Assembly: GCA_045536235.1 (NCBI GenBank)
Contig: JAZSND010000036.1
Coordinates: 18,890 to 82,889, forward strand
DNA: 64,000 nucleotides
Origin: Acutalibacteraceae bacterium
GTDB lineage: Bacteria; Bacillota; Clostridia; Oscillospirales; Acutalibacteraceae
Reading direction: 5' to 3'
Shown here: positions 1 to 64,000 of the stretch, one piece after another
How the letters are laid out: each line of letters opens with the position of its first letter
Position numbering within the stretch: the stretch's first letter is position 1
Notes under the pieces: model-generated
What the model was told of the DNA's origin: nothing
Seen by the model: only the letters and a program-made list of their open reading frames with translations
The model's database searches: none
Position numbers and translations under genes: made by a program

Positions 1-1017
1 ACACTCAAGCTCAGCTATGAAGAAATGGAATCAATCGTTGAGCAGGGCCGTGAGCTTGGTACACACCTTTATATGTTCACAGGCGGCGAACCGCTTATCT
101 GTAAAAAAGAAATTTTAAAGCTCTGCGAAAAATATCCGCAGTGTGCTTTCCTTGCCTATACAAACGCTACACTTGTCGACCAACAATTCTGCGACGATAT
201 GAAGCGTGTCGGCAATCTTGCGCTTGCAGTCAGCATCGAGGGTGACGAAGCAAGCAACGACTACCGCAGAGGCGAAGGCGCATACAAAACCACCGTTGAG
301 GCTATGGAGCTGCTCAAGAAAAACGGCTGCCTTTTCGGTATATCTGTTTGCTACACAAGCAAGAACATTTATTCCGTCACAAGTGACGAATTCCTTGATG
401 ATATGATTTCAAAGGGCGTTATGTTCTCGCTCTATTTCAACTATATGCCCGTCGGTAAGTCTGCTGTGCCGGAGCTTATTCCCGACGCCGAGCAGCGCAA
501 ATACATGTACAAGCGTATACGTGAACTGCGAAACAGCAAAAAAGGTAAATCTCTTTTTGTTATGGATTTCCAGGGTGACGGCGAATATGTCGGCGGCTGT
601 ATTGCAGGCGGCAGAAACTATTTCCACATCAATTCCGCAGGCGATATTGAGCCTTGCGTATTCATCCATTTTTCCGATTCAAATATCCGCACACACACTC
701 TGCTTGAAGCGCTGCAGAATCCGCTGTTTAAAGCGTTCTACAAAAATCAGCCGTTTAACGATAACCATATGCGCCCGTGTCCGATGCTTGAAAACCCGGA
801 TTGCCTTTGCAAAATGATATCTGAAACAGGCGCAAAGTCAACCGACCTTATCGAAAAGGAATCAGCTGAGGAGCTTTGCGCAAAGTGCAGAAAGTTTGCT
901 GACGAATGGGCACCGGTTGCAAAAGAGGTCTGGGAATCCACAGAGCATAAGGATACCAAAACCTACTATTACCGCGACACACCCGAAGGCAAAGCAGAAC
1001 TTGAAAATAATAAATAA
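1..1017 (+). CDS. radical SAM protein, C-terminal part (5' end lies outside the window)
   Basis: The frame is open from nt 1. It has radical-SAM core-like motifs (FTGGEPL, SIEGDE). The Cys-rich C-terminal region (GGCIAGG...EPCVF...RPCPMLENPDCLC) resembles an auxiliary Fe-S (SPASM/twitch-like) domain. The CxxxCxxC motif would lie upstream of the window. Confidence 0.65.
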   Translation, partial: TLKLSYEEMESIVEQGRELGTHLYMFTGGEPLICKKEILKLCEKYPQCAFLAYTNATLVDQQFCDDMKRVGNLALAVSIEGDEASNDYRRGEGAYKTTVEAMELLKKNGCLFGISVCYTSKNIYSVTSDEFLDDMISKGVMFSLYFNYMPVGKSAVPELIPDAEQRKYMYKRIRELRNSKKGKSLFVMDFQGDGEYVGGCIAGGRNYFHINSAGDIEPCVFIHFSDSNIRTHTLLEALQNPLFKAFYKNQPFNDNHMRPCPMLENPDCLCKMISETGAKSTDLIEKESAEELCAKCRKFADEWAPVAKEVWESTEHKDTKTYYYRDTPEGKAELENNK

Positions 1018-1030
1018 CATTTAAAAATTA

Positions 1031-1103
1031 AAATGTCATTCTGAAGCAAAACCGAAGAATCTTAAAACTACAAAGATTCTTCACTTCGTTCAGAATGACA
1101 TTT
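1031..1103. terminator. long composite hairpin between convergent genes (bidirectional terminator candidate)
   Basis: The outer 15-bp stem is AAATGTCATTCTGAA (1031-1045) / TTCAGAATGACATTT (1089-1103). The inner 10-bp stem is GAAGAATCTT (1054-1063) / AAGATTCTTC (1073-1082). A/T-rich tracts flank it on both sides. Confidence 0.7.
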
Positions 1104-1110
1104 ATTTTTA

Positions 1111-1914
1111 TCAGAAATTATTTATATAATCTGTATAAACAGCTTGATCAAACTTACAGCCCATATTCTGATCATCATATTCAAATAACGTCATATTTTC
1201 GCCGAAATAATATCTTGAAAATTCATTCATTTCTTCACTCGAAACATCAATACCATTTATATTTATATTGATTTCTTCTTTAAAGCTTTCATCTTGCGGA
1301 AAAAGAAATTCATTTGTATATGCATTGTAAATTTTCTGAATTTTTCCATTATCAAGAATATAAACATTAGAATCACTGCAACCCATACCTGTATAATCAC
1401 CACAGATATAACCTTTACGCTCAAAATAACCTATATTACCAAAAGAACCGCCTTCACAAACTAATGAAACTAAATTATTGTTAAACGTAAAAATTTCTAC
1501 CGAACTTACATGAAAACCACCGGAAGAAACAAAAAGCTCAGGAATATCATTATCATCTATATAACCAAGATAAATTTTAGAAAATTCCGTATCAGAGAAA
1601 TAATTGTTATTCAGAAAATTAATATAAGCCTGTTTCCATGCATCTGTATTTTCAATGTTGATCTTATCAATTTCTTTTTTGACCTTAAGCTCAACATCTG
1701 TTTTAAATAATAAACTTTCGGTTATATTCTCAGTCAGCACTTCTTCAGATTGAGTAGTAAGTTCTTCATTATTTTCAGTCGTCACCTCTTCAGATTGAGT
1801 AATAAGTTCCGGTTTATTTTCTGCTTCATTATTGTCATTATTTAAATTAGTAATAACAAGTGCCGCTGAAAGTATAATTATAATAGCTACGAGTAAAATA
1901 ATAATTTTTTTCAT
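1111..1914 (-). CDS. hypothetical membrane-anchored protein
   Basis: I moved the start to ATG 1914, which has GAGGG about 7 nt upstream; the longer ORF would overlap the upstream gene. The N-terminal hydrophobic helix is KKIIILLVAIIIILSAALVI, followed by a Glu/Thr-rich linker. I recognise no family. Confidence 0.55.
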   Translation of the reverse strand: MKKIIILLVAIIIILSAALVITNLNNDNNEAENKPELITQSEEVTTENNEELTTQSEEVLTENITESLLFKTDVELKVKKEIDKINIENTDAWKQAYINFLNNNYFSDTEFSKIYLGYIDDNDIPELFVSSGGFHVSSVEIFTFNNNLVSLVCEGGSFGNIGYFERKGYICGDYTGMGCSDSNVYILDNGKIQKIYNAYTNEFLFPQDESFKEEINININGIDVSSEEMNEFSRYYFGENMTLFEYDDQNMGCKFDQAVYTDYINNF

Positions 1915-1924
1915 ATTTTTTCCC

Positions 1925-2677
1925 TCAGTATTCCAAATCTGCATAAATTGCAAAATGGTCGGATGAATAATTGCCGTTGATTTTATCTTTACATACTCTG
2001 TATTTATGCGCCTTTACTTTATCGTTTATAAAGATAAAATCTATTATGTGTCCCTCATGCTTTTCGGGGCAATCGTCATGGTATGTAAGGTAGTCCATTG
2101 AATCGGGTGCTTCAAATTTTGAATCATTCATGAACTTTATTATTTCGTTATATTCTCTGCCGTTCTGGAATGAATTAAAATCGCCCGAAAGGCTCAGCGG
2201 ATAATTCATCAGCGGCATAATTTTTTCTTTAAGAATCGGAATACTTTTATAAATCAAATCAAAATCGCAGTCCATATGCGTATTTACATGAACAAATTTT
2301 TTATCCTCTTTTTTATCGTAAAACAGCGCCCATGTACATATTCTGTTGTGGTACGATGTCCAGCATTTTGACATAACATCAGGTGTATCGGAATACCAGA
2401 AGTTGCCGCCATCAAGTACTTCAAAACGGTCTGTTTTATAAAAAATTGCGCTGTATTCGCTTTCGCCGCCTTTACTGTCACCTCTGCCGATACCGAAATA
2501 ATTCCAGCCGTCTAAATTTTTTGTCAGGTCAGCCATCCATTCGGGTGTAGCCTCCTGAACGCCGAGCAGCTCGCAGCCGCTCTGCAATATTTCAGTAACG
2601 CAATCGTCAACTCTGTCCCACTGTTCACGCTCGCCTACATTAGAACATCTTAAATTAAAAGACATTACACGTACCAT
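1925..2677 (-). CDS. endonuclease/exonuclease/phosphatase (EEP) family protein, cytoplasmic
   Basis: It has the EEP layout: N-terminal MSFNLR, internal GVQE, C-terminal SGDFN and a terminal SDHFAI motif. There is no signal peptide. AAGGAG lies upstream of ATG 2677. Confidence 0.75.
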   Translation of the reverse strand: MVRVMSFNLRCSNVGEREQWDRVDDCVTEILQSGCELLGVQEATPEWMADLTKNLDGWNYFGIGRGDSKGGESEYSAIFYKTDRFEVLDGGNFWYSDTPDVMSKCWTSYHNRICTWALFYDKKEDKKFVHVNTHMDCDFDLIYKSIPILKEKIMPLMNYPLSLSGDFNSFQNGREYNEIIKFMNDSKFEAPDSMDYLTYHDDCPEKHEGHIIDFIFINDKVKAHKYRVCKDKINGNYSSDHFAIYADLEY

Positions 2678-2694
2678 ATCTTTTTTACTCCTTT

Positions 2695-2745
2695 TTTAAC
2701 AATAACAGCTATTCTCTTTGAAAAAATTTTCAAAAAGAACAGCTG
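2695..2745 (-). terminator. rho-independent terminator candidate after the S4-domain gene
   Basis: On the minus strand there is a roughly 17-bp stem (CAGCTGTTCTTTTTGAA / TTCAAAGAGAATAGCTG, with two G-U pairs). It is followed by TTATTGTT. Confidence 0.5.
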
Positions 2746-2752
2746 CGTTTTT

Positions 2753-2998
2753 TTATTTTGCTTTAACTATTATTTTAAGGAAAGATAAACCGATTTCATC
2801 GCCGACGTGAAGCTTTTTGCCTCTCATCGTACAAACCTCACCGTTTACCTTAACCTCACCGTCCTGAATAATTATTTTTGCGTGACCGCCGCTCTGAACA
2901 GCATCTGCCAATTTCAGCGCCGAATCAAGGCGGATAAAATCAGTATCAATAAATATTTCACGAACGGGTTTTTCTTTTATTTTAGCTACAATCTTCAT
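2753..2998 (-). CDS. yaaA: S4-domain RNA-binding protein (YaaA-like)
   Basis: This 81-aa protein carries ...LKLADAVQSGGHAKIIIQDGEVKVNGEVCTMRGKKLHVGDEI, which matches the small S4 protein found immediately downstream of dnaN in Bacillota. Confidence 0.8.
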   Translation of the reverse strand: MKIVAKIKEKPVREIFIDTDFIRLDSALKLADAVQSGGHAKIIIQDGEVKVNGEVCTMRGKKLHVGDEIGLSFLKIIVKAK

Positions 2999-3004
2999 CT
3001 TTTA

Positions 3005-4111
3005 TCAGTCTTTCTTAAGTCGCATCGGAAGAATAAGGAACAGGAAATTATCGCCCTCAGTCGGGAGAATAAGAATCGGCGCTGAGCCTGAATTAAGCTC
3101 AATCTTAACCTCATCTGCATCGCATGCACGAAGTGCATCAAGCAGCAGCTTATTATTGAAGCCGATTTCTATTCTGTTACCCTCGTATTTGCAGGGGAAG
3201 CTGTCATTAGCAGTACCCAGAGCAGTAATTGATGAAATTCTGACCAGCTTATCGTCAAAAATAAATCTGACAGGGCTCTTGAATTTATCTGTGATAATAA
3301 GTGAAGTTCTGTCAATACTTTCAATCATTTCACGGGTGTTGACATAGGCTGTAGAAGCACATGTTGTGGGAATTGCGTTTTTGTAGTTCAAAAATTCGCC
3401 GTCAAGCAGACGTGAAACAAGCTGATAGTTACCTATTTCAAAAATGATGTGACGTTTGCCGACACCGAGTGAAATTGTTTCCTCATCGTCACCGATTAAT
3501 TTAATAACTTCATTAAGTGTTTTTGAAGGAACAACAAAGCTTAGTTCATCGCCAACATAATTTATTGTTTCAGTTCTCATTGCAAGGCGTGAACCGTCAA
3601 CAGCAACAAGGCGGATGAGATTCGGGGCAATCTCAAACTTAACGCCCTGATGAACAACCTTGCTGTCCTTAACAGAAACTGCAAAAATAGTCTGACGGAC
3701 CATATCCTTGAGCATCTTCTGCTCGATAACAACAGGATAGCCGCCGCTGACTGTGGGAAGCTCGGGAAATTCATTGCCGTCTATACCGATAAGTGAATAT
3801 TCGGCTTCGCCGCCACGGATAGTTGCAAGCAGCCTTTCATCAGTTTCAATATATACCTGTTCACCGGGTATTTTACGCACAATATCGCAAAGTATCTTTG
3901 CATTGAGTATAATTGCGCCCTGCTCCATTACACGGCAGGGAATTGAGGTTGTAATACCGACCTCAAGGTCATAGCCTGTTAAAAGCAATTCGTTGCCGAT
4001 TGCCTTAATCAGTATACCCTCAATTGCGGGAATTGTTGTTTTGGTCGATACTGCACGCTGAACGTTTAAGCATGCCTCACTGAGTACAGCGGTATCGCAA
4101 TAAATTTTCAT
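3005..4111 (-). CDS. dnaN: DNA polymerase III beta subunit (sliding clamp)
   Basis: It is 368 aa and sits directly downstream of dnaA. It has the typical three-domain clamp length and C-terminal ...ILPMRL. Confidence 0.93.
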   Translation of the reverse strand: MKIYCDTAVLSEACLNVQRAVSTKTTIPAIEGILIKAIGNELLLTGYDLEVGITTSIPCRVMEQGAIILNAKILCDIVRKIPGEQVYIETDERLLATIRGGEAEYSLIGIDGNEFPELPTVSGGYPVVIEQKMLKDMVRQTIFAVSVKDSKVVHQGVKFEIAPNLIRLVAVDGSRLAMRTETINYVGDELSFVVPSKTLNEVIKLIGDDEETISLGVGKRHIIFEIGNYQLVSRLLDGEFLNYKNAIPTTCASTAYVNTREMIESIDRTSLIITDKFKSPVRFIFDDKLVRISSITALGTANDSFPCKYEGNRIEIGFNNKLLLDALRACDADEVKIELNSGSAPILILPTEGDNFLFLILPMRLKKD

Positions 4112-4427
4112 TTTAATTGCCCCTTTTTAATGCTGCCTTTTTGACAGCTTAATTATTAGTTTAAATAGATAAACGGCAGAGATTATATGCCTGTTTAATT
4201 TTATAATGTTTTCGGTTTAGAATAAATATAATATATAATTATTCAGTAGTAGTAGTAGAGTGCGTGGATTGTGAGGAAAACTCCGCAAAGCTTTGAGTGT
4301 CTAAGAAAAACGGGATTTTTTTACTGTGGATTTTTTAAGAAAAGTTTTTTACACTTTCCACGGTAAAACTTTACATGCGGGTTAGGTGGAAAATTCAGTG
4401 TGGAATGTGAAGAAAACTGTGGAAAGT

Positions 4428-4468
4428 TGCAATGCAACACAAAATGCGCAAGGCAGGTTTAATCAAGG
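4428..4468 (+). repeat. 41-bp perfect direct repeat, copy 1 (inside candidate oriC)
   Basis: TGCAATGCAACACAAAATGCGCAAGGCAGGTTTAATCAAGG is identical to 4521-4561. Confidence 0.95.
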
Positions 4469-4520
4469 TGGAAAGTATGTTGCCCGGTAACTCTATGCAG
4501 ATTAAAAAAATAAGTAAAAC

Positions 4521-4561
4521 TGCAATGCAACACAAAATGCGCAAGGCAGGTTTAATCAAGG
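4521..4561 (+). repeat. 41-bp perfect direct repeat, copy 2 (inside candidate oriC)
   Basis: It is identical to 4428-4468, with a 93-bp period. Similarity continues imperfectly for about 20 more nt (GGAAA.TAT..GCCCGGTA). Confidence 0.95.
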
Positions 4562-4865
4562 CGGAAAATATATGCCCGGTAGCTTTACGGGAAAAAAGAA
4601 CTTTTTTAAGTCTTTATTAATTATACATAAATTAATATATCACAGTTTTTAATATTTTGAAAGATTAAATTTAAAAAAATTTAAATATCATAATCAATAT
4701 ATAATATCAGACAAAAAGACAGCCTTTTCAGACTGCCTTTTAATGAAAAATATTTTTAATAACAATCTCTTTTAAACCACACCGTTGATGTATCATTTAA
4801 AATTCGGATAATACATTTAAAAAGGCGTCATCAGTGTGATTTTAGCTCCGTCAGCGGATGCAACG

Positions 4866-6170
4866 TCACGATGCCTTGACGTTTTTCATAATGTCGGCAA
4901 TGATTGTTTTAAGAGAATAGTTGTTTTCTCTGTCATTTCCGATTTTCTTAACAGCGTACATAACGGAGGAATGGTCAGTCAGACCGAAAACCTCAGCAAT
5001 TTTTTTATTGGTGAGAGGTGTCATTTCCCGGATTATGTACATTGCTACATGACGGGGATAGGTAAACTTCGCATCGTGCTTTTTGCTCTTTATATCGGAA
5101 ACCTGAACACCGTAGGTGCGTGAAACCTCATCAATAATTTTGTCTATAAGCACGGGTGTCGGATCGCCCTCGCTGAAAATATCACGTATAGCTATCTGTG
5201 CAGTTGCCATGTTGGGCTCGGAGCCGTGAAGCGTAATCTGAGCCTGCATGTTTTTAACGGCACCCTCAAGCTGACGGATGTTGCTTTTAATTTTTTCCGC
5301 AATGAAAAGTGCAACCGTATCAGGCAGGTCAATGTTGAGTGATTTTGCCTTGCTCTTGACAATTGCAACTCTTGTTTCAACATCGGGCGGCTGAATATCC
5401 GCAATAAGTCCGCTTTCAAAGCGGTTGCGAAGTCGCTCCTCAAGTGTTGCCATTTCCTTTGGCGGACGGTCGGATGTGAGAACAATCTGGCTCTTTGCCT
5501 TTACAAGTGTGTCAAAAGTGTGGAAAAATTCAAGCTCAGTTGAAGTTTTACCTGCAATAAATTGAACGTCGTCAACAAGCAGTATATCCGCATTGCGGTA
5601 CTTGTTATGGAAAACAGACGTGTCACGTTTATTCTGCAGATAATCAATAAGCTCGTTCATAAAATCCTCGCTGCGGACATATATAATGTGCGCATCGGGA
5701 TTGTTTTTGCGGATTTCAACACAGATTGCATTGAGCAGATGAGTTTTGCCCAGACCTGAGTTACCGTGAATAAACAGAGGGTTATAGGTGTGGCCGGGGT
5801 CGGTTGCAACGGCAAGTGCTGCTGCGTGTGCAAATTTATTGGAATCGCCGACTATGAAATTGTCAAAGTTATATTCATTGCTTTCGCCAAGCTTTACTGC
5901 ACGGGGTTCGGGCTTTTTGGGCTTTTCAGCCGTCGGTACAATCGAAACGTTTACCCTGAAACCCATAATTTTTTCAAAGCAGTCCTCAACAAGTCCGATA
6001 AATTTTTCATTAAGAATTTTACAGCGAAACGGATCGTCGTTTAAGATAACCGTTTCGCCGTCAAAAGTGTCAAGTTTTAAGTGATCAAACCAGACAGCGT
6101 AAACAGTTTCAGAAGTATTCTTTTTAATTTCCGCTTTAACATTTTCCCAGAGTTCATATACTAAATCCAT
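4866..6170 (-). CDS. dnaA: chromosomal replication initiator protein DnaA
   Basis: It has the Walker A motif GNSGLGKTHL, AAA+ motifs and the C-terminal DNA-binding helix (...HSSVMYAVKKI). I chose the start at ATG 6170 (MDLVYELW...) because GGAG lies 6 nt upstream. The ORF-track start at 6287 has no RBS. Confidence 0.95.
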   Translation of the reverse strand: MDLVYELWENVKAEIKKNTSETVYAVWFDHLKLDTFDGETVILNDDPFRCKILNEKFIGLVEDCFEKIMGFRVNVSIVPTAEKPKKPEPRAVKLGESNEYNFDNFIVGDSNKFAHAAALAVATDPGHTYNPLFIHGNSGLGKTHLLNAICVEIRKNNPDAHIIYVRSEDFMNELIDYLQNKRDTSVFHNKYRNADILLVDDVQFIAGKTSTELEFFHTFDTLVKAKSQIVLTSDRPPKEMATLEERLRNRFESGLIADIQPPDVETRVAIVKSKAKSLNIDLPDTVALFIAEKIKSNIRQLEGAVKNMQAQITLHGSEPNMATAQIAIRDIFSEGDPTPVLIDKIIDEVSRTYGVQVSDIKSKKHDAKFTYPRHVAMYIIREMTPLTNKKIAEVFGLTDHSSVMYAVKKIGNDRENNYSLKTIIADIMKNVKAS

Positions 6171-6522
6171 ATTTTTCTCCATATCTTTCTTTTTTCTGTC
6201 GCTGCCAAAGCTGTTGCAGCCTATATTAAGGTAATATTCATTAAAAGGTTTATTATTACGTCCGTAAATACCATAAGAGTATATCATATTTCAATCTCCT
6301 TTTCAACTTTTGAAAATATGGGAAGTTTTCAACAACATCTTGGTTTGGTGCTAAAAAGTCCTCCCATAAATAGTGCTTACAGGCACTTTTTTTCCCCGAA
6401 AAGGTTGAATTTTTTGCAAAAAAAATAAAAAAAATAAATTTGGGTAATTTTTGGTTGTTTTTACCAAATAAAATTGCCCAAAAAGCAGCGGAAAAGATTT
6501 TCAAAAAAATTTGAAATAACTA

Positions 6523-6551
6523 TTGACAAAACGGAAATGATATAATATAAT
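6523..6551 (+). promoter_or_regulatory. sigma-A type promoter for the tRNA pair
   Basis: TTGACA (6523-6528), a 17-nt spacer, then TATAAT (6546-6551). It lies about 15 nt upstream of the first tRNA. Confidence 0.75.
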
Positions 6552-6566
6552 AAACAAGCATTTTGC

Positions 6567-6643
6567 GGCGGCATAGCTCAGTTGGCTAGAGCATTCGGTT
6601 CATACCCGGAGTGTCGTAGGTTCAAGTCCCACTGCCGCTACCA
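6567..6643 (+). tRNA. tRNA-Met (anticodon CAT), elongator type; a lysidine-modified tRNA-Ile2 cannot be excluded
   Basis: I folded the cloverleaf by hand. The acceptor stem is GGCGGCA/TGCCGCT, the anticodon loop is TTCATAC (CAT at 6601-6603), the T-loop is TTCAAGT, and CCA is encoded. There is one A-C mismatch in the T stem. It lacks the three G-C pairs of initiator tRNA. Confidence 0.85.
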
Positions 6644-6671
6644 AGCCAAAGCAAATGCTTTGGCTACACCT

Positions 6672-6746
6672 GGCCCGGTGGTCAAGCGGTCAAGACACCG
6701 CCCTTTCACGGCGGTAACACGAGTTCGATTCTCGTCCGGGTCACCA
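6672..6746 (+). tRNA. tRNA-Glu (anticodon TTC)
   Basis: GGCCCGGTGGTCAAGCGGTCAAGACACCGCCCTTTCACGGCGGTAACACGAGTTCGATTCTCGTCCGGGTCACCA. This is the classic Bacillota tRNA-Glu sequence, with CCA encoded. Confidence 0.93.
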
Positions 6747-6756
6747 CTCATCTGAT

Positions 6757-6800
6757 ATCCGAACTATTCTATGAAAACGGATTAGTTCGGGTATTTTTTT
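6757..6800 (+). terminator. rho-independent terminator after the tRNA pair
   Basis: A 10-bp stem, ATCCGAACTA (6757-6766) / TAGTTCGGGT (6783-6792), is followed by ATTTTTTT. Confidence 0.8.
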
Positions 6801-6820
6801 GTTAAAAAGTAAATTTAAAC

Positions 6821-6855
6821 GGCGATAGCCCGAGGGTTATCGCCGTTTATTTTTG
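6821..6855. terminator. second hairpin terminator (probably bidirectional, also serving the GH3 gene)
   Basis: The GGCGATAGCCC-GA-GGGTTATCGCC stem is followed by GTTTATTTTTG on the plus strand. On the minus strand it is followed by GTTTAAATTT. Confidence 0.7.
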
Positions 6856-6919
6856 TTATGCTGCAGAATTTCTGTATGTCAGAACTTTCAGTTTTTCACT
6901 AAAAAAGTTTGAACGGAGT

Positions 6920-9103
6920 TCATATCAGGTTTCCGCCACGTGCTTTAATCCCGAATTCTTTGTGTATATCCGTGCAGGATGTGCCGATCAAAACTGTGTA
7001 GTCGCCGTCGTGCATACCAAGAACCATACGGCGGTCATAGTAGCAGAATGCCTCATTGGGCACATCTATACACACCTCGGTCTTTTCTCCCTTGCGAAGC
7101 TCAACACGTTTGTATGCCTTAAGCTCCTTTACGGGCAATACAACATCGCAATTTATGCCGGACAGATAAATTTGTATAACCTCTGCGCCGTCGTACCTGC
7201 CGGTGTTTTCAACGGTAAGTTTAATGCTCAGGCTGTCACCGTTATTAATGCACTCAAAATTATCCAGAGCAAAAGTAGTGTAGCTCAGACCGTAGCCGAA
7301 CGGGTAGAGCGGAGAACCGTCGTTTTCAACATAGCCATAGCCTCTGCCTGACGGTTTGTATGAATAGAAAAGCGGAACCTGACCTACTGTTTTCGGGAAG
7401 GTTATGGGAAGCTTACCGCTCGGACTTATCTCGCCAAAGAGAAGCTCGCATATTGCCTGTGCGCCTTGTTCACCGGGATACCATGCCTCCAGCACTGCAC
7501 CGCAGCCGTCAAGCCAGCTGCTCATATCTATGGGGGAGCCGTTGAGAAGTACAACTGCCGAATTGGCGTTGGCGGCGGTCATTCTGCGTATGCTCTCCTC
7601 CTGGTTTGTTTTGACTTCCATCTCAATTTTGCCGACAATTGTGGCGCTTTCATCCTTCTGCACCGTGCGTGTTACACCCGGCAGGCGGATATCCGAGCGG
7701 TCCAGACCCTCGCCCTCGACAAGAGCTGTCATATATATTGCGGCATCGCATTCGGCAGCAACCTGCTCAATGTATTCATCACCGGCAAAAATCACCTCAG
7801 CAAAGCCGTCAAGGTATTCTCGCAGGTATTGCAGCGGTGTCTTTGCATCATCCGCTGTCCACTTCACCTCGTAGGGTCCGGAATAATTTTCTCCAACGGG
7901 GAAAACATCGGCGCCCATACCGAATACTGCCAGCTTCTTTATTTCATTTTTATTAAATGGCAGAACACCCTCGTTCTTCAGAAGAACCATTGCTCTGCGT
8001 GCTGTTTCAAGCGCCAATTGCTTATGCTTGTCGCAGCGCACAAGGCTCTGGGCCTCGTCTCTGTCAGCAAAGGGCTTATCCATAAGACCGATACTGAATT
8101 TGGCCGTAAGAACACGTAAAAGTGCACGGTCAACATCTGCCTCATTAATCCAGCCCTCGTTATATGCAATCATCAGATCGTCATAGGAATTCTGAGGTAA
8201 GTCAACATCCATACCCGCCTTCAGGCTCGCTGCCTGAGCCTTCCACTCGGCATCATAGAGCCTGTGTGCTTCCCAGACACCCTCGACCGAGTTGTAGTCC
8301 GACACAACAAAGCCGTCAAAGCCCCACTCGTTGCGCAGAATATCGGTCAGCAATCGCTCATTACAGGTACAGGGAATACCGTCCCAACTGTTGTAGGCAG
8401 CCATAATGGACATAGCACCGCCCTCTTTAATGCACTTTTCAAAGGGCTTGAGGTAAACCTCACGCATCGTGCGTTCGCAGGTATCAGAAACATTGGAATC
8501 TCTGCCGCCGTAAGAATAATTATCTGCATAGTGCTTCGGAGTAGCAATAACGCCGTTTTTCTGCAAGCCTTTGCAAATGGCAACACCCATATCTGAGCTT
8601 AACAGCACATCCTCGCCGAAGCTTTCGATTGTTCTGCCCCAGCGGCAGTCACGCACAATATTGACCACGGGGGTCAGCGCCTGTCTGACACCGACCACGG
8701 CACATTCCTTGCCGATAACATCGCCTATGCGTTCAACCAGCTCGCTGTCAAACATTGAAGCCATACCTATCGGCTGCGGGAAGCAGGTTGCCATACCCCA
8801 CTGTGCGCCGTGAAGTGCCTCGGCATGCTCAATAGGCGGAACAGACTGGGAGTTGCACTCCATACTCAGGCGAATATCACGGTTTATTGCATCGGTAACC
8901 TCTGCCGGAGAAACGGGCTCGCCCCTGTGCTCGTGTAAAAAATGGCCGGGGTTGCGGAAATTGCCGAATTTATACATACGCCGTTGTTCGTAATCCTCGC
9001 GTATCGGGTACAGCATCTGGCAGGAAAGCTGACAGATCTTTTCCTCAAGTGTCAGTTTTTCGAGCAGCTCTTCTGCACGCTGAGCAGGAGTTTTTGTATT
9101 CAT
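6920..9103 (-). CDS. bglX: glycoside hydrolase family 3 beta-glucosidase (BglX-like), cytoplasmic
   Basis: It is 727 aa with GH3 motifs: ...KHYADNY..., the nucleophile region GFDGFVVSDYNS, and a C-terminal FnIII-like domain (PFGYGLSYT). There is no signal peptide. Confidence 0.88.
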   Translation of the reverse strand: MNTKTPAQRAEELLEKLTLEEKICQLSCQMLYPIREDYEQRRMYKFGNFRNPGHFLHEHRGEPVSPAEVTDAINRDIRLSMECNSQSVPPIEHAEALHGAQWGMATCFPQPIGMASMFDSELVERIGDVIGKECAVVGVRQALTPVVNIVRDCRWGRTIESFGEDVLLSSDMGVAICKGLQKNGVIATPKHYADNYSYGGRDSNVSDTCERTMREVYLKPFEKCIKEGGAMSIMAAYNSWDGIPCTCNERLLTDILRNEWGFDGFVVSDYNSVEGVWEAHRLYDAEWKAQAASLKAGMDVDLPQNSYDDLMIAYNEGWINEADVDRALLRVLTAKFSIGLMDKPFADRDEAQSLVRCDKHKQLALETARRAMVLLKNEGVLPFNKNEIKKLAVFGMGADVFPVGENYSGPYEVKWTADDAKTPLQYLREYLDGFAEVIFAGDEYIEQVAAECDAAIYMTALVEGEGLDRSDIRLPGVTRTVQKDESATIVGKIEMEVKTNQEESIRRMTAANANSAVVLLNGSPIDMSSWLDGCGAVLEAWYPGEQGAQAICELLFGEISPSGKLPITFPKTVGQVPLFYSYKPSGRGYGYVENDGSPLYPFGYGLSYTTFALDNFECINNGDSLSIKLTVENTGRYDGAEVIQIYLSGINCDVVLPVKELKAYKRVELRKGEKTEVCIDVPNEAFCYYDRRMVLGMHDGDYTVLIGTSCTDIHKEFGIKARGGNLI

Positions 9104-9474
9104 AAAACTTTCTCCTTACGGGTTGAATTAATGTTTACTGTAATGTACATCATATCACAACATCATTCAGACTGTAAATATATCTGAACGCAAAATTCAG
9201 GATAAATTATATAACATTTACGTTTATTAACATATTTTATCTGATACTTTTAAATATTTCTGAAAAATTATTTATAAGGTCAACACAAATCAGGCGGCAC
9301 TCATTTTTGTAACAGACGGATTTATATGTACTGAATTAAAGAAAAAAATTAGGTTAATAAGTAGACTTTTTAAAATAAAAGTGATAATATTATAATGATC
9401 ATTTATATTTAAACATATATAAAAATAAAAATCCAGTGTTGGAAAACTGGGTTTATTTGTAAAAGTGGTGAATT

Positions 9475-10698
9475 ATGAAGTTGAAGAGTTCAAATAAATC
9501 AGTAATGGAAAAAACGGGTAAAGACAGGCTGTTTGATTCAGCTTGTTATCTTGTACCCTTTGTAAGCCTCGGCGGATATCTTCTTGCCTTAATACTTAAA
9601 GGTGAGATAACATCTGCAGCCGGTTACTATCTGATACATTATCTTTATGCGTACGACCACGGATTTGTTGCCCGCGGATTAGTCGGTGAAGTAATCAGTT
9701 GGTTTTATGAAAATGTAACAGATGAGATTACCCGGAATATTGTTATTCTTTTTTCTTTCCTGTTAATGCTCTCTGCTTCACTTTGTATCGGAAAAGCCCT
9801 GACAAAAGTAAAAAATAATCCTACACTTTTTTTAATAACAGCAGCGCTTTCAGTTTTACTGTGTATTTTACCTGCTTCATTCCGTCACTATTATATTGAT
9901 ATTAAGTTGGATAAATTACTCTGGGCGTTAACCTTGTTTGCTGTTTTGTTTGTTGACAGAAAGTACGGTATATGGCTGGTGCCCGTTTTTTGTATAATTG
10001 CGACGCTTGTAAACCCCGTATTTTTATTTTGCAGTATGATACTGATTGCAATCATTCTGCTTCAAAAATTTTACGATGAAAAATTTGCTGTAAAAAACGG
10101 CATTGTATGTGCGGTTTCATATATCACGATGATAGTTCTGGGAATCTATGCACTGGCTTCGGAAAAATATCTTGGCTTTGAAACCCCGAATGAGATGGTA
10201 GACTATTATTTTTCCAGATACGCAGGAGTGCTTGAAGAGGGAGTATACGATGCCTTTGTGACTGAATGGCTGTATGACTACTTTGAGCCGATGAAAAAAA
10301 TCATATCAATGTCCTTCGAATATTATTTTATCAGATGGGGCAACTGGATTGTATGCCTACTTGACCTGATTATCCTTATGATTCCGACTTACACAATTAC
10401 AGTTTTGTTCTGGAAAAAATGTATGTCGGCTGCTGATAACAGGTTTCAGAAATTCATTTTTTTCCTTTGTCTGATTTCGCCTGCTGTTATTATTTTACCC
10501 ATAATCTTCTCATGGGAAACAAGCAAGTATTTTTATAGCAACTTAATGGTTCAGCTTTCTTTGATGATATACTTCACCGTTACTGAGAATTCAGCAGTTG
10601 TCAGCTGCATAAAAAGTTGTATTAATTGGGTAAAGAACCATATAATTGTTTCAGCGTGTGCCGTGATGTACTTTGCATCAATTATTGTTACGAAATAA
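9475..10698 (+). CDS. polytopic integral membrane protein, unknown family (GT-C/polymerase-like by context only)
   Basis: It is 407 aa with about 10-12 hydrophobic segments. It is the first gene of a tightly packed plus-strand operon. I recognise no motif. Confidence 0.6.
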   Translation: MKLKSSNKSVMEKTGKDRLFDSACYLVPFVSLGGYLLALILKGEITSAAGYYLIHYLYAYDHGFVARGLVGEVISWFYENVTDEITRNIVILFSFLLMLSASLCIGKALTKVKNNPTLFLITAALSVLLCILPASFRHYYIDIKLDKLLWALTLFAVLFVDRKYGIWLVPVFCIIATLVNPVFLFCSMILIAIILLQKFYDEKFAVKNGIVCAVSYITMIVLGIYALASEKYLGFETPNEMVDYYFSRYAGVLEEGVYDAFVTEWLYDYFEPMKKIISMSFEYYFIRWGNWIVCLLDLIILMIPTYTITVLFWKKCMSAADNRFQKFIFFLCLISPAVIILPIIFSWETSKYFYSNLMVQLSLMIYFTVTENSAVVSCIKSCINWVKNHIIVSACAVMYFASIIVTK

Positions 10699-10714
10699 AT
10701 CGGGAGTTTACGGT

Positions 10715-11842
10715 ATGAAAAAGATTTTTAACAAAACTAACGGTGAAATTCTTATATACTTCTTGATTATTTTTTTTACTGGATTTTCCTGTCTGTCCGG
10801 AAGCTGTCTGGATATAAGCACTTTCGATATAAAAATAAACTTTTCTACTGAACTGTTATGGTCTGTTATCAGCATTCTGGTTTTCAGCGCAGCGAGTGCG
10901 GTTTTTGTGCAAAAGCTTATCGCAACCGACAGCGGCATATTGGTTTTACCCGTTCTGCTGCTTTTTTTGGATCCTCTGTTCAGAAATACTTTTACAATCA
11001 GCTCTTATCTTCCTCTGTTGGTTGTTGAGTTTGTTCTCATATTTTATCTGGCTGCGGGTAAATCGGTCAGTGTAAAACTTATACTGACGGCTTTGTTTGC
11101 CTTTGCCTCTTCGCTGGTGTTTTTTACAGCAGCATACAGCTACGTTCCGCTTGTCTTTTGCGTTTACTTACTCAGCGTCATAACGGAAGAAAACAAAAAT
11201 ATCAAAAGTATCAGCAATAAAAACAAACAAAATAAATTAAAAGATAAAGCTAAATCTAAAAAGCAGAAAAGTACAGTCAATGCAGGTGAGCTTTTATCGC
11301 TGATTATTATTGCGGTTACTGTTATTGCGGTAATGCTTAACCGCAGGTTTTCTCAGCAGATTGCTCAGTTGTACTATCCGAAAACGTACAATACAGAAAT
11401 AAGGACAGTTCACGATTGGGTAAGACTTTTATTACCGAGTTTTCCTTATGTTTTTATCCTCTTTGTCTTTATCGGAGAATATCTGACTGATAAATTTAAG
11501 GAGAAAAAATTTACGCTCAGTTCTGTCTTTAGAAAAGCAGGTTTTATTTTTGGCATAGTTGCTTTCTATGTGGTAATACTTTTCGGTATTTTCAAGATGA
11601 ATTCCTTTGAGAGCTATTCGTTGGTAAATTTAATTGTTCCGCTGACTTTGATTTTTGTTTATTTAAAAGACAAAGTCCCTGCAGGAAAAGCTCTTAAAGA
11701 AATTTATGCATGGATAAATGAACACAAAGCGATTACTGCTGTTGTAACCGTTGTGTGGATTGTTGTTACACAATTTTTATTCTACAGTTCTCAGAACACT
11801 CTGTGGGGAGAGATACTTTCAATAGCGGGTAGATTACTGTAA
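10715..11842 (+). CDS. polytopic integral membrane protein, unknown family, with a Lys-rich cytoplasmic loop
   Basis: I moved the start to ATG 10715 (MKKIFNK...) because GGGAG lies 8 nt upstream. It has multiple TM segments and a central loop KNIKSISNKNKQNKLKDKAKSKKQKS. Confidence 0.6.
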   Translation: MKKIFNKTNGEILIYFLIIFFTGFSCLSGSCLDISTFDIKINFSTELLWSVISILVFSAASAVFVQKLIATDSGILVLPVLLLFLDPLFRNTFTISSYLPLLVVEFVLIFYLAAGKSVSVKLILTALFAFASSLVFFTAAYSYVPLVFCVYLLSVITEENKNIKSISNKNKQNKLKDKAKSKKQKSTVNAGELLSLIIIAVTVIAVMLNRRFSQQIAQLYYPKTYNTEIRTVHDWVRLLLPSFPYVFILFVFIGEYLTDKFKEKKFTLSSVFRKAGFIFGIVAFYVVILFGIFKMNSFESYSLVNLIVPLTLIFVYLKDKVPAGKALKEIYAWINEHKAITAVVTVVWIVVTQFLFYSSQNTLWGEILSIAGRLL

Positions 11843-11843
11843 T

Positions 11844-12566
11844 ATGGAATACACTTCACTGACCGTTTTTGTTTTGGCAAACAATGAAACGGATTTGCTC
11901 AGAGCCACGATTGATGCAATAAAAAACAACTGTGCCGATGGCGATTTGGAAAAGATAATAATAGTTGCCAAAAGCGACAGCTGTCCGGCCAGTAATGAAG
12001 CAAGAAAGCTGGCGGAAAGCGATGAAAAAATTGAGCTTTATGTTCAGAAATCGACTACTGCACAGCTGTGTCTTGCGGAATTGCCTGCTTTGGCAACAGG
12101 TTCACATTTTGTAATTATGGCTGCTGATATGGAGATGGATCCTGGTAATCTTTCTGCTTTTATACAAAAAGCCAAAGAACATCCGCGACGCATAATCTGC
12201 GCGGCAAAGTGGCTGCCCGAATCAACAGTTATCGGATACGGTCTGTTTCACTCCGTGTGCAGCAGGACGATGAACAGATTTATCAGTCTGCTTTTTCAGA
12301 AGAAGGTTTTTGATCCCTTTTCAATTTATCAGATTTATCCTGTATCGTTGTACAAAAGCATGAACTTCGACAAGCCCGAAAATTTTCTGTATGAGTATAC
12401 ACTTAAACCGCTTTATCTCGGCGAAGAATATGAGGAGATCCCCACAGTATATCAAAAGAGAAAATCGGGTAAATCAAACTTTAAAATTTTTACACTCTGC
12501 AGCGTAGCTATAAGATTTATTCTGACGGGAATCAGAATACGTTTCAATTTACAGGAGAAAAAATGA
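11844..12566 (+). CDS. family 2 glycosyltransferase, Dpm1/GtrB-like fold with divergent acidic motifs
   Basis: It has the GT2 layout: LTVFVLANNE, VIMAADMEMDP, ...EIPTVYQKRKSGKSNF. The usual VDDGS and DAD motifs read VAKSDS and AAD. It starts 2 nt after the upstream stop. Confidence 0.7.
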   Translation: MEYTSLTVFVLANNETDLLRATIDAIKNNCADGDLEKIIIVAKSDSCPASNEARKLAESDEKIELYVQKSTTAQLCLAELPALATGSHFVIMAADMEMDPGNLSAFIQKAKEHPRRIICAAKWLPESTVIGYGLFHSVCSRTMNRFISLLFQKKVFDPFSIYQIYPVSLYKSMNFDKPENFLYEYTLKPLYLGEEYEEIPTVYQKRKSGKSNFKIFTLCSVAIRFILTGIRIRFNLQEKK

Positions 12567-15016
12567 ATTTTACCGATGACACAATAATAGTTTTGACTGT
12601 CGGCAGTTTCGCTCAGAAGCAGCTGTGCGAAAAGCTTATTCCGGAACTGGATTTATCGGGAATGAGGATTGAGGTTATATCCGACGATGAATTCGGAAAC
12701 AGAATAGGCTCGGGCGGTGCTGTTTTGAATGTCATCGGCAGATATTATGAAACAAACAAAAAGCTTATTGTTATAAATTCAGGCGGATTTTCAAAAAGGA
12801 CATTCAGCTGTGCGGTCAAGGGTAAGGCGTTTGCCCGCACCCTGTGCGGTAATAAACCCGTAACGCTTTTAGAGCATATCATTGACAGTACAGTCAGATT
12901 AACAAAGGCTTTTTCTAAGGGTATAATCCTTTGCTGCAGCGATATTTTAACAGATACGCGTCAAGTGAATATCAGCTTTGACAACAATATAGGGTTCGGT
13001 GTGCTTTCTGACATCGGTACGGGTGTCAATCACGGAGTAATGCTTAAAAACGTCAATCACGAGCTGACAGATTTTCTGCATAAATGCGATGAAAAAATTC
13101 TGAGAAGTTATGCTGAAAAAAACAACGGCAAGGTAATCGTCGATACGGGTATGGTTTTTCTGTGCGATGAATTTGCAGAAAAGCTTTACCGTCTTATCAG
13201 ACAGAATAAGCTGCTTGACTTTATCAGAGAGAACGGAATTGAGCTGAATTTTTATTCTGATGTTTTTCCGTTGCTCAGTAAAAACTTAACTGCAGAGCAG
13301 TATTTTTCACAGATGCCGCAGGACAGCCAACACACTGAACTGAGAAAGATTCTTTACAGCAGCCTCAGTGACTGTTCTCTGAAAGTATGCGTGCTTGAAA
13401 ACCAGAGATTTATGCATTTCGGAACAACCAGACAGCTGCTTGAAAATGTTATTGATATTTCTGATGATTCACCCTATCTGTCAATCGGCAGTGTTACAGA
13501 TGACAGTGTATCGGTTGGCAGCAATACCGTGCTTGACGGTGCTCTGCTTAAGGGGAAGATTGAAACAGGTGCTGACTGTCTGATAAATGATATCGCTCTG
13601 AACGGAGAATTCTGTATACCCGACGGTAAGGTTGTCTGCGGAATAAAGCTGACTGACGGTTCGTTTGTCACCGTGATTACGGATACAGACGAAAATCCCA
13701 AAGATATGTATGACGGTTATGTGCTCTGGGATTTGCCGAGGTTTTATAAAGGCAGAAGCTTTTCCGATTCGCTGAAGAAATTCTTTCGGCAGGCGGATGA
13801 AGAAAAATTCAGTCTGAAGTACTGTACTGAAAATGCTGATTTTAATTTTTTCTATAATCATACCGAATATCTTAAAGGAATAAAAGAAAGCGGTTTTAAT
13901 GAAGAATATTCAAATATAAGAAACAGAATTATTTCTGACTTTTTTGATAATCAAAAAAAGTTTCAGCAGCTGCACTGTGTGAAAGACCGTGTTGAGGTTT
14001 CAATGCCCTTGCGTGTAAACCTCTGCGGAACGTGGACGGATGCAATGCCCTACTGCATCAAAAACGGCGGTACGGTTATCAATGCCGCTGTGACAGTGAA
14101 CGGTGAATTGCCTGTTCGGGTTACTCTTGAAAAGCTCGATAATGAGATTATCGAATTTATAAGCGACGGCAGCTGCACCGAATTCAGCTTTGATGAAACG
14201 CAGGCTTATGACGAGCTTTCTGAGTTTAATCTGCACAGAGTTGTTCTGCAAACCGTCGGTATAACCGGTTACGGTCAGCTCCCGTGCGGTTTGCGGCTGA
14301 GCACGCAGGTCTGCGGAACAGACAAGGGTTCGGGACTTGGCACAAGCAGTATTTTGCTGACAGCCTGCTTTAAAGCTTTTTCGGAAATGTTCGGTCTTGA
14401 CTGTCAGAACAGTGAAATTGTAAAAATGGTTTTTGTTGCAGAACAACTTATGAAAACAGGCGGAGGCTGGCAGGACCAGGTCGGTGGTCTGTATCCCGGG
14501 GTCAAGCTGATTTCGTCTGAACCCGGCCTGCAGCAGAAGGTGAAGGTGAAAAGCATAGAATTGCCGGACAGTTTCAAAAAGCTGTTTTCTCAGTCAGCTG
14601 TGCTGCTGCCGACGGGTCAGCGTCACTTCGGCAGATTTATTGTTACGGATGTTGCAAACCGTTACCTTGACGGCAATCCCGGAACTGTGTCGGCATTAAA
14701 CGAAATAAAAGAACTGAACAGCAGACTACTGGAGTCCATTGAGAATGAAGACACAGCTGCTTTCTATGAGTGCATTAACAGCCATATGCAGCTGCTGACA
14801 AGGATTTCTCCGGCTGTTACAAATACGGTAATCCGGAATATTATCGGAAAATGTGCCTGTATGACTGAGGCTGTTTCAATCTGCGGTGCAGGTGCGGGAG
14901 GATATCTCCTGGCTTTTCTGAAAAAGGGTGTAACTCTTTCTGAATTCAGAAGCTTTATAGCTCTCAATTTTCCGCAGATAAAAAGTGATGTTTTAAAAAC
15001 AGATATTTTTATATAA
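12563..15016 (+). CDS. fkp: bifunctional L-fucokinase / fucose-1-phosphate guanylyltransferase-like protein (Fkp family)
   Basis: The N-terminal half has fucose-1-P guanylyltransferase-type motifs: GSGGAVLNV, NSGGFSKR, HGVM, FMHFGTTRQLL. The C-terminal half is a GHMP kinase: PLRVNLCGTWTDAMPY, GSGLGTSS, KTGGGWQDQVGG, CGAGAGGYL. It is colinear with Bacteroides Fkp as I recall that sequence. It overlaps the GT2 stop by 4 nt (ATGA). Confidence 0.85.
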   Translation: MNFTDDTIIVLTVGSFAQKQLCEKLIPELDLSGMRIEVISDDEFGNRIGSGGAVLNVIGRYYETNKKLIVINSGGFSKRTFSCAVKGKAFARTLCGNKPVTLLEHIIDSTVRLTKAFSKGIILCCSDILTDTRQVNISFDNNIGFGVLSDIGTGVNHGVMLKNVNHELTDFLHKCDEKILRSYAEKNNGKVIVDTGMVFLCDEFAEKLYRLIRQNKLLDFIRENGIELNFYSDVFPLLSKNLTAEQYFSQMPQDSQHTELRKILYSSLSDCSLKVCVLENQRFMHFGTTRQLLENVIDISDDSPYLSIGSVTDDSVSVGSNTVLDGALLKGKIETGADCLINDIALNGEFCIPDGKVVCGIKLTDGSFVTVITDTDENPKDMYDGYVLWDLPRFYKGRSFSDSLKKFFRQADEEKFSLKYCTENADFNFFYNHTEYLKGIKESGFNEEYSNIRNRIISDFFDNQKKFQQLHCVKDRVEVSMPLRVNLCGTWTDAMPYCIKNGGTVINAAVTVNGELPVRVTLEKLDNEIIEFISDGSCTEFSFDETQAYDELSEFNLHRVVLQTVGITGYGQLPCGLRLSTQVCGTDKGSGLGTSSILLTACFKAFSEMFGLDCQNSEIVKMVFVAEQLMKTGGGWQDQVGGLYPGVKLISSEPGLQQKVKVKSIELPDSFKKLFSQSAVLLPTGQRHFGRFIVTDVANRYLDGNPGTVSALNEIKELNSRLLESIENEDTAAFYECINSHMQLLTRISPAVTNTVIRNIIGKCACMTEAVSICGAGAGGYLLAFLKKGVTLSEFRSFIALNFPQIKSDVLKTDIFI

Positions 15017-15104
15017 ACAGTTTAAAAATATCGGAAAGGAAGATACTCTGTGCGATGGAAAATAAAATTCCGTATGTACTATTCTGTATCATCGGTTGAT
15101 ATTA

Positions 15105-17024
15105 ATGGATAAGAAAAATATTTACATTGTTCAGGCGGGCTGCCTTTACGGAAACACCTATTATTTACCATACGCGGCAGGTATGCTGGCAGCCTTTGCT
15201 TTTGACAACAAAATTATACAGGAACACTATGAACTCAAACGGATAATATACAGTCTGGAAGATATTGATGAAAGCATAAACAGTCTGGAAAATCCCGCAT
15301 TTGTAGGCTTTTCGAATTCAATATGGAATTATAACTATAATCTGGTTTATGCCGAAAAATTAAAGAAAGCCTATCCCGACTGTGTTATTGAGTTTGGCGG
15401 ACACCATATTCCGCCGACAACACAGTACCTTGACGATTACAGCTTTATAGATTTGCTTATTCACCGCAAAGGTGAAGAGGCTTTCCGCGATGTTCTGCTG
15501 GCACTTATTGATAACTCCGATTTGTCAGCGATTCCGAATATTTCTTACCGCTTGTCCGACGGAAAAGCGGTACAGACCCCCGAAAGAAAAATTACCGTTT
15601 CGGATTATCCGTCCCCGTATTTAAACGGCTTTTTCGATGATATTATCAAAAACGGCAAGTATCCGTTTTCCTGTGTTATCGAAACCAACAGAGGCTGTCC
15701 GTATAACTGCAGCTACTGTGACTGGGGCGAGCTCAATTCAAAGGTGCGCCTTTTTCCGCTGGAAAAGGTAATGGCAGAGCTTGAGTGGATGGCTGAGCAC
15801 AAAATGGAATTTGTGTACTGTGTCGATGCCAATTTCGGTATGTTTGAACGCGATGAAATTATCGCTCAGAAAATTGTTGAGCTGAAAGAAACAAAGGGCT
15901 ATCCTAACAGACTGCAGGTTTCCTATGCAAAGAGTGAGCAGGACAGAGTTTTCCGAATCAATAAAATGCTTGCCGATCACGGGATAGGAAAAGGTGCGAC
16001 TCTTGCTCTGCAGAGCCTTGAGCCTGACGTGCTTAAAAATGTCGGGCGTGCAAATATCAGCAAAGAGGAATACGCCAGATCAATTTCACGCTACAGAGAT
16101 GCGGGTATTTCGACCTACACAGAGCTGATCCTCGGTTTACCGGGTGAAACATACGAAAGCTTTACGCGCGGTCTTTGCGAAATTCTTGAACTCGGTCAGC
16201 ACAGCTCAGTCAGTGCGTATTACTGCGAGCTGTTGCCGAATTCCGCATTAAGTACACCCGAATATATTGAAAAGTTTAAAATCAGAACGGTATCAACTCA
16301 TCTCAATCAGTACCATTGCGAGGTTATGGACGATGTTCTGTCAGGCAATTCAACCATTATTGTAGGGACAGAAACGCTGTGTACAGATGAATGGATACAC
16401 GCCAACGAGTTTTCAGTCTGCGTACAGAGTCTGCACCATTTCGGAATTATGCAATGCCTTGCAATGTATATCCGTCACGAGTGCGGAGTTTCATATTTCG
16501 AATTCTATACCGAAATTTTCAGGTACATCTTTACAGAAACTGCTTTCTGTAAAGCGGTTTTCCGGGATGTTACGTCAATCCTCAGAAACTTTGTTGACGG
16601 AAAAGGCGGACTGACATATCAGAACGATGTTTTCGGAAAAATAACTTATCCGCTGGAAGAAGCTGTATTTCTGATTTTCCAATATAATTCCAAGCTGTTT
16701 TATGAAGAGATGGAAAGATTTGTCCGCAGATATATCAAAGACGAAAAACTTCTCTATCAGCTTTTCAAATATCAGCGTGCGGTTGTTCTAAGACCCGGAA
16801 TGAACGAATTCACCAAGTGTTTTGACTACGACTTTTCCGAATACTTCGATTCTATACTCAGAAATTCATATACCCCGTTAAAGAAAAAAAGAGTAAAATA
16901 CAAGTTCTCAACCGTATTCGCTACAGACAGCTGGGAAGAATATGCGAGGGAAATAATCTGGTACGGCAGAAGAAACAGCAGAATGATGTTTTCGAGTGCT
17001 CCCAACCGTATAGAAAAAATCTGA
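15105..17024 (+). CDS. B12-binding-domain radical SAM enzyme (class B), paralog 1
   Basis: The N-terminal region is Rossmann-like and B12-type (VGFSNSIWNYNYN...FGGHHIPP). The CxxxCxxC motif CPYNCSYC is at 15696-15719. It also has ELILGLPGETYESF, GQH and a C-terminal EEYAREIIWYGRRN. I prefer ATG 15105; the ORF-track TTG 15096 is possible. Confidence 0.85.
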   Translation: MDKKNIYIVQAGCLYGNTYYLPYAAGMLAAFAFDNKIIQEHYELKRIIYSLEDIDESINSLENPAFVGFSNSIWNYNYNLVYAEKLKKAYPDCVIEFGGHHIPPTTQYLDDYSFIDLLIHRKGEEAFRDVLLALIDNSDLSAIPNISYRLSDGKAVQTPERKITVSDYPSPYLNGFFDDIIKNGKYPFSCVIETNRGCPYNCSYCDWGELNSKVRLFPLEKVMAELEWMAEHKMEFVYCVDANFGMFERDEIIAQKIVELKETKGYPNRLQVSYAKSEQDRVFRINKMLADHGIGKGATLALQSLEPDVLKNVGRANISKEEYARSISRYRDAGISTYTELILGLPGETYESFTRGLCEILELGQHSSVSAYYCELLPNSALSTPEYIEKFKIRTVSTHLNQYHCEVMDDVLSGNSTIIVGTETLCTDEWIHANEFSVCVQSLHHFGIMQCLAMYIRHECGVSYFEFYTEIFRYIFTETAFCKAVFRDVTSILRNFVDGKGGLTYQNDVFGKITYPLEEAVFLIFQYNSKLFYEEMERFVRRYIKDEKLLYQLFKYQRAVVLRPGMNEFTKCFDYDFSEYFDSILRNSYTPLKKKRVKYKFSTVFATDSWEEYAREIIWYGRRNSRMMFSSAPNRIEKI

Positions 17025-17038
17025 TTTCAACATAAAGT

Positions 17039-18952
17039 GTGGTGATAAATCTGAAAAGAATATATATATCTCAGCCCAATTCACAGTACGGCAAATCCAT
17101 TTATTTTCCATATGCCGCAGGCTCGCTTATTGCTTATGCCTTTGATGATGAGAGAATAAAAAGTGCATACGATTTCAAAGGCTTTGTCTACAAAAAAACA
17201 GATATAGACGCTATCGTTTCAGATTTGGATTCACCGTTTGTTTTTGGCTTTTCCTGTTATATCTGGAACTACGAATACAACAAGGCTCTTGCAAGGGCTG
17301 TCAAGTCAGCTTTCCCCGATTGCAGAATAGTTTTCGGCGGTCATCAGGTCAATGAAAACAGCGATATTGTACGGGAGGAGTTTGTTGATTATATCCTGCT
17401 CGGTGAGGGCGAAGAAAGTTTCCGCAAGCTGCTTTTGTGTTTTTGCGGCGAGGAGAAAATTGAAAATATACCCGATCTTCTTTATCGCAAAGACAACGCT
17501 TTTGTCAGGACAGACTCAGTCTGCCCGGATATTCCGCACAGGGTTTCACCTTATGTCAACGGGTATTTTGACAGCCTTGTTCAGGCCGAGGAGCTTGCTT
17601 TTTCAGCAATTCTTGAAACCAACAGAGGCTGTCCGAATAAATGTGCATTCTGTGATTGGGGAAACATAAAATCCAGAATCACGCTGTACGATCTGAAGAC
17701 CGTTAAGGCAGAAATCGACTGGATGGCTGAAAACAGAATTGAATACTGCTACTGTGCCGATTCAAACTTCGGTCTGTTTGAAAGAGATATGGAGGTTGTT
17801 GATTACCTGATACAAAAGCACAGGGAAACAGGCTATCCTCAGAAGTTTCAGGCAACATATTCTAAGAACAATCCCGGAACAGTTTTCGCCATTACAAAAA
17901 AGCTCAACGAATCGGGAATGAGCAAGGGCGCCACGCTGTCATTCCAGTCAATGCAGCAGGAGGTGCTGGACAATATCTACAGAAAAAATATGCCGCTGTC
18001 AAGCTTTAAAGAGTTGATGTCGCTGTACAGCAAAAACGGAATTTCGGCATACTCGGAAATTATAATCGGTCTGCCGGGTGAATCCTACGAAAGCTTCAAG
18101 GACGGTATTGAACAGCTGCTTGAGTCAGGTCAGCATATGTCCATCAATTTCTTTAACTGTGAGCTTCTGGTGAATTCCGTTATGAACGACCCTTACTACG
18201 TGGAAAAGCACAGAATAAAATATGCTCTGACCGAGCTTCACCAATATCACATAGAGCCGAAAGAAAACGAAATACCTGAGCTTTCGCGCATTGTTGTTTC
18301 AACATCAACGATGTCAGAAAACGATTGGATGCAGTGCAATATTCTGTCCGTTTTTGTACGTGCTTTTCATAATCTCGGCTTGCTTCAGGCTGTTGCGATT
18401 TATCTTTATTTTGAAAAGAATATTCCTTATACAGACTTTTACTGTTCCCTCATCAGGTGGTCGGAGTCAAAGCCCGATTCTGTCTGCGGTCAGATTTATT
18501 TATGGCTCAGGGCTAAGTATGAAGAGGTTCTGAGGAATGAAGGCTCGCTGACCGGCGTTGAACCCGATTTCGGACTGCTGACGTGGCCGCTTGATGAAGC
18601 CGCTTTCCTTAAAGCGATAAAGGATATCAAAAGATTTTATGAGGAAACGGCAGAGTTTATCAGACCTTATTTTGATGATAAAGAAGTATATAACGGACTC
18701 ATGCTGTACCAGACGTCTGTTGTCAAGAGCCCGTACAACTCAGAAGCTGATTTGCTTCTGAGCCATGACTGGTATGCGTATTTTAAATCGGTGTATACGA
18801 ACTGTTACGCTCCGCTTGTCAAAAAAACGAACAGAATATTTATCGACGCTTCCGATATTCCGTCTGACCCTGAAGAATACGCAAAGCAGGTAATATGGTT
18901 CGGCAGAAAAGGCGGACAGAACATCATTACAAATATAAATTATATTAATTGA
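17039..18952 (+). CDS. B12-binding-domain radical SAM enzyme (class B), paralog 2
   Basis: It has the same architecture. CPNKCAFC is at 17630-17653. The C-terminal motif is EEYAKQVIWFGRKG. It uses a GTG start 15 nt after the paralog 1 stop. Confidence 0.85.
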   Translation: MVINLKRIYISQPNSQYGKSIYFPYAAGSLIAYAFDDERIKSAYDFKGFVYKKTDIDAIVSDLDSPFVFGFSCYIWNYEYNKALARAVKSAFPDCRIVFGGHQVNENSDIVREEFVDYILLGEGEESFRKLLLCFCGEEKIENIPDLLYRKDNAFVRTDSVCPDIPHRVSPYVNGYFDSLVQAEELAFSAILETNRGCPNKCAFCDWGNIKSRITLYDLKTVKAEIDWMAENRIEYCYCADSNFGLFERDMEVVDYLIQKHRETGYPQKFQATYSKNNPGTVFAITKKLNESGMSKGATLSFQSMQQEVLDNIYRKNMPLSSFKELMSLYSKNGISAYSEIIIGLPGESYESFKDGIEQLLESGQHMSINFFNCELLVNSVMNDPYYVEKHRIKYALTELHQYHIEPKENEIPELSRIVVSTSTMSENDWMQCNILSVFVRAFHNLGLLQAVAIYLYFEKNIPYTDFYCSLIRWSESKPDSVCGQIYLWLRAKYEEVLRNEGSLTGVEPDFGLLTWPLDEAAFLKAIKDIKRFYEETAEFIRPYFDDKEVYNGLMLYQTSVVKSPYNSEADLLLSHDWYAYFKSVYTNCYAPLVKKTNRIFIDASDIPSDPEEYAKQVIWFGRKGGQNIITNINYIN

Positions 18953-18959
18953 CAGACTT

Positions 18960-20882
18960 GTGGTGAGCATTTTGGAAAAGAAAAAAATTTACTTTGTTCA
19001 ACCGAATACAATGCTGGGCAATTCCGTTTACTTCCCCTATGCTGTCGGTGTATTGGCTTCCTATGCCATGCAGTTTGAGGATATTGAGCAGAATTATGAA
19101 ATCGGTGGAATATTTTTCAAAGAGGATTCCGAGGAGGATGTTTTCCGCTGTATCGAAAAGCCTTTCATAGTCGGTTTTTCAAACTATTTCTGGAACTATA
19201 AATACAATCTGAAAATTGCAGAAAAAGTCAAGGAAAAATATCCCGGCTGCACGGTGATTTTCGGCGGACACCAGATTCCGCGAAGCACAGAGTTTCTTGA
19301 AAAATATCCGTTTATTGATTTGCTGATATTCGGTGAAGGCGAAATGCCATTTGTGAATATTCTGCGTGCTTTGGATTCACACGGAAAGGTTTCCGGTATC
19401 TGCAATGTTGCGTACAGAAACGAGTCGGGCGAGATTGTGAAAACGCCTGACAAATACGAGGGTGTTGAAGATTATCCCTCACCCTATCTTACGGGTATAT
19501 TTGACAGGCTGTGCAATGTTCCTGACGGCATTGAGTTTAACGCACAGCTTGAAACCAACAGAGGATGTCCGTATCACTGTTCGTTCTGTGACTGGTGCGA
19601 TTACGATATTCCTATGCGGAAATTCCCGATGGAACGGGTTAAAAAAGACCTTGAGTGGATTTCGGCACATAAAATTTCTTACTGTATGTGTGTTGATTCG
19701 AATTTCGGTCTTTTTGAGCGTGATGAGGAAATTGCCCGCTTTGCAGCAGAGCTGAAAACAAAAAACGGCTATCCCGACAAATTCGGTGCCTGCTTTGCAA
19801 AAAACAAAACCGACCGTATATTCAGAATAAACAAGCTTCTCAATGATGTCGGAATGAGCAAAGGTGTTTCGCTTGCATTCCAGAGTATGTCAGAAGATGT
19901 TCTGAAAAATATTTCACGCAGAAACATGAACAAGGACAGTCTGTCAGACCAGCTTGAGATGTATCACAAGGCAGGTATTCCCACCTACACGGAGCTGATT
20001 CTCGGTCTGCCGGGTGAAACGCTGGAGAGCTTTTCAAAGGGCATATGTGAGCTTCTTGAAAGAGGTCAGCACGACTCAATCAACGTTTTCCGCTGCGAGG
20101 TTTATCCGAATTCTACCCTTGCCGACAAAGCGTATATGAAAAAGTTCGGCATAAAAACTGCAATAAACAAGCTCAACATAAATCACTGCAAGATTTCCAA
20201 CGCAGTTTTTGCAGGCGGACTTGAATATATCGTCGAAACCTCTACGATGACAGCAAAGGAGCTTGTAAAGGCAACTGTTTTTTCAGCGTGTATCCAGAGC
20301 ATACACTGTCACGGACTGTTACAGTGCTTTGCAATATATATGCACAATTCTATGGGTGTCAGCTATTACGATTTTTATGAGGCGTTCACAGCTTACTTTG
20401 CCGGAAGGGACGGAGTAATCGGCGATACTGTCCGCAGAATCAGTAAATGTATTGAGTCAACCTCTGAGGGTGCGACGGATATGTCGTATATCAATCCCGA
20501 ATTCGGAGATATAACATGGCCTTATGAAGAGGCAATGCTTCTTGATTATATTTATGAGCTTGACAAATTCTACGGTGAGGCGAAAGAGTTTATAATGTCA
20601 TTCGGCATTGACCCGAAGGTGTTTGACGAGCTTATGCTTTATCAGAAAAATATGATAGTTGTACCGGGTGTCAACGATGTTACACTTGATTTTGAGTATG
20701 ACTGGAATTCATATTTTGACGGTATACTTTCCAACAGAGAAGTATGCCTTGAGAAAAGACCGACTGTTGTCAGATTCTTTGCAGAGCGTGTTCCCGACAG
20801 CTGGAAAGATTACGCCCGTGAAATAATCTGGTACGGCAGAAGAAACAAAAAAACAATCAGAAAAACTGAAGTAATTCAATAG
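18960..20882 (+). CDS. B12-binding-domain radical SAM enzyme (class B), paralog 3
   Basis: It has the same architecture. CPYHCSFC is at 19566-19589. The C-terminal motif is KDYAREIIWYGRRN. It uses a GTG start 8 nt after the paralog 2 stop. Confidence 0.85.
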   Translation: MVSILEKKKIYFVQPNTMLGNSVYFPYAVGVLASYAMQFEDIEQNYEIGGIFFKEDSEEDVFRCIEKPFIVGFSNYFWNYKYNLKIAEKVKEKYPGCTVIFGGHQIPRSTEFLEKYPFIDLLIFGEGEMPFVNILRALDSHGKVSGICNVAYRNESGEIVKTPDKYEGVEDYPSPYLTGIFDRLCNVPDGIEFNAQLETNRGCPYHCSFCDWCDYDIPMRKFPMERVKKDLEWISAHKISYCMCVDSNFGLFERDEEIARFAAELKTKNGYPDKFGACFAKNKTDRIFRINKLLNDVGMSKGVSLAFQSMSEDVLKNISRRNMNKDSLSDQLEMYHKAGIPTYTELILGLPGETLESFSKGICELLERGQHDSINVFRCEVYPNSTLADKAYMKKFGIKTAINKLNINHCKISNAVFAGGLEYIVETSTMTAKELVKATVFSACIQSIHCHGLLQCFAIYMHNSMGVSYYDFYEAFTAYFAGRDGVIGDTVRRISKCIESTSEGATDMSYINPEFGDITWPYEEAMLLDYIYELDKFYGEAKEFIMSFGIDPKVFDELMLYQKNMIVVPGVNDVTLDFEYDWNSYFDGILSNREVCLEKRPTVVRFFAERVPDSWKDYAREIIWYGRRNKKTIRKTEVIQ

Positions 20883-20900
20883 GATAAGGAGGGACCTGAA

Positions 20901-22820
20901 ATGAAGAATGTTTATTTTGTTCAACCCAACAATTCTCTTTCGGGTTCTCTTTTTTTACCTTATGCTGTCGGTTCGCTTGCAGCATATTCTTTTCAGCACG
21001 AAGAGATAAAAAGCAGTTATAATCTGTGCGAATTTATTTTCACAAAGGATACTGTTGAAAAAGCGCTCGAAAAAATAAAAGACCCGTACATAACCGGCTT
21101 TTCCTGCTATATGTGGAATGTTGAATACAATCTTATGCTTGCGGAAGAAATCAAGAAGAAATATCCGCAGTCAATCATTGTTTTCGGCGGTCCGCAGGTT
21201 CCTAACGACACGCAGTATCTGCAGGAATACGGCTTTATTGATATACTGATACACGGCGAAGGTGAAATTGCTTTTTATGAATTTCTGAGAAGTGCTGACG
21301 GCGGAAACGATCCGGGCAGTATCTTTAACATATCCTACAGAAAAGACGGAGAGATTTTAAAGACAGCGCAAAAATCTGTTTGCGATTTAAGCGGCTTTCC
21401 GTCCCCTTATTCGGCGGGACTGTTTGACAGCATTATTGACAATCCCGAATATGAGGGGATACAGTTTGATGCAATCATAGAAACCAACAGAGGCTGTCCG
21501 TACAGATGCATTTACTGCTGTTGGGCAGGCAACAAGGATATTTTCCGCCAGTTCCCTGAGAAGAGAATCAAAGAGGATTTGGATTGGATAGCAAAAAATA
21601 AAATCGCTTTTTGTATTTGTGCGGATTCAAATTTCGGTATACTTGACCGTGATGAAAAAATAGCGGAATATATCGTTGAGCTTAAACGTACTTACGGCTA
21701 TCCGCAGAAATTTGAAACAACGGCGGCAAAGAATAAAGACAGTCTTGTATTCAGAATTAATCAGAAGCTTGATTCCGAAAACCTGAACCGCGGTATATCC
21801 GTAGCGGTGCAGAGTATGTCAGAAAAAGTTCTGGAAATAATAGGCAGAAAAAACATATCGGTCGACAACCTTGCCGAACAGCTGGACAAATACAGAAAAG
21901 CGGGAATGTACACCTACACCGATATTATTCTGGGACTTCCGGGTGAAACGTTCGATAGCTTCTGCGAAGGGCTGTTCAGTGTTATTGAAGCAGGTCAGCA
22001 TTATTCCATTAACATAAACCGCTGTGAATTTTTGCCGAACTCGCTTATGTATACAAAGGAATATGTTGACAAATACAAAATAAAAACAATCCGTTCCTAT
22101 CTGTGCCAGAACCACAGCAGAAAGGTTGAGAATCTGCGGTTCGGTTCACGTTCGGAGCTTGTTGTTGAAACGGATACAATGAGCAAAGCTGACTGGAGAA
22201 GAGCGCTCAGGCTGTCTGTGTGTGTGCAGAGCTTTCACTGTATGGGGCTGCTGCGCTTCATCGCAGTTTATCTGAGAAAAGCACGGAAAATATCGTACAG
22301 GGAATTCTATTTCAATTTGTTTGAATGGATAGAAAACGAAAGCATATTTATAAAGCAAACGTTGGATTATGTCTGCGCAAGCATAGATGATTTTCTGTAC
22401 GGAAACGGAAATCTTTCTTTTTCTGACAGCAGGTTCGGAGAAATTTACTGGCCGTTTGATGAGGCACTGTTCCTCTGCCTTGCGTGTGAGGCGGATAACT
22501 TCTACAGAGAAATCAGCAGCTTTTTGTCGGTCGCTTTGGATCAGAACGATGAAATGATTTCTGATTTGTACAGGTATCAGAAGAATATAATTCTTTTGCC
22601 CGACCGGAGCGAAAATACATTCAGCCTGCGCTATGACTGGCATAAATATTTTGATGATTTGTATGATACGGAGGTCACCGTTCCGGCCGAACGAAGACTT
22701 GTAATCAGAACAGAAAAAAGCGAATTAAAATCGTGGGAGGATTACGCTCGTTACATTGTCTGGTACGGCAGACGTGACGATAAAACCGTCAACAAAAATA
22801 TCACTTGCAGTTACGGATAA
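20901..22820 (+). CDS. B12-binding-domain radical SAM enzyme (class B), paralog 4
   Basis: It has the same architecture. CPYRCIYC is at 21495-21518. The C-terminal motif is EDYARYIVWYGRRD. A strong AAGGAGG lies upstream of ATG 20901. Confidence 0.87.
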   Translation: MKNVYFVQPNNSLSGSLFLPYAVGSLAAYSFQHEEIKSSYNLCEFIFTKDTVEKALEKIKDPYITGFSCYMWNVEYNLMLAEEIKKKYPQSIIVFGGPQVPNDTQYLQEYGFIDILIHGEGEIAFYEFLRSADGGNDPGSIFNISYRKDGEILKTAQKSVCDLSGFPSPYSAGLFDSIIDNPEYEGIQFDAIIETNRGCPYRCIYCCWAGNKDIFRQFPEKRIKEDLDWIAKNKIAFCICADSNFGILDRDEKIAEYIVELKRTYGYPQKFETTAAKNKDSLVFRINQKLDSENLNRGISVAVQSMSEKVLEIIGRKNISVDNLAEQLDKYRKAGMYTYTDIILGLPGETFDSFCEGLFSVIEAGQHYSININRCEFLPNSLMYTKEYVDKYKIKTIRSYLCQNHSRKVENLRFGSRSELVVETDTMSKADWRRALRLSVCVQSFHCMGLLRFIAVYLRKARKISYREFYFNLFEWIENESIFIKQTLDYVCASIDDFLYGNGNLSFSDSRFGEIYWPFDEALFLCLACEADNFYREISSFLSVALDQNDEMISDLYRYQKNIILLPDRSENTFSLRYDWHKYFDDLYDTEVTVPAERRLVIRTEKSELKSWEDYARYIVWYGRRDDKTVNKNITCSYG

Positions 22821-22831
22821 AGTTCAAAAAA

Positions 22832-22873
22832 CACACAACGTTCCGCTTTAATCGGACGTTGTGTGCTTTTTAT
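22832..22873. terminator. bidirectional rho-independent terminator closing the operon
   Basis: A 13-bp stem (CACACAACGTTCCG / CGGACGTTGTGTG, one bulge) has CTTTTTATT downstream and AAAAAA upstream. It lies between convergent genes. Confidence 0.85.
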
Positions 22874-22937
22874 TGTGTAATTTATATGTTCTATTAAAAC
22901 TCAGCTGTTAATCAATACGGAAATCAAATTAAATTTA

Positions 22938-24107
22938 TCAACATACGGCATTGGGTACAACGTCGCGTTGTTCTGTCTGCGCAAGGCGGTTGAGCATTTC
23001 AAGGTAAAGGCTGAGCGTTTTGTTTCTATCGGCAAAAAGGCCTATCGGTTTTCCGTGGTCGCCGCTGAGTGTCGGCATTGCGTGCCAGATACCCGGCTCA
23101 AGCTCATCAGCTGCGCTGTAATCCTTATGAGGTTCGTCAATGGGATATTTTGCGGATTCAACGTCAATCAGTCCGTCGTTTTCTATGTAGAACTTAGCCT
23201 CATCTTCAGGCAGTGTTTTTGCGTATTTAAGCATCAGGCCGGATATAAGCGTGAGAATCGGAATTTTAGATACGGGCCTGTTATTCTGCACCATGTTGTA
23301 CTGATATGAAAAATAATAGATGTCCGGCACGATTTCAATACGGTCATTAAGCTCCTTTGAGCCCTGAACGGAAATATCGTAATCAATGCTGTCCGTATTT
23401 GTATAATATTTGTGTGCAACGTAAACAATGGGATCAGCATCTTTTTTATCCGTCATATTTGTAAGCCTTAAACGTTCCATGTGAAAATCTGTATATTTTT
23501 TGCCGACGGAAGTTCTGGACATTAAACCTGCATAAATAAGTGAAATAAATTTAGTCGGATTGATAAGTCCTGTTTTGTCAACAACTACGTGTGCGCGTGT
23601 ACCGCTTAAGGGAGAACAGATTGCGGTGATACTCGCAATAAGCCCCGTTTGTCCGCCCTTGAAAAGCGGAGAAACATCGTCGCCTGCAGCCTCAACCTCT
23701 TCTGGAGCGCCGTAAACCATGAGGTGACTGAGCATACGTATACATATGCCGCCGAAGGAATGACCGATAAGGTGAACCTTGCGGTTTTTGCTCCAGCCGT
23801 CAAAAAGCGGCTTTTCGTATGTACGTCCGAAACGCTCGTGGCCGAATTTTCTTGAATGGGCAACTCCGTAGTCAACACGTGTGCCCGTCAGCTGCGCATA
23901 AAGCTCACACGCCTGGTCCCATGCAGGTGACATCGGGCCGACAGAGCCGCAGTAACATTCGCAGCCGTATTCACGCAGCCTGTCAGTAAGGCTGCCTGTA
24001 GTTGCACCCCAGTAGGGAGCTTTTTTGTTTATACCCTCATTATCGCCCCAGCCGTACATGCCGTGGACAAAAACTACCGGATATTTCGGTGTGCTGCTGT
24101 AATCCAT
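22938..24107 (-). CDS. alpha/beta-hydrolase triacylglycerol lipase/esterase
   Basis: It has YPVVFVHGMYGWG (oxyanion region) and the nucleophile elbow GHSFGG. It is 389 aa with no signal peptide. Confidence 0.7.
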   Translation of the reverse strand: MDYSSTPKYPVVFVHGMYGWGDNEGINKKAPYWGATTGSLTDRLREYGCECYCGSVGPMSPAWDQACELYAQLTGTRVDYGVAHSRKFGHERFGRTYEKPLFDGWSKNRKVHLIGHSFGGICIRMLSHLMVYGAPEEVEAAGDDVSPLFKGGQTGLIASITAICSPLSGTRAHVVVDKTGLINPTKFISLIYAGLMSRTSVGKKYTDFHMERLRLTNMTDKKDADPIVYVAHKYYTNTDSIDYDISVQGSKELNDRIEIVPDIYYFSYQYNMVQNNRPVSKIPILTLISGLMLKYAKTLPEDEAKFYIENDGLIDVESAKYPIDEPHKDYSAADELEPGIWHAMPTLSGDHGKPIGLFADRNKTLSLYLEMLNRLAQTEQRDVVPNAVC

Positions 24108-24165
24108 AAAAAACCTCCCGGTAATAACATTTTATCTTAAGATAAAACGGTGTGTTTTAAAAAAC

Positions 24166-24296
24166 ATATAAATGATTTGCTGACAAGGAGTTCGTTATGT
24201 TATTTTTGTCAAGGGTTACAAAATAACCAAAAGAACATATGGAGCTGTCAAGATGATTCTTTTACGCAAAATGTTACTTCAGCGATATGATTTCAT
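24166..24296 (-). repeat. degenerate, internally deleted copy (E) of the intergenic repeat family, inverted orientation
   Basis: The minus strand reads ...CATATCGCTGAAGTAAC..GCGTAAAAGAATCAT..ACAGCTCcatatGTTCTTTTGGTTATTTTGTAACCCTTGACAAAAATAACATAACGAAC...TCATTTATATG. This matches the short variant at 43676-43922 module by module. Confidence 0.7.
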
Positions 24297-24304
24297 AAAT
24301 GAAA

Positions 24305-26356
24305 TTACTCAACGCCTCTGTAATAAAGTCCTCTTGTGAATTCTCCGTCGGGAGCTGCGCCGCTTTCGTGTTTGCGGAGAATTGCTGCACACTCTTCGGG
24401 GGATTCGGTTGTGAAATAAAGTAAATAAAATGCGGCAAAGGCAGTTTCACGTTTTCTGTCCGCCATATATACAGGTCGTGAATTAAGTACCTGCGAATAT
24501 CCGCCGGAGCAGATTACGGGGAACTGAATCCCCATGCGGTCAGTCAGGCCCTTTGTGCCGCCGCAGTTTTTACAGTCCGTGCCGTTTTTTATGGGGCAGT
24601 TGCGTGTTATCATCAGCGGCAGCCTGCCGTAGGTTACAAGTCCGAGCCTGTCGCCGCCGAAAGCGGATGCCTGAGTGAGTGTCAGTTCGGGGGAAAGCAG
24701 TATTTCGTCAGCGCCGAGCTTTCTGTATTCAAGTATGCTCTGCGAATTAAAAACGTTGCTGCCGTGTCCGAGCATGAATTCAAGCCCTGCCCTTTTTGCA
24801 AGGTGTACCGCATCAAGCGTTGCGCAGCAGACTTTTTTAAGTCCCTTTGTTTTTAAAGCGGTTAATTTTTCAAAAATCTTTTCATCCCTGCCGAAAAATA
24901 CTCTGGGTAATTCCGCAATCAATTTTTCCTTGAAAATTTCAAGCGCTTTTTCACATTCACTTAGCGGCAAAATAACTTTTTCCACATTTTTTTCTACAGT
25001 TTTTGACTGCTCAAAGCTCGAAAAACGTGCGTAAACACAAGGGTTATTCACCTTTTTCACCGAGTTTTCCACATTTACACTATGGAAAGCTCTGGTGTAA
25101 GGGTGTTTTAACTTTTCGTAAAGTTCGTCCAGCGCAGCTCTGCGCAGAGCGTTTATTGAAGAAAGCGGCAGGCTGATATTTTCGTCAATATCAACCTCAA
25201 TTTCTTCTGCATAAAATGCTGTTCCGCCGCATTTTTCAAGCTGCTGTTTTATCTTTTCTTCGCTGAGCGGAACATTTTTTGCAGGCTCTGCAACTGCATC
25301 GCCCTCAACAAAAACGCTTTTGCCCATCGCCTTTGCAGAAAGCGAAGCTGTTTCGCCCTCGTATGCGCAGAACATAAGGCTGACTCCGACAAGAGGCACT
25401 TCTTTTTCATAAAGATGAGCCAACTCTTTGAGTGCCGGGCGTGCGGAAAGCACATCGTCTTTGCTGCGTATGCCGAACATATCTCTGCTGAGCTCATCGG
25501 TCAGATAGCCGTGCGTAAAGCCTGAACGTGAAAAAACACCTCTGAGATTATTTTTCAGTCCGGTATCTTCAATTCCGTTCAATGCGTTGTTGCAGGCAGT
25601 TACAGCGGCTGCAACGTATTCGGGGCGTTTCATTCTGCCCTCAATTTTAAAGGATTTAACCCCGAACTCTTTAAGTTTCTGCAAATAGTCAACCGCCGAT
25701 AAATCCTTGAGGCTCAGGTCATTACCCGTGCCGTTTTCTGCTGCAAAGGGCAGACGGCAGGGCTGGGCGCAAAGCCCTCTGTTTGCGCTGCGTGAGCCGA
25801 GCATTGCGCTCATCAGGCACTGACCGGAAACGCACATGCACAGCGCACCGTGAACGAAAACCTCAATTTCAATCGGAGAATTTTTTGTGATATATTCAAT
25901 TTCGTCAAGTGATAATTCCCTCGCAAGTACGGCACGTGAAAAGCCCATCTCAGCAAGCTGCATCACACCCGAAAGCGTGTGCACCGAAAGCTGAGTTGAA
26001 GCGTGAACAGGCATATCGGGCGCACACTTTTTAATAAGGGAGAACACACCCGGATCCTGCACAATAAGCGCATCCACTCCCGCCTGACAAGCGTCACGTA
26101 TTGCAACCTGAACATCGTTTTTGAGTTCAGCATCCGTTGCAAGGGTATTGAGCGTCATATGCACCTGAACACCCCGGGCGTGGCAGTATTCAACAGCCGT
26201 TATAAGCTCCTGCAAAGAAAAATTGCCCGCATTACGGCGGGCATTGAGGGATTTGCCGCCGAGGTAAACAGCATTTGCGCCGCAGCGCACTGCTGCCTCG
26301 ACAGCTTCATATGTTCCTGCAGGGGCAAGTATCTCAACCGAGCTTTGCCTGAACAT
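24305..26356 (-). CDS. peptidase U32 family protein (collagenase-like, long form)
   Basis: It has the U32 signature EVFVHGALCMCVSGQCLMS. It is 683 aa. It overlaps the zapA stop. Confidence 0.88.
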   Translation of the reverse strand: MFRQSSVEILAPAGTYEAVEAAVRCGANAVYLGGKSLNARRNAGNFSLQELITAVEYCHARGVQVHMTLNTLATDAELKNDVQVAIRDACQAGVDALIVQDPGVFSLIKKCAPDMPVHASTQLSVHTLSGVMQLAEMGFSRAVLARELSLDEIEYITKNSPIEIEVFVHGALCMCVSGQCLMSAMLGSRSANRGLCAQPCRLPFAAENGTGNDLSLKDLSAVDYLQKLKEFGVKSFKIEGRMKRPEYVAAAVTACNNALNGIEDTGLKNNLRGVFSRSGFTHGYLTDELSRDMFGIRSKDDVLSARPALKELAHLYEKEVPLVGVSLMFCAYEGETASLSAKAMGKSVFVEGDAVAEPAKNVPLSEEKIKQQLEKCGGTAFYAEEIEVDIDENISLPLSSINALRRAALDELYEKLKHPYTRAFHSVNVENSVKKVNNPCVYARFSSFEQSKTVEKNVEKVILPLSECEKALEIFKEKLIAELPRVFFGRDEKIFEKLTALKTKGLKKVCCATLDAVHLAKRAGLEFMLGHGSNVFNSQSILEYRKLGADEILLSPELTLTQASAFGGDRLGLVTYGRLPLMITRNCPIKNGTDCKNCGGTKGLTDRMGIQFPVICSGGYSQVLNSRPVYMADRKRETAFAAFYLLYFTTESPEECAAILRKHESGAAPDGEFTRGLYYRGVE

Positions 26357-26678
26357 TCTGCAGCTCCCTTGTAAGTCTTTCTACTTCACGCTTTGCGATT
26401 TCAGCGTCCATCTTTGAACGTGCGGAATCCTCAAGGTATTCCTTGATCTGGCTGCGAAGGTTGTCTGCGCTGACTTCAGCCTTTTTGTACATATCTGCAT
26501 ATTCAAGTGCAGCAAGAATAGCAGCCTGAGTTACTGAAAGGCGTGTGTTTTCACGCAGAGTTTTAGTAAGCAGAGCATCAAGCTCATCGCCAAGTGCCAT
26601 AACGTACTTGGGGTCGTCCTCTGTTGTGATAGAGTAATCTGTACCGCAGATGTTAAGTCTGATTCTGTTTTTATCCAT
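26334..26678 (-). CDS. zapA: cell division protein ZapA
   Basis: NICGTDYSITTEDDPKYVMALGDELD... is followed by a C-terminal coiled coil. I moved the start to ATG 26678 because AAGGTGG lies 8 nt upstream. Confidence 0.85.
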   Translation of the reverse strand: MDKNRIRLNICGTDYSITTEDDPKYVMALGDELDALLTKTLRENTRLSVTQAAILAALEYADMYKKAEVSADNLRSQIKEYLEDSARSKMDAEIAKREVERLTRELQNVQAKLG

Positions 26679-26718
26679 TAGTATAGCCACCTTAATTTAT
26701 AATTAAATACATTATACA

Positions 26719-27465
26719 TTAAAAAATTGAGATTATCAAGCCCAATAAGAAGATAATCGGCCAATGAATTATATAAATTATCAAAGTTTTTCGTCCGATT
26801 GCAGCCAAAGGTGCAAAATGCAGCTTGTAAAATTGCTCAGGCAGCTGCTTTTTTTCGGCAGCTCTGCCAAAAAACGTACCGCAAAGGAACATAAATACAA
26901 AAGGCAGTATCGGGAAAAAGTCCGCTGAATAGTAGCCCGACGGCACAAAACCGAATACAGCCGTAAGCTCATTTACATACAGCGTATCGGGCAGGTCAAG
27001 CCACAGCAGCTTGCCGCTTTGCACATTGTAAGTCAGAATAAAAAGCACCAGGCAGACAGCAACGCCGACAGCTTCGGGAATTTTTTCAAGGCCTTTTCTT
27101 GAAACTGCAAACAGCAGCATTGAAACGCTGAGCAGGTGAAGAATTCCGAAGTGTATTTCAGCTCCCGTTATATCAAATCTCGGCAGCAGAAAAACAGTTA
27201 CCGCCGTAAAGCCAAGCGCAATCAGCAGCAAACGGAAGCCACGCTTGAAATTGCTGCGTGAAAGGTTTGATGAAAAGCCCGAAATCAATATAAACAGGCA
27301 GGCAAAGGGCGGCTGCAGCGGTTCGAAAAACTTCTGTGCATCGTTCATCAGCTCAAATCCGAACTGAACACCCAGCATATAAAACGCATGGTAAAACACC
27401 ATGAGGATTATTGCAAGCCCTCGTATTTCGTCAATTAAATGTATGCGTTTACTTTTTTGGTTCAA
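26719..27465 (-). CDS. DUF1624 / heparan-alpha-glucosaminide N-acetyltransferase-like membrane protein
   Basis: It has the N-terminal motif RIHLIDEIRGLAIILMVFYHAFY and multiple TM segments. It uses a TTG start with AAAGGAGA upstream. Confidence 0.6.
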   Translation of the reverse strand: MNQKSKRIHLIDEIRGLAIILMVFYHAFYMLGVQFGFELMNDAQKFFEPLQPPFACLFILISGFSSNLSRSNFKRGFRLLLIALGFTAVTVFLLPRFDITGAEIHFGILHLLSVSMLLFAVSRKGLEKIPEAVGVAVCLVLFILTYNVQSGKLLWLDLPDTLYVNELTAVFGFVPSGYYSADFFPILPFVFMFLCGTFFGRAAEKKQLPEQFYKLHFAPLAAIGRKTLIIYIIHWPIIFLLGLIISIF

Positions 27466-27480
27466 AATATTCTCCTTTTT

Positions 27481-27950
27481 AAATTACAATTTAGCGGCGA
27501 GTCGCCGCAGACAATGCGCCTATTGAAAATATCATTAATAATAAAAATGCATCAACGGCGGAGATTAAAAAAGCGTAAAAACAATATCAATATAAAAAAT
27601 GAAAAATGCTGTGAATTTGAACGAAACAGGCTGACGGGCTGAAGCTTTATTCATTTATCCGAGCGAGGGAACCATAGGCGGTAGAGCAAACTTAAAAGTC
27701 AGATTTACTTTTATAGCCGTTATGGCAGCAGAACAAAACATTTTTTGTTCTGTCTGCCGAGCGGATTGACTCTCGTCAGCCGTCGTGTAGTGCTTATAAC
27801 TCCAAAAGTTTTTTTGGTTACTTTTGTAACGCTTGACAAAAGTAACAATATCTTTACTTTAAAATTCCCCACACAATCCCTCAGTCAAAATTACAAGCTT
27901 TACACAAGGAAGCCCATTGGCAAACAAATTAACAGAGCGCTAAACTGTAA
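27481..27950 (+). repeat. intergenic repeat family, copy A
   Basis: It shares the core ...CATCAACGGCGGAGATTAAAAA...GCTGTGAATTTGAACG.AACAGGCTGACG...TTATCCGAGCGAGGGAACCATAGGCGG...GGTTACTTTTGTAACGCTTGACAAAAGTAAC... with copies at 43.3, 46.7 and 62.2 kb. Boundaries are +/-10 nt. Confidence 0.9.
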
Positions 27951-27951
27951 T

Positions 27952-29406
27952 TTAATTTACCGAAACGGATTCTTTCTGCTCAAGCTGCTGCGCACGTTCT
28001 CTTCTCTGCCGCAGCTCGTATTCTATGCGCAGTCTTTCGTTCTTGTCATCCTTTACAAAGGAAATAACAATAAGGTAAAGTGCTGCGCCGATAGCGGGAC
28101 CGAGTGCATACATCGGCCACTGCATTTTCATGAAGGTTACATTCTGTGCGGTGCGGGGCAACTTGCTGTCGTAGCGGAGAAGCTTCAGGATGATGCCTTC
28201 CATAAGGCTCGTTGTGCCCGTGTTGATTTTGCTTACGAAGTTCTGCATTGAGAATGATATACCCTCAATACGCACACCTGTGCGGTATTCAACATCGTCA
28301 ATCGAGTCGCTGGTGAGTGAACGGTGTGCAAAATCCTTGTTGCTGGTGAATACGCCGAAAACGCTGAACAGCATGCCGCATATAATAACCTGAACAGGGC
28401 TCTTGAAGCCGACAAAGAATGCGCCGACACGGCAGACGATTTCAGCAACGCTCGCTGTAACGAGCAGCTTTTTCATACCGCCGCATCTTTTGGCAAGCTC
28501 AGTTGCAAAGAAAACGGCTACGGCAGAGGTGACACCGCTGAGCGTGCCAAAAAGGAATTCGAGGTTCATGCCGTCAACACCGGGGAAGATGTTGTTTGCT
28601 GAGCTTTCAAAGAAATATGCATTCTGCACCTTGAAGTTGAGGTTGCAAAGTATTCTCGCAACGGAGATAAGGATAAGTGTACGGTTGTATTTGAGATAGC
28701 TGATAGTTTTGAGTATGTTTTCATTGGGCGTATCGCTCTGTACACGCTCCGGCATTTTGTGAGCGGACATTGAAATGATTTCACCGAGGAAGCCGAAGAT
28801 AAATGCGAACAGCAGGAAAACCTCGTAGTCGCTCAGCCCCATGCCGAGGAATGCGCTGCGGAAGGTCTGGAAAAAGCTTGCAATTGTGGAACCTGCACCT
28901 GCGCCGATGCCTGCCCATTTAGCAGCTCTTGAACGCTCCTGTGAGCTGGGCGAACAAACGGAAACCATGCCCCAGAGCGCAACATCCTGGAATGAGTAGA
29001 TGAAATCCCAGATGAAGAAAATGAGCAGTATGTAGCAGAGCTTGAGCGTTTCGGAAAGACCTTCGATGTTGAAGAACATCGCAAAGCTCAGCGCACCGAC
29101 AATCGGCGGAGTATATATAAGATACGGGCGCAGCTTTTCGCCCTTTTTGCTTCTGTGGCGGTCAACAAAGGAGCCGATGAACGGGTCGTTGATTGCGTCC
29201 CAGATGTTGCTTGCAAAGAAAATGCCGCCAACTTTACCTGCATCAATGTGAAGCATGTTGATGCAGAAGTATCGCAGCCAGCCCGAAATATAGCTGTAGG
29301 TCATGTTCTGACCTGCAAGACCCAGTCCGTAATTAAACAGCCTGCGGTTAGCTACGCTGTCACCCGATTCCTCTTTGGAAAAAATATACCTGACAGGGTT
29401 TTTCAT
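27952..29406 (-). CDS. glycoside-pentoside-hexuronide (GPH)/MFS-type sugar:cation symporter
   Basis: It is 484 aa with about 12 TM segments and a MelB/GPH-like N-terminus (YGLGLAGQNMTYSYISGWLRYF..., DAINDPFIGSFVDR). Confidence 0.75.
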   Translation of the reverse strand: MKNPVRYIFSKEESGDSVANRRLFNYGLGLAGQNMTYSYISGWLRYFCINMLHIDAGKVGGIFFASNIWDAINDPFIGSFVDRHRSKKGEKLRPYLIYTPPIVGALSFAMFFNIEGLSETLKLCYILLIFFIWDFIYSFQDVALWGMVSVCSPSSQERSRAAKWAGIGAGAGSTIASFFQTFRSAFLGMGLSDYEVFLLFAFIFGFLGEIISMSAHKMPERVQSDTPNENILKTISYLKYNRTLILISVARILCNLNFKVQNAYFFESSANNIFPGVDGMNLEFLFGTLSGVTSAVAVFFATELAKRCGGMKKLLVTASVAEIVCRVGAFFVGFKSPVQVIICGMLFSVFGVFTSNKDFAHRSLTSDSIDDVEYRTGVRIEGISFSMQNFVSKINTGTTSLMEGIILKLLRYDSKLPRTAQNVTFMKMQWPMYALGPAIGAALYLIVISFVKDDKNERLRIEYELRQRRERAQQLEQKESVSVN

Positions 29407-29661
29407 TAATGCATTACCTCTTTTCGGTATTTATATACCTTAAATATAACAAACACCAAAATATGTGTCAACACAGAAAATCAAATTTCAGGTCCTACAA
29501 GGCGGTAATTAATGAAAATTTTGTAACAAATTGTACAAATTAGCAGAAAGTTTATAGTGAAGTTTCTAACAAAATGCATTGAAGCTATTGAAATTCAGTT
29601 TAAGATTTGTTATGATAATTTCGTATAATTATGTGCGGATGGCTGAAAGGAGAATAAAGCT

Positions 29662-31563
29662 ATGGATAACGTACCGCTTTACTTGTTCAACAAGGGCGAA
29701 AACGCACGCAGCTATGAATATTTAGGTGCTCATTTTAACGGTGACGGTTCAGTTGTTTTCCGTGTATGGGCTCCGCATGCGGCGGCGGTCAGCGTTGTCG
29801 GTGAATTTAACGGCTGGCAGGGCGGCGCAAACCCGATGTACAGAATTGACGGCGGCGAAGTCTGGGAAACAACCGTACCCGACCTTCACGTTTTCGATAC
29901 CTATAAATTCTGCATTCAGACTGCTGACGGTCGTGAGCTGATGAAGTGCGACCCGTATGCATTCCATTCCGAAACACGTCCCGCAAACGCATCAAAGCTC
30001 TACAATATTGAGGGCTATGAGTGGCACGATGAAAAGTGGATGGAAACACGCAAAAAACAAAGTGTTTACAAATCCCCTGTAAATATTTACGAGGTTCACG
30101 CAGGCTCATGGAAGCAGTATGACGACGGCAATTTTTATTCCTACCGCAAGCTGGCGGACGAGCTTATTCCCTATGTCAGAAAGATGGGCTATACCCATAT
30201 TGAATTTATGCCGCTGAGCGAATATCCGTTTGACGGCTCATGGGGCTACCAGGTCACGGGCTACTTTGCCCCGACCTCACGCTACGGTGAACCCAAGGAC
30301 CTTATGTACCTTGTCGATAAGTGTCACGAGGCAGGTATCGGCGTTATTATGGACTGGGTCCCTGCGCATTTCCCCAAGGATGCACACGGACTTTATGAGT
30401 TTGACGGTGAACCCTGCTACGAATATGCCGATCCCCGCAAGGGCGAGCACTATTCATGGGGCACAAAGGTTTTCGACTACGGCAGAACACAGGTGCAGAG
30501 CTTCCTTTTGTCCAGCGCAGCAATCTGGCTTGACAAATACCATTTCGACGGATTGCGCATTGATGCGGTTGCTTCCATGCTCTATCTTGATTACGACCGT
30601 AAGGACGGCGAATGGATAGCCAACAAGCACGGCGGCCACGAAAATTTAGAGGCTATTGAGTTTATACAAAAGCTTAACGAATCTATCTTCCGTGATTTTT
30701 ATGACTGCATGATGGTAGCTGAAGAATCCACGGCATTCCCCATGGTTTCAAAGCCGACGTTTATGGGCGGTCTGGGTTTCAACTTCAAGTGGAACATGGG
30801 CTGTATGAATGACTGTATGCGCTATTTCTCACTTGACGGCATTCACAGAAAGCATAACCACAACTGCCTGACCTTCTCATTCTTCTATGCGTTTTCTGAA
30901 AACTTTGTTCTTCCGATTTCGCATGATGAGGTTGTTCACGGCAAATGCTCGCTGATTAACAAAATGCCCGGCACATATGAAGAAAAATTTGCCGGTGTGC
31001 GCTCATTCCTCGGCTATATGTACGCTCATCCGGGCAAGAAGCTGCTGTTTATGGGCAGCGAGTTCGGTCAGTTTATTGAGTGGAAGTACGACAGCGGTCT
31101 GGATTGGCTGCTGCTTGATTACGATATGCATAAAAAGCTGCAGAACTATACCTGCGCTCTGAATAAATTTTATAAGAAAAACGCTCCCCTCTGGGAAATC
31201 GACTACGGCTGGGAGGGATTCAGCTGGATTTCAAGCGACGATAACACAAATTCTGTTATCGCATTCCGCCGTATAGACGAAAAAGGCAAGGAAATTATAG
31301 CTGTTTCCAACCTCACCACTGTACACCGCAGCGATTACAAAATCGGTGTACCTGTCGGCGGTACTTATGAGGTTGTGTTCAATTCAGATGCTGAGGAATT
31401 CGGCGGTACGGGCAAAGGCACAAGTGGCAAAATCAGGAGCATACCCGTTGCAATGCACGGACATGAGCAGTGCCTGTCGCTTGAGCTTGCAGGTATGAGC
31501 ACAATCTATATTAAGCTCGTACGGAAAAACGCCGTAAGGAGAAAAGGCGGCGATAAAAAATGA
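29662..31563 (+). CDS. glgB: 1,4-alpha-glucan branching enzyme
   Basis: It has FRVWAPHAAAVSVVGEFNGW and GH13 catalytic regions (DWVPAHF, GLRIDAVASMLY, MVAEEST, PISHDEV). Confidence 0.95.
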   Translation: MDNVPLYLFNKGENARSYEYLGAHFNGDGSVVFRVWAPHAAAVSVVGEFNGWQGGANPMYRIDGGEVWETTVPDLHVFDTYKFCIQTADGRELMKCDPYAFHSETRPANASKLYNIEGYEWHDEKWMETRKKQSVYKSPVNIYEVHAGSWKQYDDGNFYSYRKLADELIPYVRKMGYTHIEFMPLSEYPFDGSWGYQVTGYFAPTSRYGEPKDLMYLVDKCHEAGIGVIMDWVPAHFPKDAHGLYEFDGEPCYEYADPRKGEHYSWGTKVFDYGRTQVQSFLLSSAAIWLDKYHFDGLRIDAVASMLYLDYDRKDGEWIANKHGGHENLEAIEFIQKLNESIFRDFYDCMMVAEESTAFPMVSKPTFMGGLGFNFKWNMGCMNDCMRYFSLDGIHRKHNHNCLTFSFFYAFSENFVLPISHDEVVHGKCSLINKMPGTYEEKFAGVRSFLGYMYAHPGKKLLFMGSEFGQFIEWKYDSGLDWLLLDYDMHKKLQNYTCALNKFYKKNAPLWEIDYGWEGFSWISSDDNTNSVIAFRRIDEKGKEIIAVSNLTTVHRSDYKIGVPVGGTYEVVFNSDAEEFGGTGKGTSGKIRSIPVAMHGHEQCLSLELAGMSTIYIKLVRKNAVRRKGGDKK

Positions 31564-32645
31564 GCAAACCGGAAGGCGTGCTGCAATACGCAGGTATAAG
31601 CTCACCCTACAGAGGCAACTTTATCTGCTCGCTTGATGCCTTGCGATATTCACTCGAAAAGCAGGGCAAAGCGGTTGTCTATCTGTTCCCGTCAGGCACC
31701 GCAAAGCGTGGCTGGGCACAGGAACTCGCAAAAAGCATGCCGGTATATTTTCTGAGCGGAAATATTTTAAAAGATATTCTGCTCGTTCGCAAAATAATAA
31801 AAAAGCACAACATTAAAATAATTCATTCCCATTTTTTCAGTCTGCCTGTTTTGCTGCGTTTCAATATCGCAACGCTTTTTGCTAAGGTAAAGCAGGTGGT
31901 GCACCTTCATTGTGTGATGCCTGAAAACGGCGGCTTCAAGAGCGTTGCCGAAAAGCTGATAATGAAAAACAAAACGCTGATTGGCTGCAGCAAGGCTCTC
32001 ACTGAGCAGGGACAACGCCTGTTTCCGCAAAATGAAACACACTTTGTCAGCAACGCAATAATGTATGAGCGGCTTGACGGATATGAGGAGCTTGACAAGG
32101 CTGAGCTGGGTCTTGACAAAGGTGCAGAAACGCTGATGATGTTCGGCTTTCTTTACGAAATAAAAGGTGTGGATTTAGCGCTTGAAGCAATGAACACGCT
32201 TTGTGAAAAAGGTGAAAATCTTCAGCTGATTTTAATACTTACTTCAAATGAAGAAAGTATCAGGGAAAAAATTTCAAAGCGCTTTGGCGGTATACCGCAG
32301 TGGCTGCATATTCTGCCGCCAAGGAACGATATTGCAAGCTACTACCGGCTGTGCGATTTGTTTATCGCACCGAGCAGGAGTGAGGGCATGCCCTACTCCG
32401 TGCTGGAGGTAACGTCGCTTGCAATGCCGGCTGTGCTCAGCGATATACCTGCGCACAAAAACCTTGCTTTGAAAAATGCCGTTTATTTTGAAAGCGGCAA
32501 TGCCGGAAAATTAAGTGAAGCTATACAGACTGCTTTGAAATCGGCACAGGCAATGCCGCTCAAAGAGCAGGCAGAGCTTATCCGCAGCAGCTACACCCTC
32601 GATGAATGGACAAAGAGGGTTGAGCATATATATAATAAATTGTAA
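31560..32645 (+). CDS. GT-B fold glycosyltransferase (GT4-like) embedded in the glg operon
   Basis: It has the C-terminal EX7E-type region APSRSEGMPYSVLEVTSLAMPAV. It is 361 aa. The start overlaps the glgB stop (ATGA). Confidence 0.75.
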   Translation: MSKPEGVLQYAGISSPYRGNFICSLDALRYSLEKQGKAVVYLFPSGTAKRGWAQELAKSMPVYFLSGNILKDILLVRKIIKKHNIKIIHSHFFSLPVLLRFNIATLFAKVKQVVHLHCVMPENGGFKSVAEKLIMKNKTLIGCSKALTEQGQRLFPQNETHFVSNAIMYERLDGYEELDKAELGLDKGAETLMMFGFLYEIKGVDLALEAMNTLCEKGENLQLILILTSNEESIREKISKRFGGIPQWLHILPPRNDIASYYRLCDLFIAPSRSEGMPYSVLEVTSLAMPAVLSDIPAHKNLALKNAVYFESGNAGKLSEAIQTALKSAQAMPLKEQAELIRSSYTLDEWTKRVEHIYNKL

Positions 32646-32666
32646 AAACTCAAGGAGGTAATTATA

Positions 32667-33881
32667 ATGTCACAAAAAGCTGAATGCATAGCAATGCTTC
32701 TTGCAGGCGGTCAGGGCAGCAGACTCGGCATCCTGACAAAAAACATTGCTAAACCTGCCGTACCCTACGGCGGCAAGTACAGGATTATTGATTTCCCTCT
32801 TTCGAACTGTGTAAATTCCGGTATTTATACAGTCGGCGTGCTCACGCAGTATCAGCCGCTTGAGCTTAACGACTATATCGGCAACGGCGCAGCATGGGAT
32901 CTGGACCGTGCAAACGGCGGTGTACACATTCTCTCTCCTTACCAGCAGATAAAGGGCAGCGAATGGTACAAGGGCACAGCCAATGCTATTTATCAGAACA
33001 TCAACTTTATTGACAGATATGACCCCGAATATGTCTGTATCCTTTCGGGTGACCATATTTATAAAATGGATTATTCCAAAATGCTCGCTTTCCACAAGGA
33101 AAAACAAGCAGACTGCACAATCGCAATGCTTGAGGTTCCGTGGGAAGAGGCTTCACGTTTCGGTCTGATGCTTGTTGCGGATGACGGTTCAATCACAGCC
33201 TTTGAAGAAAAGCCCGAGGTTCCCAGCAGCAACAAGGCTTCCATGGGTGTTTACATCTTCACATGGAAAAAACTTCGTGAGTATCTTCTTGCAGACGAGG
33301 CTGACCCGAATTCAAGCAACGACTTCGGTAAAAACCTCATCCCCGCAATGCACAACGCAGGCGAAAGACTTTTTGCCTACCACTTTGACGGCTACTGGAA
33401 GGATGTCGGCACTATCGACAGCCTCTGGGAAGCAAATCTTGATTTGCTGCGTCCCTCTGTTGACCTTGATTTGTCCGACAATGACTGGAGAATTTATTCC
33501 AAGTCACCTGCTTCACCGCCCCATTTCGTTTCCGAAACAGCAAACGTTGAAAACTCAATGATGGCTGAGGGCTGCTGCATCGACGGCGATATTGATTACT
33601 CCGTTCTCTTTGCAGATGTTGTTGTTGAAGAGGGCGCAAAGGTTGATTCTTCTATCATCATGCCCGGCACAGTTATCAAAAAGGGTGCCGTTGTCCAGTA
33701 CGCAATCGTTGCTGAAAACGCCGTTATTGAATCGGGCGCCGTTGTTGGCGAAAAGCCTGAAAACGTACCCGACCGTGATGATTGGGGCGTTGCAGTTGTC
33801 GGCGCAGGTGTAACCGTCGGCGAGGGCGCAAAGGTCGCTCCCAAGGCTATGGCAGGCGAAGATGTGCCTGCTGCAAAGTGA
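32667..33881 (+). CDS. glgC: glucose-1-phosphate adenylyltransferase
   Basis: It has [37 protein letters not shown] and a C-terminal left-handed beta-helix region. Confidence 0.95.
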
Positions 33882-33895
33882 GGAGGTAGATTAAA

Positions 33896-35011
33896 ATGAT
33901 CAGAGCAAAAAATGTTCTCGCTATTATCCATTCAAACTCTTATGACGAGGCTCTGCCTGCGCTTACAAATATGCGCACAATGGGCTCAGTCCCCTTTGGC
34001 GGCAGATACCGTCTTATAGATTTCACACTGTCAAACCTTGTCAACGCAGGCATCAGCAAGGTCGGTGTTCTCACAAAGAGCAACTACCAGTCCCTTATGG
34101 ATCACCTTGGCACAGGCAAGCCGTGGGATCTTTCACGTAAGCGCAGCGGTCTTTTCCTGCTGCCTCCGTTCCTGCTTGGCGAAACAAGCACAAACGACAA
34201 CCGCATCGAAGCTCTCAAGGGCAACATGAACTTCATCGGCAGAAGCAGTGAAGAATACGTTATCCTCGCAGACAGCAACGTTGTCACAAACTTTGATTTC
34301 AACGAGCTGATGAAATTCCACGAGGAAACAAATGCGGACATCAGCGTTGTTTACAAAAAGGGCAAAACACCTGACCTTACAAATATCATGACCTTTGATA
34401 TTGATGCGGACAGCAGGGTCAAGGCTGTTTCCGTCGGCTCAGAGAAAGAGGAGAGCAACTACTCCCTCAACATCTTCTTCATGAAGAAGGCTCTGCTTGA
34501 ACGCCTTATCAACGAGGCTTATGCAATGCATAAAAAGAGCATGACAGTCGATATTTTCCAGGCTAACTATGCAACCCTTCGCATCTGCGCTATGGAGTGC
34601 AAAAATTTTGCTGTTTCCATTGACTCGCTCGATACCTACTACCGTGCAAATATGATGCTGCTTGACAAAAGCAACAGAAACTGCCTGTTCAATAAAGAGC
34701 GTCCCGTTTACACAAAGGTTCGTGACGATATGCCCGCACTTTACGCTATCGACAGCGCTGTTAAAAACAGCCTTGTTTCCGACGGCTGCGAAATCAAGGG
34801 CGATGTATGCGGCAGCATACTTGGCAGAGGTGTTAAGGTTGAAAAGGGCGCAGTTGTCAAGAACTGTGTAATTATGCAGGACTGCTTTATCGGCGCAGGC
34901 GCACATATTGAAAACGTAATCCTTGACAAGAATGTTGTTATCAAGCCCGGCAAAACTCTTGTCGGTGCGGACGATTACCCGGTTTATGTAGGTAAGCGTA
35001 TCGTTATCTGA
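33896..35011 (+). CDS. glgD: glucose-1-phosphate adenylyltransferase regulatory subunit GlgD
   Basis: It is a GlgC paralog lacking the GGxGxRL loop (SVPFGGRYRLIDFTLSN). It occupies the position typical of the Bacillota glgC-glgD pair. Confidence 0.9.
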   Translation: MIRAKNVLAIIHSNSYDEALPALTNMRTMGSVPFGGRYRLIDFTLSNLVNAGISKVGVLTKSNYQSLMDHLGTGKPWDLSRKRSGLFLLPPFLLGETSTNDNRIEALKGNMNFIGRSSEEYVILADSNVVTNFDFNELMKFHEETNADISVVYKKGKTPDLTNIMTFDIDADSRVKAVSVGSEKEESNYSLNIFFMKKALLERLINEAYAMHKKSMTVDIFQANYATLRICAMECKNFAVSIDSLDTYYRANMMLLDKSNRNCLFNKERPVYTKVRDDMPALYAIDSAVKNSLVSDGCEIKGDVCGSILGRGVKVEKGAVVKNCVIMQDCFIGAGAHIENVILDKNVVIKPGKTLVGADDYPVYVGKRIVI

Positions 35012-35046
35012 TTATCAGGATTTTATTATAAAGAAGGAGAAAAGCT

Positions 35047-36471
35047 ATGAAGGTTTTATACGCAGCAAGTGAAGCGCTGCCCTTTATCGCCAGCGGCGGC
35101 CTTGCAGATGTTGCAGGCTCACTTCCGCAGGCTCTTCGCAAAAGGCTTATCGGCGCACGTGTTGTTATGCCGCTTTACGATACAATAAGCCAGGAGCTTA
35201 AGGATTCAATGACCTTTATTACGCATATTTCCGTGCCCGTTGCATGGCGCAGACAGTACTGCGGCATTTTTGAAGCACGTGCCGGCGGCGTAATTTACTA
35301 CCTTATCGACAACCAGTACTATTTCAAGCGTGACCGTATCTACGGCCACTATGATGATGCGGAAAGATTTGCTTTCTTTGCCCGTGCCGTGCTTGAAATT
35401 ATACCCCATATCGGCTTCAAGCCCGATATTATCCACTGTAATGACTGGCAGACGGCTATGACTCCCGTCTACTATTCAACAATGTATGCTGACCAGCCCG
35501 GATGGGAAAACATCAAAACCGTTTTCACTATTCACAACATCCAGTACCAGGGTGTTTACGGCATGGAGCTTATCAACGACGTGCTCGGTCTGCAGCCCGG
35601 CACAGAGCATATTGTTGAGTACAACGGCTGTGTCAACCTGATGAAGGGCGCAATTGAAACAGCAAACGTTGTTACAACCGTCAGCCCGTCCTATGCCAAC
35701 GAGATTCTTGACCCATGGTTCAGCCACGGTCTTGACAATATCCTTGAACAGCGCAGATTCAAGCTCAGCGGTATTCTCAACGGTATCGACGTTGAAAACT
35801 ACAACCCCGAAACCGACAGGAATATTTTTGCTAACTACTCTGCTGAGGATTTCTCAGCCAAAGCAGTCAACAAGGCAGAACTGCAAAAGCTGTTCAACTT
35901 GCCCGAAAAGGCAGATACACCCGTTATCGGTCTTGTCACCCGCCTTGTTTCCCATAAGGGTCTTGACCTTATCAAGGCTATACTTGATGAGCTGCTTGCC
36001 ACAACCGATGTGCAGATGATTGTGCTCGGTTCGGGCGACTGGCAGTATGAGGAATTCTTCAAGGAAATGGCAGGCAGATATCCCAATCAGCTGGGAATCA
36101 GACTCGGCTTTGTGCCCGACCTTGCCCGTAAGATTTACGCCGGCAGCGATATATTCCTTATGCCGTCAAAGAGCGAGCCCTGCGGTCTGTCACAGATGGT
36201 TGCGCTGCGCTACGGCTCAATCCCGATTGTCCGTGAAACAGGCGGTCTGAAGGATACCATTACAGACAGCGGCGACAACATGGGTAACGGCTTCACCTTC
36301 GCACGCTATAATGCACACGATATGCTGCACACTATCCGCAGAGCAGTCGAAGGCTATCAGAACAAGGAAGGCTGGAACATCCTTGTCAAACGTGCTATGG
36401 AGTGCAACAACAGCTGGAACCGTTCAGCTAACGAGTACATCCGTATGTACAAAAACGTTTTAAAAGGTTAA
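35047..36471 (+). CDS. glgA: glycogen synthase (ADP-glucose type)
   Basis: It has MKVLYAASEALPFIASGGLADVAGSLP and a C-terminal PSKSEPCGLSQM motif. Confidence 0.95.
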   Translation: MKVLYAASEALPFIASGGLADVAGSLPQALRKRLIGARVVMPLYDTISQELKDSMTFITHISVPVAWRRQYCGIFEARAGGVIYYLIDNQYYFKRDRIYGHYDDAERFAFFARAVLEIIPHIGFKPDIIHCNDWQTAMTPVYYSTMYADQPGWENIKTVFTIHNIQYQGVYGMELINDVLGLQPGTEHIVEYNGCVNLMKGAIETANVVTTVSPSYANEILDPWFSHGLDNILEQRRFKLSGILNGIDVENYNPETDRNIFANYSAEDFSAKAVNKAELQKLFNLPEKADTPVIGLVTRLVSHKGLDLIKAILDELLATTDVQMIVLGSGDWQYEEFFKEMAGRYPNQLGIRLGFVPDLARKIYAGSDIFLMPSKSEPCGLSQMVALRYGSIPIVRETGGLKDTITDSGDNMGNGFTFARYNAHDMLHTIRRAVEGYQNKEGWNILVKRAMECNNSWNRSANEYIRMYKNVLKG

Positions 36472-36477
36472 TTCCGT

Positions 36478-36514
36478 TAAAACAAAACGGGCAGCTGAAT
36501 TTTCAGCTGCCCGT
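36478..36514. terminator. bidirectional terminator between glgA and the XRE regulator gene
   Basis: A 13-bp perfect stem, ACGGGCAGCTGAA / TTCAGCTGCCCGT, has an A-tract upstream that becomes a T-tract on the minus strand. Confidence 0.75.
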
Positions 36515-36565
36515 AAGGTGCATCTATTGCAAAAATAATATATTATGATATAATTATAATACTGT

Positions 36566-37219
36566 TTAAGAAATATTATGTGTTGCTGCGTTTATGTATC
36601 TTGCGGCAATCCGCTCAACATAATTTTCAACGGAATCAATAAGGTTGTTGAAATATTCGGGGAAGTTTTTGGCGTACTGCTCATTTGCTTCACCGATGAT
36701 TTCTGTTTCGCCTACAAACAGACCGCTCCATACGGCATCGCAGATCTTCTGGAAAATAAAGTCGCTGTGGCGTGTGTCTGTTGTGAACCATTCCTTCTGA
36801 ATGTGTCCCTTGTTTATTCCGTGAACAATCAGCTTGTACTGTGCAATCGCAATAATCCACATCAGCTTGTCGCCGTATATGCTGTCGGTTGTTCTTTTTA
36901 CCTTTTCCGCAAAGAAATTCATGCAAAGCAGGACAAGCTGCATGTCAATTTTATCGTTGCCGGCCGCTTCAAGCAGCTGAAACTGGTCGTCGCCGCTGAT
37001 TATGCCGTATTTGCTGTCCTGTCTGCCGAGCAGGTAGTCGGTTGTAACGCCGAAATATTCTGCGCAGCGCACAACAAAATCAAGTCCGCATTCACGCACA
37101 CCCTTTTCGTAGTGCGAAAGTAATGCCTGCGATACGCCAAGGCTCATTGCCACTTCTTTCTGGCTTAAGCCTTTTTCTTTTCGCAGGGATGTTATTCTTG
37201 AAGCAAATGCTGTTGCCAT
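36566..37219 (-). CDS. XRE-family HTH transcriptional regulator with an uncharacterised C-terminal domain
   Basis: The N-terminal HTH is LRKEKGLSQKEVAMSLGVSQALLSHYEKG. It is followed by a domain of about 150 aa that I cannot classify. Confidence 0.8.
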   Translation of the reverse strand: MATAFASRITSLRKEKGLSQKEVAMSLGVSQALLSHYEKGVRECGLDFVVRCAEYFGVTTDYLLGRQDSKYGIISGDDQFQLLEAAGNDKIDMQLVLLCMNFFAEKVKRTTDSIYGDKLMWIIAIAQYKLIVHGINKGHIQKEWFTTDTRHSDFIFQKICDAVWSGLFVGETEIIGEANEQYAKNFPEYFNNLIDSVENYVERIAARYINAATHNIS

Positions 37220-37313
37220 ATGTAAAACCTCAGTTCAATCTGTATTTATACGCATAGTATAACAGCGGCTTCGACAAAAGTCAACATTAGAATTAAAAGT
37301 TTCGGAGAAACAA

Positions 37314-38003
37314 ATGAAAACCTACAAAATTCACTTAATCCGCAATGCCCTCACACAGGAAAATCTGGAGGGCAAGTACCTCGGACATACCAATTCGCCC
37401 CTTTGCGAACAGGGTATAGACCAGCTTGAGCAGCTTATCGAGCAGTATAAATTTCCCGAGGCACAGGTAGTTTTCAGCAGTCCGTTAAAGCGCTGCATTG
37501 ATACTGCACGTATGATATGGCCTGATAAAGAGCCGGTACCGATGCCGGATCTTATTGAATATAACTTCGGCGAATTTGACGGAAAAACCGCAGAAGAGCT
37601 GGAAACTCATCCCCTTTTCCCAAAATGGCTTGCCGGTGACCCGGAGGTTGATCCGCCGTTTGGTGAAAATCAGCAGGCATTCGGCAAAAGAATTTGCGAG
37701 GGTTTTGAAAAAATTGTGGACGGTATGCTTAAATCCGGCATTGAAAGCACCGCTGTAGTTACACACGGCGGCGTTATCATGCAGCTGATGGCACGCTACG
37801 CCCTGCCGGAAGCCAAGGCACATGAATGGATAACCCCAAGCGGTTGCGGTTATACGCTTCGTATAACACCATCTATATGGATGGGCGGTAAAAAGGTAGA
37901 AGCGAGCTGCGAAATACCGGAGCCGGAGCGTGATTTTGATTATGAACGTATGCTGTGGGGTCAGGAGCCGCTGGATTTTGATGACGAATTCAGCGATTTC
38001 TGA
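37314..38003 (+). CDS. histidine phosphatase superfamily (phosphoglycerate mutase-like) protein with a substituted nucleophile motif
   Basis: The fold motifs are present (GHTNSPL, VVTHGGVI). However, the canonical N-terminal RHG reads R-N-A (cgc aat gcc, 37341-37349). Confidence 0.7.
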   Translation: MKTYKIHLIRNALTQENLEGKYLGHTNSPLCEQGIDQLEQLIEQYKFPEAQVVFSSPLKRCIDTARMIWPDKEPVPMPDLIEYNFGEFDGKTAEELETHPLFPKWLAGDPEVDPPFGENQQAFGKRICEGFEKIVDGMLKSGIESTAVVTHGGVIMQLMARYALPEAKAHEWITPSGCGYTLRITPSIWMGGKKVEASCEIPEPERDFDYERMLWGQEPLDFDDEFSDF

Positions 38004-38102
38004 GTATAGTATATTGTTTATAATTTTTTAAAGGAAAAATAATTCTGCAAATGGGAAGTATAATAAAGGGTAAAGAATTTTAAAAGAAAGAGGTTTTTTA
38101 AA

Positions 38103-39101
38103 ATGAGTGAAAAAATCAGCGTAGTTACCGGTGCTTCCGGTCACGTTGGCTATCCGCTTGTTAAAAAGCTTTGTGACAGCGGCGAAAAAGTCAGAATTCT
38201 TATCAGAAAAGATTTACCGATTTTCGATTGCTTTAATGCGGAAAGAGTATACGGTGATGTTACTGACCCTGCAAGCCTTGAAAAAGCATTTGAGGGCGCA
38301 GAGGTTGTTTACCACCTCGCCGGTATGATTGAAATAAAAGCAGGCAACGATGAACCCGTATGGAAGGTCAACGTTGACGGCACAAAGAACGTTGTTGAGG
38401 CATGCAAAAAGTGCGGCGTAAAGCGTCTTGTTTACGCATCCTCTGTTGATGCTATTCCTCCGCTGCCCGGCAATCAGGAAATGGCAGAGATTTATGATTT
38501 CAACCCCGATAACCTTGAGGGTACATATGCAAAAACAAAGGCTGTTGCAACAAAGTATGTTCTTGAAAACAACGGCGTTGACGGCCTTGAAACAGTTGTA
38601 ACTCATCCCGGCGCATGTATCGGCCCGTACGATTTCAAGGTTTCAAGTGTCGGCGAAATGGTCAGAATGTTTATAAAGGGAGCTTTCCCTGTAACACTCA
38701 CCTTCGGCGCATACAACTTTGTAGACGTGCGTGATGTTGCAGAAGGCATGTACCTTGCTTCTACCAAGGGTATTCCCGGCCATTGCTACATACTCACCGG
38801 TGAGGTTATGACCTGCGGTGAGCTTATCAGCTGCCTTGCAAAAATATGCGGCAGAAAAGACCCGAAGATTCCGCTTTCACTCGGTCTTGCAAACGCAGTT
38901 GCTCCGCTTATGGAGGTTTACTATAAGGCTCTTGACAAAACTCCCCTTTTCACACGTTACTCAATCCGCAAGCTTTGCTCAAACTGTAACTTTACATACA
39001 AAAAAGCTGCGGATGATCTCGGCTACGCTCCCATGAGCGCGGAACAGTCCTTTGCCGATATGGTTAAATGGATTAAGGAAAACGAACCCAAGAAGAAATA
39101 A
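38103..39101 (+). CDS. NAD(P)-dependent epimerase/dehydratase family SDR (extended SDR)
   Basis: It has the N-terminal VVTGASGHVGYPLV Rossmann motif and the YAKTK catalytic motif. Confidence 0.8.
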   Translation: MSEKISVVTGASGHVGYPLVKKLCDSGEKVRILIRKDLPIFDCFNAERVYGDVTDPASLEKAFEGAEVVYHLAGMIEIKAGNDEPVWKVNVDGTKNVVEACKKCGVKRLVYASSVDAIPPLPGNQEMAEIYDFNPDNLEGTYAKTKAVATKYVLENNGVDGLETVVTHPGACIGPYDFKVSSVGEMVRMFIKGAFPVTLTFGAYNFVDVRDVAEGMYLASTKGIPGHCYILTGEVMTCGELISCLAKICGRKDPKIPLSLGLANAVAPLMEVYYKALDKTPLFTRYSIRKLCSNCNFTYKKAADDLGYAPMSAEQSFADMVKWIKENEPKKK

Positions 39102-39127
39102 TAAATTGAAAAAGCAGGTGAACAGCT

Positions 39128-41545
39128 TTGTCGTTGGTTAAAAAGGGAATTAGGCTTGTAAAAGACGGTTATAATAAGGTGCGTACTTATTGGCGCACTC
39201 CGCCTTTGGGAAACTACATGAACTATAAGGAAATTGTTTCGCTGTCAGCAGGCGGCTTTGGTGTAAAGGCGATAATTACATTTGTCCAGGCTGCAATCAT
39301 ATCGGCGAACAATGCCTTTGTCGGTAACACTATCGGCATCAAGCCTATGCAGATGTACGCAATATATGTTGCAAGTGTGCTTGTAGGCTTCCCGCTTACG
39401 ATGCTTCGCGCAAGAATTATCGACAATTCACGCAGCCGCCAGGGTAAGTACCGCCCGTACATTATCAGTATGGGTCTGCCCACAGTTCTGCTCTCAATCG
39501 GCTATGTGTGGGCGCCGTACGAGCATATGGGAGATATAGGCAAAATTGCTACGGTTGTTTTCTTTAACATCGGTTTCCAGTTCTTCTACAACTTCCTTTA
39601 CGATGCTTACGATAACTATGTATCTGTTCTGTCTTCAAATACTCAGGAGCGTTCCAACGTTCTTGCTATCCGTGCGGTTTCGGATTCACTTGCCCCCACA
39701 ATCATAAACGCCATAGTTCCGATTATAGGTGAGATTATTACAGGCAAAAGAGACCTTTACGATATCCGCATTTACCGCTATGTATGGACACCCATCCTCA
39801 TTATCGGCTTCCTTATCAGCTTTGTTCTTTATAAGAACACCAAGGAAAAAATCATTCAGGCAAAAACACACGTTGTGCGTATCAAGTTTATTGATGCGTT
39901 CCGTGCTGTTATGAAAAACAAGTATTTCTGGATTATTTCCCTTGCAGGCTGGGTCGGCTTCCTTGAAAGCATGGCAAACAGCATTCTCGGCTGGCTGTAC
40001 ACTTATCAGGCGGCATGTACATCTGCACAGTACGCAATTCTCACTACGATTTACGGCAACGCCTCATTCTGGGGTATGTTGCTGGCACCGATCTGCATTT
40101 ACAAATTCGGTAAGCGCAATACTCTGATATTCACAAACGCACTGAACATCGTTTTCATTGGTATGCTTTATCCCGTTGTAAAGAATGCAGACCCGTCAAT
40201 TATGATATGGCTTGCAATGATGTGCCTGTGGATGAACGCACTTGTCGGTTCGTTTGCACACATTCTGACTCCCAGCCTCAACGGCGATATCCGTGACTAT
40301 CAGCAGTATGTTACAGGCGAAAGAATAGACGGCATGTTTGCAGCAGTCGGTCTTATCGGCAGCGTTGTAACAATGGTTACTACCAGCGTTCAGTCTGCTA
40401 TTTACGAGGTTATCGGCTTCAACGAAACAAAGTATGCCGAGGTTCTGCCTGAAATTCTGGCTTCGGGTGTAGTGCTCGAACAGCCTGACAACGTTTATAA
40501 CGTTCTCTACCACCGTCCGACCTTTATCAGCATTTTTGCTGTTCTTATTATGACCGCTGTTGTCGGTGCGGCAATGAATGTTATACCCTATTTCTTCTAC
40601 GATTTGTCGGAAGTAAAGCAGAAGGGTATGGTAAAGGTGCTTCAGGTTCGTGCCCTGTTTGAAGATTACGGCAGAAACGTGCTCAGCGACAAGGACCTTG
40701 TAAAGGCTATTGAGCTTGTACGTGAAGCAAGAGAATATAGCGGCAAGGAAAAATTGCCCGAAGATAAATCAGCCATCAAAGCGGCTAAGACAAAGGGAGA
40801 AAAGAAAGCCGCACGCAAGGCAAGAAAAGAAGCACACGAACACAACGAAAAAATTATTGTTTCACAGTTTGTTGTTGATGAACTCAACCGTTTCAACACC
40901 GTTCAGGGTAAGGCACAGCTTGAAAACGCAAAACTTTTCGTAGCTGAAGGTATCAACCACATCTTTATCGTAAGCAAGGAGGATCTTGCTGCAGCAAAGG
41001 TTCTTCCCACTTCAACAGAGGAAGAAAAGGCTTACCGCAAGGCAGAAATCACACGAATCAAAGAATGTCTTTATGCACGGAAGGTTGCAAGGAAGTATTT
41101 CCCCAACGGCATTGATGCAGAAAAGGTTAATTCATCAGAGTTTGATAAGCTCTTTGAGCAGGAAGATGCAATAAACGAAAAGATTGATGCTGCTTACAAG
41201 GTATTCTACAAGGCAAGGGATGAAAAGAACAAGCCCGCAGCCGAAGAAGCAACAGCCACCATCAAGCAGCTCAAGGCTGAGGTCAAGGAAATAGAAAAGG
41301 CTATCAAAAAGGCAACGGATGATAACTCTGTTTATAACCGTGCCGCAAAGCCGTACCTTGACGCTGTAAAGCTTGTTACAATGGCAGAAAACTATACACA
41401 TTACGATGATATAGCTGCCATGTATGATGAAGCCAAGGTTCGCTATGAAGAGGCAGAGCGTCTTGCAGCCGAAGAAGAGGCACGCAAGGCAGCAGCAGAA
41501 AAAGAGCACGCAGAACAGCTTCGTGCACAGAGAAAGAAAAAATAA
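39128..41545 (+). CDS. GPH/MFS-type transporter fused to a roughly 300-aa charged coiled-coil C-terminal extension
   Basis: Residues about 1-500 are polytopic and GPH-like (DNSRSRQGKYRPY motif). Residues about 505-805 are K/E/A-rich helical sequence ending ...EEEARKAAAEKEHAEQLRAQRKKK. It uses a TTG start with AGGTG 6 nt upstream. Confidence 0.7.
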   Translation: MSLVKKGIRLVKDGYNKVRTYWRTPPLGNYMNYKEIVSLSAGGFGVKAIITFVQAAIISANNAFVGNTIGIKPMQMYAIYVASVLVGFPLTMLRARIIDNSRSRQGKYRPYIISMGLPTVLLSIGYVWAPYEHMGDIGKIATVVFFNIGFQFFYNFLYDAYDNYVSVLSSNTQERSNVLAIRAVSDSLAPTIINAIVPIIGEIITGKRDLYDIRIYRYVWTPILIIGFLISFVLYKNTKEKIIQAKTHVVRIKFIDAFRAVMKNKYFWIISLAGWVGFLESMANSILGWLYTYQAACTSAQYAILTTIYGNASFWGMLLAPICIYKFGKRNTLIFTNALNIVFIGMLYPVVKNADPSIMIWLAMMCLWMNALVGSFAHILTPSLNGDIRDYQQYVTGERIDGMFAAVGLIGSVVTMVTTSVQSAIYEVIGFNETKYAEVLPEILASGVVLEQPDNVYNVLYHRPTFISIFAVLIMTAVVGAAMNVIPYFFYDLSEVKQKGMVKVLQVRALFEDYGRNVLSDKDLVKAIELVREAREYSGKEKLPEDKSAIKAAKTKGEKKAARKARKEAHEHNEKIIVSQFVVDELNRFNTVQGKAQLENAKLFVAEGINHIFIVSKEDLAAAKVLPTSTEEEKAYRKAEITRIKECLYARKVARKYFPNGIDAEKVNSSEFDKLFEQEDAINEKIDAAYKVFYKARDEKNKPAAEEATATIKQLKAEVKEIEKAIKKATDDNSVYNRAAKPYLDAVKLVTMAENYTHYDDIAAMYDEAKVRYEEAERLAAEEEARKAAAEKEHAEQLRAQRKKK

Positions 41546-41579
41546 TTTTTCGCTTTAAAAAATAAGGGGAGCGTAAAAT

Positions 41580-43181
41580 ATGAAAAAAGCTATTTCTCTT
41601 GTTCTTGCTACCATATTTGTTTTAAGTTACTTCGGACTTGCGGGCGTTGAATATTCTCCGTCGGGCTTAACTGCACAGGCGATGGATATTGTAACCGAGT
41701 CCGGTGTTCAGGTTACTATTGAGTCTATTCTCTATAAATCAAATGCGCATACAATGCAGTTTCCGAATGCAGACCATTACGCCACCAAAGAAACAAGTAC
41801 ACCGGGTGACTATGTAATATCCAGGGATATTAACAATCTTGGCTACCGCTTTGTTTTTCCGGCAGGAACAACAGAGCTGAGCGGAACCATTTCGCTTGAC
41901 GGTGAAACTAATTGGCGCGGAGTCAGAATTAATGCAACCAATGCCCCGGAGTTCTGGCCAAAGGACGAAAACGGAAACGTTGATTTTACCAAGCCGGTTA
42001 CTTTCAACAGACCGGAAGACTTAGCAGAGCAGGACGAATACGGTCTTATTTACAGAGAATATTTATACGAAAAAGGTGTAGGCGGCTTCAAGGACTACAA
42101 CAGAATATACTGGAAGCTCGAATATGTCTGCGACGGCGAAACCTATACCGATTATTTTGATATTCCGCTTGTGGATTACGCTGAACCCGACAGAGTAACT
42201 GTTAAAGCACTTAACTTCAATGTTGCCGGTTTGCCGAGTGTAGGCACAATAATAGGTATGCCCAACGCAAACGTACCTGCCAATCAAAAAGAAGCGGCAA
42301 AATTTATTGTTGAAAACGATTATGATATTGTTGCCGTACAGGAAGATTTCGGCTATCATAAGCATTTAGTCGGCGGACTTGATGGCTACAACTACATGAC
42401 TAACCACACCGGTACAATTCCCGGCGGTGACGGCGTGAATGTGTTCACAAAATCCATGCCGATTTACAACGAAACAAGAGTTGCCTGGACTGATGCCTGC
42501 GGCATTATCTTAAACGGTGCGGACGAGCTCACACCCAAGGGCTTTGTCTATTCGGTTATTGATATAGGCAACGGAATTTATGTCGATTTTTATGATCTTC
42601 ATGCAGATGCTTACGGCGATGAAGGCTCTATTCAGGCAAGAGAAAAGCAGTATAAGCAGCTGGCAGATTTCATCTGTGCCAGAATGGAAGAAAACGACCG
42701 TCCTGTAATCATAACCGGTGATTTTAATGCTTTTATGCACAGGCACGTAGATAATGGCAATATGTACGAATATTTCTATGAGCAGTGCGGACTGAAGGAT
42801 GCATGGGTTGAGGTACACAACGGCGGAGATTATAATAATTTCTATCAGTGGCATATAAGCGGTATGGAAGCCTGGGGTAACTGGGATTCTGTTGAAAGGT
42901 TTATGTATAAAAGCGGCGGCGGTGTTGGTGTCATAGCAACAGATTTTAATTTCATCGAAGTGACAAACGAAAACGGCAATGTGATTTCCGATCATTCTGC
43001 CGCAGAATGTGAGTTCACATTTATCAAAACAGATGGCTTCGTTGAAAACACACAGCAGCTTGAAGTAACAGAGAAAACCGGCAGCAACTTTATTAATAAT
43101 ATCAAGTGGATTTTCAAAGATTTGGCAGTAATTTTATCCAACCTTGACGAGCTTTTTCTTGCTATTTCTGAACTGACTTGA
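41580..43181 (+). CDS. secreted endonuclease/exonuclease/phosphatase (EEP) family protein with an unknown N-terminal domain
   Basis: The signal-like N-terminus is MKKAISLVLATIFVLSYFGLAG. The EEP motifs are VKALNFNVAGLP, VAVQEDF, ITGDFN, SDHSA. The first 200 aa or so are unclassifiable. Confidence 0.75.
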   Translation: MKKAISLVLATIFVLSYFGLAGVEYSPSGLTAQAMDIVTESGVQVTIESILYKSNAHTMQFPNADHYATKETSTPGDYVISRDINNLGYRFVFPAGTTELSGTISLDGETNWRGVRINATNAPEFWPKDENGNVDFTKPVTFNRPEDLAEQDEYGLIYREYLYEKGVGGFKDYNRIYWKLEYVCDGETYTDYFDIPLVDYAEPDRVTVKALNFNVAGLPSVGTIIGMPNANVPANQKEAAKFIVENDYDIVAVQEDFGYHKHLVGGLDGYNYMTNHTGTIPGGDGVNVFTKSMPIYNETRVAWTDACGIILNGADELTPKGFVYSVIDIGNGIYVDFYDLHADAYGDEGSIQAREKQYKQLADFICARMEENDRPVIITGDFNAFMHRHVDNGNMYEYFYEQCGLKDAWVEVHNGGDYNNFYQWHISGMEAWGNWDSVERFMYKSGGGVGVIATDFNFIEVTNENGNVISDHSAAECEFTFIKTDGFVENTQQLEVTEKTGSNFINNIKWIFKDLAVILSNLDELFLAISELT

Positions 43182-43230
43182 ATTAAATACTTACATACAG
43201 CTTAAAAATAAAAAGTAATATAAAACAATA

Positions 43231-43270
43231 ACGCACACCGCATTTTAAAACTGCGATGTGCGTTTTTTGT
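43231..43270 (+). terminator. rho-independent terminator after the secreted EEP gene
   Basis: The stem ACGCACACCGCA / TGCGATGTGCGT has one mismatch and is followed by TTTTTTG. Confidence 0.8.
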
Positions 43271-43278
43271 TGGATTTT

Positions 43279-43675
43279 TAGTTGCAGCGAGTCGCCGGTG
43301 CGGAACGCACACTAAATGCCGCTTATTGAAAAGTTTTATTAGAAGAACAAATACATCAACGGCGGAGATTAAAAAGCGCAAAAGCAATATCAATGTAAAA
43401 AATGAACGATGCTGTGAATTTGAACGGAACAGGCTGACGAGCATAAAACTTAACTCATTTATCCGAGCGAGGGAACCATAGGCGGTAGAGCAAACTTAAA
43501 AGTCAGTTTTGCTTTAATAGCCGTTATGACAGCAGAACAAAACATTTTTTGTTCTGTCTGCCGAGCGGATTTGCTATCGTCAGCCGTTGTGGAGTGCATA
43601 TAACCCCAAAAGTTTTTTTGGTTACTTTTGTAACGCTTGACAAAAGTAACCTAACGAACCTCATTTATATCGCTG
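43279..43675 (+). repeat. intergenic repeat family, copy B1
   Basis: It has the full core. Its right part is of the short type and ends ...CAAAAGTAACCTAACGAACCTCATTTATATCGCTG. Copy B2 follows directly. Confidence 0.9.
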
Positions 43676-43922
43676 AATTACAGTTTGGCAGCGTGACGCT
43701 GCACCCAATGCCGGTGCGAAGCGCACACCGGATGCCGCCTATTGAAAAATATCATTAATAATAAAAATACATCAACGGCGGAGATTAAAAAGCGCAAAAG
43801 AAACATAAATATAAAAATTAAAGATGCTGTGAAGTGCATACAGCTCAAAAAGTTCTTTTGGTTACTTTTGCAACGCTTGACAAAAGTAACATAACGAATC
43901 CTGATTATATCGCTGCAGTTTA
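43676..43922 (+). repeat. intergenic repeat family, copy B2 (about 200-bp internal deletion)
   Basis: It starts AATTACAGTTTGGCAGCGTGACGCTGC. The core is deleted between GCTGTGAA and GTGCATA. It ends TATATCGCTGCAGTTTA, overlapping the stop codon of the BlaR1-like gene. Confidence 0.88.
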
Positions 43923-46220
43923 TGTCACTGCCTGATACACCGCATATGCATCTATCTGCAGCGGATAGGTTTCCATTACTCTGCCGTCATAGATCACACG
44001 GATGTGATCACCTGCTTTGAGCTTTTTCAAATCAAGTTCAGGTGCATAAGAAAGCATTGAGCTAAGGCGCACATAAACCGGTGTGCCTTCCTTTATTCCG
44101 TTCTGGTCATAAGTGACTTCCATAAGGATTGCGTTGTCATAGATCTCTTTGACCTTGCCCGAAAGTCCGGGTTCTGCATCAAGGCTTATGTCAGCTGTAA
44201 CACCGTTGATGTCAGTCGGTTTTTCCGTAGGCTTATTGTTACTGTTTGGTGTGGTATAATCAGCAGGCACACTGACACCCTCCATAAAGGAATTGACCTG
44301 GTTGAGGGTCATATCCGACGGACCGATGAAAACATCCTTGTTTCCGTCAATGGTATTCTTTTTGATAACTGCATAGCCGCCGGTTTTGTATTCTGTCGAA
44401 CCGCCGTCATCATAGCTGATTACAGTCGAGCCGCCATCCTTATACATCTGCGAAACGGCTTTGCCGCCAAGTGCGTCATTCTTTGCCTTTGTTACTATCG
44501 CATCGGCTGTAACTTTGCCGCTACCCAGAGCATCGCCAAGCGGATACTGCACACCGCCGATAAAGACATACGCTTCATCAAGGCAGTATAGGTAAACGTG
44601 GTAACCGTATTTTTTTCCGAAGGCTTCGCTTGTAAGCCATGTTACACCCTCGGACTTGCTTTTGACAACATAAAGATGATAATCATCCACAGGCTGATTA
44701 ATGCCACCGGGTGAATTGGTCGGAATTTCAGCTGAGGTAGGTTCGTTTTTATCCGGTGCAATAACGGCAGTTGTTGAAAACTCCTCCGTAGTATCGTTTG
44801 CTGTAAGCTCAGCTTTGAAATATTCGCGTGCCTTCTGCTCGCAGATTGTTTGCAAACGGCTGACATAATTCTGCGTATCAGTATCAAGACCTTTAGGGAA
44901 TTTTGCTTTTATACTGTTCTGGTACTCTTTGCCGTCCTCGGGTTCCCAATATTCAAGCAGAGTATAGTTCTCATCTTCGTCTACTTGGAATGTTATCGCA
45001 ACGGGTATCATACTTCCGCCTGTTTCAACGATACTGCCGTTTTCATCAAGGCTGTAGCGTGAATACAGCGCTAAAGCGTAGACCGTTACGGTGTGGAATT
45101 TGTCTTTCTTACTGCCACTGCCCTCTACAGTCAGCACGTGGTTAGCCTGACACTCAAAATCACCTATAAATGCTTTTCTGTTCTTGTCAAGAATTGCTTT
45201 TTCAACTGCTGTTTCAAGTTTCTCATTCATTTCAATATGGTATGATGCATTTTCATCATCCTTCGGGCTTGTCAGGAAACAGACTGCGGCAACTATACAA
45301 ACCGCAACGGCTGCAACAATAACCCAGAATGCAGGTTTTTTATAGTTCATAACTCCTTTTATCCTTTCTTTCACGCCGACTTCACCGAATGCCAGCGGAC
45401 ATGCGGCAATCGACTTTCGGCTGATGCTTGCATTAAGCAGGGCAACCGAATAGCTGCGGCGATCATCTTCGCCTAAATCTTTGATAACCTTTTCATCACA
45501 GGCTGCCTCAATATCCCTGCAAAGCAGTACATAGGCAACCCACAGCAGCGGATTGAACCAATGCACGCTCAGTAGCACGAAGCCAAGCGGCTTAATCAGG
45601 TAGTCAAGGCGTTTTATGTGTGCTTTTTCGTGTGCGATTACGAGGGGGATATCAGCTTCGTTCACCTTGTAGGGCAGGTAGATTTTCGGCTTGATTAACC
45701 CCAGCACAAACGGCGAATGAACGTGCTCGCTCTGATATATGTTTCCTTCCTTTTTTGTGGCTGTGCGCAGGCGGCTTTTAAGCTTTGCCCAACTAAAAAA
45801 AGCATAAACGAGCATAACAACTGCACCCAACAGCCATATCAGCGCTAAAATACCTGTTATTTCAACCTCTGTACCGGAAGAAAAATTTGCTGTCTCATAC
45901 AACTTGTTAACTGTACTGTCTACTGCCTGAAAGCCTGTGTTAACCTCAAAGCTGTCAAGATAAATTGCATCAGGATTAATCGTTTGCGTGCTTGGAATAA
46001 GGCTGAATGAGCTTTGAATATCGAGCGGGAAAACAATCCTCAAACCGACTACGCCCCACAGCAGACAGTTAAGCCATTTTGGCGCCTTTCTGAAAACCAA
46101 ACGTAATACGATTACCGCAAGCACAATCCACACTGCGGTTATACTGATGTTGACATGCGACAAAAACGGTGCAGTAAGAAAAACGGTAAAACGCTGAAAG
46201 AAATACAAAATCTCTTCCAT
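43920..46220 (-). CDS. BlaR1/MecR1-family M56 peptidase signal transducer with a non-PBP extracellular domain
   Basis: The M56 region has HEKAH (45618-45632) and multiple N-terminal TM segments. A further TM segment lies at about aa 300. The C-terminal region of about 450 aa lacks SxxK/KTG penicillin-binding motifs. Confidence 0.8.
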   Translation of the reverse strand: MEEILYFFQRFTVFLTAPFLSHVNISITAVWIVLAVIVLRLVFRKAPKWLNCLLWGVVGLRIVFPLDIQSSFSLIPSTQTINPDAIYLDSFEVNTGFQAVDSTVNKLYETANFSSGTEVEITGILALIWLLGAVVMLVYAFFSWAKLKSRLRTATKKEGNIYQSEHVHSPFVLGLIKPKIYLPYKVNEADIPLVIAHEKAHIKRLDYLIKPLGFVLLSVHWFNPLLWVAYVLLCRDIEAACDEKVIKDLGEDDRRSYSVALLNASISRKSIAACPLAFGEVGVKERIKGVMNYKKPAFWVIVAAVAVCIVAAVCFLTSPKDDENASYHIEMNEKLETAVEKAILDKNRKAFIGDFECQANHVLTVEGSGSKKDKFHTVTVYALALYSRYSLDENGSIVETGGSMIPVAITFQVDEDENYTLLEYWEPEDGKEYQNSIKAKFPKGLDTDTQNYVSRLQTICEQKAREYFKAELTANDTTEEFSTTAVIAPDKNEPTSAEIPTNSPGGINQPVDDYHLYVVKSKSEGVTWLTSEAFGKKYGYHVYLYCLDEAYVFIGGVQYPLGDALGSGKVTADAIVTKAKNDALGGKAVSQMYKDGGSTVISYDDGGSTEYKTGGYAVIKKNTIDGNKDVFIGPSDMTLNQVNSFMEGVSVPADYTTPNSNNKPTEKPTDINGVTADISLDAEPGLSGKVKEIYDNAILMEVTYDQNGIKEGTPVYVRLSSMLSYAPELDLKKLKAGDHIRVIYDGRVMETYPLQIDAYAVYQAVT

Positions 46221-46231
46221 TTCCTTCCTCC

Positions 46232-46582
46232 TTATTCTCCGATTATTTTGCGGATTTCCTCAAGCTCCTTATCGCTCAAATTTTTGTGTTTTGCAAAAGC
46301 TGCAATAAATGCAGGCAGCGAGCCCTCAAATTTCTTTTCCACAAGCTCGTCAATTTCGGATGCCTGAACTTCCTCCTTTGAAACAAGTGAGGTTACAACG
46401 GCATTTTCGTTTTTGACGATGCCACGGTCAGAAAGGCGCTTGATTACGGTGTATGTAGTTGTCTTGGACCAGCCGAGCTTTTCCTTGCACAGCTCAGACA
46501 GCTCACGTGAACTTATCGGTTCGTGCTCCCAAAGAATTACACAAAAGCGGTATTCGCTTTCAAAAACTTTAGGTGCGGGCAT
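46232..46582 (-). CDS. BlaI/MecI/CopY-family winged-helix repressor
   Basis: It is 116 aa with ...WEHEPISSRELSELCKEKLGWSKTTTYTVIKRLSDRGIV. It lies directly upstream of the M56 gene. Confidence 0.88.
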   Translation of the reverse strand: MPAPKVFESEYRFCVILWEHEPISSRELSELCKEKLGWSKTTTYTVIKRLSDRGIVKNENAVVTSLVSKEEVQASEIDELVEKKFEGSLPAFIAAFAKHKNLSDKELEEIRKIIGE

Positions 46583-46607
46583 ATGCTTCTCCTCCTCTTT
46601 TTGTATT

Positions 46608-46657
46608 CTAATGCATTAGTACAATATCATTCTAACGCATTAGAATAGTTTTGTCAA
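46608..46657 (-). promoter_or_regulatory. promoter with two dyad operators for the BlaI-like repressor
   Basis: On the minus strand: TTGACA (46652-46657), 17 nt, then TAGAAT (46629-46634). The perfect palindrome CTAATGCATTAG is at 46608-46619. The near-palindrome TTCTAACGCATTAGAA at 46630-46645 overlaps the -10 and spacer. Confidence 0.7.
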
Positions 46658-46664
46658 TAGAAAA

Positions 46665-47277
46665 ATTACAGTTTGGCAGCGTGACGCTGCACCCAATGCC
46701 GGTGCGAAGCGCACACCGGATGCCGCCTGTTGAAAAATATCATTAATAATAAAAATACATCAACGGCGGAGATTAAAAAGCGTAAAAGCAATATCAATAT
46801 AAAAAATGAAATATGCTGTGAATTTGAACGGAACAGGCTGACGAGCATAAAACTTAATTCATTTATCCGAGCGAGGGAACCATAGGCGGTATAGCAAACT
46901 TAAAAGTCAGATTTGCTTTTGTAGCCGTTATGGCAGCAGAACAAAACAATTTTTTGTTCTGTCTGCCGAGCGGATTTACTATCGTCAGCCGTAGTGTAGT
47001 GCATATAACCCCAAAAGTTCTTTTGGTTACTTTTGTAACGCATGACAAAAGTAACAATATCTTTACTTTGAAATTTTCCACACAATCCCTCAGTCAAAAT
47101 CGCTTGCGATTTTGACAGCTCCCTTTACACGAGGGAGCCCATTTGCAAACAAATTAACAGAGCGATAAACTGTACTTTGTCAATATGTGAACTATCGTTT
47201 ACGCGATATGATATAAATCCCCGTACGCCGCAGCGTATATCGCAAATCCCGTAAGGGATCTATATCGCTGCAGTTTA
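46665..47277 (+). repeat. intergenic repeat family, copy C (longest, about 610 bp)
   Basis: It begins ATTACAGTTTGGCAGCGTGACGCTGC and ends TATATCGCTGCAGTTTA. It contains all modules seen in the other copies. Confidence 0.92.
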
Positions 47278-47294
47278 TCTGTATATCACTCATA

Positions 47295-47324
47295 AACAAA
47301 AAACCGACCTCATAAAGAGGTCGG
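47295..47324 (-). terminator. rho-independent terminator of the zinc-ribbon membrane protein gene
   Basis: The minus-strand stem CCGACCTC / GAGGTCGG is followed by TTTTTTGTTTATG. Confidence 0.8.
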
Positions 47325-47343
47325 TTGATTATCGCTTATTTAA

Positions 47344-48126
47344 TTATTCAGCTGCAACTGCTTCTTTGTTTTCAACTTCTTCGATAGGCTGTGAATAATC
47401 GGGAAGCTCGGTATACTTAACAACGATGGGGTTGTTGATGCATGTGATGTTGACAATGATAACAGGAAGGTGAAGAACCATTGTAACAAAGATACCGAAG
47501 CCTACGCTTGCGCTGACAAAATCAGGGAATACAGTGCTGATTTCCTTTGAGAAAACGGTAAATGTAATGCAAGCAGCAACGAGCATCAGGATGGAAAGTA
47601 CGCTGCAAACAATATTCTTCTTGCAGGAGCTAACCTTTGATGAGCAGAAGTTTCTTGCGAAGTTGAGTATGCCCATAACGATTGAAAGAGCAACAAAAAC
47701 AATTGAAAGAGCAAAGGTCAGCATAGCTGTGCCGATTACGGGTGAGCCGATACCAGTTGTGATAAGGTTGATATCAAACAGCTCCATGAAGTAATCCATA
47801 ACTATGGTGAGGATATTTACGTTAATTTCCTTTGCAGCCATGTAGGGACCCTCAGCAATGGAGAGCTTTGCAAGGGGAAGGAAAAGGCCTGCGATGGGAA
47901 TGATTGCGAGAATAAGTCTTGCAATCTGGCGTTTGCCGCCGATTGAGGAAGCCTTAAAGCGGTCAAGACCTTTCTGGAATTTAGCATGCTCTGCTTCTGC
48001 CTTTTCAGCATCTTTAAGAAGGCTTTCTTCCATGCCGTAGTAGACCATGTTTACGCCGCACTTGGGACACTCAGGACGCCAGTCAGTTAATTTAAGGTGA
48101 GCATTACACTTAGGACAATTAGCCAT
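47344..48126 (-). CDS. zinc-ribbon-containing membrane protein, hypothetical
   Basis: I moved the start to ATG 48126 (MANCPKCNAHL...CPKCGV) because GGAGG lies upstream. The CPxC...CPxC ribbon is followed by about 5 TM segments. Confidence 0.6.
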   Translation of the reverse strand: MANCPKCNAHLKLTDWRPECPKCGVNMVYYGMEESLLKDAEKAEAEHAKFQKGLDRFKASSIGGKRQIARLILAIIPIAGLFLPLAKLSIAEGPYMAAKEINVNILTIVMDYFMELFDINLITTGIGSPVIGTAMLTFALSIVFVALSIVMGILNFARNFCSSKVSSCKKNIVCSVLSILMLVAACITFTVFSKEISTVFPDFVSASVGFGIFVTMVLHLPVIIVNITCINNPIVVKYTELPDYSQPIEEVENKEAVAAE

Positions 48127-48306
48127 AACGTTTCCTCCGTTTATATGTCTTTGTGGTTTAAACACATAATGACACTTTTGATTGTTATATATAATAACAT
48201 AAATTAACAACAAAAGCAACCTGTTTTTATATATTTTTATTGAAAGCGGCAGAGAAAGAAAATATCCACAATATCTGCTGTATATAATGAAATTCACCAC
48301 AAGAGA

Positions 48307-49026
48307 TTATATAATAAAGCCACCGTCGACACTGAGTACCTGTCCCGTGATAAACGCTGCGCCGTCGGACGCCAAAAAAAGAACAGCCTTTGCAACCTCT
48401 TCGGGTGTACCGATGCGGCAAAGGGGGGTTTCGTCTGCAAGTGCCGCAATATCGTCAGGTGTGAGGTTTGCGTTCATTTTTGTGTTAATTACACCGGGTG
48501 CAATGCAGTTGACGGTTATGCCGCTGGGGCCGACCTCTTTGGCAAGCGCCTTGGTAAAGCCGATAACCGCAGCTTTTGATGCGGAATAAAGCACCTCGCA
48601 CGATGCGCCGCTGATTCCCCACATAGAGGAAATGTTGATAATTCTGCCGCTGTGCTGTCTTATCATGCTTTTCAAAGCTTCACGGCTGCAATTGATGGCA
48701 GAGAGTATATTGGCGCCGAAAATTTCGTCGTAATCGCTCTGCGTGCTGTCGGTAAAAAGCTGCTGACGTGCTATACCTGCATTATTTACAAGCACGTCAA
48801 TACCGCCGAATTCACTTTCAATTTTATTGAACATTTTTTTGACCTGCGCCTCATCACGCAAATCCGCCCTGACACAGATTCCGCCGATTTTTTCTGCAAG
48901 CTTTTTTGCAGGCTCAGCATTTTTGTTGTAATGCAGGGCTACATTATATCCTTCATCAGCTAAAAGCTGCGCACAGGCGCCGCCGATACCGCCGGAAGCG
49001 CCTGTGACTAAAACTGTTTTCTTCAA
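48307..49026 (-). CDS. short-chain dehydrogenase/reductase (3-oxoacyl-ACP reductase FabG-like)
   Basis: It has TGASGGIG, NNAG and YSASKAAV motifs. The only in-frame start before the Rossmann motif is TTG at 49026, 1 nt after the upstream stop. The long ORF-track extension overlaps the upstream gene. Confidence 0.75.
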   Translation of the reverse strand: MKKTVLVTGASGGIGGACAQLLADEGYNVALHYNKNAEPAKKLAEKIGGICVRADLRDEAQVKKMFNKIESEFGGIDVLVNNAGIARQQLFTDSTQSDYDEIFGANILSAINCSREALKSMIRQHSGRIINISSMWGISGASCEVLYSASKAAVIGFTKALAKEVGPSGITVNCIAPGVINTKMNANLTPDDIAALADETPLCRIGTPEEVAKAVLFLASDGAAFITGQVLSVDGGFII

Positions 49027-49027
49027 A

Positions 49028-50113
49028 TTACTGGAGTGAGCCCAACATGCCTGAAAGGGCATCTTCGCTGAGCTTGGTGTATCCCTTGGGAACATCGAAC
49101 ACGCTGTTGTTAACAGATGATGTGCAGCTGTTGACCTTGATAATGCTGATGTCGCCTTCAGCGGTTTCAACCTCGATACGCCTGAGCTGCTGTCTGGAAT
49201 CGAAATAGTATCTGTTTTCGTTTGTGGAATCCTCATAGGTTTCGCAGGTGTACTTTTTACCGCCAACCGAAACTGTGGATGTGCTTACGTAATCCATTTC
49301 AGCGCTGCCGATTGTGTCCCAGATACCCATATCCATTTCGCCGACATTTGCATCCTCCGCAGAGCCGATCTGATAATATGCCTTAGCTACGGGGAAGAGC
49401 ATATAGACGCTGCCGTTCTTGACAATCATGCGGATTTTAAGTGCGCCGGAAGAAAATTCGCAGGAAATATTGTTGCCGGACATGGAAACCTTGCACGGCA
49501 TACCGGTTTCAATACCGAGTGTTTCGCCTGTGACGAAAACGCAGTCAAGGTAGAGCTGCTTTGACTGAGCAGAAGCGTCCATAATGCGCTTCATCAGCGG
49601 GTCTTTGGGCTGACCGCTTGTATCGAGCGGAACCTCAATCAGTTCACCTTCGGGGAAGGGGATATCCTCAACTGAAGTTGTGGTTTCTTCGGGAGAAGCC
49701 GGCGCTGTTGTGTCATTCTGAGCAGATGTTGTTTCGTCGTCAGCCTTCTGGGTCGTTGTGGGCGGCTCATAGGGCTTTGTTACTGTAATAACGCTTGTTA
49801 CAACCTCAGTTTTAACCTCGGTAACGATTTCAGAAACAATCTCTGTTACAACCTCGGTAACGCCCTTGTCGTTTGTAACTGCTTCGCCCGCTTTGTCGGT
49901 TTTGGGTTCTGTTCTGATTTCTGTTACAACCTCGCTTACGATTTCCGAAACAACTTCGGAAACCACCTCGGTTACCTCTTCGTAAATTTCGCCGTTTGCA
50001 CCGATAACGGTGGAAGGCTCTTCGGGCTGTTCATCGTTACCGCCGCAGGCTGCAAAAAGAGTCAGCGCAGCAACAAGCGTAGCAAGAACAGCAAATATGT
50101 TTCTTTTTTTCAT
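49028..50113 (-). CDS. lipoprotein with a repetitive (V/I)-(S/T)-E-(V/I)-V segment, hypothetical
   Basis: The signal peptide with Cys is MKKRNIFAVLATLVAALTLFAACGG. The low-complexity repeats are EVVSEVVSEIVSEVVTEI...TEVVTEIVSEIVTEVKTEVV. Confidence 0.65.
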   Translation of the reverse strand: MKKRNIFAVLATLVAALTLFAACGGNDEQPEEPSTVIGANGEIYEEVTEVVSEVVSEIVSEVVTEIRTEPKTDKAGEAVTNDKGVTEVVTEIVSEIVTEVKTEVVTSVITVTKPYEPPTTTQKADDETTSAQNDTTAPASPEETTTSVEDIPFPEGELIEVPLDTSGQPKDPLMKRIMDASAQSKQLYLDCVFVTGETLGIETGMPCKVSMSGNNISCEFSSGALKIRMIVKNGSVYMLFPVAKAYYQIGSAEDANVGEMDMGIWDTIGSAEMDYVSTSTVSVGGKKYTCETYEDSTNENRYYFDSRQQLRRIEVETAEGDISIIKVNSCTSSVNNSVFDVPKGYTKLSEDALSGMLGSLQ

Positions 50114-50242
50114 CTCTGTTTATCCTCCTTTAAGATAAATAAGGTACTTTAATAATAAATTATTTTTACATAAAAAGTCAAGCATTGTTGCCAATAGGTA
50201 ATATTTGTTAGACTTTCTTTGAACTTTTGTCACAAGTTTGCA

Positions 50243-51646
50243 TTAATCTTCGTCTTTCTGACGCTTTGAAAACCTGCGCGGCTCGTCATCATCGTTATTT
50301 TCAGGTTCATCAACGGGCATAATTTCAACCTTGAGCTTGCCTATACGCTTATCTTCAAGGTTGAGAATTGTGAAATGGAGATTTTTGTAGTCGATCTCGT
50401 TCATTTCACCGTCTTTGGGCAGATAGCCGAGCAGGCTGATAACAAATCCGCCGATTGTGTCGTACTCATCATCGGGCAGCTCGACGCCGACATGCTCGTT
50501 AACCTCGTCAATTGAGGTTGTGCCGTCAACCGTGAATGTGGTTTCGTCGATGACTGAAAATTCCTCTTCCTCGTTGTCGTATTCGTCCTGAATGTTGCCG
50601 ACAATGGATTCAACAAGGTCCTCAAGCGTGACAATGCCTGCCGTGCCGCCGTATTCGTCAACAACAACAGCCATCTGTGTGCGGCGTGAGGTCATTTCCT
50701 TGAACAGCATACCGCACTTCATCGACTCAGGGACAAAGAACGGCTCACGCATGATTTTACGCAGGCTTTCCTGCTTTGGCAGACTGGAGCCGATATATCC
50801 GATAAGGTCCTTGATGTAGACGATACCTATAATTTTATCCATGCTTTCCTCGTAAACAGGAATACGGGAATAGCCCTCTTTTTCCGAAATTTCAACAGCA
50901 TCCTGCACAGGGTCATTGACTTCAACAGCCGAAACATCGGTACGGTGAGTCATAATATCGCCTGCATCAATATCGTCAAACTCGAAGATGTTGTTTATCA
51001 TTTCCTTTTGCGTATCTTCAATAACGCCCTTTTCGCCGCCGACATCAACCAGCATGCGGATTTCCTCTTCCGTAACCTCTTCGGGCTCTGCATTCGGGTC
51101 AATACCCAAAACACGCAGAATAGCGTTCATCGAAAGCGAAAGCACTTTGACAAAGGGCTTTGCTACAGATGCAACAGCAGTGAGGATACCTGCAATGCGG
51201 AATGAAATTTTTTCGGGGTTGTACATGGCAATACGTTTGGGTACAAGCTCGCCGAGCACAAGCGAAAAATAGGACGTGATAAGCGTGATTACAACAAGGC
51301 TGAAACCGTCTATAACGCTTGCGGGGATTCTGGTGAGGACAGAAACTTTTTCCAGTCCGTCCGAAAGCAAATCCACAAAGCTCTGCGATGCAGAAGCAGA
51401 GGATAAGAAACCGGCAAGGGTAACGCCTATCTGAATTGTTGAAAGAAAATTGCTGGGATTCTGGGTGAGCTTTAAAAGTTTCTTTGCTTTTTTATTGCCC
51501 TCCTGTGCCTGTTTTTCAAGCTTGGCATCGTTGAGGGAAATGATTGCGATTTCACTCATTGCAAAGAATGCGTTTACAAGAATAAGCACGAGCAAAAGCA
51601 CAATTTTTAAAATAAGCGAAGTCGCAGACCCGGGGTCGCCGTCCAT
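50243..51646 (-). CDS. CNNM/TlyC-family protein (DUF21 - CBS pair - CorC/HlyC)
   Basis: It has an N-terminal four-TM DUF21 region (FFAMSEIAIISL), a CBS region (IMTHRTDV..., IPVYEES) and a C-terminal transporter-associated domain. Confidence 0.85.
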   Translation of the reverse strand: MDGDPGSATSLILKIVLLLVLILVNAFFAMSEIAIISLNDAKLEKQAQEGNKKAKKLLKLTQNPSNFLSTIQIGVTLAGFLSSASASQSFVDLLSDGLEKVSVLTRIPASVIDGFSLVVITLITSYFSLVLGELVPKRIAMYNPEKISFRIAGILTAVASVAKPFVKVLSLSMNAILRVLGIDPNAEPEEVTEEEIRMLVDVGGEKGVIEDTQKEMINNIFEFDDIDAGDIMTHRTDVSAVEVNDPVQDAVEISEKEGYSRIPVYEESMDKIIGIVYIKDLIGYIGSSLPKQESLRKIMREPFFVPESMKCGMLFKEMTSRRTQMAVVVDEYGGTAGIVTLEDLVESIVGNIQDEYDNEEEEFSVIDETTFTVDGTTSIDEVNEHVGVELPDDEYDTIGGFVISLLGYLPKDGEMNEIDYKNLHFTILNLEDKRIGKLKVEIMPVDEPENNDDDEPRRFSKRQKDED

Positions 51647-51724
51647 AAAAGACTTTCTCCTTTCAGTTTTGCGAAAAGAGCAAAAATTCTTTCCGCTTTA
51701 TAATTCTTTAAATATTAAAACATC

Positions 51725-52873
51725 TTATCCGATGATGTTTCCGTTTTTGATATATACTCTGGGCACACGCTTTGTTATATCGCATACGTACTCGTAGTTG
51801 AAGCTGCCTGCTGTTTTTGCAAGCTCCTCAACGGTGAGCTGCTCGCTGCCGCTTGTGCCGACTATTGTTACCTCGTCGCCCTGACTTACTTCGGGAATAT
51901 CGGTAACATCAACCATAAACTGGTCCATGCAGACTCTGCCCGCAACCGGCGCGGAGTGACCGTTAATCAGCACTCTGCCCTTGTTTGTCAGCAAACGCGG
52001 GTAACAGTCGCCGTAGCCGCAGGGAATGGTTGCAATCTTGCTGCGGCGCTTTGCGGTAAACGCTGCACCGTAGCCGACAGTATCGCCCTCATTGATTTCT
52101 TTAATAAAAGCGATATGGCTTTTAATCTGCATTATAGGTGTGGTTTTCAGGTTTTCAAACTTTACCTCGTCCGACGGGTCAAGTCCGTAGGTGACAATAC
52201 CGCAGCGCACCATATCCATACAGCCGCCGTCAAAATCCATTGTGGCTGCGCTGTTGTAAATGTGGCGGATGGGAATATCAACACCTGCGTTCTTGATTTT
52301 TTCAGTAAATTCCTCAAAGAGCTTTTTCTGCTCATTTGCAAAGGATTTATCCGCAAAGTCCGCACAGGCAAGGTGAGAAAAAATGCCCTTGATTTCAATA
52401 TTCGGCAAAGCCGCTATTCTTTTTATTTCTTCAAGGCTTTCGTCAGTGGACATAAAGCCGATACGGTGCATGCCCGTATCAATTTTAATGTGCACACCTG
52501 CTTTTTTGCCCATAGCGGCAGCCGTATCATTGAGCTGCTTTGCGGTGGAAAGCTCAAAAACAGTTAAGTCAATACCGTTTTCAACAGCCTGCTCAAAAAG
52601 CTCGGGAAAAGCGTAGCTTAAAACAAGAATCGGCTTTTTTATCCCGTTTTCACGAAGCTGTATGCCCTCTTCAACCGTGGCAACACCGTAAGCATATGCA
52701 CTTGTGGGTTCAAGAGCCTTTGCAAGCGGCACAGCACCGTGACCGTAGGCATCTGCCTTTAAAATGACCATGACTTTAACACCGTCGCCGACTCTTTTCT
52801 GTACGGCGGCGATGTTTGCACAAGCAGCATCAAGGTCAATATAGGCGCAGACTCTGCTGAATTTGTTAGTCAA
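51725..52873 (-). CDS. alr: alanine racemase
   Basis: It has the PLP-lysine motif VILKADAYGHGA and a C-terminal beta-domain (RVCMDQFMVDV). Confidence 0.92.
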   Translation of the reverse strand: MTNKFSRVCAYIDLDAACANIAAVQKRVGDGVKVMVILKADAYGHGAVPLAKALEPTSAYAYGVATVEEGIQLRENGIKKPILVLSYAFPELFEQAVENGIDLTVFELSTAKQLNDTAAAMGKKAGVHIKIDTGMHRIGFMSTDESLEEIKRIAALPNIEIKGIFSHLACADFADKSFANEQKKLFEEFTEKIKNAGVDIPIRHIYNSAATMDFDGGCMDMVRCGIVTYGLDPSDEVKFENLKTTPIMQIKSHIAFIKEINEGDTVGYGAAFTAKRRSKIATIPCGYGDCYPRLLTNKGRVLINGHSAPVAGRVCMDQFMVDVTDIPEVSQGDEVTIVGTSGSEQLTVEELAKTAGSFNYEYVCDITKRVPRVYIKNGNIIG

Positions 52874-52979
52874 AATAAAATCACCTTTTTATAATGAATT
52901 GATTTTTAATCAATTCAAATCATGGAGCGTTAAGCAGGAAATCAGGGCGGCATCGCCAAATCATGATTTTTACAGCATA

Positions 52980-54266
52980 TTAGTCACCACAAGCAACTTC
53001 AAGCGCCTGTTCGATATCTGCAATGATATCCTCAACGTTTTCGATACCGACTGAGAAACGGATAAGGTCGGGTGATACTCCGCACTCAACAAGCTCACTG
53101 TCGCTTAACTGACGGTGTGTTGAGGAAGCGGGGTGCAGCACGCATGTTCTTGCATCGGCAACGTGAGTGACGATAGCGGCAAGCCTGAGTGAATTCATGA
53201 ATTCCTCTGCCTTTGCTCTGCCACCCTTTACGCCGAAGGAAACAACGCCGCAGGTACCCTTGGGCATATATTTCTGAACAAGCGGATAGTATTTGTTATC
53301 GGGAAGTCCCGGATAGTTTACCCAGGAAATCTTGTCGTTATTTGCAAGGTATTCGGCAACCCTGAGTGCGTTTTCACAATGTCTTTCCATGCGCAGTGCA
53401 AGGGTTTCAAGGCCGAGGTTGAGATAAAACGCATTCTGCGGAGCAGGTGTTGAGCCGAAGTCACGGAGAAGCTGCGCAACAATTTTTGTTACGTAGCCTG
53501 CTTTGCCGAAATCACGGGTATAAACTGCGCCGTGGTAGCTGTCATCGGGCTGAGTGAGTCCGGGGAACTTATCGTTCTGCTCCCAATCAAAATTGCCGCT
53601 GTCGATAATAGCACCGCCGATTGTAGATGCATGACCTTCCATATATTTTGTTGTGGAGTGGGTTACGATATCTGCACCGAACTCAAACGGACGGCAGTTG
53701 ATGGGAGTGGGGAAAGTATTGTCAACAATGAGCGGAACACCGTGAGCGTGAGCCAGCTTTGCAAACTTTTCAATATCGAGAATATCGAGTGAGGGGTTTG
53801 CAATTGTTTCGCCGAAAACAGCCTTTGTGTTGGGGCGGAATGCAGCGTTGATTTCTTCTTCGCTTGCGTTGGGGTCAACAAAAGTTACCTCAATGCCGAG
53901 CTTGCGCATGGTAACGTTGAAGAGGTTGAATGTGCCGCCGTAGATTGTAGCTGCACTTACAAAGTGATCGCCTGCACCCATGATATTGATAAGTGCAAAA
54001 AAGTTTGCAGCCTGACCTGAGGAAGTAAGTACGCCCGCAACGCCGCCTTCAAGCATGGTGATTTTCTGTGCTACAAGGTCGTTTGTGGGGTTTGCAAGGC
54101 GGGTGTACATATAGCCGGGCTCAAGGTCAAACAGCTTTGCCATGGCCTCGCTTGTGTCGTATTTATAGGTTGTGCTCTGGTAAATCGGCATTACTCTGGG
54201 TTCGCCGTTTTTAGGCTCGTATGCGCCCTGAACACATTTGGTTTCAATCCTGTAGTTCTCTTTCAT
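52980..54266 (-). CDS. metY: O-acetylhomoserine sulfhydrylase / aminocarboxypropyltransferase (Cys/Met PLP family)
   Basis: It is 428 aa with SSGQAA, HSTTKYMEGH (PLP Lys) and a C-terminal RFSVGIE motif. Confidence 0.88.
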   Translation of the reverse strand: MKENYRIETKCVQGAYEPKNGEPRVMPIYQSTTYKYDTSEAMAKLFDLEPGYMYTRLANPTNDLVAQKITMLEGGVAGVLTSSGQAANFFALINIMGAGDHFVSAATIYGGTFNLFNVTMRKLGIEVTFVDPNASEEEINAAFRPNTKAVFGETIANPSLDILDIEKFAKLAHAHGVPLIVDNTFPTPINCRPFEFGADIVTHSTTKYMEGHASTIGGAIIDSGNFDWEQNDKFPGLTQPDDSYHGAVYTRDFGKAGYVTKIVAQLLRDFGSTPAPQNAFYLNLGLETLALRMERHCENALRVAEYLANNDKISWVNYPGLPDNKYYPLVQKYMPKGTCGVVSFGVKGGRAKAEEFMNSLRLAAIVTHVADARTCVLHPASSTHRQLSDSELVECGVSPDLIRFSVGIENVEDIIADIEQALEVACGD

Positions 54267-54267
54267 T

Positions 54268-55488
54268 TTATACTCCTAAAAATTGTTTAATCAGACCGGG
54301 ACCGTATTCAACAAACCTGCCCGTTGCTGCGGCTGTTTTTTCGTTGATTGATTCAACGCCGCTGTCAACCTCACCCTTCTTGTGGTAAATCATGTAGGGT
54401 ACAGGGTCGGATGCATGGGTTTTGGTCTTTATCGGTGTGGGATGGTCAGGGAGGATCATCACCTTGTAATCGTCATATTTTTCAAGCGCATTGAGCAGCA
54501 TGGGCAGTACACGCTCATCAATAATTTCGATTGAGCGGACCTTGTTTTCCGGCTCGTTGCGGTGGCCGCATTCATCGGGAGCCTCAAAGTGAAGGTAAAC
54601 GAAATCGCAGCCGTTTTCAAGCGCATCAATCGCAGCCTGAGCCTTGCCCTCAAAATTGGTGTCGATATAGCCTGTTGCGCCTTCAACCTCGGGAACAAGC
54701 ATCTGTGCGCCGATGCCGATACCCTTGAGCAGGTCAACAGCGGAAACGATGCAGCCCTTCATGCCGAACTTCTTTTCAAAATTTTCTATGCTCGGTTTGC
54801 TGCCCTCACCCCAGAGCCAGATTGAGTTTGCAGGGCGTTTGCCCTCAGCAATTCTTTTGAGGTTTACGGGATGATCTTTAAGCAGGTTGTAGCTTTCACG
54901 CATCATTGCGGTGAGCTTTTCTGCCGTGGGAGCAGTTGAAATATATGAGCCGACTATTCTGTCGGAAATATCGTGAGGCGGAGTCATGGTACCAAGCTCG
55001 GTTGTGCCGCCGTGATGAATGAGGCAATGGCGGTAGCTGACACCGGGATAAAAATCAAATTCGCCGCCGCCGAAATGCTCCTGAACGGTTTTGATTATTT
55101 CGGCAGCCTCTGCGCTGGAAATATCGCCTGCGGAGTAATCTACCATTGTCTTGTCATCGTAATTTTCCTCGTCCGAAACGGTGACGAGGTTGCAGCGCAG
55201 CGCAACGTCAGTATCGCTCATTTCAACGCCGATGCTGATAGCCTCCAGCGGTGAACGGCCTGTGTAGCAGACCTTGGGGTCGTAACCGAGAACGCTGAGG
55301 TTTGCAACATCGCTGCCGGGCTTCAGACCCTCGGCAACGGTGCGCACAAGTCCTACCTCGCCCTTTTGAGCCATAGCATCAAAATTGGGCTTTTTGGCAC
55401 ACTCCATGGGAGTTTTGCCGCCTAAGGCATCAACGGGATAATCCGCCATGCCGTCATATAATACAACTGCGTATTTCACAGCAATCAT
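54268..55488 (-). CDS. cofactor-independent phosphoglycerate mutase-like protein (ApgM / alkaline-phosphatase superfamily)
   Basis: It has MADYPV..., VYLHFEAPDECGH and ILPDHPTP motifs. It starts 2 nt upstream of metY, so the two are probably translationally linked. Confidence 0.75.
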   Translation of the reverse strand: MIAVKYAVVLYDGMADYPVDALGGKTPMECAKKPNFDAMAQKGEVGLVRTVAEGLKPGSDVANLSVLGYDPKVCYTGRSPLEAISIGVEMSDTDVALRCNLVTVSDEENYDDKTMVDYSAGDISSAEAAEIIKTVQEHFGGGEFDFYPGVSYRHCLIHHGGTTELGTMTPPHDISDRIVGSYISTAPTAEKLTAMMRESYNLLKDHPVNLKRIAEGKRPANSIWLWGEGSKPSIENFEKKFGMKGCIVSAVDLLKGIGIGAQMLVPEVEGATGYIDTNFEGKAQAAIDALENGCDFVYLHFEAPDECGHRNEPENKVRSIEIIDERVLPMLLNALEKYDDYKVMILPDHPTPIKTKTHASDPVPYMIYHKKGEVDSGVESINEKTAAATGRFVEYGPGLIKQFLGV

Positions 55489-55518
55489 GTCCTTTCAGAT
55501 TGGAAAATAAATTATTGC

Positions 55519-58500
55519 TTATTTATAGTATGCAACACCGGATTCAAATATCTTCTGATCCTTTTCAAACGGTACGTTCTTGTAGAGGTTTTCGCCCTTA
55601 CGCTCGCTGTGAGCCATCTTGCCGAGGACTCTGCCGTCGGGGCTTGTGATACCTTCGATTGCAAGGACTGAGCCGTTGGGGTTGAAGGGCAGAGCATCTG
55701 CAACCTTGCCGTTTGTATCAACATACTGTGTAGCAATCTGTCCGTTTGCAATAAGCTGTGCGATGTGCTTTTCGTCTGCAACAAAACGGCCTTCACCGTG
55801 TGAAACGGGAACTGCGTGAATATCGCCTGCCTCGCAAAGTGAGAACCACGGTGACTTGACTGAGGTTACACGTGTGTATGCCATGTGGGAGATATGTCTG
55901 CCGATTGTGTTGAAGGTAAGTGTCGGTGCGTCTTCCTTGGTATCAACAATCTTGCCATAGGGAACAAGACCTGTTTTGATAAGTGCCTGGAAGCCGTTGC
56001 AGATACCGAGCATAAGACCGTCACGCTGTTCAAGCAGGGCTGTTACAGCCTCCTTGACTCTCGGGTTCTTGAGTGCGGTTGCAATGAATTTGCCGGATCC
56101 GTCGGGCTCGTCACCGCCGCTGAAGCCGCCGGGCAGCATGATAATCTGTGAAGCGTTGATTGCCTTGACAAAGGCTTCCATGCTCTCTTCAATGTCTGCC
56201 GGTGTGAGGTTTTTGATAACAAGTATTTCAGCTTCTGCGCCTGCGTTTTCAAATGCACGTGCAGAATCGAATTCACAGTTTGTGCCGGGGAATACGGGGA
56301 TAATTACTCTGGGCTTTGCAACCTTGATTGCAGGAGCAGCTGTATTACGCTCTGTGTAGAGCTCAACAGCGTCGCCGCCTGTCGGGCAGGCTGCATCGGT
56401 TGCGAATACACCTTCGAGCTTACCTGTCCATGCTGCGATAAGGTCCTGAGTAGAAATCTTTTCGCCGCAGACTGTGAACACAGCATCGCTCTTTGTTGTG
56501 CCGAGGAGCTTGCCGCCAACGGGGCTTTCACCCTCGCACTCGATTACGAATGAACCGACGAGCGGAGCATACATCTCGCGTTTTGTGATGCCGCCGGCAA
56601 ATTCAAAGCCAAAGAGGTTGCCGAATGCCATCTTACATACATTTGCAGCAGCGCCGCCTTCTTTAACTACGGTTGCGCTGAGAATTTTGCCTGTGCTTAC
56701 GTTTTCGTATACAGCAGAGATAAGTGCCTTCGCCTCATCCCATTCGGGGAGGAGAGTTTCCTTATTTACGGGCAGCTCAACGAGGTATACGTTGCTGTCT
56801 GCATTCTTGAATTCTGCGGAGGAAACCTTGCTTGCCTTAGCCATTGTAACGGCAAAGGAAACAAGTGTCGGCGGAACATCAAGGTCGTTGAATGAGCCGG
56901 ACATACTGTCCTTACCGCCGATTGAGGGGATACGGTATTTCAGCTGTGCCGTAAGTGCGCCGAGAAGGGCAGCTGCGGGCTTGCCCCAACGCTCAGGAAC
57001 AGCGTTAAGTCTTTCAAAATATTCCTGGAATGTAAGTCTTGCCTTGAACGGGTCTGCGCCGATAACAGCAAGTTTTGCAAGGGATTCCGTTACGGAATAT
57101 GCTGCTGCGTGGAACGGGCTCCAGCGGCTGAGTGCAGGGATGAAGCCGTAGCTCATTGCGGTTGCAGAGTCAGTCTTTCCGCCGGGTACGGGAACCTTAG
57201 CGCACATTGCTTCTTCGGGTGTGAGCTGAGTTTTGCCGGAGAAGGGCATGTTGACTGTTGCAGCGCCGATGGATGCGTCGAAGCGCTCTGCAAGACCGAT
57301 CTGTGAGCAGACCTCAAGGCGTGAAAGGTTAGCCTCGAGTGCCTCCGCACCGTCTTTGTCGGAAAGAACAGCCGGAACAAGCTCACGGTAGTTGTTTGCT
57401 GCCCTGGGAGCTGTGATTTTAGCCTGTGCTTTCTGTGTAACACCGTTTGTGTTGAGGAAGTCACGGCTGATATTTACGATATTGTCGCCGCGCCAGTACA
57501 TGACAAGTCTTGCTTCCTCAGTAACCTTTGCAACTACTGTTGCCTCAAGGTTTTCGGTAGCTGCAAGTGAAACGAACTTGTCAACATCTGCTGCGTCAAG
57601 CACAACTGCCATGCGCTCCTGAGATTCGGAAATAGCAAGCTCTGTGCCGTCAAGACCGTCGTACTTCTTTGTAACTTTATCAAGTTCGATTTTAAGACCG
57701 TCTGCAAGCTCACCGATAGCAACGCAAACGCCGCCTGCACCGAAGTCGTTGCAACGGCGGATAAGCTTTGCAGCCTCGGGGTTGCGGAAAAGGCGCTGCA
57801 GCTTACGCTCTGTGGGGGGATTACCCTTCTGAACTTCTGCGCCGCAGGTTTCGATTGATTCTGTGTTGTGAGCTTTTGAAGAACCGGTTGCGCCGCCGCA
57901 GCCGTCACGGCCTGTTCTGCCGCCAAGAAGCACAATACAGTCACCGGGAGCAGGAGTTTCACGCTTTACATTCTCCTTGGGAGATGCGCCGACAACTGCG
58001 CCGATTTCCATTCTTTTTGCCTTGTAGCCCTCGTCGTAAAGCTCTACGACCTGACCTGTTGCAAGACCGATCTGGTTACCGTATGATGAATAGCCTGCTG
58101 CTGCGCCGATAGTGATTTTGCGCTGGGGCAGCTTGCCTTCGAGTGTATCTTCAAATGCTGCTGTGGGGTCGCCGCTGCCGGTAACACGCATAGCCTGGTA
58201 AACATATGCTCTGCCTGAAAGCGGATCACGGATTGCACCGCCAAGGCAGGTTGCAGCACCGCCGAAAGGTTCGATTTCAGTCGGGTGGTTGTGGGTTTCG
58301 TTCTTGAACTGGATGAGCCACTGCTCGTCCTTACCGTCTACATCAACGGTAACTTCAATTGAACAGGCGTTGATTTCTTCACTCTCATCAAGGTCGCCCA
58401 GCTCGCCTGCTTTTTTGATTGATTTTGCGCCGATGGTACCCATATCCATGAGTGTGATGTCCTTAGCCTTGCGGCCTGCGTAAACATCCTCACGTACCTT

Positions 58501-59271
58501 GAGGTATTCGTTCCATGCAGCTTCGATAACCGGACCTAAACCGTCCTGTTCGAACTCAACATTCTCAAGCTTTGTGAGGAAGGTTGTGTGGCGGCAGTGG
58601 TCTGACCAGTATGTATCAATAACACGAAGCTCCGTAACGCTCGGGTCACGGTTTTCGTCATTCTTAAAATAATCACGGCAGAAGCAAAGGTCAGCCGCAG
58701 TCATGGCAAAGCCCATGGACTTGTGGTAGGCTGCAACCTCGTCATCGCTCCATGTGATAAAGCCTTCGATGCGCTTGATATCAGCCGGTACATCGGCAAC
58801 AATATTAAGGTCTTCAGGCTTATCCATTGAAGCCTCACGGGATTCAACGGGGTTGATGAGGTAGGACTTGATTGCGTTATATTCTTCGTCAGTCAGCTCG
58901 CCCTCGAAAATATAAACCTTTGCGCTGGCAACTGCAGGCTGCTCACCGCAGGTAAGCAAAGCGATACACTGTGCTGCAGAGTCTGCACGCTGATCGTACT
59001 GACCGGGCAGATATTCGCTTGCAAGCACACGGCAGCCCTCGGGAATAACGAGTTCGGAGCAGATTGTATCTGCATTGGGCTCAGAGAGAACTGCACTGCA
59101 GGCTCTTTCAAATTCCTGCTCAGTCAGACCCTGAACGTCGTAACGGTTTATAAGGCGTACGCCGTCAAGGGAGGAGATACCGAGCGTTGAGCGGATATCC
59201 GCCAGCACGCCGCCTGCCTCAACATCAAAACCTTTTCTTTTTTCAACAAAAATTCTCATAACTTCTTTCAT
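55519..59271 (-). CDS. purL: phosphoribosylformylglycinamidine synthase, single-chain (PurS-PurL-PurQ fused)
   Basis: It is 1250 aa with FGAM synthase motifs (ETHNHPTEIEPFGGAATCLGG) and a C-terminal glutaminase domain (LGICNGFQAL, SHGEGRF). An alternative start is ATG 59259. Confidence 0.95.
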   Translation of the reverse strand: MKEVMRIFVEKRKGFDVEAGGVLADIRSTLGISSLDGVRLINRYDVQGLTEQEFERACSAVLSEPNADTICSELVIPEGCRVLASEYLPGQYDQRADSAAQCIALLTCGEQPAVASAKVYIFEGELTDEEYNAIKSYLINPVESREASMDKPEDLNIVADVPADIKRIEGFITWSDDEVAAYHKSMGFAMTAADLCFCRDYFKNDENRDPSVTELRVIDTYWSDHCRHTTFLTKLENVEFEQDGLGPVIEAAWNEYLKVREDVYAGRKAKDITLMDMGTIGAKSIKKAGELGDLDESEEINACSIEVTVDVDGKDEQWLIQFKNETHNHPTEIEPFGGAATCLGGAIRDPLSGRAYVYQAMRVTGSGDPTAAFEDTLEGKLPQRKITIGAAAGYSSYGNQIGLATGQVVELYDEGYKAKRMEIGAVVGASPKENVKRETPAPGDCIVLLGGRTGRDGCGGATGSSKAHNTESIETCGAEVQKGNPPTERKLQRLFRNPEAAKLIRRCNDFGAGGVCVAIGELADGLKIELDKVTKKYDGLDGTELAISESQERMAVVLDAADVDKFVSLAATENLEATVVAKVTEEARLVMYWRGDNIVNISRDFLNTNGVTQKAQAKITAPRAANNYRELVPAVLSDKDGAEALEANLSRLEVCSQIGLAERFDASIGAATVNMPFSGKTQLTPEEAMCAKVPVPGGKTDSATAMSYGFIPALSRWSPFHAAAYSVTESLAKLAVIGADPFKARLTFQEYFERLNAVPERWGKPAAALLGALTAQLKYRIPSIGGKDSMSGSFNDLDVPPTLVSFAVTMAKASKVSSAEFKNADSNVYLVELPVNKETLLPEWDEAKALISAVYENVSTGKILSATVVKEGGAAANVCKMAFGNLFGFEFAGGITKREMYAPLVGSFVIECEGESPVGGKLLGTTKSDAVFTVCGEKISTQDLIAAWTGKLEGVFATDAACPTGGDAVELYTERNTAAPAIKVAKPRVIIPVFPGTNCEFDSARAFENAGAEAEILVIKNLTPADIEESMEAFVKAINASQIIMLPGGFSGGDEPDGSGKFIATALKNPRVKEAVTALLEQRDGLMLGICNGFQALIKTGLVPYGKIVDTKEDAPTLTFNTIGRHISHMAYTRVTSVKSPWFSLCEAGDIHAVPVSHGEGRFVADEKHIAQLIANGQIATQYVDTNGKVADALPFNPNGSVLAIEGITSPDGRVLGKMAHSERKGENLYKNVPFEKDQKIFESGVAYYK

Positions 59272-59463
59272 TTTCTGTCACCGCACCTGTTCTTTTATAG
59301 TAGTATATTTTGATATAATAAGTGCATTATATATTTAAGTATTATAACACATTAATCCGCAGATATAAAGAGGTATTTTCAGTCAATACGAAATTTTTAT
59401 TAAAAAGAACGGATTGCTTTTTGTGAATTATTACAAAATTACTAAGAATTTCTTCCAAACCTC

Positions 59464-59492
59464 TATACAAAGACGGATTCTTGTGTTATAAT
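59464..59492 (+). promoter_or_regulatory. candidate extended -10 promoter for murA
   Basis: TATACA (59464-59469), 17 nt, then TGTTATAAT with TATAAT at 59487-59492. Confidence 0.4.
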
Positions 59493-59603
59493 CACGAAGT
59501 TAATAGTGTCATTTTGTACCTTTTTACCAAAATTACACTGCCTGTACTTTGTTACAAAGCAAATTTTCAAAACTTACCGGAAGGGAGCTGCCACACGGCT
59601 GTT

Positions 59604-60896
59604 ATGGAAAAAATAGTAATTAACGGCGCAACACCGCTCAAAGGCGAAGTTGAAATCAGCGGTGCCAAAAATGCTGTCGTCGCCATACTCCCGGCAACCA
59701 TTCTTGCACAGGATGTCTGCCGTATCGAGAATATTCCCGATATAAGCGACGTTTCTATGATGGTAAAAATCCTTTCTCAGCTCGGTGCGGAGGTCAAGAT
59801 GATCAACCGCTCCACACTTGAGATTGATACCCGACATATAAATTCATTCATCGTACCCAATGAGCTTACAAAGCACCTTCGTGCATCCTACTACATGCTC
59901 GGTGCGCTGCTCGGCAGATTCAGCATGGCAAAGGTTTCCATGCCCGGCGGCTGCTGGTTCGGCGTACGTCCTATCGACCTGCATCTGCGCGGCTTTGAGC
60001 TGCTCGGCTCCAAGGTTTCAATTGACAACGCAATGGTAAATGTTACAGCGGACAAGCTCGTCGGCTCCGCCATATATATGGATACTGTTTCCGTCGGCGC
60101 AACGGTCAATGTAATGCTCGCTGCCGTTAAGGCAAAGGGCCTTACAATCATCGAAAACGCTGCCCGTGAGCCGCACATTGTTGACCTTGCAAACTTCCTC
60201 AACTCAATGGGTGCCGATGTCAGAGGTGCCGGTACAGACGTTATCAAAATCCGTGGTGTGGACAAGCTTCACGGCTGCACCTACTCCATTATTCCCGACC
60301 AGATTGAGGCGGGCACATACATGGTTGCAGCTGCTGCAACAAAGGGTGACGTGCTTGTTAAAAACGTTATCCCCAAGCACCTTGAATCAATCACAAAAAA
60401 GCTGCTCGACTGCGGTGTAGATGTTGAAGAATTCGATGAAGCTGTACGCGTGCGTTGCACAGAACGCCCGATGAAGTGCAACGTAAAAACAATGCCGCAT
60501 CCCGGTTTTCCGACCGATATGCAGCCGCAGATGACTGTGCTGCTCGCACTTGCAGACGGTACAAGCATTGTTTCCGAAAGCGTATGGGACAACCGTTTCC
60601 GCTATATCGACCAGCTCACACGTATGGGTGCAAACATCAGCGTAGAGGGCAAGGTTGCCATCGTACAGGGTGTTGAAAAGCTCCAGGGCGCACCCGTCGG
60701 TGCAGACGACCTTCGTGCAGGCGCAGCGATGCTTATTGCAGGCTTTGCGGCCGAGGGTGAAACAATAATCGAAAATCTTTCACATATCGACAGAGGTTAC
60801 GAACGCTTTGTCGAAAAATTCTCTGCACTCGGCGGCGATATCAAAAGGGTTGAATTCCCTGACGATGAAGAAACCGAAGCAGAAAACGCAGGTTAA
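59604..60896 (+). CDS. murA: UDP-N-acetylglucosamine 1-carboxyvinyltransferase
   Basis: MEKIVINGATPLKGEVEISGAKNA... is the typical MurA N-terminus. The ORF-track N-terminal extension is unsupported. Confidence 0.94.
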   Translation: MEKIVINGATPLKGEVEISGAKNAVVAILPATILAQDVCRIENIPDISDVSMMVKILSQLGAEVKMINRSTLEIDTRHINSFIVPNELTKHLRASYYMLGALLGRFSMAKVSMPGGCWFGVRPIDLHLRGFELLGSKVSIDNAMVNVTADKLVGSAIYMDTVSVGATVNVMLAAVKAKGLTIIENAAREPHIVDLANFLNSMGADVRGAGTDVIKIRGVDKLHGCTYSIIPDQIEAGTYMVAAAATKGDVLVKNVIPKHLESITKKLLDCGVDVEEFDEAVRVRCTERPMKCNVKTMPHPGFPTDMQPQMTVLLALADGTSIVSESVWDNRFRYIDQLTRMGANISVEGKVAIVQGVEKLQGAPVGADDLRAGAAMLIAGFAAEGETIIENLSHIDRGYERFVEKFSALGGDIKRVEFPDDEETEAENAG

Positions 60897-60899
60897 AAA

Positions 60900-61691
60900 A
60901 TGGCACGTTTCTGTTCACTTTTTTCCTCCAGCAGCGGCAACTGTATATATGTCGGCCAGCCGGAGGGCGGAATATTAATAGACGTCGGCGTCAGCGCTAA
61001 GCGCACCGCCGAAACATTGGATTGCATCGGCGTTGACATTGGCAGCGTCGGCGCAATTTTTGTTACCCATGAGCATTCTGACCACGTTGCAGGTGTGCGT
61101 GTTCTTGCAGGTAAACACAAGATCCCAGTATATTCCAGCGCCGGTACGCTTGAGGCAATGGCGGACAACGGTATCCTCAACGGCAAGTTCCCTGCCGAAG
61201 AGGTAAATCCGCAGGGTATGGAGGTAAACGGTATGTTTATCCGCCCGTTTCATACTCCGCACGACAGCCGGGAAAGCCTCGGCTACACAATTGAAACGGC
61301 AGACGGCAACCGCATTGCAATTGCAACGGATATAGGAACAATCACCGACGAGGTGATGAATAACATTGCCTGCAGCCAGCTGGTCCTGCTTGAAAGTAAC
61401 CACGATGTCCGAATGCTCCAGAACAATCCGAATTATCCCTATATGCTCAAACGCCGTATACTTTCAAACACGGGGCATTTGTCAAACGATATGTGCGCAA
61501 AAACGGCACAGACCCTGGTGGAAAGCGGCACAACGAGGCTGATTTTAGGTCACCTGAGTAAGGAAAACAACATGCCCGAGCTTGCTTATCAGACGACTGC
61601 GGCGGCACTTTCCTCAGTCGGTATGCACGAGGGCAGCGACTACATACTCCGTGTTGCCGGTGTAGGTAACCCGAAAATGACGGTGTTTTAA
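60900..61691 (+). CDS. MBL-fold metallo-hydrolase (YycJ/WalJ-like)
   Basis: It has the HEHSDH motif. It is 263 aa and lies immediately upstream of rlmH, as in many Bacillota. Confidence 0.8.
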   Translation: MARFCSLFSSSSGNCIYVGQPEGGILIDVGVSAKRTAETLDCIGVDIGSVGAIFVTHEHSDHVAGVRVLAGKHKIPVYSSAGTLEAMADNGILNGKFPAEEVNPQGMEVNGMFIRPFHTPHDSRESLGYTIETADGNRIAIATDIGTITDEVMNNIACSQLVLLESNHDVRMLQNNPNYPYMLKRRILSNTGHLSNDMCAKTAQTLVESGTTRLILGHLSKENNMPELAYQTTAAALSSVGMHEGSDYILRVAGVGNPKMTVF

Positions 61692-62171
61692 ATGAACGTA
61701 ACAATTATATGTTTAGGTAAATTGAAGGAAGCTTACCTGCGTGATGCATGTGTAGAATATGTTAAACGACTAGGCGCATTCTGTAAAATAAATATAGTTG
61801 AGCTTAATCCCGTAAAGCTGCCCGACAGTCCGTCACAGGCGCAGATTGATGCAGCACTTGACACCGAAGCCAGGCTGATTACCGAAAAAATCCCCAAGGG
61901 TGCGGCATGCTTTGCAATGTGTATTGAGGGAAAGCAGTATTCTTCTGAAAAATTCAGCAGTCTTTTGCAGACTGCAGGTGTTGAGGGCGGTGCAAATGCC
62001 GTATTCATCATCGGCAGCAGCTTTGGCCTGAGCGGAAAAATAAAGCAGCTGTGCAAATATAAACTCTCCATGTCGGAAATGACCTTTCCGCACCAGCTCG
62101 CCAGAGTAATGCTGCTCGAACAGATTTACAGAGCCTTCCAGATTTCAAGCGGCGGAAAGTACCACAAATAA
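61692..62171 (+). CDS. rlmH: 23S rRNA (pseudouridine1915-N3)-methyltransferase
   Basis: It is a 159-aa SPOUT protein. The N-terminus is ...IICLGKLKE.YL and the C-terminus is ...MTFPHQLARVMLLEQIYRAF. Confidence 0.9.
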   Translation: MNVTIICLGKLKEAYLRDACVEYVKRLGAFCKINIVELNPVKLPDSPSQAQIDAALDTEARLITEKIPKGAACFAMCIEGKQYSSEKFSSLLQTAGVEGGANAVFIIGSSFGLSGKIKQLCKYKLSMSEMTFPHQLARVMLLEQIYRAFQISSGGKYHK

Positions 62172-62650
62172 CAGTTCAGCAGCGTGACGCTGCACCCAAT
62201 GTCGGTGCGAAACGCACTCTATATGCCGCCTATTGAAAAATATCATTAATAATAAAAACACATCAACGGCGGAGATTAAAAAGCGTAAAAGAAATATCAC
62301 TTTAAAAAATGAAAGATGCTGTGAATTTGAACGGAACAGGCTGACGAGCATAAAACTTTACTCCTTTATCTGAGCGAGGGAACCATAGGCGGTAGAGCAA
62401 AATTAAAAGTCAGATTTACTTTTATAGCCGTTATGGCAGCAGAACAAAACAACTTTTTGTTCTGTCTGCCGAGCGGATTTGCTATCGTCAGCCGTCGTGA
62501 AGTGCATATAACCCCAGAAGTTCTTTTGGTTACTTTTGTAACGCATGACAAAAGTAACAATATCTTTACTTTAAAATTCCGCACACTGTGGGGGAATCTT
62601 CCCTTTACACAAGGGAGCCCATTTGCAAACAAATTAAAAGAGCGAAAATC
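62172..62650 (+). repeat. intergenic repeat family, copy D
   Basis: It starts at or just after the rlmH stop codon (TAACAGTTCAGCAGCGTGACGCTGC). The core is colinear with copies A and C. The right boundary is approximate. Confidence 0.9.
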
Positions 62651-62806
62651 GTAATTTGCAGGAACTGCTCAATGCGGTTCTTTTTTATTTGTAAACAAAA
62701 CGCAAATTTTTCTAAAATGTCTTTTATTTTTTAAAGATATATGTTATAATTCCACAAAGTGCTTTATTTTATCATAAAGCAGAAAACTGAAAGGAGTTTT
62801 CAAACT

Positions 62807-63700
62807 ATGAAATCCACAACTCTTAAAATCGTCTCTCTCCTTCTTCTTGTATCCGTATTTCTCGGCGTAACATCCTGCTCATCAATGGGTGGCGGCGAAG
62901 AAGAAGCAACAGAAGCTACAACAGTCGCAAGCGCAACACCGCTCATGACCGAAAAGGCAGAGGTTCTCGCATACTTCAACAACCTTATGGCATCTGTCAA
63001 GTCAGGCAAAGCTGCGCTTAAATATTCCAGCAGCTACGACCCCAATGGCTTTGAATGTGAAAACGCAACTCTCAAGGCTGCTCTCCCCACAATTGTTAAG
63101 CTCATGAAAGACGGCTTCAACGCAGATCTCGGTGCAGAGGTTGCTTACGGCGAGTCTCTTGCAGATATCGTTCCCATCAAAAACGGCGCTGCACTCGCTC
63201 TGACAGAGGCTGATATCGTAGATATTGCTATCAACGCAGATGCTTTCAACAAACTTGCTGAAGAAGAATCCAAGCTTGCAGCAGACAGCGAATACTCAAC
63301 ATCAGAAGCAATCATCGTTGACGAAGATGTACGTAAGATCACAATCACACTTGCAGATGAGCTCGATCCTCAGGCAGGTGCAGGTCTTTTCGGCAGCATC
63401 TACAACATTCCTGACAGAGAAGCTATCGCAGCTGAAATGGCTAAGGCAGCTGATTACATCACATACGACGGTACATACACAGCTAAGTACACAGGCTGCA
63501 CAATCTACATGGAAATCGACAGAACAAACGATAAGGTTATCAAGGTTGAATTCAACCGCAACATCGAGGTTGACGTTACAGTTACAGGTGTCAACACACT
63601 TGAATCTATCGGCACAACTGATCTTCACTTTGTAGTAAACGGTTCTGACGTATACGAGTTTGACTGGAACGAGCCCACAACAGTTGCAGAGGCTGAATAA
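62807..63700 (+). CDS. lipoprotein, hypothetical
   Basis: I moved the start to ATG 62807 because AAAGGAG lies upstream. The lipobox is LGVTSC. I recognise no family. Confidence 0.65.
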   Translation: MKSTTLKIVSLLLLVSVFLGVTSCSSMGGGEEEATEATTVASATPLMTEKAEVLAYFNNLMASVKSGKAALKYSSSYDPNGFECENATLKAALPTIVKLMKDGFNADLGAEVAYGESLADIVPIKNGAALALTEADIVDIAINADAFNKLAEEESKLAADSEYSTSEAIIVDEDVRKITITLADELDPQAGAGLFGSIYNIPDREAIAAEMAKAADYITYDGTYTAKYTGCTIYMEIDRTNDKVIKVEFNRNIEVDVTVTGVNTLESIGTTDLHFVVNGSDVYEFDWNEPTTVAEAE

Positions 63701-63702
63701 TC

Positions 63703-64000
63703 AATGAACATACTCCACGATATTGATCCTTCCCGAATTTCGCCGACAGACTTTGTTGCGGTTATTGAAATTCCGCAGGGCAGCAGAAACAAGTACGAGC
63801 TTGATAAAGATACGGGGCTGATTATGCTTGACCGTATACTTTATACCTCTACTCACTATCCTGCAAACTACGGTTTCATTCCCCACACCTATGCGGATGA
63901 TTTTGACCCTCTGGATGTTCTTGTGCTTTGTGCAGAGCCGATTCACCCGATGACGCTTGTACGCTGCTATCCCATCGGTGTTATCAAAATGCTTGATAAC
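63703..64000 (+). CDS. ppa: inorganic pyrophosphatase, family I (3' end outside the window)
   Basis: MNILHDIDPSRISPTDFVAVIEIPQGSRNKYELDKDTG...YPANYGFIP.T..DD.DPLDVLV is the typical family I PPase N-terminus. The frame is open to the window end. Confidence 0.9.

Follow-up and report, generated by a model that had tools for sequence, protein, structure and literature searches.

TokK and CysS, both structurally solved, are B12-dependent radical SAM (rSAM) enzymes that act on pantetheinylated small molecules and not on sugars or lipids. TokK performs sequential C-methylations, and the TokK/CysS clade is distinguished by iterative methyl-on-methyl chemistry. Methylation of lipids by B12-rSAM enzymes also has precedent, in HpnP, HpnR and Gmm (PMC13459092). 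In three-component glycosylation systems, tailoring at the level of the polyprenyl-phosphate sugar has been described (PMC11127046). A search of the literature, including reviews from 2026 on B12-rSAM and lipid-rSAM enzymes, found neither a characterised pathway that matches the operon described here nor a publication on it. The combination of sugar activation, a lipid-carrier transferase, a new membrane protein pair and four B12 radical methylases of the antibiotic type has probably not been described before.

The window, a stretch of 64,000 nucleotides from an Acutalibacteraceae bacterium, contains eight tightly packed genes on the plus strand, between positions 9475 and 22820. An earlier note on this DNA had counted nine open reading frames, of which its own list likewise gives eight; their common direction is borne out. 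The genes and the elements that bound them are as follows.

9362..9390, plus strand: promoter-like element, TAGACT, 17 nt, then TGaTAATAT (extended -10)
9475..10698, plus strand: memA, polytopic membrane protein with about 10 TM helices, conserved member of a new family
10715..11842, plus strand: memB, degenerate, fast-evolving memA paralogue with a Lys-rich cytoplasmic loop
11844..12566, plus strand: GT2, Dpm1/ArnC-type polyprenyl-phosphate glycosyltransferase homologue, 240 aa
12563..15016, plus strand: Fkp-like bifunctional sugar-1-kinase / sugar-1-phosphate nucleotidyltransferase, 817 aa
15105..17024, plus strand: rS1, TokK-type cobalamin-dependent radical SAM enzyme, core orthogroup, in 31 loci
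17039..18952, plus strand: rS2, TokK-type B12 radical SAM enzyme by Pfam/NCBIfam, core orthogroup
18960..20882, plus strand: rS3, TokK-type B12 radical SAM enzyme, frequent orthogroup, in 21 loci
20901..22820, plus strand: rS4, TokK-type B12 radical SAM enzyme, variable orthogroup, in 11 loci
22826..22873, no single strand: bidirectional intrinsic terminator, in which a G+C-rich stem of 13 bp with a single bulge follows an A-run and precedes a U-run

The region is tentatively read, at rather less than an even chance, as one operon for a lineage-restricted decoration of a cell-envelope glycan or glycolipid, through a lipid-linked sugar and radical C-methylation. With the best-supported starts, the gaps between the genes are +16, +1, -4, +88, +14, +7 and +18 nt. 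The range of -26 to +88 nt given earlier holds at its upper end; the -26 nt overlap is not real and results from taking the longest ORF, with its start at TTG 10673. The memB start is instead placed at ATG 10715, where the public annotation (P0241, 375 aa) also begins the gene and which is preceded, 9 nt upstream, by the Shine-Dalgarno sequence GGAG; the spacer between memA and memB is then +16 nt. For memA, the start at ATG 9475 is backed by a Shine-Dalgarno sequence, GGTG, and by alignment with the starts in relatives; the public annotation places it at 9505. The ATGA overlap of GT2 and Fkp is real (12563-12566), and rS4 is preceded by an AGGAGG Shine-Dalgarno sequence.

The leader is indeed AT-rich (33% GC); searches of it found no ORF of precursor-peptide size, and neither a riboswitch nor any other Rfam element. 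The promoter-like element, which consensus matches overlap, is conserved upstream of memA in five other loci (L007, L009, L010, L013 and L004), while the leader around it is not alignable. The terminator reported to close the operon is likewise real and folds as RNA at -19.9 kcal/mol (z = -4.17; 0/200 shuffles as stable). The gene downstream of it (22938-24107) is convergent. The GC content of memA, memB and GT2 is 33-36%, against 45-50% in the flanks; together with the extremely fast divergence of memB, this would be a surface-polysaccharide-like signature.

Neighbourhood mining, which the earlier note had proposed as a check, showed that the genes are conserved together, though in varying order, across dozens of genomes. 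The memA scan returned 46 species-level genomes, all of them uncultured Acutalibacteraceae or other Oscillospirales MAGs, and the operon is conserved only in uncultured gut Clostridia. In this group memA, memB, Fkp and GT2 recur, as do one to five rSAM orthogroups, and the five families return in about 40 loci with unrelated flanks. No other families recur around memA, the next commonest being present in 11 loci. The shuffling of gene order between loci argues for selection on co-location. Fortuitous adjacency, or decay of genes with no shared pathway, is therefore given a negligible chance. Some loci do lack GT2 or Fkp, as such an explanation would have it, but all eight ORFs are intact, catalytic motifs are kept across 20-35 orthologues, the families recur despite rearranged order, and the operon has one conserved promoter motif and one terminator. 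The co-conservation data effectively refute it.

Two otherwise complete loci (L063 and L064) have no GT2 within 10 kb, and Fkp is missing from L064 and from a second lineage (L001/L053/L054) in which memA, memB and GT2 stand with at least 12 B12-rSAM genes. These absences indicate that the memA/memB/rSAM core need not have sugar activation and lipid loading encoded beside it. Seven loci carry an accessory module of a small rSAM protein, an SDR epimerase/dehydratase-like protein and a second memA paralogue, which is consistent with sugar tailoring.

Sugar activation would be the first step of the proposed pathway. The Fkp-like protein carries PF07959 (E 6.5e-46) and GHMP_kinases_N and matches Bacteroides fragilis Fkp (5yys) at E 1e-33; its NCBIfam score of 232 bits is under the equivalog cutoff of 721. 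The motifs GSGGA, NSGGxSKR, CCSDI, GTWTDAMPYC, KGSGLGTSSILL and TGGGWQDQ are kept in 35 orthologues, so that both the nucleotidyltransferase and the GHMP-kinase motifs are retained, in agreement with the Fkp-type assignment made earlier. Such an enzyme would phosphorylate a salvaged free sugar and convert it to an NDP-sugar; judged from its family, the nucleotide would be GDP and the sugar fucose or a related 6-deoxyhexose or pentose.

In the second step, GT2 would move the sugar, at the cytoplasmic face, onto polyprenyl phosphate as the presumed acceptor. GT2 matches PF00535 at 30.4 bits, and the only PDB matches of a profile of 20 orthologues are to dolichol-phosphate-mannose synthase (DPMS, 5mlz; E 2.6e-12) and ArnC (E 1e-8), in both cases across the whole catalytic domain, as the Dpm1/GtrB-like assignment had implied. 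At the DxD position, D95 and E97 are invariant, whereas the first Asp of the DAD motif of DPMS is Ala in the family of this operon; the motif EIPTxYxxRxxGKSNF is present. The protein has no TM helix and its C-terminus is amphipathic. This GT2 subfamily was located only beside these rSAM genes, including in a distant lineage and in 5/5 metagenome matches.

The third step would belong to the rSAM enzymes. All four, of about 640 aa, contain B12-binding and Radical_SAM domains (Pfam, NCBIfam). rS1 matches TokK (7kdx) at E 9e-90 and CysS at E 2e-49, and its AF2 model (pLDDT 89) has a full-length TM-score of 0.90 to TokK, with CysS next at 0.78. The CxxxCxxC cluster-binding motif is present, as is a Trp aligned to TokK W76. 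The earlier claim of four cobalamin-type radical SAM enzymes thus holds, as homologues of cobalamin-type methylases. Identity within rSAM orthogroups is 52-81%, against 37-45% between paralogues. For rS2 the values are 52-75% to orthologues (33 loci) and 37-40% to paralogues, and orthologue identity is 71-80% for rS3 (21 loci) and 49-67% for rS4 (11 loci). Each of the four enzymes falls into an orthogroup of its own, which is ancient and conserved separately. In the proposed pathway they would methylate unactivated sp3 carbons of an intermediate; family and architecture are established, whereas methylation, target and order of steps are conjectural. Purely by inference, the sugar would be a 6-deoxyhexose, and the sugar rather than another moiety would be methylated. 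The intermediate might be nucleotide-linked or lipid-linked, by analogy with ArnD on Und-P-Ara4FN and DprE1/E2 on decaprenyl-P-ribose.

The substrates of TokK and CysS count against a sugar target. The rSAM enzymes could instead act in the same way as these two, on a small group bound to pantetheine (CoA or carrier protein), and build by sequential methylations a branched alkyl or acyl unit that is later joined to the glycan or lipid produced by the other genes of the operon. Structures of TokK and CysS with pantetheinylated substrates (PDB 7kdy, 9n1b/9n1c) and the iterative chemistry of the clade speak for this, and the full-length likeness to TokK takes in the substrate-capping C-terminal domain. 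That domain is, however, the rSAM region least conserved relative to TokK and between paralogues, which suggests that substrate recognition has diverged; it is also the most orthogroup-specific region, with 31.5% identity between orthogroups against 57.6% within. In addition, no acyl carrier protein, CoA ligase, acyltransferase or thioesterase is recurrent in about 60 loci, and a pantetheine-linked substrate is considered improbable.

The array of at least 12 rSAM genes in the second lineage exceeds the plausible need of one monosaccharide, which also weighs against the preferred pathway, and would better suit a long chain with many positions. Accordingly, the enzymes might methylate the hydrocarbon of a membrane lipid or of the polyprenyl carrier, with GT2 and Fkp adding a sugar head group, to give a methyl-branched glycolipid that alters membrane properties. 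Such lipid methylation has the precedent cited above, and the rSAM genes are tightly linked to those of two integral membrane proteins. By sequence, however, the TokK/CysS group is closest by far (KedN5 family, 225-257 bits, against 30-66 bits for HpnP/HpnR, ladderane enzymes and HpnJ), the loci contain no lipid-synthesis genes, and hydropathy reveals no detectable membrane-binding segment in the rSAM proteins. Lipid methylation is judged slightly more improbable still than a pantetheine-linked substrate.

The two membrane proteins had been called orphans. Neither matched a Pfam or NCBIfam family in local libraries, a result that includes transporter families, and memA homologues carry precomputed matches to PF27463 'Rv1490' and PF19830 DUF6311. 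They are not unrelated to each other: the memB profile aligns with the memA-family profile in hhalign (97.7% probability, E 2.2e-12, 258 columns), and the two are paralogues. memA matched no PDB chain by sequence. Its AF2 model (pLDDT 92) gave weak Foldseek matches to the PDB (E at least 0.2; best TM-score 0.41, to ALG3), and those with a probability above 0.45 were all GT-C proteins: PIGU, ALG3, ALG12, AftB and Pmt1. The GT-C transferase expected among the polytopic proteins is supported by this uniformity and weakened by the low scores, and from its model memA is possibly a GT-C-like transferase. Conservation in memA is strongest in the first extracytoplasmic loop, and R57, E62, D136 and K137 are invariant; the invariant polar residues are placed in this loop and where TM4 reaches the outer face. 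memB, which lacks this conserved loop, has a positional orthologue after memA in 43/44 loci, with a median identity of 17.6%; just two prolines and no polar residues are conserved among these orthologues, and a database search returned no homologue besides memB itself.

In the fourth step, after flipping, memA at the outer membrane face would hand the modified sugar to an envelope acceptor, probably as one half of a heterodimer whose other half is memB, the catalytically degenerate paralogue. Domain searches of the operon found no recognisable flippase (GtrA, SMR, MATE, Wzx). Alternatively, the product itself might be a membrane or secreted glycolipid or a small glycoside, such as a multiply C-methylated polyprenyl-phosphate sugar or another lipid-sugar conjugate, rather than a polymer decoration, with memA and memB serving as synthase, flippase, exporter or scaffold for the cytoplasmic enzymes and not as a GT-C transferase. 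The faint GT-C signal of memA and the absence of conserved polar residues in memB are in line with this, as are the minimal conserved core of L064 (memA, memB and rSAM), the accessory-island-like occurrence of the cluster in differing genomic contexts, and the secondary-metabolite tailoring roles of the relatives TokK, ThnK, CysS and KedN5. Against it, GT2 relatives produce lipid-linked donors and not end products, and memA is conserved at its predicted extracytoplasmic face, as for an outward-facing enzyme. The loci also contain no recurrent core scaffold genes (PKS, NRPS, terpene or fatty-acid synthase), ABC/MFS exporter or resistance gene. A free glycolipid or glycoside is regarded as unlikely, although it deserves more weight than methylation of a pantetheine-linked group or of a lipid.

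The decoration pathway put forward in the earlier note is thus partly sustained: the identities of GT2, Fkp and the rSAM enzymes and their co-conservation support it, whereas the weak GT-C matches, the lack of a flippase and the loci without GT2 or Fkp do not. The product of the operon is probably a cell-surface sugar or glycolipid with unusual carbon-bound methyl groups, and memA and memB are a related pair within a new family of membrane proteins. The loci carry one to five rSAM orthogroups in Acutalibacteraceae and at least 12 in the second lineage. If the pathway is correct, the number and identity of these orthogroups would determine where methyl groups are placed, and would thereby make the surface structure more diverse.

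The operon at window positions 9475-22820 on the forward strand consists of eight tightly spaced open reading frames (ORFs), covering approximately 13.5 kb with one promoter and one terminator. It encodes two polytopic membrane proteins (MemA and MemB), a family 2 glycosyltransferase (GT2), an Fkp-like sugar kinase/pyrophosphorylase and four TokK-type cobalamin (B12)-dependent radical SAM (rSAM) enzymes (rS1-rS4). The earlier note had counted nine genes; a ninth was rejected, as outside these eight no forward-strand ORF of at least 80 aa is present within 9475-22820.

Features of the operon (window coordinates)
9362-9390, forward strand: promoter-like motif (TAGACT, 17 nt, TGaTAATAT), conserved in relatives
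9475 or 9505 to 10698, forward strand: memA, polytopic membrane protein
10715-11842, forward strand: memB, paralogue of memA
11844-12566, forward strand: GT2, DPMS/ArnC-type
12563-15016, forward strand: Fkp-like gene, 817 aa, PF07959 and GHMP kinase domains
15105-17024, forward strand: rS1, B12-binding and Radical_SAM domains, approximately 640 aa, paralogue of rS2-rS4
17039-18952, forward strand: rS2, B12-binding and Radical_SAM domains, approximately 640 aa
18960-20882, forward strand: rS3, B12-binding and Radical_SAM domains, approximately 640 aa
20901-22820, forward strand: rS4, B12-binding and Radical_SAM domains, approximately 640 aa
22826-22873: terminator element of A-run, hairpin and U-run, folding at -19.9 kcal/mol (z = -4.2)

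With the best-supported starts, the spacers between the genes are +16, +1, -4 (an ATGA overlap), +88, +14, +7 and +18 nt. The overlap of 26 nt claimed before arises from a TTG that merely lengthens the memB ORF, while the ATG at 10715, which has a GGAG Shine-Dalgarno sequence and is also the start in the public annotation, gives the +16 spacer. The terminator that had been proposed to close the operon is supported by its fold and opposes a convergent lipase-like gene. The AT-rich leader of 370-400 nt was also confirmed, and the promoter-like motif is its sole portion conserved among relatives. No cobalamin or other riboswitch was detected in this leader using Rfam (no match at the gathering score or at E <= 1), nor was an ORF of at least 20 aa that could encode a leader peptide. 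An invertible promoter was considered and rejected, since only weak, AT-rich inverted repeats were detected. No small ORF for a precursor peptide is present in the leader or gaps, and no Pfam family of RiPP, NRPS or PKS scaffold synthases, proteases or exporters is found in the operon or recurs in related loci, in line with the absences read from the sequence earlier. The memA, memB and GT2 genes have a G+C content of 33-36%, compared to 45-50% in the flanks.

The genes dnaN (3005-4111, reverse strand) and dnaA (4866-6287, reverse strand), two tRNA genes (6567-6743) and a cumulative GC-skew minimum near window position 9000 are found on the left side of the operon. Together, dnaA, dnaN and the skew minimum place the replication origin directly left of the operon, which is therefore located on the leading strand. 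Beside the origin, a stretch of 27.8% GC (1001-2700), encoding a 280-aa ORF without a Pfam family and a 250-aa Exo_endo_phos protein, may be foreign DNA. Downstream, a glycogen operon unrelated to the rSAM operon is present (29662-36471; glgB, a GT4 gene, glgC, a glgD-like gene and glgA). Two other proteins in the window are only partly covered by known families: an 805-aa protein (39128-41545, forward strand), of which residues 63-433 match an MFS_2 sugar transporter while its last approximately 370 residues belong to no family (an Exo_endo_phos protein of 533 aa is encoded next to it, downstream), and a 766-aa BlaR1/M56-type membrane sensor-protease (43920-46220, reverse strand) whose C-terminal half has no Pfam match.

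The alignment of MemA was scanned against one genome per species, covering 185,579 species. This resulted in 46 loci, all from uncultured Acutalibacteraceae, Oscillospiraceae or 'Clostridia' metagenome-assembled genomes, largely from the animal gut. Only five families recur widely around memA: memA itself is counted in 48 loci, TokK-like rSAM genes in 38 (130 genes), memB in 37, the Fkp-like gene in 36 and GT2 in 23. After these comes a syntenic housekeeping gene, in 11 loci. Gene order is not constant: the memA-memB-GT2-Fkp-rS1-4 order of the window becomes GT2-memA-memB-rS-rS-rS-Fkp in L006, one of the related loci, and in L005 the genes are divided over two divergent transcription units. 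The flanking genes are unrelated between loci. A recurrent gene set with shuffled order and unrelated flanks is the classic signature of functional linkage, indicating that the gene combination is real. Co-occurrence across genomes had been set beforehand as a test of the operon's coherence, and with this outcome chance adjacency is essentially excluded.

The exceptions define the core of the set. L063 has memA, memB, Fkp and four rSAM genes without a GT2 within 10 kb, L064 has memA, memB and four rSAM genes without GT2 or Fkp within 10 kb, and in L030 and L039 memA and memB are found with no rSAM gene nearby. This indicates an invariant core of memA and memB, nearly always accompanied by rSAM genes, with GT2 and Fkp being frequent but separable. 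A 272-aa opposite-strand protein beside an XRE regulator gene in L063 was considered as a GT2 and rejected, as it is not a homologue of GT2. In several relatives, an XRE-family HTH gene closes the cluster on the opposite strand (L005, 21322-21660; L063, 18641-18931; L064, 17757-18368); in the window, no HTH gene adjoins the operon and the nearest HTH_3 gene is located at 36566-37219.

A second, more distant lineage was observed in anaerobic-digester metagenomes (L001, 1-21938; L053, 1-21926; L054, 1-21938). These loci carry an array of 6-9 TokK-like and 2-4 other B12-rSAM genes of approximately 495 aa, together with memA-like and memB-like genes, a GT2 that is 31% identical, a membrane protein of 640 aa that faintly matches PMT_2 and a small rSAM of 407 aa; no Fkp was seen in them. 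Arrays this large, with 12 or more rSAM genes, would suit methylation of a lipid chain better than that of a single sugar; methylases acting on a lipid chain are considered as an alternative, albeit an improbable one. In addition, seven Acutalibacteraceae loci (L017, at 5272-8569, L022, L025, L026, L032, L035 and L052) have an accessory module encoding a MoaA/SPASM-like small rSAM (351 aa), a protein resembling SDR epimerases/dehydratases (291 aa) and another MemA paralogue (approximately 400 aa). By analogy, the logic of this module recalls sugar deoxygenation by an rSAM dehydratase and a reductase.

As had been recognized from the sequence, all four rSAM proteins are B12-rSAM enzymes; they are intact and closely related to TokK and CysS, which perform sequential C-methylations. 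TokK is matched with an E-value of 9e-90 and approximately 38% identity over residues 20-498 (approximately 480 residues), and CysS with 2e-49. The AlphaFold model of rS1 (pLDDT 89) can be superimposed on the full-length TokK chain with its C-terminal cap domain (TM 0.90, rmsd 3.1 Å, 684 columns), followed by CysS (TM 0.78), while the next family, TsrM, reaches a TM of only 0.47. The CxxxCxxC motif of the TIM-barrel core is present in rS1-rS4 as RGCPxxCxYC, and among 42 homologues C198, C202 and C205 do not vary. PF04055 scores 40-56 bits, above gathering, and the cobalamin-binding family PF02310 scores 23-35 bits, around its gathering score of 32.1. W74, also invariant, aligns with TokK W76, the Trp under the corrin in the N-terminal Rossmann cobalamin-binding domain. 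In NCBIfam, all four score best with NF033712 (KedN5-type methylcobalamin C-methyltransferases). Their scores of 225-257 bits fall far short of its cutoff of 700 and just model positions 1-400 of 624 are covered, so that by these scores rS1-rS4 are placed as a sister clade of the KedN5 family rather than as members.

The rSAM proteins divide into old orthogroups, with rS1 found in 31 loci, rS2 in 33, rS3 in 21, rS4 in 11 and a fifth type in 5. Orthologues share 49-81% identity, compared to 37-45% between paralogues. A locus typically carries rS1, rS2 and rS3, and the window carries rS4 as well. Orthogroup-specific sequence is most pronounced in the C-terminal domain, which is expected if every enzyme has its own site or step. 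In P0098, a database protein of 1099 aa from a 3.9-kb ENA contig, a TokK-like rSAM reduced to its C-terminal two-thirds is joined to a second, complete copy. P0098 was rejected as an informative domain fusion; it probably arose through a frameshift, an assembly error or the fusion of tandem genes.

The enzymes of the TokK/CysS type share with rS1-rS4 the three-domain architecture over the full length, the CxxxCxxC motif and the Trp at the W76 position. However, they are found in antibiotic clusters of actinomycetes and myxobacteria, as one copy beside beta-lactam or NRPS genes, whereas rS1-rS4 belong to anaerobic gut Firmicutes, with 3-12 paralogues in these loci beside envelope-type glycosylation genes and a diverged C-terminal domain. 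The crystal substrates of both TokK and CysS are pantetheinylated, and in an alternative reading, judged quite unlikely, the methylases of the operon also act on a pantetheine-linked group. Radical C-methylation of sugar carbons occurs in aminoglycoside pathways, where GenK and GenD1 of gentamicin biosynthesis are class-B rSAM enzymes that C-methylate unactivated sugar carbons. They form a precedent for this chemistry, but belong to secondary metabolism: their substrates are aminoglycoside pseudo-oligosaccharides, each carries out a single methylation, and neither is linked to a polyprenyl-phosphate carrier or membrane transferase. A generic mention of rSAM C-methylation of sugars can be found in PMC12931638.

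The Fkp-like protein is an intact two-domain enzyme. PF07959 is matched at 157.6 bits (cutoff 34; E 6.5e-46) and PF00288 at 33.5 bits (cutoff 22.3), the kinase domain matches Bacteroides fragilis Fkp (5yys, E 1e-33), and the catalytic-type motifs of both domains are kept in 35 orthologues. The Fkp-type assignment read from the sequence thus stands for both domains, but fucose specificity is not implied: the protein scores 231.9 bits on the equivalog NF009948 against a cutoff of 721 and has a length of 817 aa compared to 949 aa, and with a score this far under the cutoff its sugar and nucleotide specificity may differ from L-fucose and GTP. B. fragilis Fkp, an L-fucokinase/GDP-L-fucose pyrophosphorylase, has the same two-domain organization with homology detectable in both domains, and is likewise found in a gut bacterium that salvages host or dietary sugar for its surface structures. 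The Fkp-like protein is approximately 130 residues shorter, and its gene is part of an operon with rSAM enzymes, whereas B. fragilis Fkp stands alone.

The single GT2 sequence has a modest PF00535 score of 30 bits. A profile of 20 orthologues matched exactly two kinds of PDB proteins over the whole catalytic domain, dolichol-phosphate mannose synthase (DPMS; 5mlz, E 2.6e-12) and ArnC (E approximately 1e-8), which bears out its description as GtrB-like. The DAD-x-Q motif of DPMS is present as aaD95-x-E97, in which D95 and E97 are invariant, and a C-terminal signature, EIPTxYxxRxxGKSNF, is also present. No TM helix is predicted in GT2. Judged from these motifs and profiles, GT2 is an intact glycosyltransferase of the polyprenyl-phosphate type (GtrB/DPMS/ArnC) and the predicted donor-maker. 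A metagenome scan with the GT2 alignment returned five short loci, and all five matches to this subfamily adjoin these rSAM genes.

MemA has approximately 10 TM helices and no match in the local Pfam and NCBIfam libraries. Its homologues have precomputed matches to PF27463 'Rv1490' and occasionally to DUF6311, and no known function was found in the literature on either. The model of MemA (pLDDT 92) gave nothing significant in Foldseek (E >= 0.2), and its family profile gave no match to PDB sequences. All Foldseek matches with a probability above 0.45 are GT-C proteins (PIGU, ALG3 with TM 0.41, ALG12, AftB and Pmt1; all E >= 0.2), and GPCR-type matches have low probability. Conservation is highest in the loop that follows TM1 (YYLIHYLYxYDHGFVxRGLVGEVISWF), in which R57 and E62 are invariant, with D136 and K137 next. 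With the positively charged N-terminus inside, these residues would face outward, as they do in a GT-C active site, and MemA may thus be a GT-C-like transferase.

MemB was characterized through positional orthologues and profile-profile comparison, as a database search for MemB homologues returned none beyond the protein itself. The MemB profile matches the MemA-family profile with 97.7% probability (E 2.2e-12, 258 columns). The two proteins had been described as orphans, which holds for both in the local Pfam and NCBIfam libraries, but MemB is a paralogue of MemA and not an independent orphan. The aligned region of MemB begins past the conserved first loop of MemA, which MemB lacks. A memB-sized ORF follows memA in 43 of the 44 loci, with a median identity of 17.6% and two prolines alone conserved, and in L057, a distant relative, the pair consists of two recognizable memA-like genes. 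The simplest reading is that MemA and MemB form a catalytic subunit and a degenerate partner. The family comprises 534 representative clusters among 1.84 billion, and look-ups of distant MemA relatives in metagenomes gave mostly short contigs. That the membrane proteins could be unrelated transporters was not borne out, as neither matches a transporter family in Pfam or NCBIfam; MemA and MemB define a new membrane-protein family and are candidate GT-C-like transferases. The weakness of the structural matches leaves space for an alternative in which MemA and MemB are not transferases and the pathway ends in a free glycolipid or metabolite; considering the outward-facing conserved residues, this is held to be unlikely.

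Multiple three-component extracytoplasmic glycosylation systems have been described, including GtrA/GtrB/Gtr*, CsbB/GtcA/YfhO and the pentofuranose system of Citrobacter ORF15/14/12 (PMC11127046). They resemble the operon in having a Dpm1/GtrB-type GT2 gene beside a polytopic membrane protein (in the operon, one with outward conserved residues and weak GT-C resemblance), and in being compact accessory operons of low G+C with highly divergent membrane components. The likeness claimed in the earlier note is upheld for GT2 and may extend to MemA. The known systems have a dedicated small flippase, while among the eight proteins no Pfam or NCBIfam match to GtrA, SMR or MATE was found and no such family recurs in approximately 60 related loci; MemB could conceivably be a flippase substitute. 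In addition, the membrane component of the operon is a paralogue pair of an undescribed family instead of a recognized GT-C family, the operon has an Fkp-type sugar salvage enzyme of its own, and GT2 is absent from some operon-type loci. The loci carry three to five B12-rSAM enzymes (four in the window), and none are present in the described three-component systems.

A parallel for the proposed order of steps is found in the ArnC/ArnD/ArnT (Und-P-Ara4FN) and DprE1/DprE2 (decaprenyl-P-ribose to decaprenyl-P-arabinose) pathways, in which the sugar is modified after loading on polyprenyl phosphate and before the membrane transferase; ArnC is also one of the only two kinds of PDB proteins that the GT2 profile matches. 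However, the tailoring chemistry in these pathways is deformylation or oxidation-reduction epimerization instead of the proposed radical C-methylation, and clearly established acceptors (lipid A, arabinan) and transferases (ArnT, Emb/Aft) set them apart from the operon. Tailoring of polyprenyl-phosphate sugars ahead of GT-C transfer has been described for ArnD, DprE1/E2 and the Citrobacter ORF13 epimerase (PMC11127046). Every enzyme of the operon can be assigned to a known superfamily, and in its general logic the operon is similar to lipid-linked glycosylation of the three-component or Arn type. No such cluster or matching characterized pathway was found in the literature, including 2026 reviews of B12-rSAM and lipid-modifying rSAM enzymes.

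Based on these comparisons, a lipid-linked glycan or glycolipid pathway with radical C-methylation of the sugar is tentatively proposed, with somewhat less than even confidence. In this pathway, the Fkp-like enzyme would phosphorylate a salvaged sugar and then activate it with a nucleotide, after which the DPMS/ArnC-like GT2 would load it onto polyprenyl phosphate. The TokK-like enzymes would methylate unactivated carbons of the nucleotide- or lipid-linked sugar on the cytoplasmic side, and MemA with MemB would bring the resulting product to an extracytoplasmic acceptor. The hypothesis of the earlier note is thus partly borne out: the genes are co-conserved, the literature gave no characterized match and the membrane proteins match no transporter family, so that none of the refuting outcomes it named was obtained, while its 6-deoxyhexose and the methylation of the sugar are putative. 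A more far-reaching version, which is doubtful, is that uncultured gut Clostridia have envelope sugars with several radical-installed C-methyls, made on an NDP- or polyprenyl-P-linked intermediate by TokK-like enzymes and transferred outside by heterodimeric MemA/MemB glycosyltransferases, with the complement of methylase orthogroups (1 to at least 12 per locus) forming a combinatorial surface code. On a 6-deoxy sugar, the methyl groups could possibly build up to ethyl, isopropyl or tert-butyl extensions. Although every natural host is uncultured, the compact eight-gene operon makes the hypothesis directly testable by heterologous expression.

Iterative methylases of the TokK/CysS type have so far been viewed as rare antibiotic-tailoring enzymes of actinomycetes and myxobacteria, and for specialists the surprise is that they are expanded and tied to envelope glycosylation genes in gut anaerobes. 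If the proposed pathway is true, these methylases have radiated far more widely, in anaerobic gut bacteria where this diversity is unexplored. In the more far-reaching version, cobalamin-dependent radical methylation would for the first time be seen to serve the biosynthesis of primary envelope glycans. Sugars or glycolipids C-methylated at unactivated carbons would then be a new class of microbial surface chemistry, bearing on immune recognition, phage receptors and hydrophobicity. The envelope structure of these bacteria would also depend on the availability of cobamides in the gut, and in the more far-reaching version cobamide supply would be directly tied to bacterial surface chemistry.

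Follow-up and report, generated by a model that had tools for sequence, protein, structure and literature searches.

Four consecutive genes for radical SAM enzymes in a 64,000-nucleotide stretch of Acutalibacteraceae DNA (the window) raise the question of what these enzymes act on, and whether each performs a separate reaction. An initial annotation, made from the sequence alone, recognized the four as class B (B12-domain) enzymes and considered tandem arrays of this size to be rare outside RiPP and antibiotic pathways. Because the genes share a conserved operon with sugar-activation and lipid-carrier genes, we favor sugar methylation. From sequence comparisons, it is most likely that the enzymes methylate a cell-surface sugar and do not serve to produce an antibiotic or modified peptide.

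The four radical SAM paralogs

The genes and their predicted products are as follows.

15105..17024, + strand: rS1, cobalamin-dependent radical SAM enzyme, TokK/CysS-like (639 aa from ATG 15105)
17039..18952, + strand: rS2, cobalamin-dependent radical SAM enzyme, paralog 2 (637 aa)
18960..20882, + strand: rS3, cobalamin-dependent radical SAM enzyme, paralog 3 (640 aa)
20901..22820, + strand: rS4, cobalamin-dependent radical SAM enzyme, paralog 4 (639 aa)

The coordinates (15105-22820) and lengths (637-640 aa) bear out the four tandem ORFs of about 640 aa initially described. Spacers between the genes measure 7-18 nt, and rS4 is preceded by a good RBS (AGGAGG). The rS1 ORF opens upstream at TTG 15096 and could encode up to 642 aa; an identical 639-aa protein is already present in a database record. 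Pairwise identities to rS1 are 38%, 43% and 39% for rS2, rS3 and rS4, and 118 columns are invariant in the alignment of all four. Every motif listed earlier is present, with the first Cys of CxxxCxxC at exactly the nucleotides given (15696, 17630, 19566 and 21495, in gene order); the one small deviation is LILGLPGET, not IILGLPGE, in rS1 and rS3.

All four paralogs exceed the Pfam threshold for PF04055 (Radical_SAM). PF02310 (B12-binding) matches them with E values of 6e-5 to 2e-8, with only rS2 passing the gathering score, and TokK's cobalamin-binding Rossmann domain aligns with their N-terminal domains. By these sequence comparisons, the proteins are class B (cobalamin) radical SAM enzymes, as first annotated. 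They are soluble proteins without a membrane segment. No auxiliary Cys cluster was found, in agreement with the earlier remark that a SPASM/twitch cluster is lacking: beyond the three cluster cysteines, only two are invariant in rS1-rS4, one of which is shared with TokK.

The nearest solved relatives are TokK (E = 9e-90) and CysS (E = 1.6e-49), both of which are iterative C-methylases. TokK and ThnK are carbapenem C6 sequential methylases (PDB 7KDX), and CysS acts in cystobactamid synthesis (PDB 9N1B). The family profile matches TokK with E = 1e-142 across residues 12-610 of 681, and for CysS the E values span 1.6e-49 to 1e-81. Because E values to the solved enzymes run from 1e-50 to 1e-142, this homology is not a matter of chance. 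The layout of rS1-rS4 is that of TokK and ThnK: a cobalamin Rossmann domain at the N terminus, then the radical SAM barrel with its CxxxCxxC motif, and finally a C-terminal domain of the TokK type. CysS has the same domain order. Two Trp residues are invariant in all 61 orthologs examined, one beneath the cobalt (TokK W76/CysS W75) and one in the active site (TokK W215/CysS W206), and this pair is specific to the TokK/CysS clade. Over the same 61 orthologs, 67 columns are invariant. We infer that methylation is the chemistry of rS1-rS4; as in TokK and ThnK, a radical methyl transfer from methylcobalamin to an sp3 carbon, possibly repeated, would be expected.

However, identity is just 30-32% to TokK and 26-28% to CysS. 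The top NCBIfam match of every paralog is the KedN5 methylcobalamin C-methyltransferase family (NF033712), but the scores are 225-257 bits (cutoff 700 bits) and the match is limited to the first ~400 residues. With these values, the four enzymes fall outside every characterised orthologous group, as their first description implied. The same description had put forward the WYGRR C-terminal domain as a possible subfamily marker. This idea holds for the last ~65 residues, which include EYAR..IIWYGRR: they are clade-specific (229 matches among 1.84e9 representative proteins), gave no match in a PDB search and have no detectable similarity to TokK. It does not hold for the domain as a whole, most of which is TokK-homologous (to residue 610 of 681), and the strict motif occurs in 141 of 255 sampled family members.

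Orthologs of each paralog, from 10-21 other genomes, are 60-80% identical, compared with 38-43% between paralogs; therefore the duplication is old, as the initial annotation supposed. Just 12 alignment columns are fixed inside each orthogroup but different between orthogroups. Orthogroup-specific residues occur at three published substrate contacts, a match that was partly spotted post hoc. The column of the substrate-anchoring Arg280 of TokK, which holds the gate residue Trp271 in CysS, is fixed as Q, Q, G and E in the rS1 to rS4 orthogroups, respectively. The column of CysS contact residue Trp188 contains S, S, N and D, and that of TokK Tyr410 contains N, H, N and C. Judging from these residues, rS1-rS4 probably carry out distinct steps, as had been suggested.

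Distinct steps could also involve distinct chemistries. We regard it as somewhat unlikely that only one or two paralogs methylate, while the others catalyse other radical reactions on the same scaffold, for instance an epimerisation, a rearrangement or the joining of C-S or C-C bonds. The model for such a division is ThnL, which makes a C-S bond beside ThnK in carbapenem clusters, where paralogs of a single cluster need not all methylate and one of three B12 radical SAM paralogs installs all methyls (PMC9407657). The differing substrate-contact columns fit this explanation, as does the identity between paralogs, which is about the distance of many functionally distinct class B enzymes. Nevertheless, the TokK/CysS-specific Trp pair and the entire three-domain layout are found in all four paralogs, and the extent of invariance among orthologs also argues against mixed functions.

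Operon organization and related loci

The array terminates a single operon (9475-22820) of eight genes, all on the same strand and spaced by -26 to +88 nt. The features upstream of rS1 are as follows.

9369..9396, + strand: promoter-like site, TTTAAA-16 nt-TATAAT (consensus scan, 10/12 matches; a consensus match alone)
9475..10698, + strand: memA, polytopic membrane protein, putative GT-C-type glycosyltransferase (407 aa ORF)
10673..11842, + strand: memB, second polytopic membrane protein, with a Lys-rich loop (389 aa ORF, from translation)
11844..12566, + strand: GT2 glycosyltransferase, polyprenyl-phosphate sugar synthase type, DPMS/ArnC/GtrB-like (240 aa; PF00535, E = 4.5e-7)
12563..15016, + strand: Fkp-like bifunctional enzyme (817 aa; PF07959, E = 6.5e-46, and PF00288)

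The promoter-like site is in an AT-rich gap of 370 nt 5' of the operon, in which a riboswitch was sought and none was found. Housekeeping genes flank the operon, near oriC.

In the Fkp-like enzyme, a sugar-1-phosphate nucleotidyltransferase domain occupies the N-terminal part and a GHMP sugar kinase domain the C-terminal part. The enzyme matches Bacteroides Fkp in the PDB with E = 5.5e-34 across the kinase domain, and scores 232 bits against the NCBIfam fucokinase/fucose-1-P guanylyltransferase model (cutoff 721). The AF2 model of the GT2 protein (pLDDT 92.8) has the fold of polyprenyl-phosphate glycosyltransferases: in Foldseek searches of the PDB, the top 25 matches are all DPMS, ArnC or GtrB (E down to 1.6e-13, TM ~0.75). 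Among PDB sequences, the only matches to its family profile below E = 1e-3 are DPMS (1.8e-7) and ArnC (7.5e-7). The protein lacks the C-terminal transmembrane helices of DPMS, ArnC and GtrB, and has AAD at the position of the DPMS DAD.

For memA, an identical database protein begins 10 codons later (397 aa). It has no match in our local Pfam copy and none in a sequence-level PDB search; its homologs have a weak precomputed match to PF27463 ("Rv1490"). The top Foldseek matches of its AF2 model (pLDDT 89.5, pTM 0.87) in the PDB, ranked by probability, are the GT-C proteins STT3, PglB, ALG12, ALG3 and AftB. For STT3, the probability is 0.99, with E = 0.04 and TM 0.40, and no PDB match reaches E<=1e-3, so that the model only weakly suggests a GT-C enzyme. 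R67, G68 and E72 are invariant, in the loop behind TM1. GT-C enzymes take lipid-linked sugars. No match to memB was found in Pfam or NCBIfam, and it has no detectable relationship to memA. It might work together with memA or serve as a flippase; a flippase of the GtrA type was not seen.

The operon is found again in many Acutalibacteraceae/Oscillospiraceae MAGs. All relatives come from uncultured MAGs, and the hosts are uncultured gut Clostridia. Among 84 related loci are 336 radical SAM genes of the family; GT2 is present in 54 loci, memA-like genes in 35 and Fkp in 20. Three or more copies of the radical SAM genes (10 kb either side) occur in 50 of 78 non-redundant loci, so tandem arrays are not rare in this clade, contrary to the initial expectation. 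Loci without Fkp have as neighbors a GHMP kinase, an NTP-transferase/HAD phosphatase fusion, an NAD sugar epimerase/dehydratase and a cupin, which are nucleotide-sugar enzymes. A membrane protein gene of 340-390 aa follows memA in L001, L024, L086 and L088. In reciprocal tests, the most distant GT2 homolog was located in a cluster of Fkp, GT2 and three B12 radical SAM genes, and the memA-memB-Fkp triad was seen again with B12 radical SAM genes.

Could the array simply happen to lie beside these genes and act on some other cytoplasmic metabolite or macromolecule? Some family members do stand alone or lack GT2, memA and Fkp within 10 kb (for example, those in L033, L038 and L053), and 23 loci are single-copy, although many contigs are short. 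However, the genes are tightly packed on one strand, and in 50 of 78 loci the radical SAM genes have a GT2 homolog within 4 kb. Only 92 GT2 homologs were found, all in this clade, and both the GT2 family and the memA family are essentially limited to this clade and these neighborhoods. Moreover, in most of the listed loci that contain Fkp, its ortholog is immediately 5' of that of rS1 (for example, L001, L009-L014, L016, L019, L020, L024, L025, L029 and L035). We consider a fortuitous neighborhood the least probable of the explanations weighed.

Array composition varies. The rS1 orthogroup is represented in 21 loci, rS2 in 18, rS3 in 13 and rS4 in 10, and related genomes carry the sets {1}, {1,2,3}, {1,2,4-like} and {1,2,3,4}. 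Two minimal loci, L001 and L009, have rS1 as their sole paralog and no nearby GT2; rS4 is missing from L024, the closest relative. Arrays reach at least eight paralogs, and natural fusions join two full radical SAM enzymes. In one locus, the memA-memB-Fkp triad is accompanied by a class I methyltransferase instead of B12 radical SAM genes, which fits methylating tailoring enzymes appended to a glycosylation core. This replacement and the additive array sizes, from one to at least eight, fit one chemistry used repeatedly, and so weigh against mixed functions.

The antibiotic or RiPP setting initially implied is not what the neighborhoods suggest. It derives some force from the characterised TokK/ThnK/CysS/KedN5 clade members, all of which tailor antibiotics, from GenK and GenD1, which methylate aminoglycoside sugars, and from weak NCBIfam matches to RiPP C-methyltransferase models. 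However, the window has neither a precursor-peptide ORF nor a leader protease, no NRPS, PKS or carbapenam synthase, no aminocyclitol or resistance gene and no exporter, and the flanking genes, close to oriC, are housekeeping ones. No such genes recur among the annotated neighbor families of the 84 related loci; genes for precursor peptides, NRPS, PKS or carbapenems are absent from the operon and its relatives, which hold sugar-activation and lipid-carrier glycosylation genes. Intergenic gaps are at most 88 nt, and the conserved partners are the lipid-carrier GT2 and membrane proteins. We therefore judge it very unlikely that rS1-rS4 tailor a diffusible RiPP or an aminoglycoside-, carbapenem- or cystobactamid-like antibiotic.

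A proposed pathway and its closest parallels

Our preferred explanation, to which we assign a probability of roughly 0.5, is that a sugar, bound to a nucleotide or a lipid, undergoes radical C-methylation in steps ahead of its export to the cell envelope. The Fkp-like enzyme would phosphorylate a free sugar and convert it to an NDP-sugar, which the GT2 enzyme would place on a polyprenyl phosphate carrier at the cytoplasmic face. The memA protein, probably with memB, would then pass the sugar to an extracytoplasmic acceptor. In the cytoplasm, rS1-rS4 would work on the activated sugar, whether nucleotide- or lipid-linked. In each, the [4Fe-4S] cluster and SAM would generate a 5'-deoxyadenosyl radical that removes an H atom from an unactivated sp3 carbon. 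This carbon would then receive a methyl group from methylcobalamin, which a second SAM would recharge. The paralogs may perform different regiospecific or successive methylations, with rS1 as the founding step, rS2 as the next and rS3 and rS4 as optional additions. The activated sugar as substrate, the order of steps and the roles of memA and memB are inferred.

A precedent for methylation of a sugar carbon by a cobalamin radical SAM enzyme is GenD1 (PMC4340712). GenK and GenD1, of gentamicin biosynthesis, C-methylate unactivated ring or side-chain carbons of sugars (PMC4340712). Unlike rS1-rS4, they are of another class B subfamily, absent from the significant family matches, and are single enzymes, not arrays; their substrate is a free pseudo-oligosaccharide antibiotic intermediate instead of a nucleotide- or lipid-linked sugar. 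As a counterpoint to sugar methylation, both solved homologs, TokK and CysS, use pantetheine-tethered small molecules. The surroundings are different: rS1-rS4 lie among sugar-activation and lipid-carrier transfer genes, with no carbapenem genes nearby and without the NRPS or carrier-protein surroundings of the CysS/KedN5 family. Also, one methylase suffices for the carbapenem pathway, whereas four to eight paralogs are found here. We know of no C-methylated envelope sugar in these bacteria, and literature searches found none.

Methyl groups could instead be added to the hydrocarbon of a membrane lipid or polyprenyl carrier, with Fkp, GT2 and memA supplying a glycolipid head group. Class B radical SAM enzymes are known to methylate lipid chains (reviewed in PMC13459092), the analogues being the hopanoid methylases HpnP and HpnR and archaeal tetraether methylases. 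Weak NCBIfam matches to HpnJ, HpnR and a ladderane-lipid radical SAM enzyme are compatible with this role, and the two polytopic membrane proteins and lipid-carrier GT2 point to a pathway at the membrane. We nonetheless find a lipid substrate unlikely. The recurring neighbors are nucleotide-sugar enzymes, not those of lipid synthesis, and TokK and CysS, by far the nearest homologs, are not lipid methylases. The soluble rS1-rS4 have no membrane segment, and the small polar residues at their active-site columns (S, N, D, Q, E and H) presumably do not line a hydrophobic tunnel.

Methylation of an activated sugar would add a new element to three-component lipid-carrier glycosylation systems, such as GtrA/GtrB/GtrC, ArnC/ArnE-F/ArnT, CsbB/GtcA/YfhO, and DPM synthase with GT-C mannosyltransferases; we found no cobalamin radical SAM enzyme in any known system of this type. 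In the Arn pathway, ArnD modifies the lipid-linked sugar before flipping. As in these systems, a GT2 with a predicted DPMS/ArnC/GtrB fold is encoded together with a polytopic, possibly GT-C-like membrane protein, in a stand-alone module without Wzx/Wzy or a priming transferase. Unlike them, the operon has a shorter GT2 without membrane helices, no small GtrA-like flippase and a memA whose GT-C assignment is tentative, and it brings a dedicated Fkp-like sugar salvage enzyme. On these comparisons, there is perhaps an even chance that the operon encodes a self-contained module that decorates the cell envelope with a sugar; its product would be a surface sugar that is multiply C-methylated or alkyl-extended.

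Four tandem radical SAM paralogs

The four radical SAM paralogs, termed rS1 to rS4, make up the distal half of an operon of eight genes that lie on the same strand near dnaA and dnaN. Gaps between adjacent genes range from -26 to +88 nt.

Genes of the operon (window coordinates)
memA: 9475-10698, + strand, polytopic membrane protein, no family assignment
memB: 10673-11842, + strand, polytopic membrane protein, no family assignment
GT2: 11844-12566, + strand, 240 aa
Fkp-like: 12563-15016, + strand, sugar kinase/nucleotidyltransferase, 817 aa
rS1: ORF opens at 15096, ATG at 15105, ends at 17024, + strand, 639 aa as annotated from ATG 15105 (identical database protein)
rS2: 17039-18952, + strand, ORF
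rS3: 18960-20882, + strand, ORF
rS4: 20901-22820, + strand, ORF

An initial annotation described four consecutive ORFs in this region, and these were recovered on the + strand with lengths of 637-642 aa and spacings of 7-18 nt. The encoded proteins can be aligned over their full length, at 38-43% identity, and 118 columns are invariant. Each of the nine sequence blocks that the annotation lists is present, and the cysteine positions it gives are exact: within ETNRGCPxxCxxC, the first cysteine of the CxxxCxxC motif is encoded at nucleotides 15696, 17630, 19566 and 21495. One block needs amending, in that rS1 and rS3 read LILGLPGET, not IILGLPGE. The claim that an auxiliary cysteine cluster is absent also holds, as the four-paralog alignment has only two invariant cysteines beyond those of the CxxxCxxC cluster.

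The Radical_SAM model of Pfam (PF04055) scores 40.6-55.9 bits in all four proteins, above its cutoff of 29.5. A B12-binding domain (PF02310) was likewise detected in each, with E-values of 6e-5 to 2e-8; only rS2 passes the gathering score, and rS1, rS3 and rS4 fall 0.4-9 bits below it. Residues 5-190 align with the cobalamin domains of TokK, a carbapenem C-methylase (PDB 7KDX), and CysS, the cystobactamid methylase (PDB 9N1B). The four proteins are almost certainly class B (cobalamin-dependent) radical SAM enzymes of the TokK/CysS clade. Elsewhere in the window, a gene at 25-1017 (+ strand) encodes a 330-aa radical SAM protein (PF04055, E 1e-8) that has no B12 domain and is unrelated to the array.

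In PDB sequence searches, the closest solved relatives of the rS proteins are TokK (E 9e-90) and CysS (E 1.6e-49), and an 18-sequence family profile finds the same two with E-values of 1e-142 and 1e-81. The profile alignment to TokK is unbroken over residues 12-610 of 681, and thus spans the cobalamin Rossmann domain, the radical SAM barrel and most of the C-terminal substrate-binding domain. Identity is 30-32% to TokK and 26-28% to CysS. Because these distances are about equal to that between TokK and CysS (29%), the rS proteins lie outside any characterised orthologous group. The best curated NCBIfam family is NF033712 (KedN5 family methylcobalamin-dependent C-methyltransferase), but its match covers only model positions 1-400 of 624, and the scores of 225-257 bits are far under the cutoff of 700, so the four enzymes are not filed in that family.

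Two tryptophans, one beneath the cobalt (Trp76 in TokK, Trp75 in CysS) and one in the active site (Trp215 and Trp206), are common to TokK, the second carbapenem C-methylase ThnK, and CysS, and are not shared by other class B methylases (TokK and CysS papers). Neither varies among the four paralogs or among all 61 distinct orthologs collected; the first is the tryptophan of GFSxxxWN and the second that of C(D/C)W, two residues past the third cluster cysteine. Characterised members of the TokK/ThnK/CysS/KedN5 clade all tailor antibiotics, in actinomycetes or myxobacteria. Within a known kind of enzyme, the rS proteins are new relatives at the level of a clade, and their pathway context is new. 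The initial annotation would have been refuted by the lack of a B12 domain or by a place inside a characterised orthologous group, and neither was seen. Its enzymological part was largely right.

The proteins end in a tail with the consensus YD[FW]..YF ... [ED]YA[RK]..[IV]W[YF]GR[RK], which occupies the last ~69 columns of the alignment. The final ~65 residues are not alignable to TokK. A profile of these 69 columns retrieved nothing related from PDB sequences at E<=10, with two chance-level matches to complex I subunits. Among 1.84 billion representative sequences, a profile of the four window tails matched only 229 proteins (E<=1e-3); each time the match lay at the very C-terminal end of a ~640-aa protein or of a fragment of one. 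Such few and consistently placed matches indicate that the tail marks a narrow clade. The earlier proposal that a WYGRR domain defines a distinct subfamily is thus borne out as to the tail, but the remainder of the C-terminal domain resembles that of TokK, and of 255 full-length family members sampled only 141 carry the strict motif. In the solved enzymes, the substrate cavity is lined by CysS Asp607 and His617 and by TokK Tyr652, which lie at a similar distance from the C-terminus (CysS and TokK papers). By analogy, the WYGRR segment may line the substrate cavity.

To compare the paralogs, 21, 17, 13 and 10 distinct orthologs of rS1, rS2, rS3 and rS4 were aligned together with TokK. No more than 12 columns are both conserved inside every orthogroup (at least 85% fixed) and variable between orthogroups (three or more states). 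Among these 12, the column of TokK Arg280 and CysS Trp271 reads Q, Q, G and E in rS1 to rS4, that of CysS Trp188 reads S, S, N and D, and that of TokK Tyr410 reads N, H, N and C. Arg280 anchors the carbapenam carboxylate, and the R280Q variant is nearly dead (TokK paper); Trp271 is a substrate-binding "gate", and Trp188 contacts the substrate directly (CysS paper). Three or more coincidences of contact and specificity positions would be expected by chance in ~0.2% of cases (Poisson, about a dozen contact positions in ~600 columns), a figure that is supportive rather than formal, since the contact list is partly post hoc. These patterns indicate that the four enzymes probably bind different substrates, or one scaffold in different registers. 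Assignment of any of the four as a carbapenem C6 methylase orthologous to TokK or ThnK was rejected, given the replacements of Arg280 and Tyr410 and a window that has no carbapenem biosynthesis genes.

Two database proteins of the same family, P0334 (1271 aa) and P0348 (1283 aa), each join two complete enzymes head to tail, and each half has its own CxxxCxxC motif and WYGR tail. These natural fusions suggest that the paralogs act together on one substrate.

Operon partners and genomic context

The Fkp-like protein combines a fucose-pyrophosphorylase-type nucleotidyltransferase domain with a GHMP kinase domain, the latter matching Bacteroides Fkp with E 5.5e-34. The family of GT2 has diverged strongly, and 92 homologs could be detected. 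Its AlphaFold model (pLDDT 92.8) was compared with the PDB by using Foldseek, and the top 25 matches are all dolichyl-phosphate mannose synthase (DPMS), ArnC or GtrB (E 1.6e-13 to 1.4e-8, TM 0.63-0.77). Among PDB sequences, its profile likewise finds only DPMS and ArnC below E 1e-3. The predicted fold of GT2 is thus closest to that of polyprenyl-phosphate glycosyltransferases. Opposite the DAD of DPMS, GT2 reads AAD(95)-M-E(97), so that the second Asp alone is retained. Unlike those enzymes, the protein has no transmembrane helices; its C-terminal residues 215-239 form a long amphipathic helix.

For memA, no family was found by sequence, either in Pfam at E<=10 or in the PDB with single-sequence and profile searches. 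In a predicted structure (pLDDT 89.5), the highest-probability Foldseek matches in the PDB are GT-C enzymes, namely STT3 (probability 0.99), PglB, ALG12, ALG3 and AftB. These matches are weak (E 0.04 or worse, TM 0.27-0.41), and we therefore regard the assignment of memA as a GT-C-like glycosyltransferase as suggestive only. Residues R67, G68 and E72 are invariant and lie in the loop after TM1, which the Lys-rich N-terminus suggests faces outward. Precomputed matches to memA homologs include weak ones to PF27463 ("Rv1490", named for a Mycobacterium tuberculosis membrane protein), a family name under which we found no functional literature; if the GT-C-like fold holds, it may hint at the role of Rv1490. 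The second membrane protein, memB, has no family match, and comparing profiles revealed no relation to memA.

The complete gene order memA-(memB)-GT2-Fkp-rS1-rS2-rS3-rS4 recurs in five related loci from other genomes (L011, L012, L013, L025 and L029), and is partial or rearranged in about ten more. Each window paralog has its own ortholog, with 60-80% identity, which implies that the duplications are older than these species and that all copies have been maintained. Paralog content is nested. Two loci (L001 and L009) carry rS1 alone, beside Fkp; the closest relative (L024, 80% identity) has rS1 to rS3, after which the operon ends; and others have rS1, rS2 and an rS4-like gene. Multi-copy arrays are the rule in this radical SAM clade, as seen when full-length family genes are counted up to 10 kb on either side in 78 non-redundant loci.

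Number of full-length family genes per locus (78 non-redundant loci)
1 gene: 23 loci
2 genes: 5 loci
3 genes: 12 loci
4 genes: 16 loci
5 genes: 14 loci
6 genes: 5 loci
7 genes: 3 loci

In a more distant organism (L005-L008, for example L005:1-21938), at least eight family paralogs of ~645 aa occur in one run. Three B12 radical SAM genes of smaller size (~500 aa) belong to the same run, as do a memA-like gene and a GT2, and the array fills 22 kb and runs off both ends of the locus.

At least 579 relatives exist in species-representative genomes, and the family forms 58 sub-clusters at ~55% identity within 84 loci. Identities and cluster counts were the sole use made of a neighbor-joining tree rooted on CysS, a crude tree without support values in which TokK falls near the root. 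The best 76 loci all come from Acutalibacteraceae, Oscillospiraceae or "Clostridia" metagenome-assembled genomes, obtained from ruminant, horse, other gut or digester samples. The group is a large, uncharacterised sister group of the TokK/ThnK/CysS/KedN5 clade, confined to abundant, uncultured gut and digester Clostridia.

When the neighbours in the 84 loci were all clustered without supervision, GT2 (54 loci), memA-like (35) and Fkp-like (20) genes emerged as recurrent partners. Rarer partners are NAD sugar epimerase/dehydratase (18), GHMP kinase (9), an NTP-transferase/HAD-phosphatase fusion (9), cupin (8), FAD oxidoreductase (8) and a 2Fe-2S fusion protein (8); neighbours that are rarer still are unrelated flanking genes. 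In a reciprocal test, the most distant GT2 homolog was found in a cluster of Fkp, GT2 and three B12 radical SAM genes, and the triad of memA, memB-like and Fkp genes recurs alongside B12 radical SAM genes. That the neighbourhood is functionally unrelated to the rS genes is, with these associations in view, scarcely credible.

At L088:210-6388, the triad is accompanied by a convergently oriented gene for a class I SAM methyltransferase (465 aa), and the 9.4 kb covered there include no B12 radical SAM gene; this methyltransferase may be an alternative tailoring enzyme of the same module. The 2Fe-2S protein, which is absent from the window, has 365 aa with a C-terminal ferredoxin domain and is encoded directly upstream of GT2 in eight loci (L062:10257-11354 and seven others). 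It may serve the radical SAM/cobalamin enzymes as a dedicated source of electrons.

No riboswitch, cobalamin or other, was detected upstream of or inside the operon; Rfam searches at the gathering threshold found two tRNAs elsewhere in the window (6567-6640 and 6672-6743, + strand). These tRNAs follow dnaN and dnaA (3005-6287, - strand), and cumulative GC skew reaches its minimum at ~8-10 kb of the window, consistent with a chromosomal replication origin just beside the operon. At its other end, a convergent lipase-like gene (22938-24107, - strand; PF24708 Lip_C, E 7e-57) lies 118 nt from the rS4 stop codon and is not among the recurrent neighbour families of related loci. The remaining window holds housekeeping genes, including a glycogen operon, purL, alr and transporters. 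The glycogen operon (29662-36471, + strand) encodes a branching enzyme, a GT4 that is an unusual insert, glgC-like and glgD-like nucleotidyltransferases, and glycogen synthase. An NAD epimerase/dehydratase gene (38103-39101) precedes a gene (39128-41545, + strand) for a protein of 805 aa; the N-terminal half of this protein is an MFS_2 sugar transporter, and no family matches its C-terminal ~370 residues.

A proposed pathway for sugar C-methylation

The initial annotation implied a RiPP or antibiotic pathway. The RiPP model TIGR03975 does match the rS proteins, but its scores of 45-78 bits lie below the cutoff of 282. Neither a conserved small ORF that could be a precursor nor intergenic space for one is present in the operon, no protease, exporter, NRPS or PKS families recur in the 84 loci, and no NRPS, PKS, RiPP, resistance or export genes were found in the rest of the window. 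The partners instead correspond to a lipid-carrier sugar-transfer module. As nothing RiPP- or antibiotic-like was found, we rejected this reading, and tailoring of a RiPP or other secondary metabolite appears highly improbable.

We propose that the Fkp-like enzyme would convert a salvaged sugar to an NDP-sugar, that GT2 would transfer its sugar to polyprenyl phosphate, and that memA, with memB, would deliver the sugar to an extracytoplasmic acceptor. The rS enzymes are soluble and depend on SAM, on a reduced Fe-S cluster and on cob(I)alamin, and so must act in the cytoplasm; their substrate would be the sugar in its nucleotide- or lipid-linked form. In the Arn and decaprenyl-phosphoarabinose pathways, a lipid-linked monosaccharide is modified before it is exported, which provides a precedent.

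In the proposed reaction, one SAM would methylate cob(I)alamin and a second would give a 5'-deoxyadenosyl radical; this radical would take hydrogen from an sp3 carbon, to which methylcobalamin would supply a methyl radical. A ping-pong cycle of this kind is established for TokK and CysS (TokK and CysS papers), and GenD1 provides a precedent for sugar C-methylation by a class B enzyme (PMC4340712). The nested occurrence of the paralogs, with rS1 always present and usually directly after Fkp, suggests that rS1 acts first; rS2 would follow, and rS3 and rS4 would be optional additions.

Methylation is the likely chemistry of at least most of the paralogs. A mixed array, in which some paralogs catalyse reactions other than methylation, has a precedent in ThnL (PMC9407657), and we consider it unlikely. 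For an activated sugar as the rS substrate, the odds are about even; methylation of the lipid chain in place of the sugar is decidedly unlikely. These alternatives overlap partly with our main reading and are not strictly exclusive of it.

The most far-reaching reading, to which we assign a probability of roughly one in three, is that 1 to 8 or more TokK-like enzymes successively methylate unactivated carbons of a nucleotide- or polyprenyl-phosphate-linked sugar. The products would be multiply C-methylated or alkyl-extended sugars (ethyl, isopropyl or tert-butyl-like), placed on the surface by the GT-C-like enzyme. The number and identity of paralogs would then amount to a strain-specific "methylation code", and the pathway to an undescribed modification of envelope glycans in Oscillospirales gut bacteria. 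Because genomes with one, three or four paralogs form a natural series, this hypothesis is directly testable. In a literature search of incomplete coverage, we found no publications that treat the rS clade or describe a lipid-carrier glycosylation module with cobalamin radical SAM enzymes.

Unlike the antibiotic-tailoring members of the clade, the rS sister group is tied to a lipid-carrier sugar-transfer module. If the proposal is true, it would be the first role of iterative B12 radical SAM alkylation outside secondary metabolism. An envelope sugar methylated at carbon would represent new carbohydrate chemistry, and the arrays would constitute a natural panel of regio-divergent sp3 C-H methylases, which are sought after in biocatalysis. 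For the bacteria, C-alkylated sugars would likely be resistant to glycosidases and would likely change recognition by phages and by the host immune system, and surface structure would be tied directly to the availability of vitamin B12 in the gut.

Follow-up and report, generated by a model that had tools for sequence, protein, structure and literature searches.

Between the genes of a 64-kb stretch of Acutalibacteraceae DNA (the window, i.e. the whole stretch that was analysed) lie several hairpin-rich repeats, one of them at 46665-47277, and the question raised by this locus is whether such repeats are mobile elements, and then of which kind, or copies of a structured RNA. A first-pass annotation had listed copies A, B1, B2, C, D and E and favoured the mobile reading. 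All six are recovered by blastn and the repeats are real, but C turns out to be composite, consisting of an A-type element (46669-47172) followed by a separate array, and E is a hairpin fragment only. With copy C as the query against the window, D is matched with 93% identity over 413 nt (E=1e-174), A with 89% over 460 nt, B1 with 92% over 359 nt, B2 with 95% over 159 nt and 89% over 63 nt, these being its two retained parts, and the inverted fragment E with 90% over 40 nt. The copy-to-copy E values within the window run from 1e-142 to 1e-174, and the five units at four loci (A, B1 plus B2, C and D) share 89-95% identity and lie on the + strand throughout, and nhmmer with a core profile detected no further copies in the 64 kb. 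The hairpins and palindromes that the annotation had named are all in place, and its statements that the copies are strictly intergenic and share no conserved ORF hold as well, the ORFs that overlap them differing from copy to copy. Chance similarity is thus far from sufficient to account for the family, which is real. The genes beside the copies are unrelated and of a housekeeping kind (an acyltransferase, an MFS transporter, BlaI/BlaR1, RlmH, a lipase and a U32 peptidase). The window also holds dnaA and dnaN, and the GC skew turns positive to their right. The parts of the copies, including terminal inverted repeats (TIRs) and a structured core, are the following.

24198-24248, - strand: fragment E, in which the 3' hairpin module stands by itself, coreless and with a right arm of B type
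27487-27947, + strand: copy A, a complete element with TIRs CAATTTAGCG (27487-27496) and CGCTAAACTG (27938-27947)
27485-27486 and 27948-27949, + strand: TA flanks of copy A
27950-27951: the 2 nt that separate the right TA of copy A from the MFS transporter stop codon (27952-27954)
27606-27846, + strand: predicted structured core of copy A, with compensatory changes relative to the other window copies
43279-43675, + strand: copy B1, truncated at its left end, core at 43409-43650, abutting B2 head to tail; its right arm (+ strand) terminates in ...TTATATCGCTG
43681-43919, + strand: copy B2, left module intact, core deleted between GCTGTGAA and GTGCAT
43858-43890, + strand: 3' hairpin of copy B2, retained despite the loss of the core
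43679-43680: TA ahead of the TIR of copy B2, whose right end abuts the stop codon of a BlaR1-like gene (43920-43922)
46669-47172, + strand: inner element of copy C, with left TIR CAGTTTGGCAGCG (46669-46681) and right TIR CGATAAACTG (47163-47172)
46667-46668 and 47173-47174, + strand: TA flanks of copy C
46676-46690 and 46699-46719, + strand: left-module hairpins of copy C
46722-46727 and 46765-46769, + strand: GCCGCC/GGCGG stem of copy C
46813-47055, + strand: predicted structured core of copy C, which begins ATGCTGTG... and finishes ...GACAAAAGTAAC
47175-47277, + strand: tail of copy C, an array of short GC hairpins with ATATCGC after each, outside the TIR-bounded element
62172-62651, + strand: copy D, inserted 3' of the rlmH stop codon (62169-62171) and ahead of the native terminator of that gene (about 62655-62684)
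62316-62558, 62643-62651 and 62652-62653, + strand: core, right TIR CGAAAATCG and TA of copy D

The ends of the elements bear most directly on the kind of mobility. The annotation had reported that there are no long terminal inverted repeats, and in this it was mistaken, for copy A bears an 18-nt inverted repeat (27479-27496 and 27938-27955) that is 94% complementary, and C and D carry degenerate versions of it. The same kind of end recurs at related loci, here given L numbers: a 250-bp element at L047 has a perfect 24-nt TIR and the shared GCAGCGTGACGCTGC left hairpin but lacks the core, a TIR pair is also present at L057, and the mini-elements of about 27 bp at L050 and L009 are the TIR pair alone. 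When 29 ends from the window copies and the related loci were aligned from the outside inwards, they resolved into a flank followed by TA and by a TIR whose first bases are (C/T)AGTTT, continued as CAGTTTRGCRGCG in the window type and as YAGTTTTTGAAACAG in other species, the two kinds of end being TA/CAGTTTAGCG... and TA/YAGTTTTTGAAACAG, with the slash marking the boundary. Of the 29 ends, 27 adjoin TA, with AAAT or AAAG as the flank on either side, and the whole context is symmetric, reading AAAT-TA/CAGTTT ... AAACTG/TA-ATTT. The left flank AA(A/G)T(T/A)AC that had been described as invariant is found at A, B2, C and D and fails at B1, and it is mirrored as TAATTT at the right ends. On the left side of D there is AA instead of TA, and the AAATAA ahead of this element is the conserved 3' end of rlmH, found also in genomes without the element, and at its right end the native rlmH terminator comes next; at A it is the MFS gene whose stop codon sits in the flank. 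At these two sites the flanks are native sequence. Copy C is in addition flanked by a 10-bp direct repeat, TTTGTCAATA, at 46650-46659 and 47175-47184, of which the TA model gives no account; as a target duplication of C it was dropped, since A and D are without it. It should also be mentioned that the TA could be the outermost bases of the TIR instead of a duplication.

The TIRs together with an AT-rich symmetric target around TA constitute the signature of a Tc1/mariner/IS630 MITE, and the small size and the lack of an ORF are likewise those of MITEs of this superfamily. The assignment of the transposase to the IS630 type is suggested by the TA flanks and the TIRs. In ISY100 and other elements of the IS630/Tc1 group, insertion is confined almost entirely to TA, which is duplicated (PMC2170065), and the termini of the RUP and Correia MITEs are likewise TA (PMC2229807).

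The annotation had instead inferred an IS200/IS605-type origin, and in its fullest form this reading would have the elements moved as single-stranded DNA by a Y1 HUH transposase, either as IS200/IS605 PATE or as REP/REPIN via RAYT, with the hairpins and the core acting as recognition structures on single-stranded DNA and TTAC as the cleavage or target tetranucleotide. TTAC does precede the left hairpin in A, B2, C, L015, L016, L050, L057 and L009, the 27-bp mini-elements resemble REP palindromes with a 5' tetranucleotide, and other REP-like hairpins ending in CTAC are abundant in these genomes. Elements of the IS200/IS605 type are however without TIRs, and they have a conserved tetranucleotide on the left only, an unrelated right flank and no duplication. 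The PATE reading is not supported on these grounds, in view of the TIRs of A, L047, L050, L009 and L057 and of flanks that are conserved and mirrored on both sides (AAAT-TA/CAG...CTG/TA-ATTT). Furthermore, tnpA, RAYT and tnpB are absent from the 30 larger ORFs of the window as scanned with Pfam, Rfam returns zero matches to IS605-orfB or HEARO, and a multi-helix core of about 245 nt, accompanied in some lineages by intrinsic terminators, far exceeds what a Y1 enzyme would need. We therefore regard mobilisation by a Y1 enzyme as unlikely.

That the elements do move is indicated by comparison with the nearest relatives at hand, which are other species: site D is empty in L041-L047 and L056, and sites B and C are empty in L048 and L049, so that insertion polymorphism is seen at three sites. 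At site A each of three species (those of the window, L050 and L057) has a different member of the family, and in all three the boundaries are identical, the MFS stop codon on one side and the ribosome-binding site of the following gene on the other. In the window the occupant is a 461-bp element including the core, in L057 it is an element of about 150 bp with REP-like cargo, and in L050 it is a further version that begins with the TIR-pair mini-element. At the orthologous loci L004 and L007, in two species whose flanks are 84-91% identical, one and the same element (96.7% identical) sits at one TA in opposite orientations. In L010 and L011 the orientation of the element is the same, and its sequence differs at 2 positions over about 495 bp as against 7-15 per 100 bp in the flanks, and although very strong constraint on the whole element may be an alternative to recent spread in this last case, the patterns fit repeated and highly target-specific insertion from a recently shared source.

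The inverted pair L004/L007 may also be read as an inversion with breakpoints in a central TA(TA), which prompts one to ask if the elements are instead modules of a site-specific recombinase, of the Xer/dif-like or inverton kind, with ends that are two-armed sites around a central crossover. The ends of L002, L004 and L007 indeed read arm-TATAC-arm, e.g. ACTGTTTACAAAAG TATAC ATTTTGAAACAGT, copy C has three such sites in alternating orientation, and B1 and B2 have a common junction. The alternation recalls the pdif sites of Acinetobacter dif modules, which are 28-bp sites with XerC and XerD arms around a 6-bp spacer, likewise in alternating orientation (PMC13141974). The 29 aligned ends nonetheless resolve as a variable A-rich flank, TA and TIR, whereby the Xer/dif-module or invertase-site reading was discarded; the outer arms are not conserved as the arms of a recombinase site would be, and the window-type ends have no two-armed structure. 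The palindromic look of the ends is explained by a target preference that is itself palindromic. In addition, Pfam finds no recombinase gene among 30 window ORFs, and the related loci have no neighbour gene in common. A recombinase-based origin is in our judgement very improbable.

The description of the family as non-autonomous, modular, dispersed and devoid of a transposase agrees with the Pfam scans, which found no transposase among the 30 larger window ORFs. A parent element with matching TIRs was not found, the viral, plasmid and phage collections being negative: the element was absent from the plasmid and phage collections as searched by blastn in distant mode, and in viral contigs, scanned with two patterns, the 19 hits were due to chance and none was a true match.

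What the elements carry was assessed from their relatives. An exact-pattern scan with the 3' palindrome over one genome per GTDB species yielded 16 loci, all of them in MAGs of ruminant-gut Clostridia/Acutalibacteraceae, and a second pattern that is independent of this palindrome added 5 metagenome loci. Common to the relatives is the core only, about 245-260 nt long and about 80% identical, and the left module of the window type recurs in L015 and L016 only. There is no shared neighbour gene, since all-against-all clustering of the ORFs from the 16 genome loci and the window grouped orthologous-locus pairs only.

The core was aligned with MAFFT (22 sequences, several of them closely related) and its structure was predicted with RNAalifold, which gives a long-range helix GGCUGACGR/YCGUCAGCC, enclosed by it the helices CCRYAGGC/GCCGUURYGG, an 11-bp hairpin GCAGAACAAAA/UUUUGUUCUGU for which L006, L008 and L036-L040 have other, still paired sequences, and a terminal 11-bp hairpin at the 3' end of the core. 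In copy C the long-range helix is GGCUGACGA/UCGUCAGCC, drawn around a multi-helix junction, and the 3' hairpins are CCAAAAGTTCTTTTGG at 47011-47026 and then GTTACTTTTGT-N8-ACAAAAGTAAC at 47026-47055. For copy C alone, a helix P1 (AUAUGC/GCAUAU) that would close the core is predicted too; it was set aside, as it is not kept across the family. The 45 pairs in seven helices are paired in 98.7% of the cells of the 22-sequence alignment, and changes on both sides occur at 10 of them; double-change cells number 61, against 17.9±3.3 in shuffles, with 0 of 500 shuffles reaching 61, and against 0-9 in controls where the partners were slid by 1-3 columns, a result that draws on a modest number of lineages. 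The MFE z-score of a single sequence is -4.3. Compensation is seen even within the window, where copy A has G-C at alignment pair 49/192 and the other copies A-U, where the left hairpin of A is GCGGCG/CGCCGC in place of GCAGCG/CGCTGC, and where both arms of the 3' hairpin of fragment E are changed together from C-G to T-A. The core is the conserved unit of the family, with a multi-helix fold held by compensatory substitutions across species, and as a sequence of about 245 nt with seven helices it is a new candidate structured RNA. The reading of the repeats as a structured non-coding RNA family, which had been offered as a fallback, is supported by the covariation and by the strand-specific wobble pairs.

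These wobble pairs comprise 49 G:T/T:G cells against 2 A:C/C:A cells, and the + strand is therefore the folding strand. Such an asymmetry is compatible with folded single-stranded DNA too, and hence with mobilisation by a Y1 enzyme, and a role of the fold in single-stranded DNA is possible. Each of the four loci with a core has it on the + strand, to the right of dnaA and dnaN, co-oriented with replication and with the folding strand on the lagging-strand template, which a Y1 mechanism would favour; this orientation fits a mechanism based on single-stranded DNA and an RNA gene expressed from the leading strand equally, and with n=4 it decides nothing.

Transcription of the + strand gains support from terminator-like hairpins after the core: L040 is a tandem array of at least three core units, each with a terminator-like hairpin and a T run downstream, and in L008 and L036-L039 a GC hairpin lies directly 3' of the core. 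No convincing sigma-70 promoter was found upstream of the core in the window copies. As for known families, two tRNAs are the only Rfam 15 assignments that reach gathering thresholds anywhere in the window. Scans with permissive E values, run on copy C and on divergent metagenome copies, returned sub-threshold noise only, and no Rfam 15 family, IS605-orfB, HEARO, ROOL, GOLLD and OLE included, was matched by the repeats at or near the gathering threshold. The known Rfam family that would have spoken against the annotation is thus not seen in the comparison with Rfam 15.

If the core is a structured RNA, it may be asked whether it is simply a multi-copy non-coding RNA gene of the host, an sRNA or a component of an RNP, with the TIRs and REP modules as independent repeats that share the same AT-rich hot spots. 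The core is found in three kinds of context, i.e. within the window-type TIR, within another TIR and in tandem arrays with terminators, and it is kept at orthologous loci in the species pairs L003/L006 and L010/L011. TIR shells without the core occur in L047, L050, L057 and L009, and the modules of the right arm are found on their own elsewhere, in L050 (16690), L006 and L040. All this agrees with independent parts; what it leaves unexplained is that A, C and D are 89-93% identical in an unbroken run from TIR to TIR, beyond the core as well as within it, that sites are empty in relatives, that the unit inverted at one TA between L004 and L007 is the whole TIR-to-TIR unit, and that the arms of L010/L011 are conserved as strongly as the core. 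A host RNA gene merely accompanied by unrelated repeats is thus doubtful, to about the same degree as transport by a Y1 enzyme.

The arms and shells are nevertheless modular in their own right. The array of hairpins and ATATCGC in the tail of C recurs at B-type right ends and at L006 4200-4520, and it may be classed as a separate REP-like repeat family. The module CCCTCAGTCA...GCTCCCTTTACACRAGGGAGCCC is solitary in L050 and inverted in L040, and other species often have GC hairpins with a CCCTAC ending in the surroundings of the core, so that the variable arms are best described, on comparison of these loci, as separate small repeat families. The 3' hairpin GTTACTTTTGT-N8-ACAAAAGTAAC is the one module that even the core-less B2 and E both retain, and it is invariant in sequence and not just in structure. 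Its arms, TACTTTTGT/ACAAAAGTA, furthermore resemble the target/TIR junctions of related elements, with 8-11 nt recurring, the preferred junction being ...ACAAAAG-TA-CTTTTGT... The invariant sequence and the recurrence of the arms at such junctions together point to a shared protein-recognition sequence.

Taken with the evidence from the ends and from the empty sites, the covariation leads us to consider it probable that the repeats form a modular family of miniature elements that target TA, are bounded by TIRs and carry a candidate structured RNA as their conserved cargo. The elements are non-autonomous and have short TIRs beginning (C/T)AGTTT, and each is placed in the TA of an AT-rich palindromic target, AAAT-TA-ATTT. 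They would be moved by a transposase encoded elsewhere in the genome, presumably a cut-and-paste DDE enzyme of the Tc1/mariner/IS630 kind, to judge from the TIRs and the flanking TA. The shells carry, in this genome, the core plus several small REP-like hairpin modules, and the core most likely gives rise to a structured non-coding RNA, transcribed either from a weak internal promoter or by read-through, for which the position of copy D between rlmH and its terminator would be suitable. The invariant 11-bp 3' hairpin may then act as the 3' end or as a stabiliser, and at the same time be bound by a protein in a sequence-specific manner.

Among known repeats, RUP of Streptococcus pneumoniae, which is related to IS630-Spn1, and the Correia/NEMIS elements of Neisseria are likewise short, ORF-less, intergenic and multi-copy, with TIRs and TA termini. 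They are presumed to be mobilised in trans by an IS630/Tc1-type transposase, and their transcribed structure can affect neighbouring genes (PMC2229807, PMC2170065). RUP (107 bp) and Correia (about 100-155 bp) are however essentially one long TIR-driven stem-loop, whereas the elements described here are 460-500 bp long and combine varied shells with a multi-helix core of about 245 nt that covaries across species. The IS200/IS605 PATE and the REP/REPIN-RAYT systems resemble our elements in being hairpin-rich and without transposase and in having a conserved short sequence beside a terminal hairpin, but here TIRs are present, TA flanks are found on both sides and the Y1 gene is absent from the scanned window ORFs.

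Modular construction is known from BOX of S. pneumoniae (boxA-boxB-boxC), an intergenic repeat with reusable sub-units, variable module content and a predicted stable secondary structure, but the BOX modules are only 45-60 bp and have neither a long-range multi-helix core nor a TA/TIR signature; the likeness lies in the modular build, as BOX is described, and a relationship in sequence would not be expected. Similarly, bcr1-bcr18 of the Bacillus cereus group are chromosomal repeats of which some are MITE-like and in some a predicted RNA structure is kept through compensatory changes. Like our elements they are repeat families of Firmicutes, but the sequences, sizes and hosts differ.

The core itself is reminiscent of the omega RNA of TnpB/IscB and of the IS110 bridge RNA, which are also conserved structured RNAs of 150-300 nt inside mobile elements, although it has neither an adjacent nuclease or recombinase gene nor an Rfam match. 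An omega-RNA-like guide 3' of the hairpin was considered and rejected, the segment being common to the copies and its ATAACG widespread across species, and a bridge-RNA-like pairing of the core loops with the ends or targets gave no consistent match, the only likeness being that of the hairpin arms to the TIR/target junction.

This likeness, together with the fact that the hairpin outlives the core in B2 and E, is the reason for a further suggestion, namely that the core is an RNA cofactor of the element's own mobility, in TIR transposons targeting TA that are not known to use RNA. We regard this as a long shot, if a shade less remote than a recombinase-based origin. It could be the RNA, or else the palindrome in its DNA, that recruits, titrates or directs the transposase, and this, if true, would explain the re-use of identical TA sites across species and in both orientations. 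If the RNA acts in target choice, it would furthermore represent a third kind of RNA-assisted transposition beside omega RNA and bridge RNA, and it would be one that resides in an element lacking autonomy. Bacterial MITEs are as a rule simple hairpins, and omega RNA and bridge RNA, transposon-tied RNAs that were recently shown to act as guides, are precedents that make the present case of an RNA within a MITE worth testing.

Whatever its function, the core adds a candidate structured RNA without an Rfam family, from uncultured ruminant-gut Clostridia (Acutalibacteraceae), and the same RNA module appears to ride in interchangeable miniature transposon shells. A complex RNA cargo under structural selection across species raises the question of whether it is a hitchhiking host gene or a servant of the element. 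With identical TA sites re-used in related species by different members and in both orientations, the family may in addition help, as a natural marker, to follow target-specific insertion and differences between strains in these genomes. Several short contigs terminate inside the L050-type mini-element, as a repeat would produce, and the contigs of several metagenomes break exactly at these repeats, by which assembly of the clade is limited.

The inner element of copy C is flanked on both sides by a perfect 10-bp direct repeat, TTTGTCAATA (window 46650-46659 and 47175-47184), which is accounted for neither by the model of a TIR-bounded element inserted at a TA dinucleotide nor by the other repeat copies. 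The predicted promoter of blaI has its -35 box, TTGACA read on the minus strand, within the left copy (46650-46659). Upstream of the BlaI-like repressor gene there is a 16-nt inverted repeat, TATTCTAATGCATTAG / CTAACGCATTAGAATA (window 46604-46647); it is conserved in L049, a relative's locus lacking the repeat element at site C, and is probably the BlaI operator, located outside the repeat element. In place of copy C, the orthologous position of L049 (6642-7091) holds a gene encoding a four-helix protein of the 23S-rRNA-intervening-sequence type (PF05635), and the intergenic site C is subject to turnover of inserts of differing kinds.

Intergenic hot spots of the Acutalibacteraceae clade are furthermore filled by arrays in which every short GC-rich hairpin has a constant heptamer behind it. 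The heptamer reads ATATCGC in the window and in L006; in L049 and L056 it reads ATATAAC(T). The arrays constitute a REP-like repeat family of their own and were located as follows in the window and in the comparison loci:

Hairpin and heptamer arrays
window 47175-47277
L006 4200-4520
L049 6500-6660
L056 914-1100

GC hairpins with a CCCTAC end, such as GGGACGTCGAGGACGCCGTCCCCTAC, were also observed, the stems of which differ between loci by compensatory changes (GGGTC/GACCC versus GGGAC/GTCCC). In L007 the hairpin unit has been multiplied into a 25-bp tandem repeat, and the CTAC/GTAG end of these hairpins is reminiscent of the REP sequences that RAYT transposases recognise.

CCCTAC hairpins in the comparison loci
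L007 4790-4890
L001, L004, L005, L012 and L014, downstream of the core module
L047 8960-9040

The short repeat AAGATCCTTCACTTGCGTTCAGGATGACAC and its complement, which are widespread and found alongside the core in several species, represent one more of the small, unclassified palindromic repeats in these genomes.

AAGATCCTTCACTTGCGTTCAGGATGACAC repeat
L040 2044-2075 and 2290-2320
L010 2790-2830
L050 11680-11760

The window spans the chromosomal replication origin, since it contains dnaN and dnaA followed by two tRNA genes, and since the cumulative GC skew reaches its minimum at about 8-10 kb. The repeat copies are grouped within 60 kb of this origin.

Genes near the origin (window)
3005-4111, minus strand, dnaN
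4866-6287, minus strand, dnaA
6567-6640 and 6672-6743, plus strand, tRNA genes

Finally, four paralogues of about 640 residues lie in tandem at window 15096-22820, preceded by a cluster of glycosyltransferase and fucose-pyrophosphorylase genes. Two of the paralogues were scanned, and both have radical SAM and B12-binding domains.

Tandem paralogues (window)
15096-17024, paralogue 1
17039-18952, paralogue 2
18960-20882, paralogue 3
20901-22820, paralogue 4
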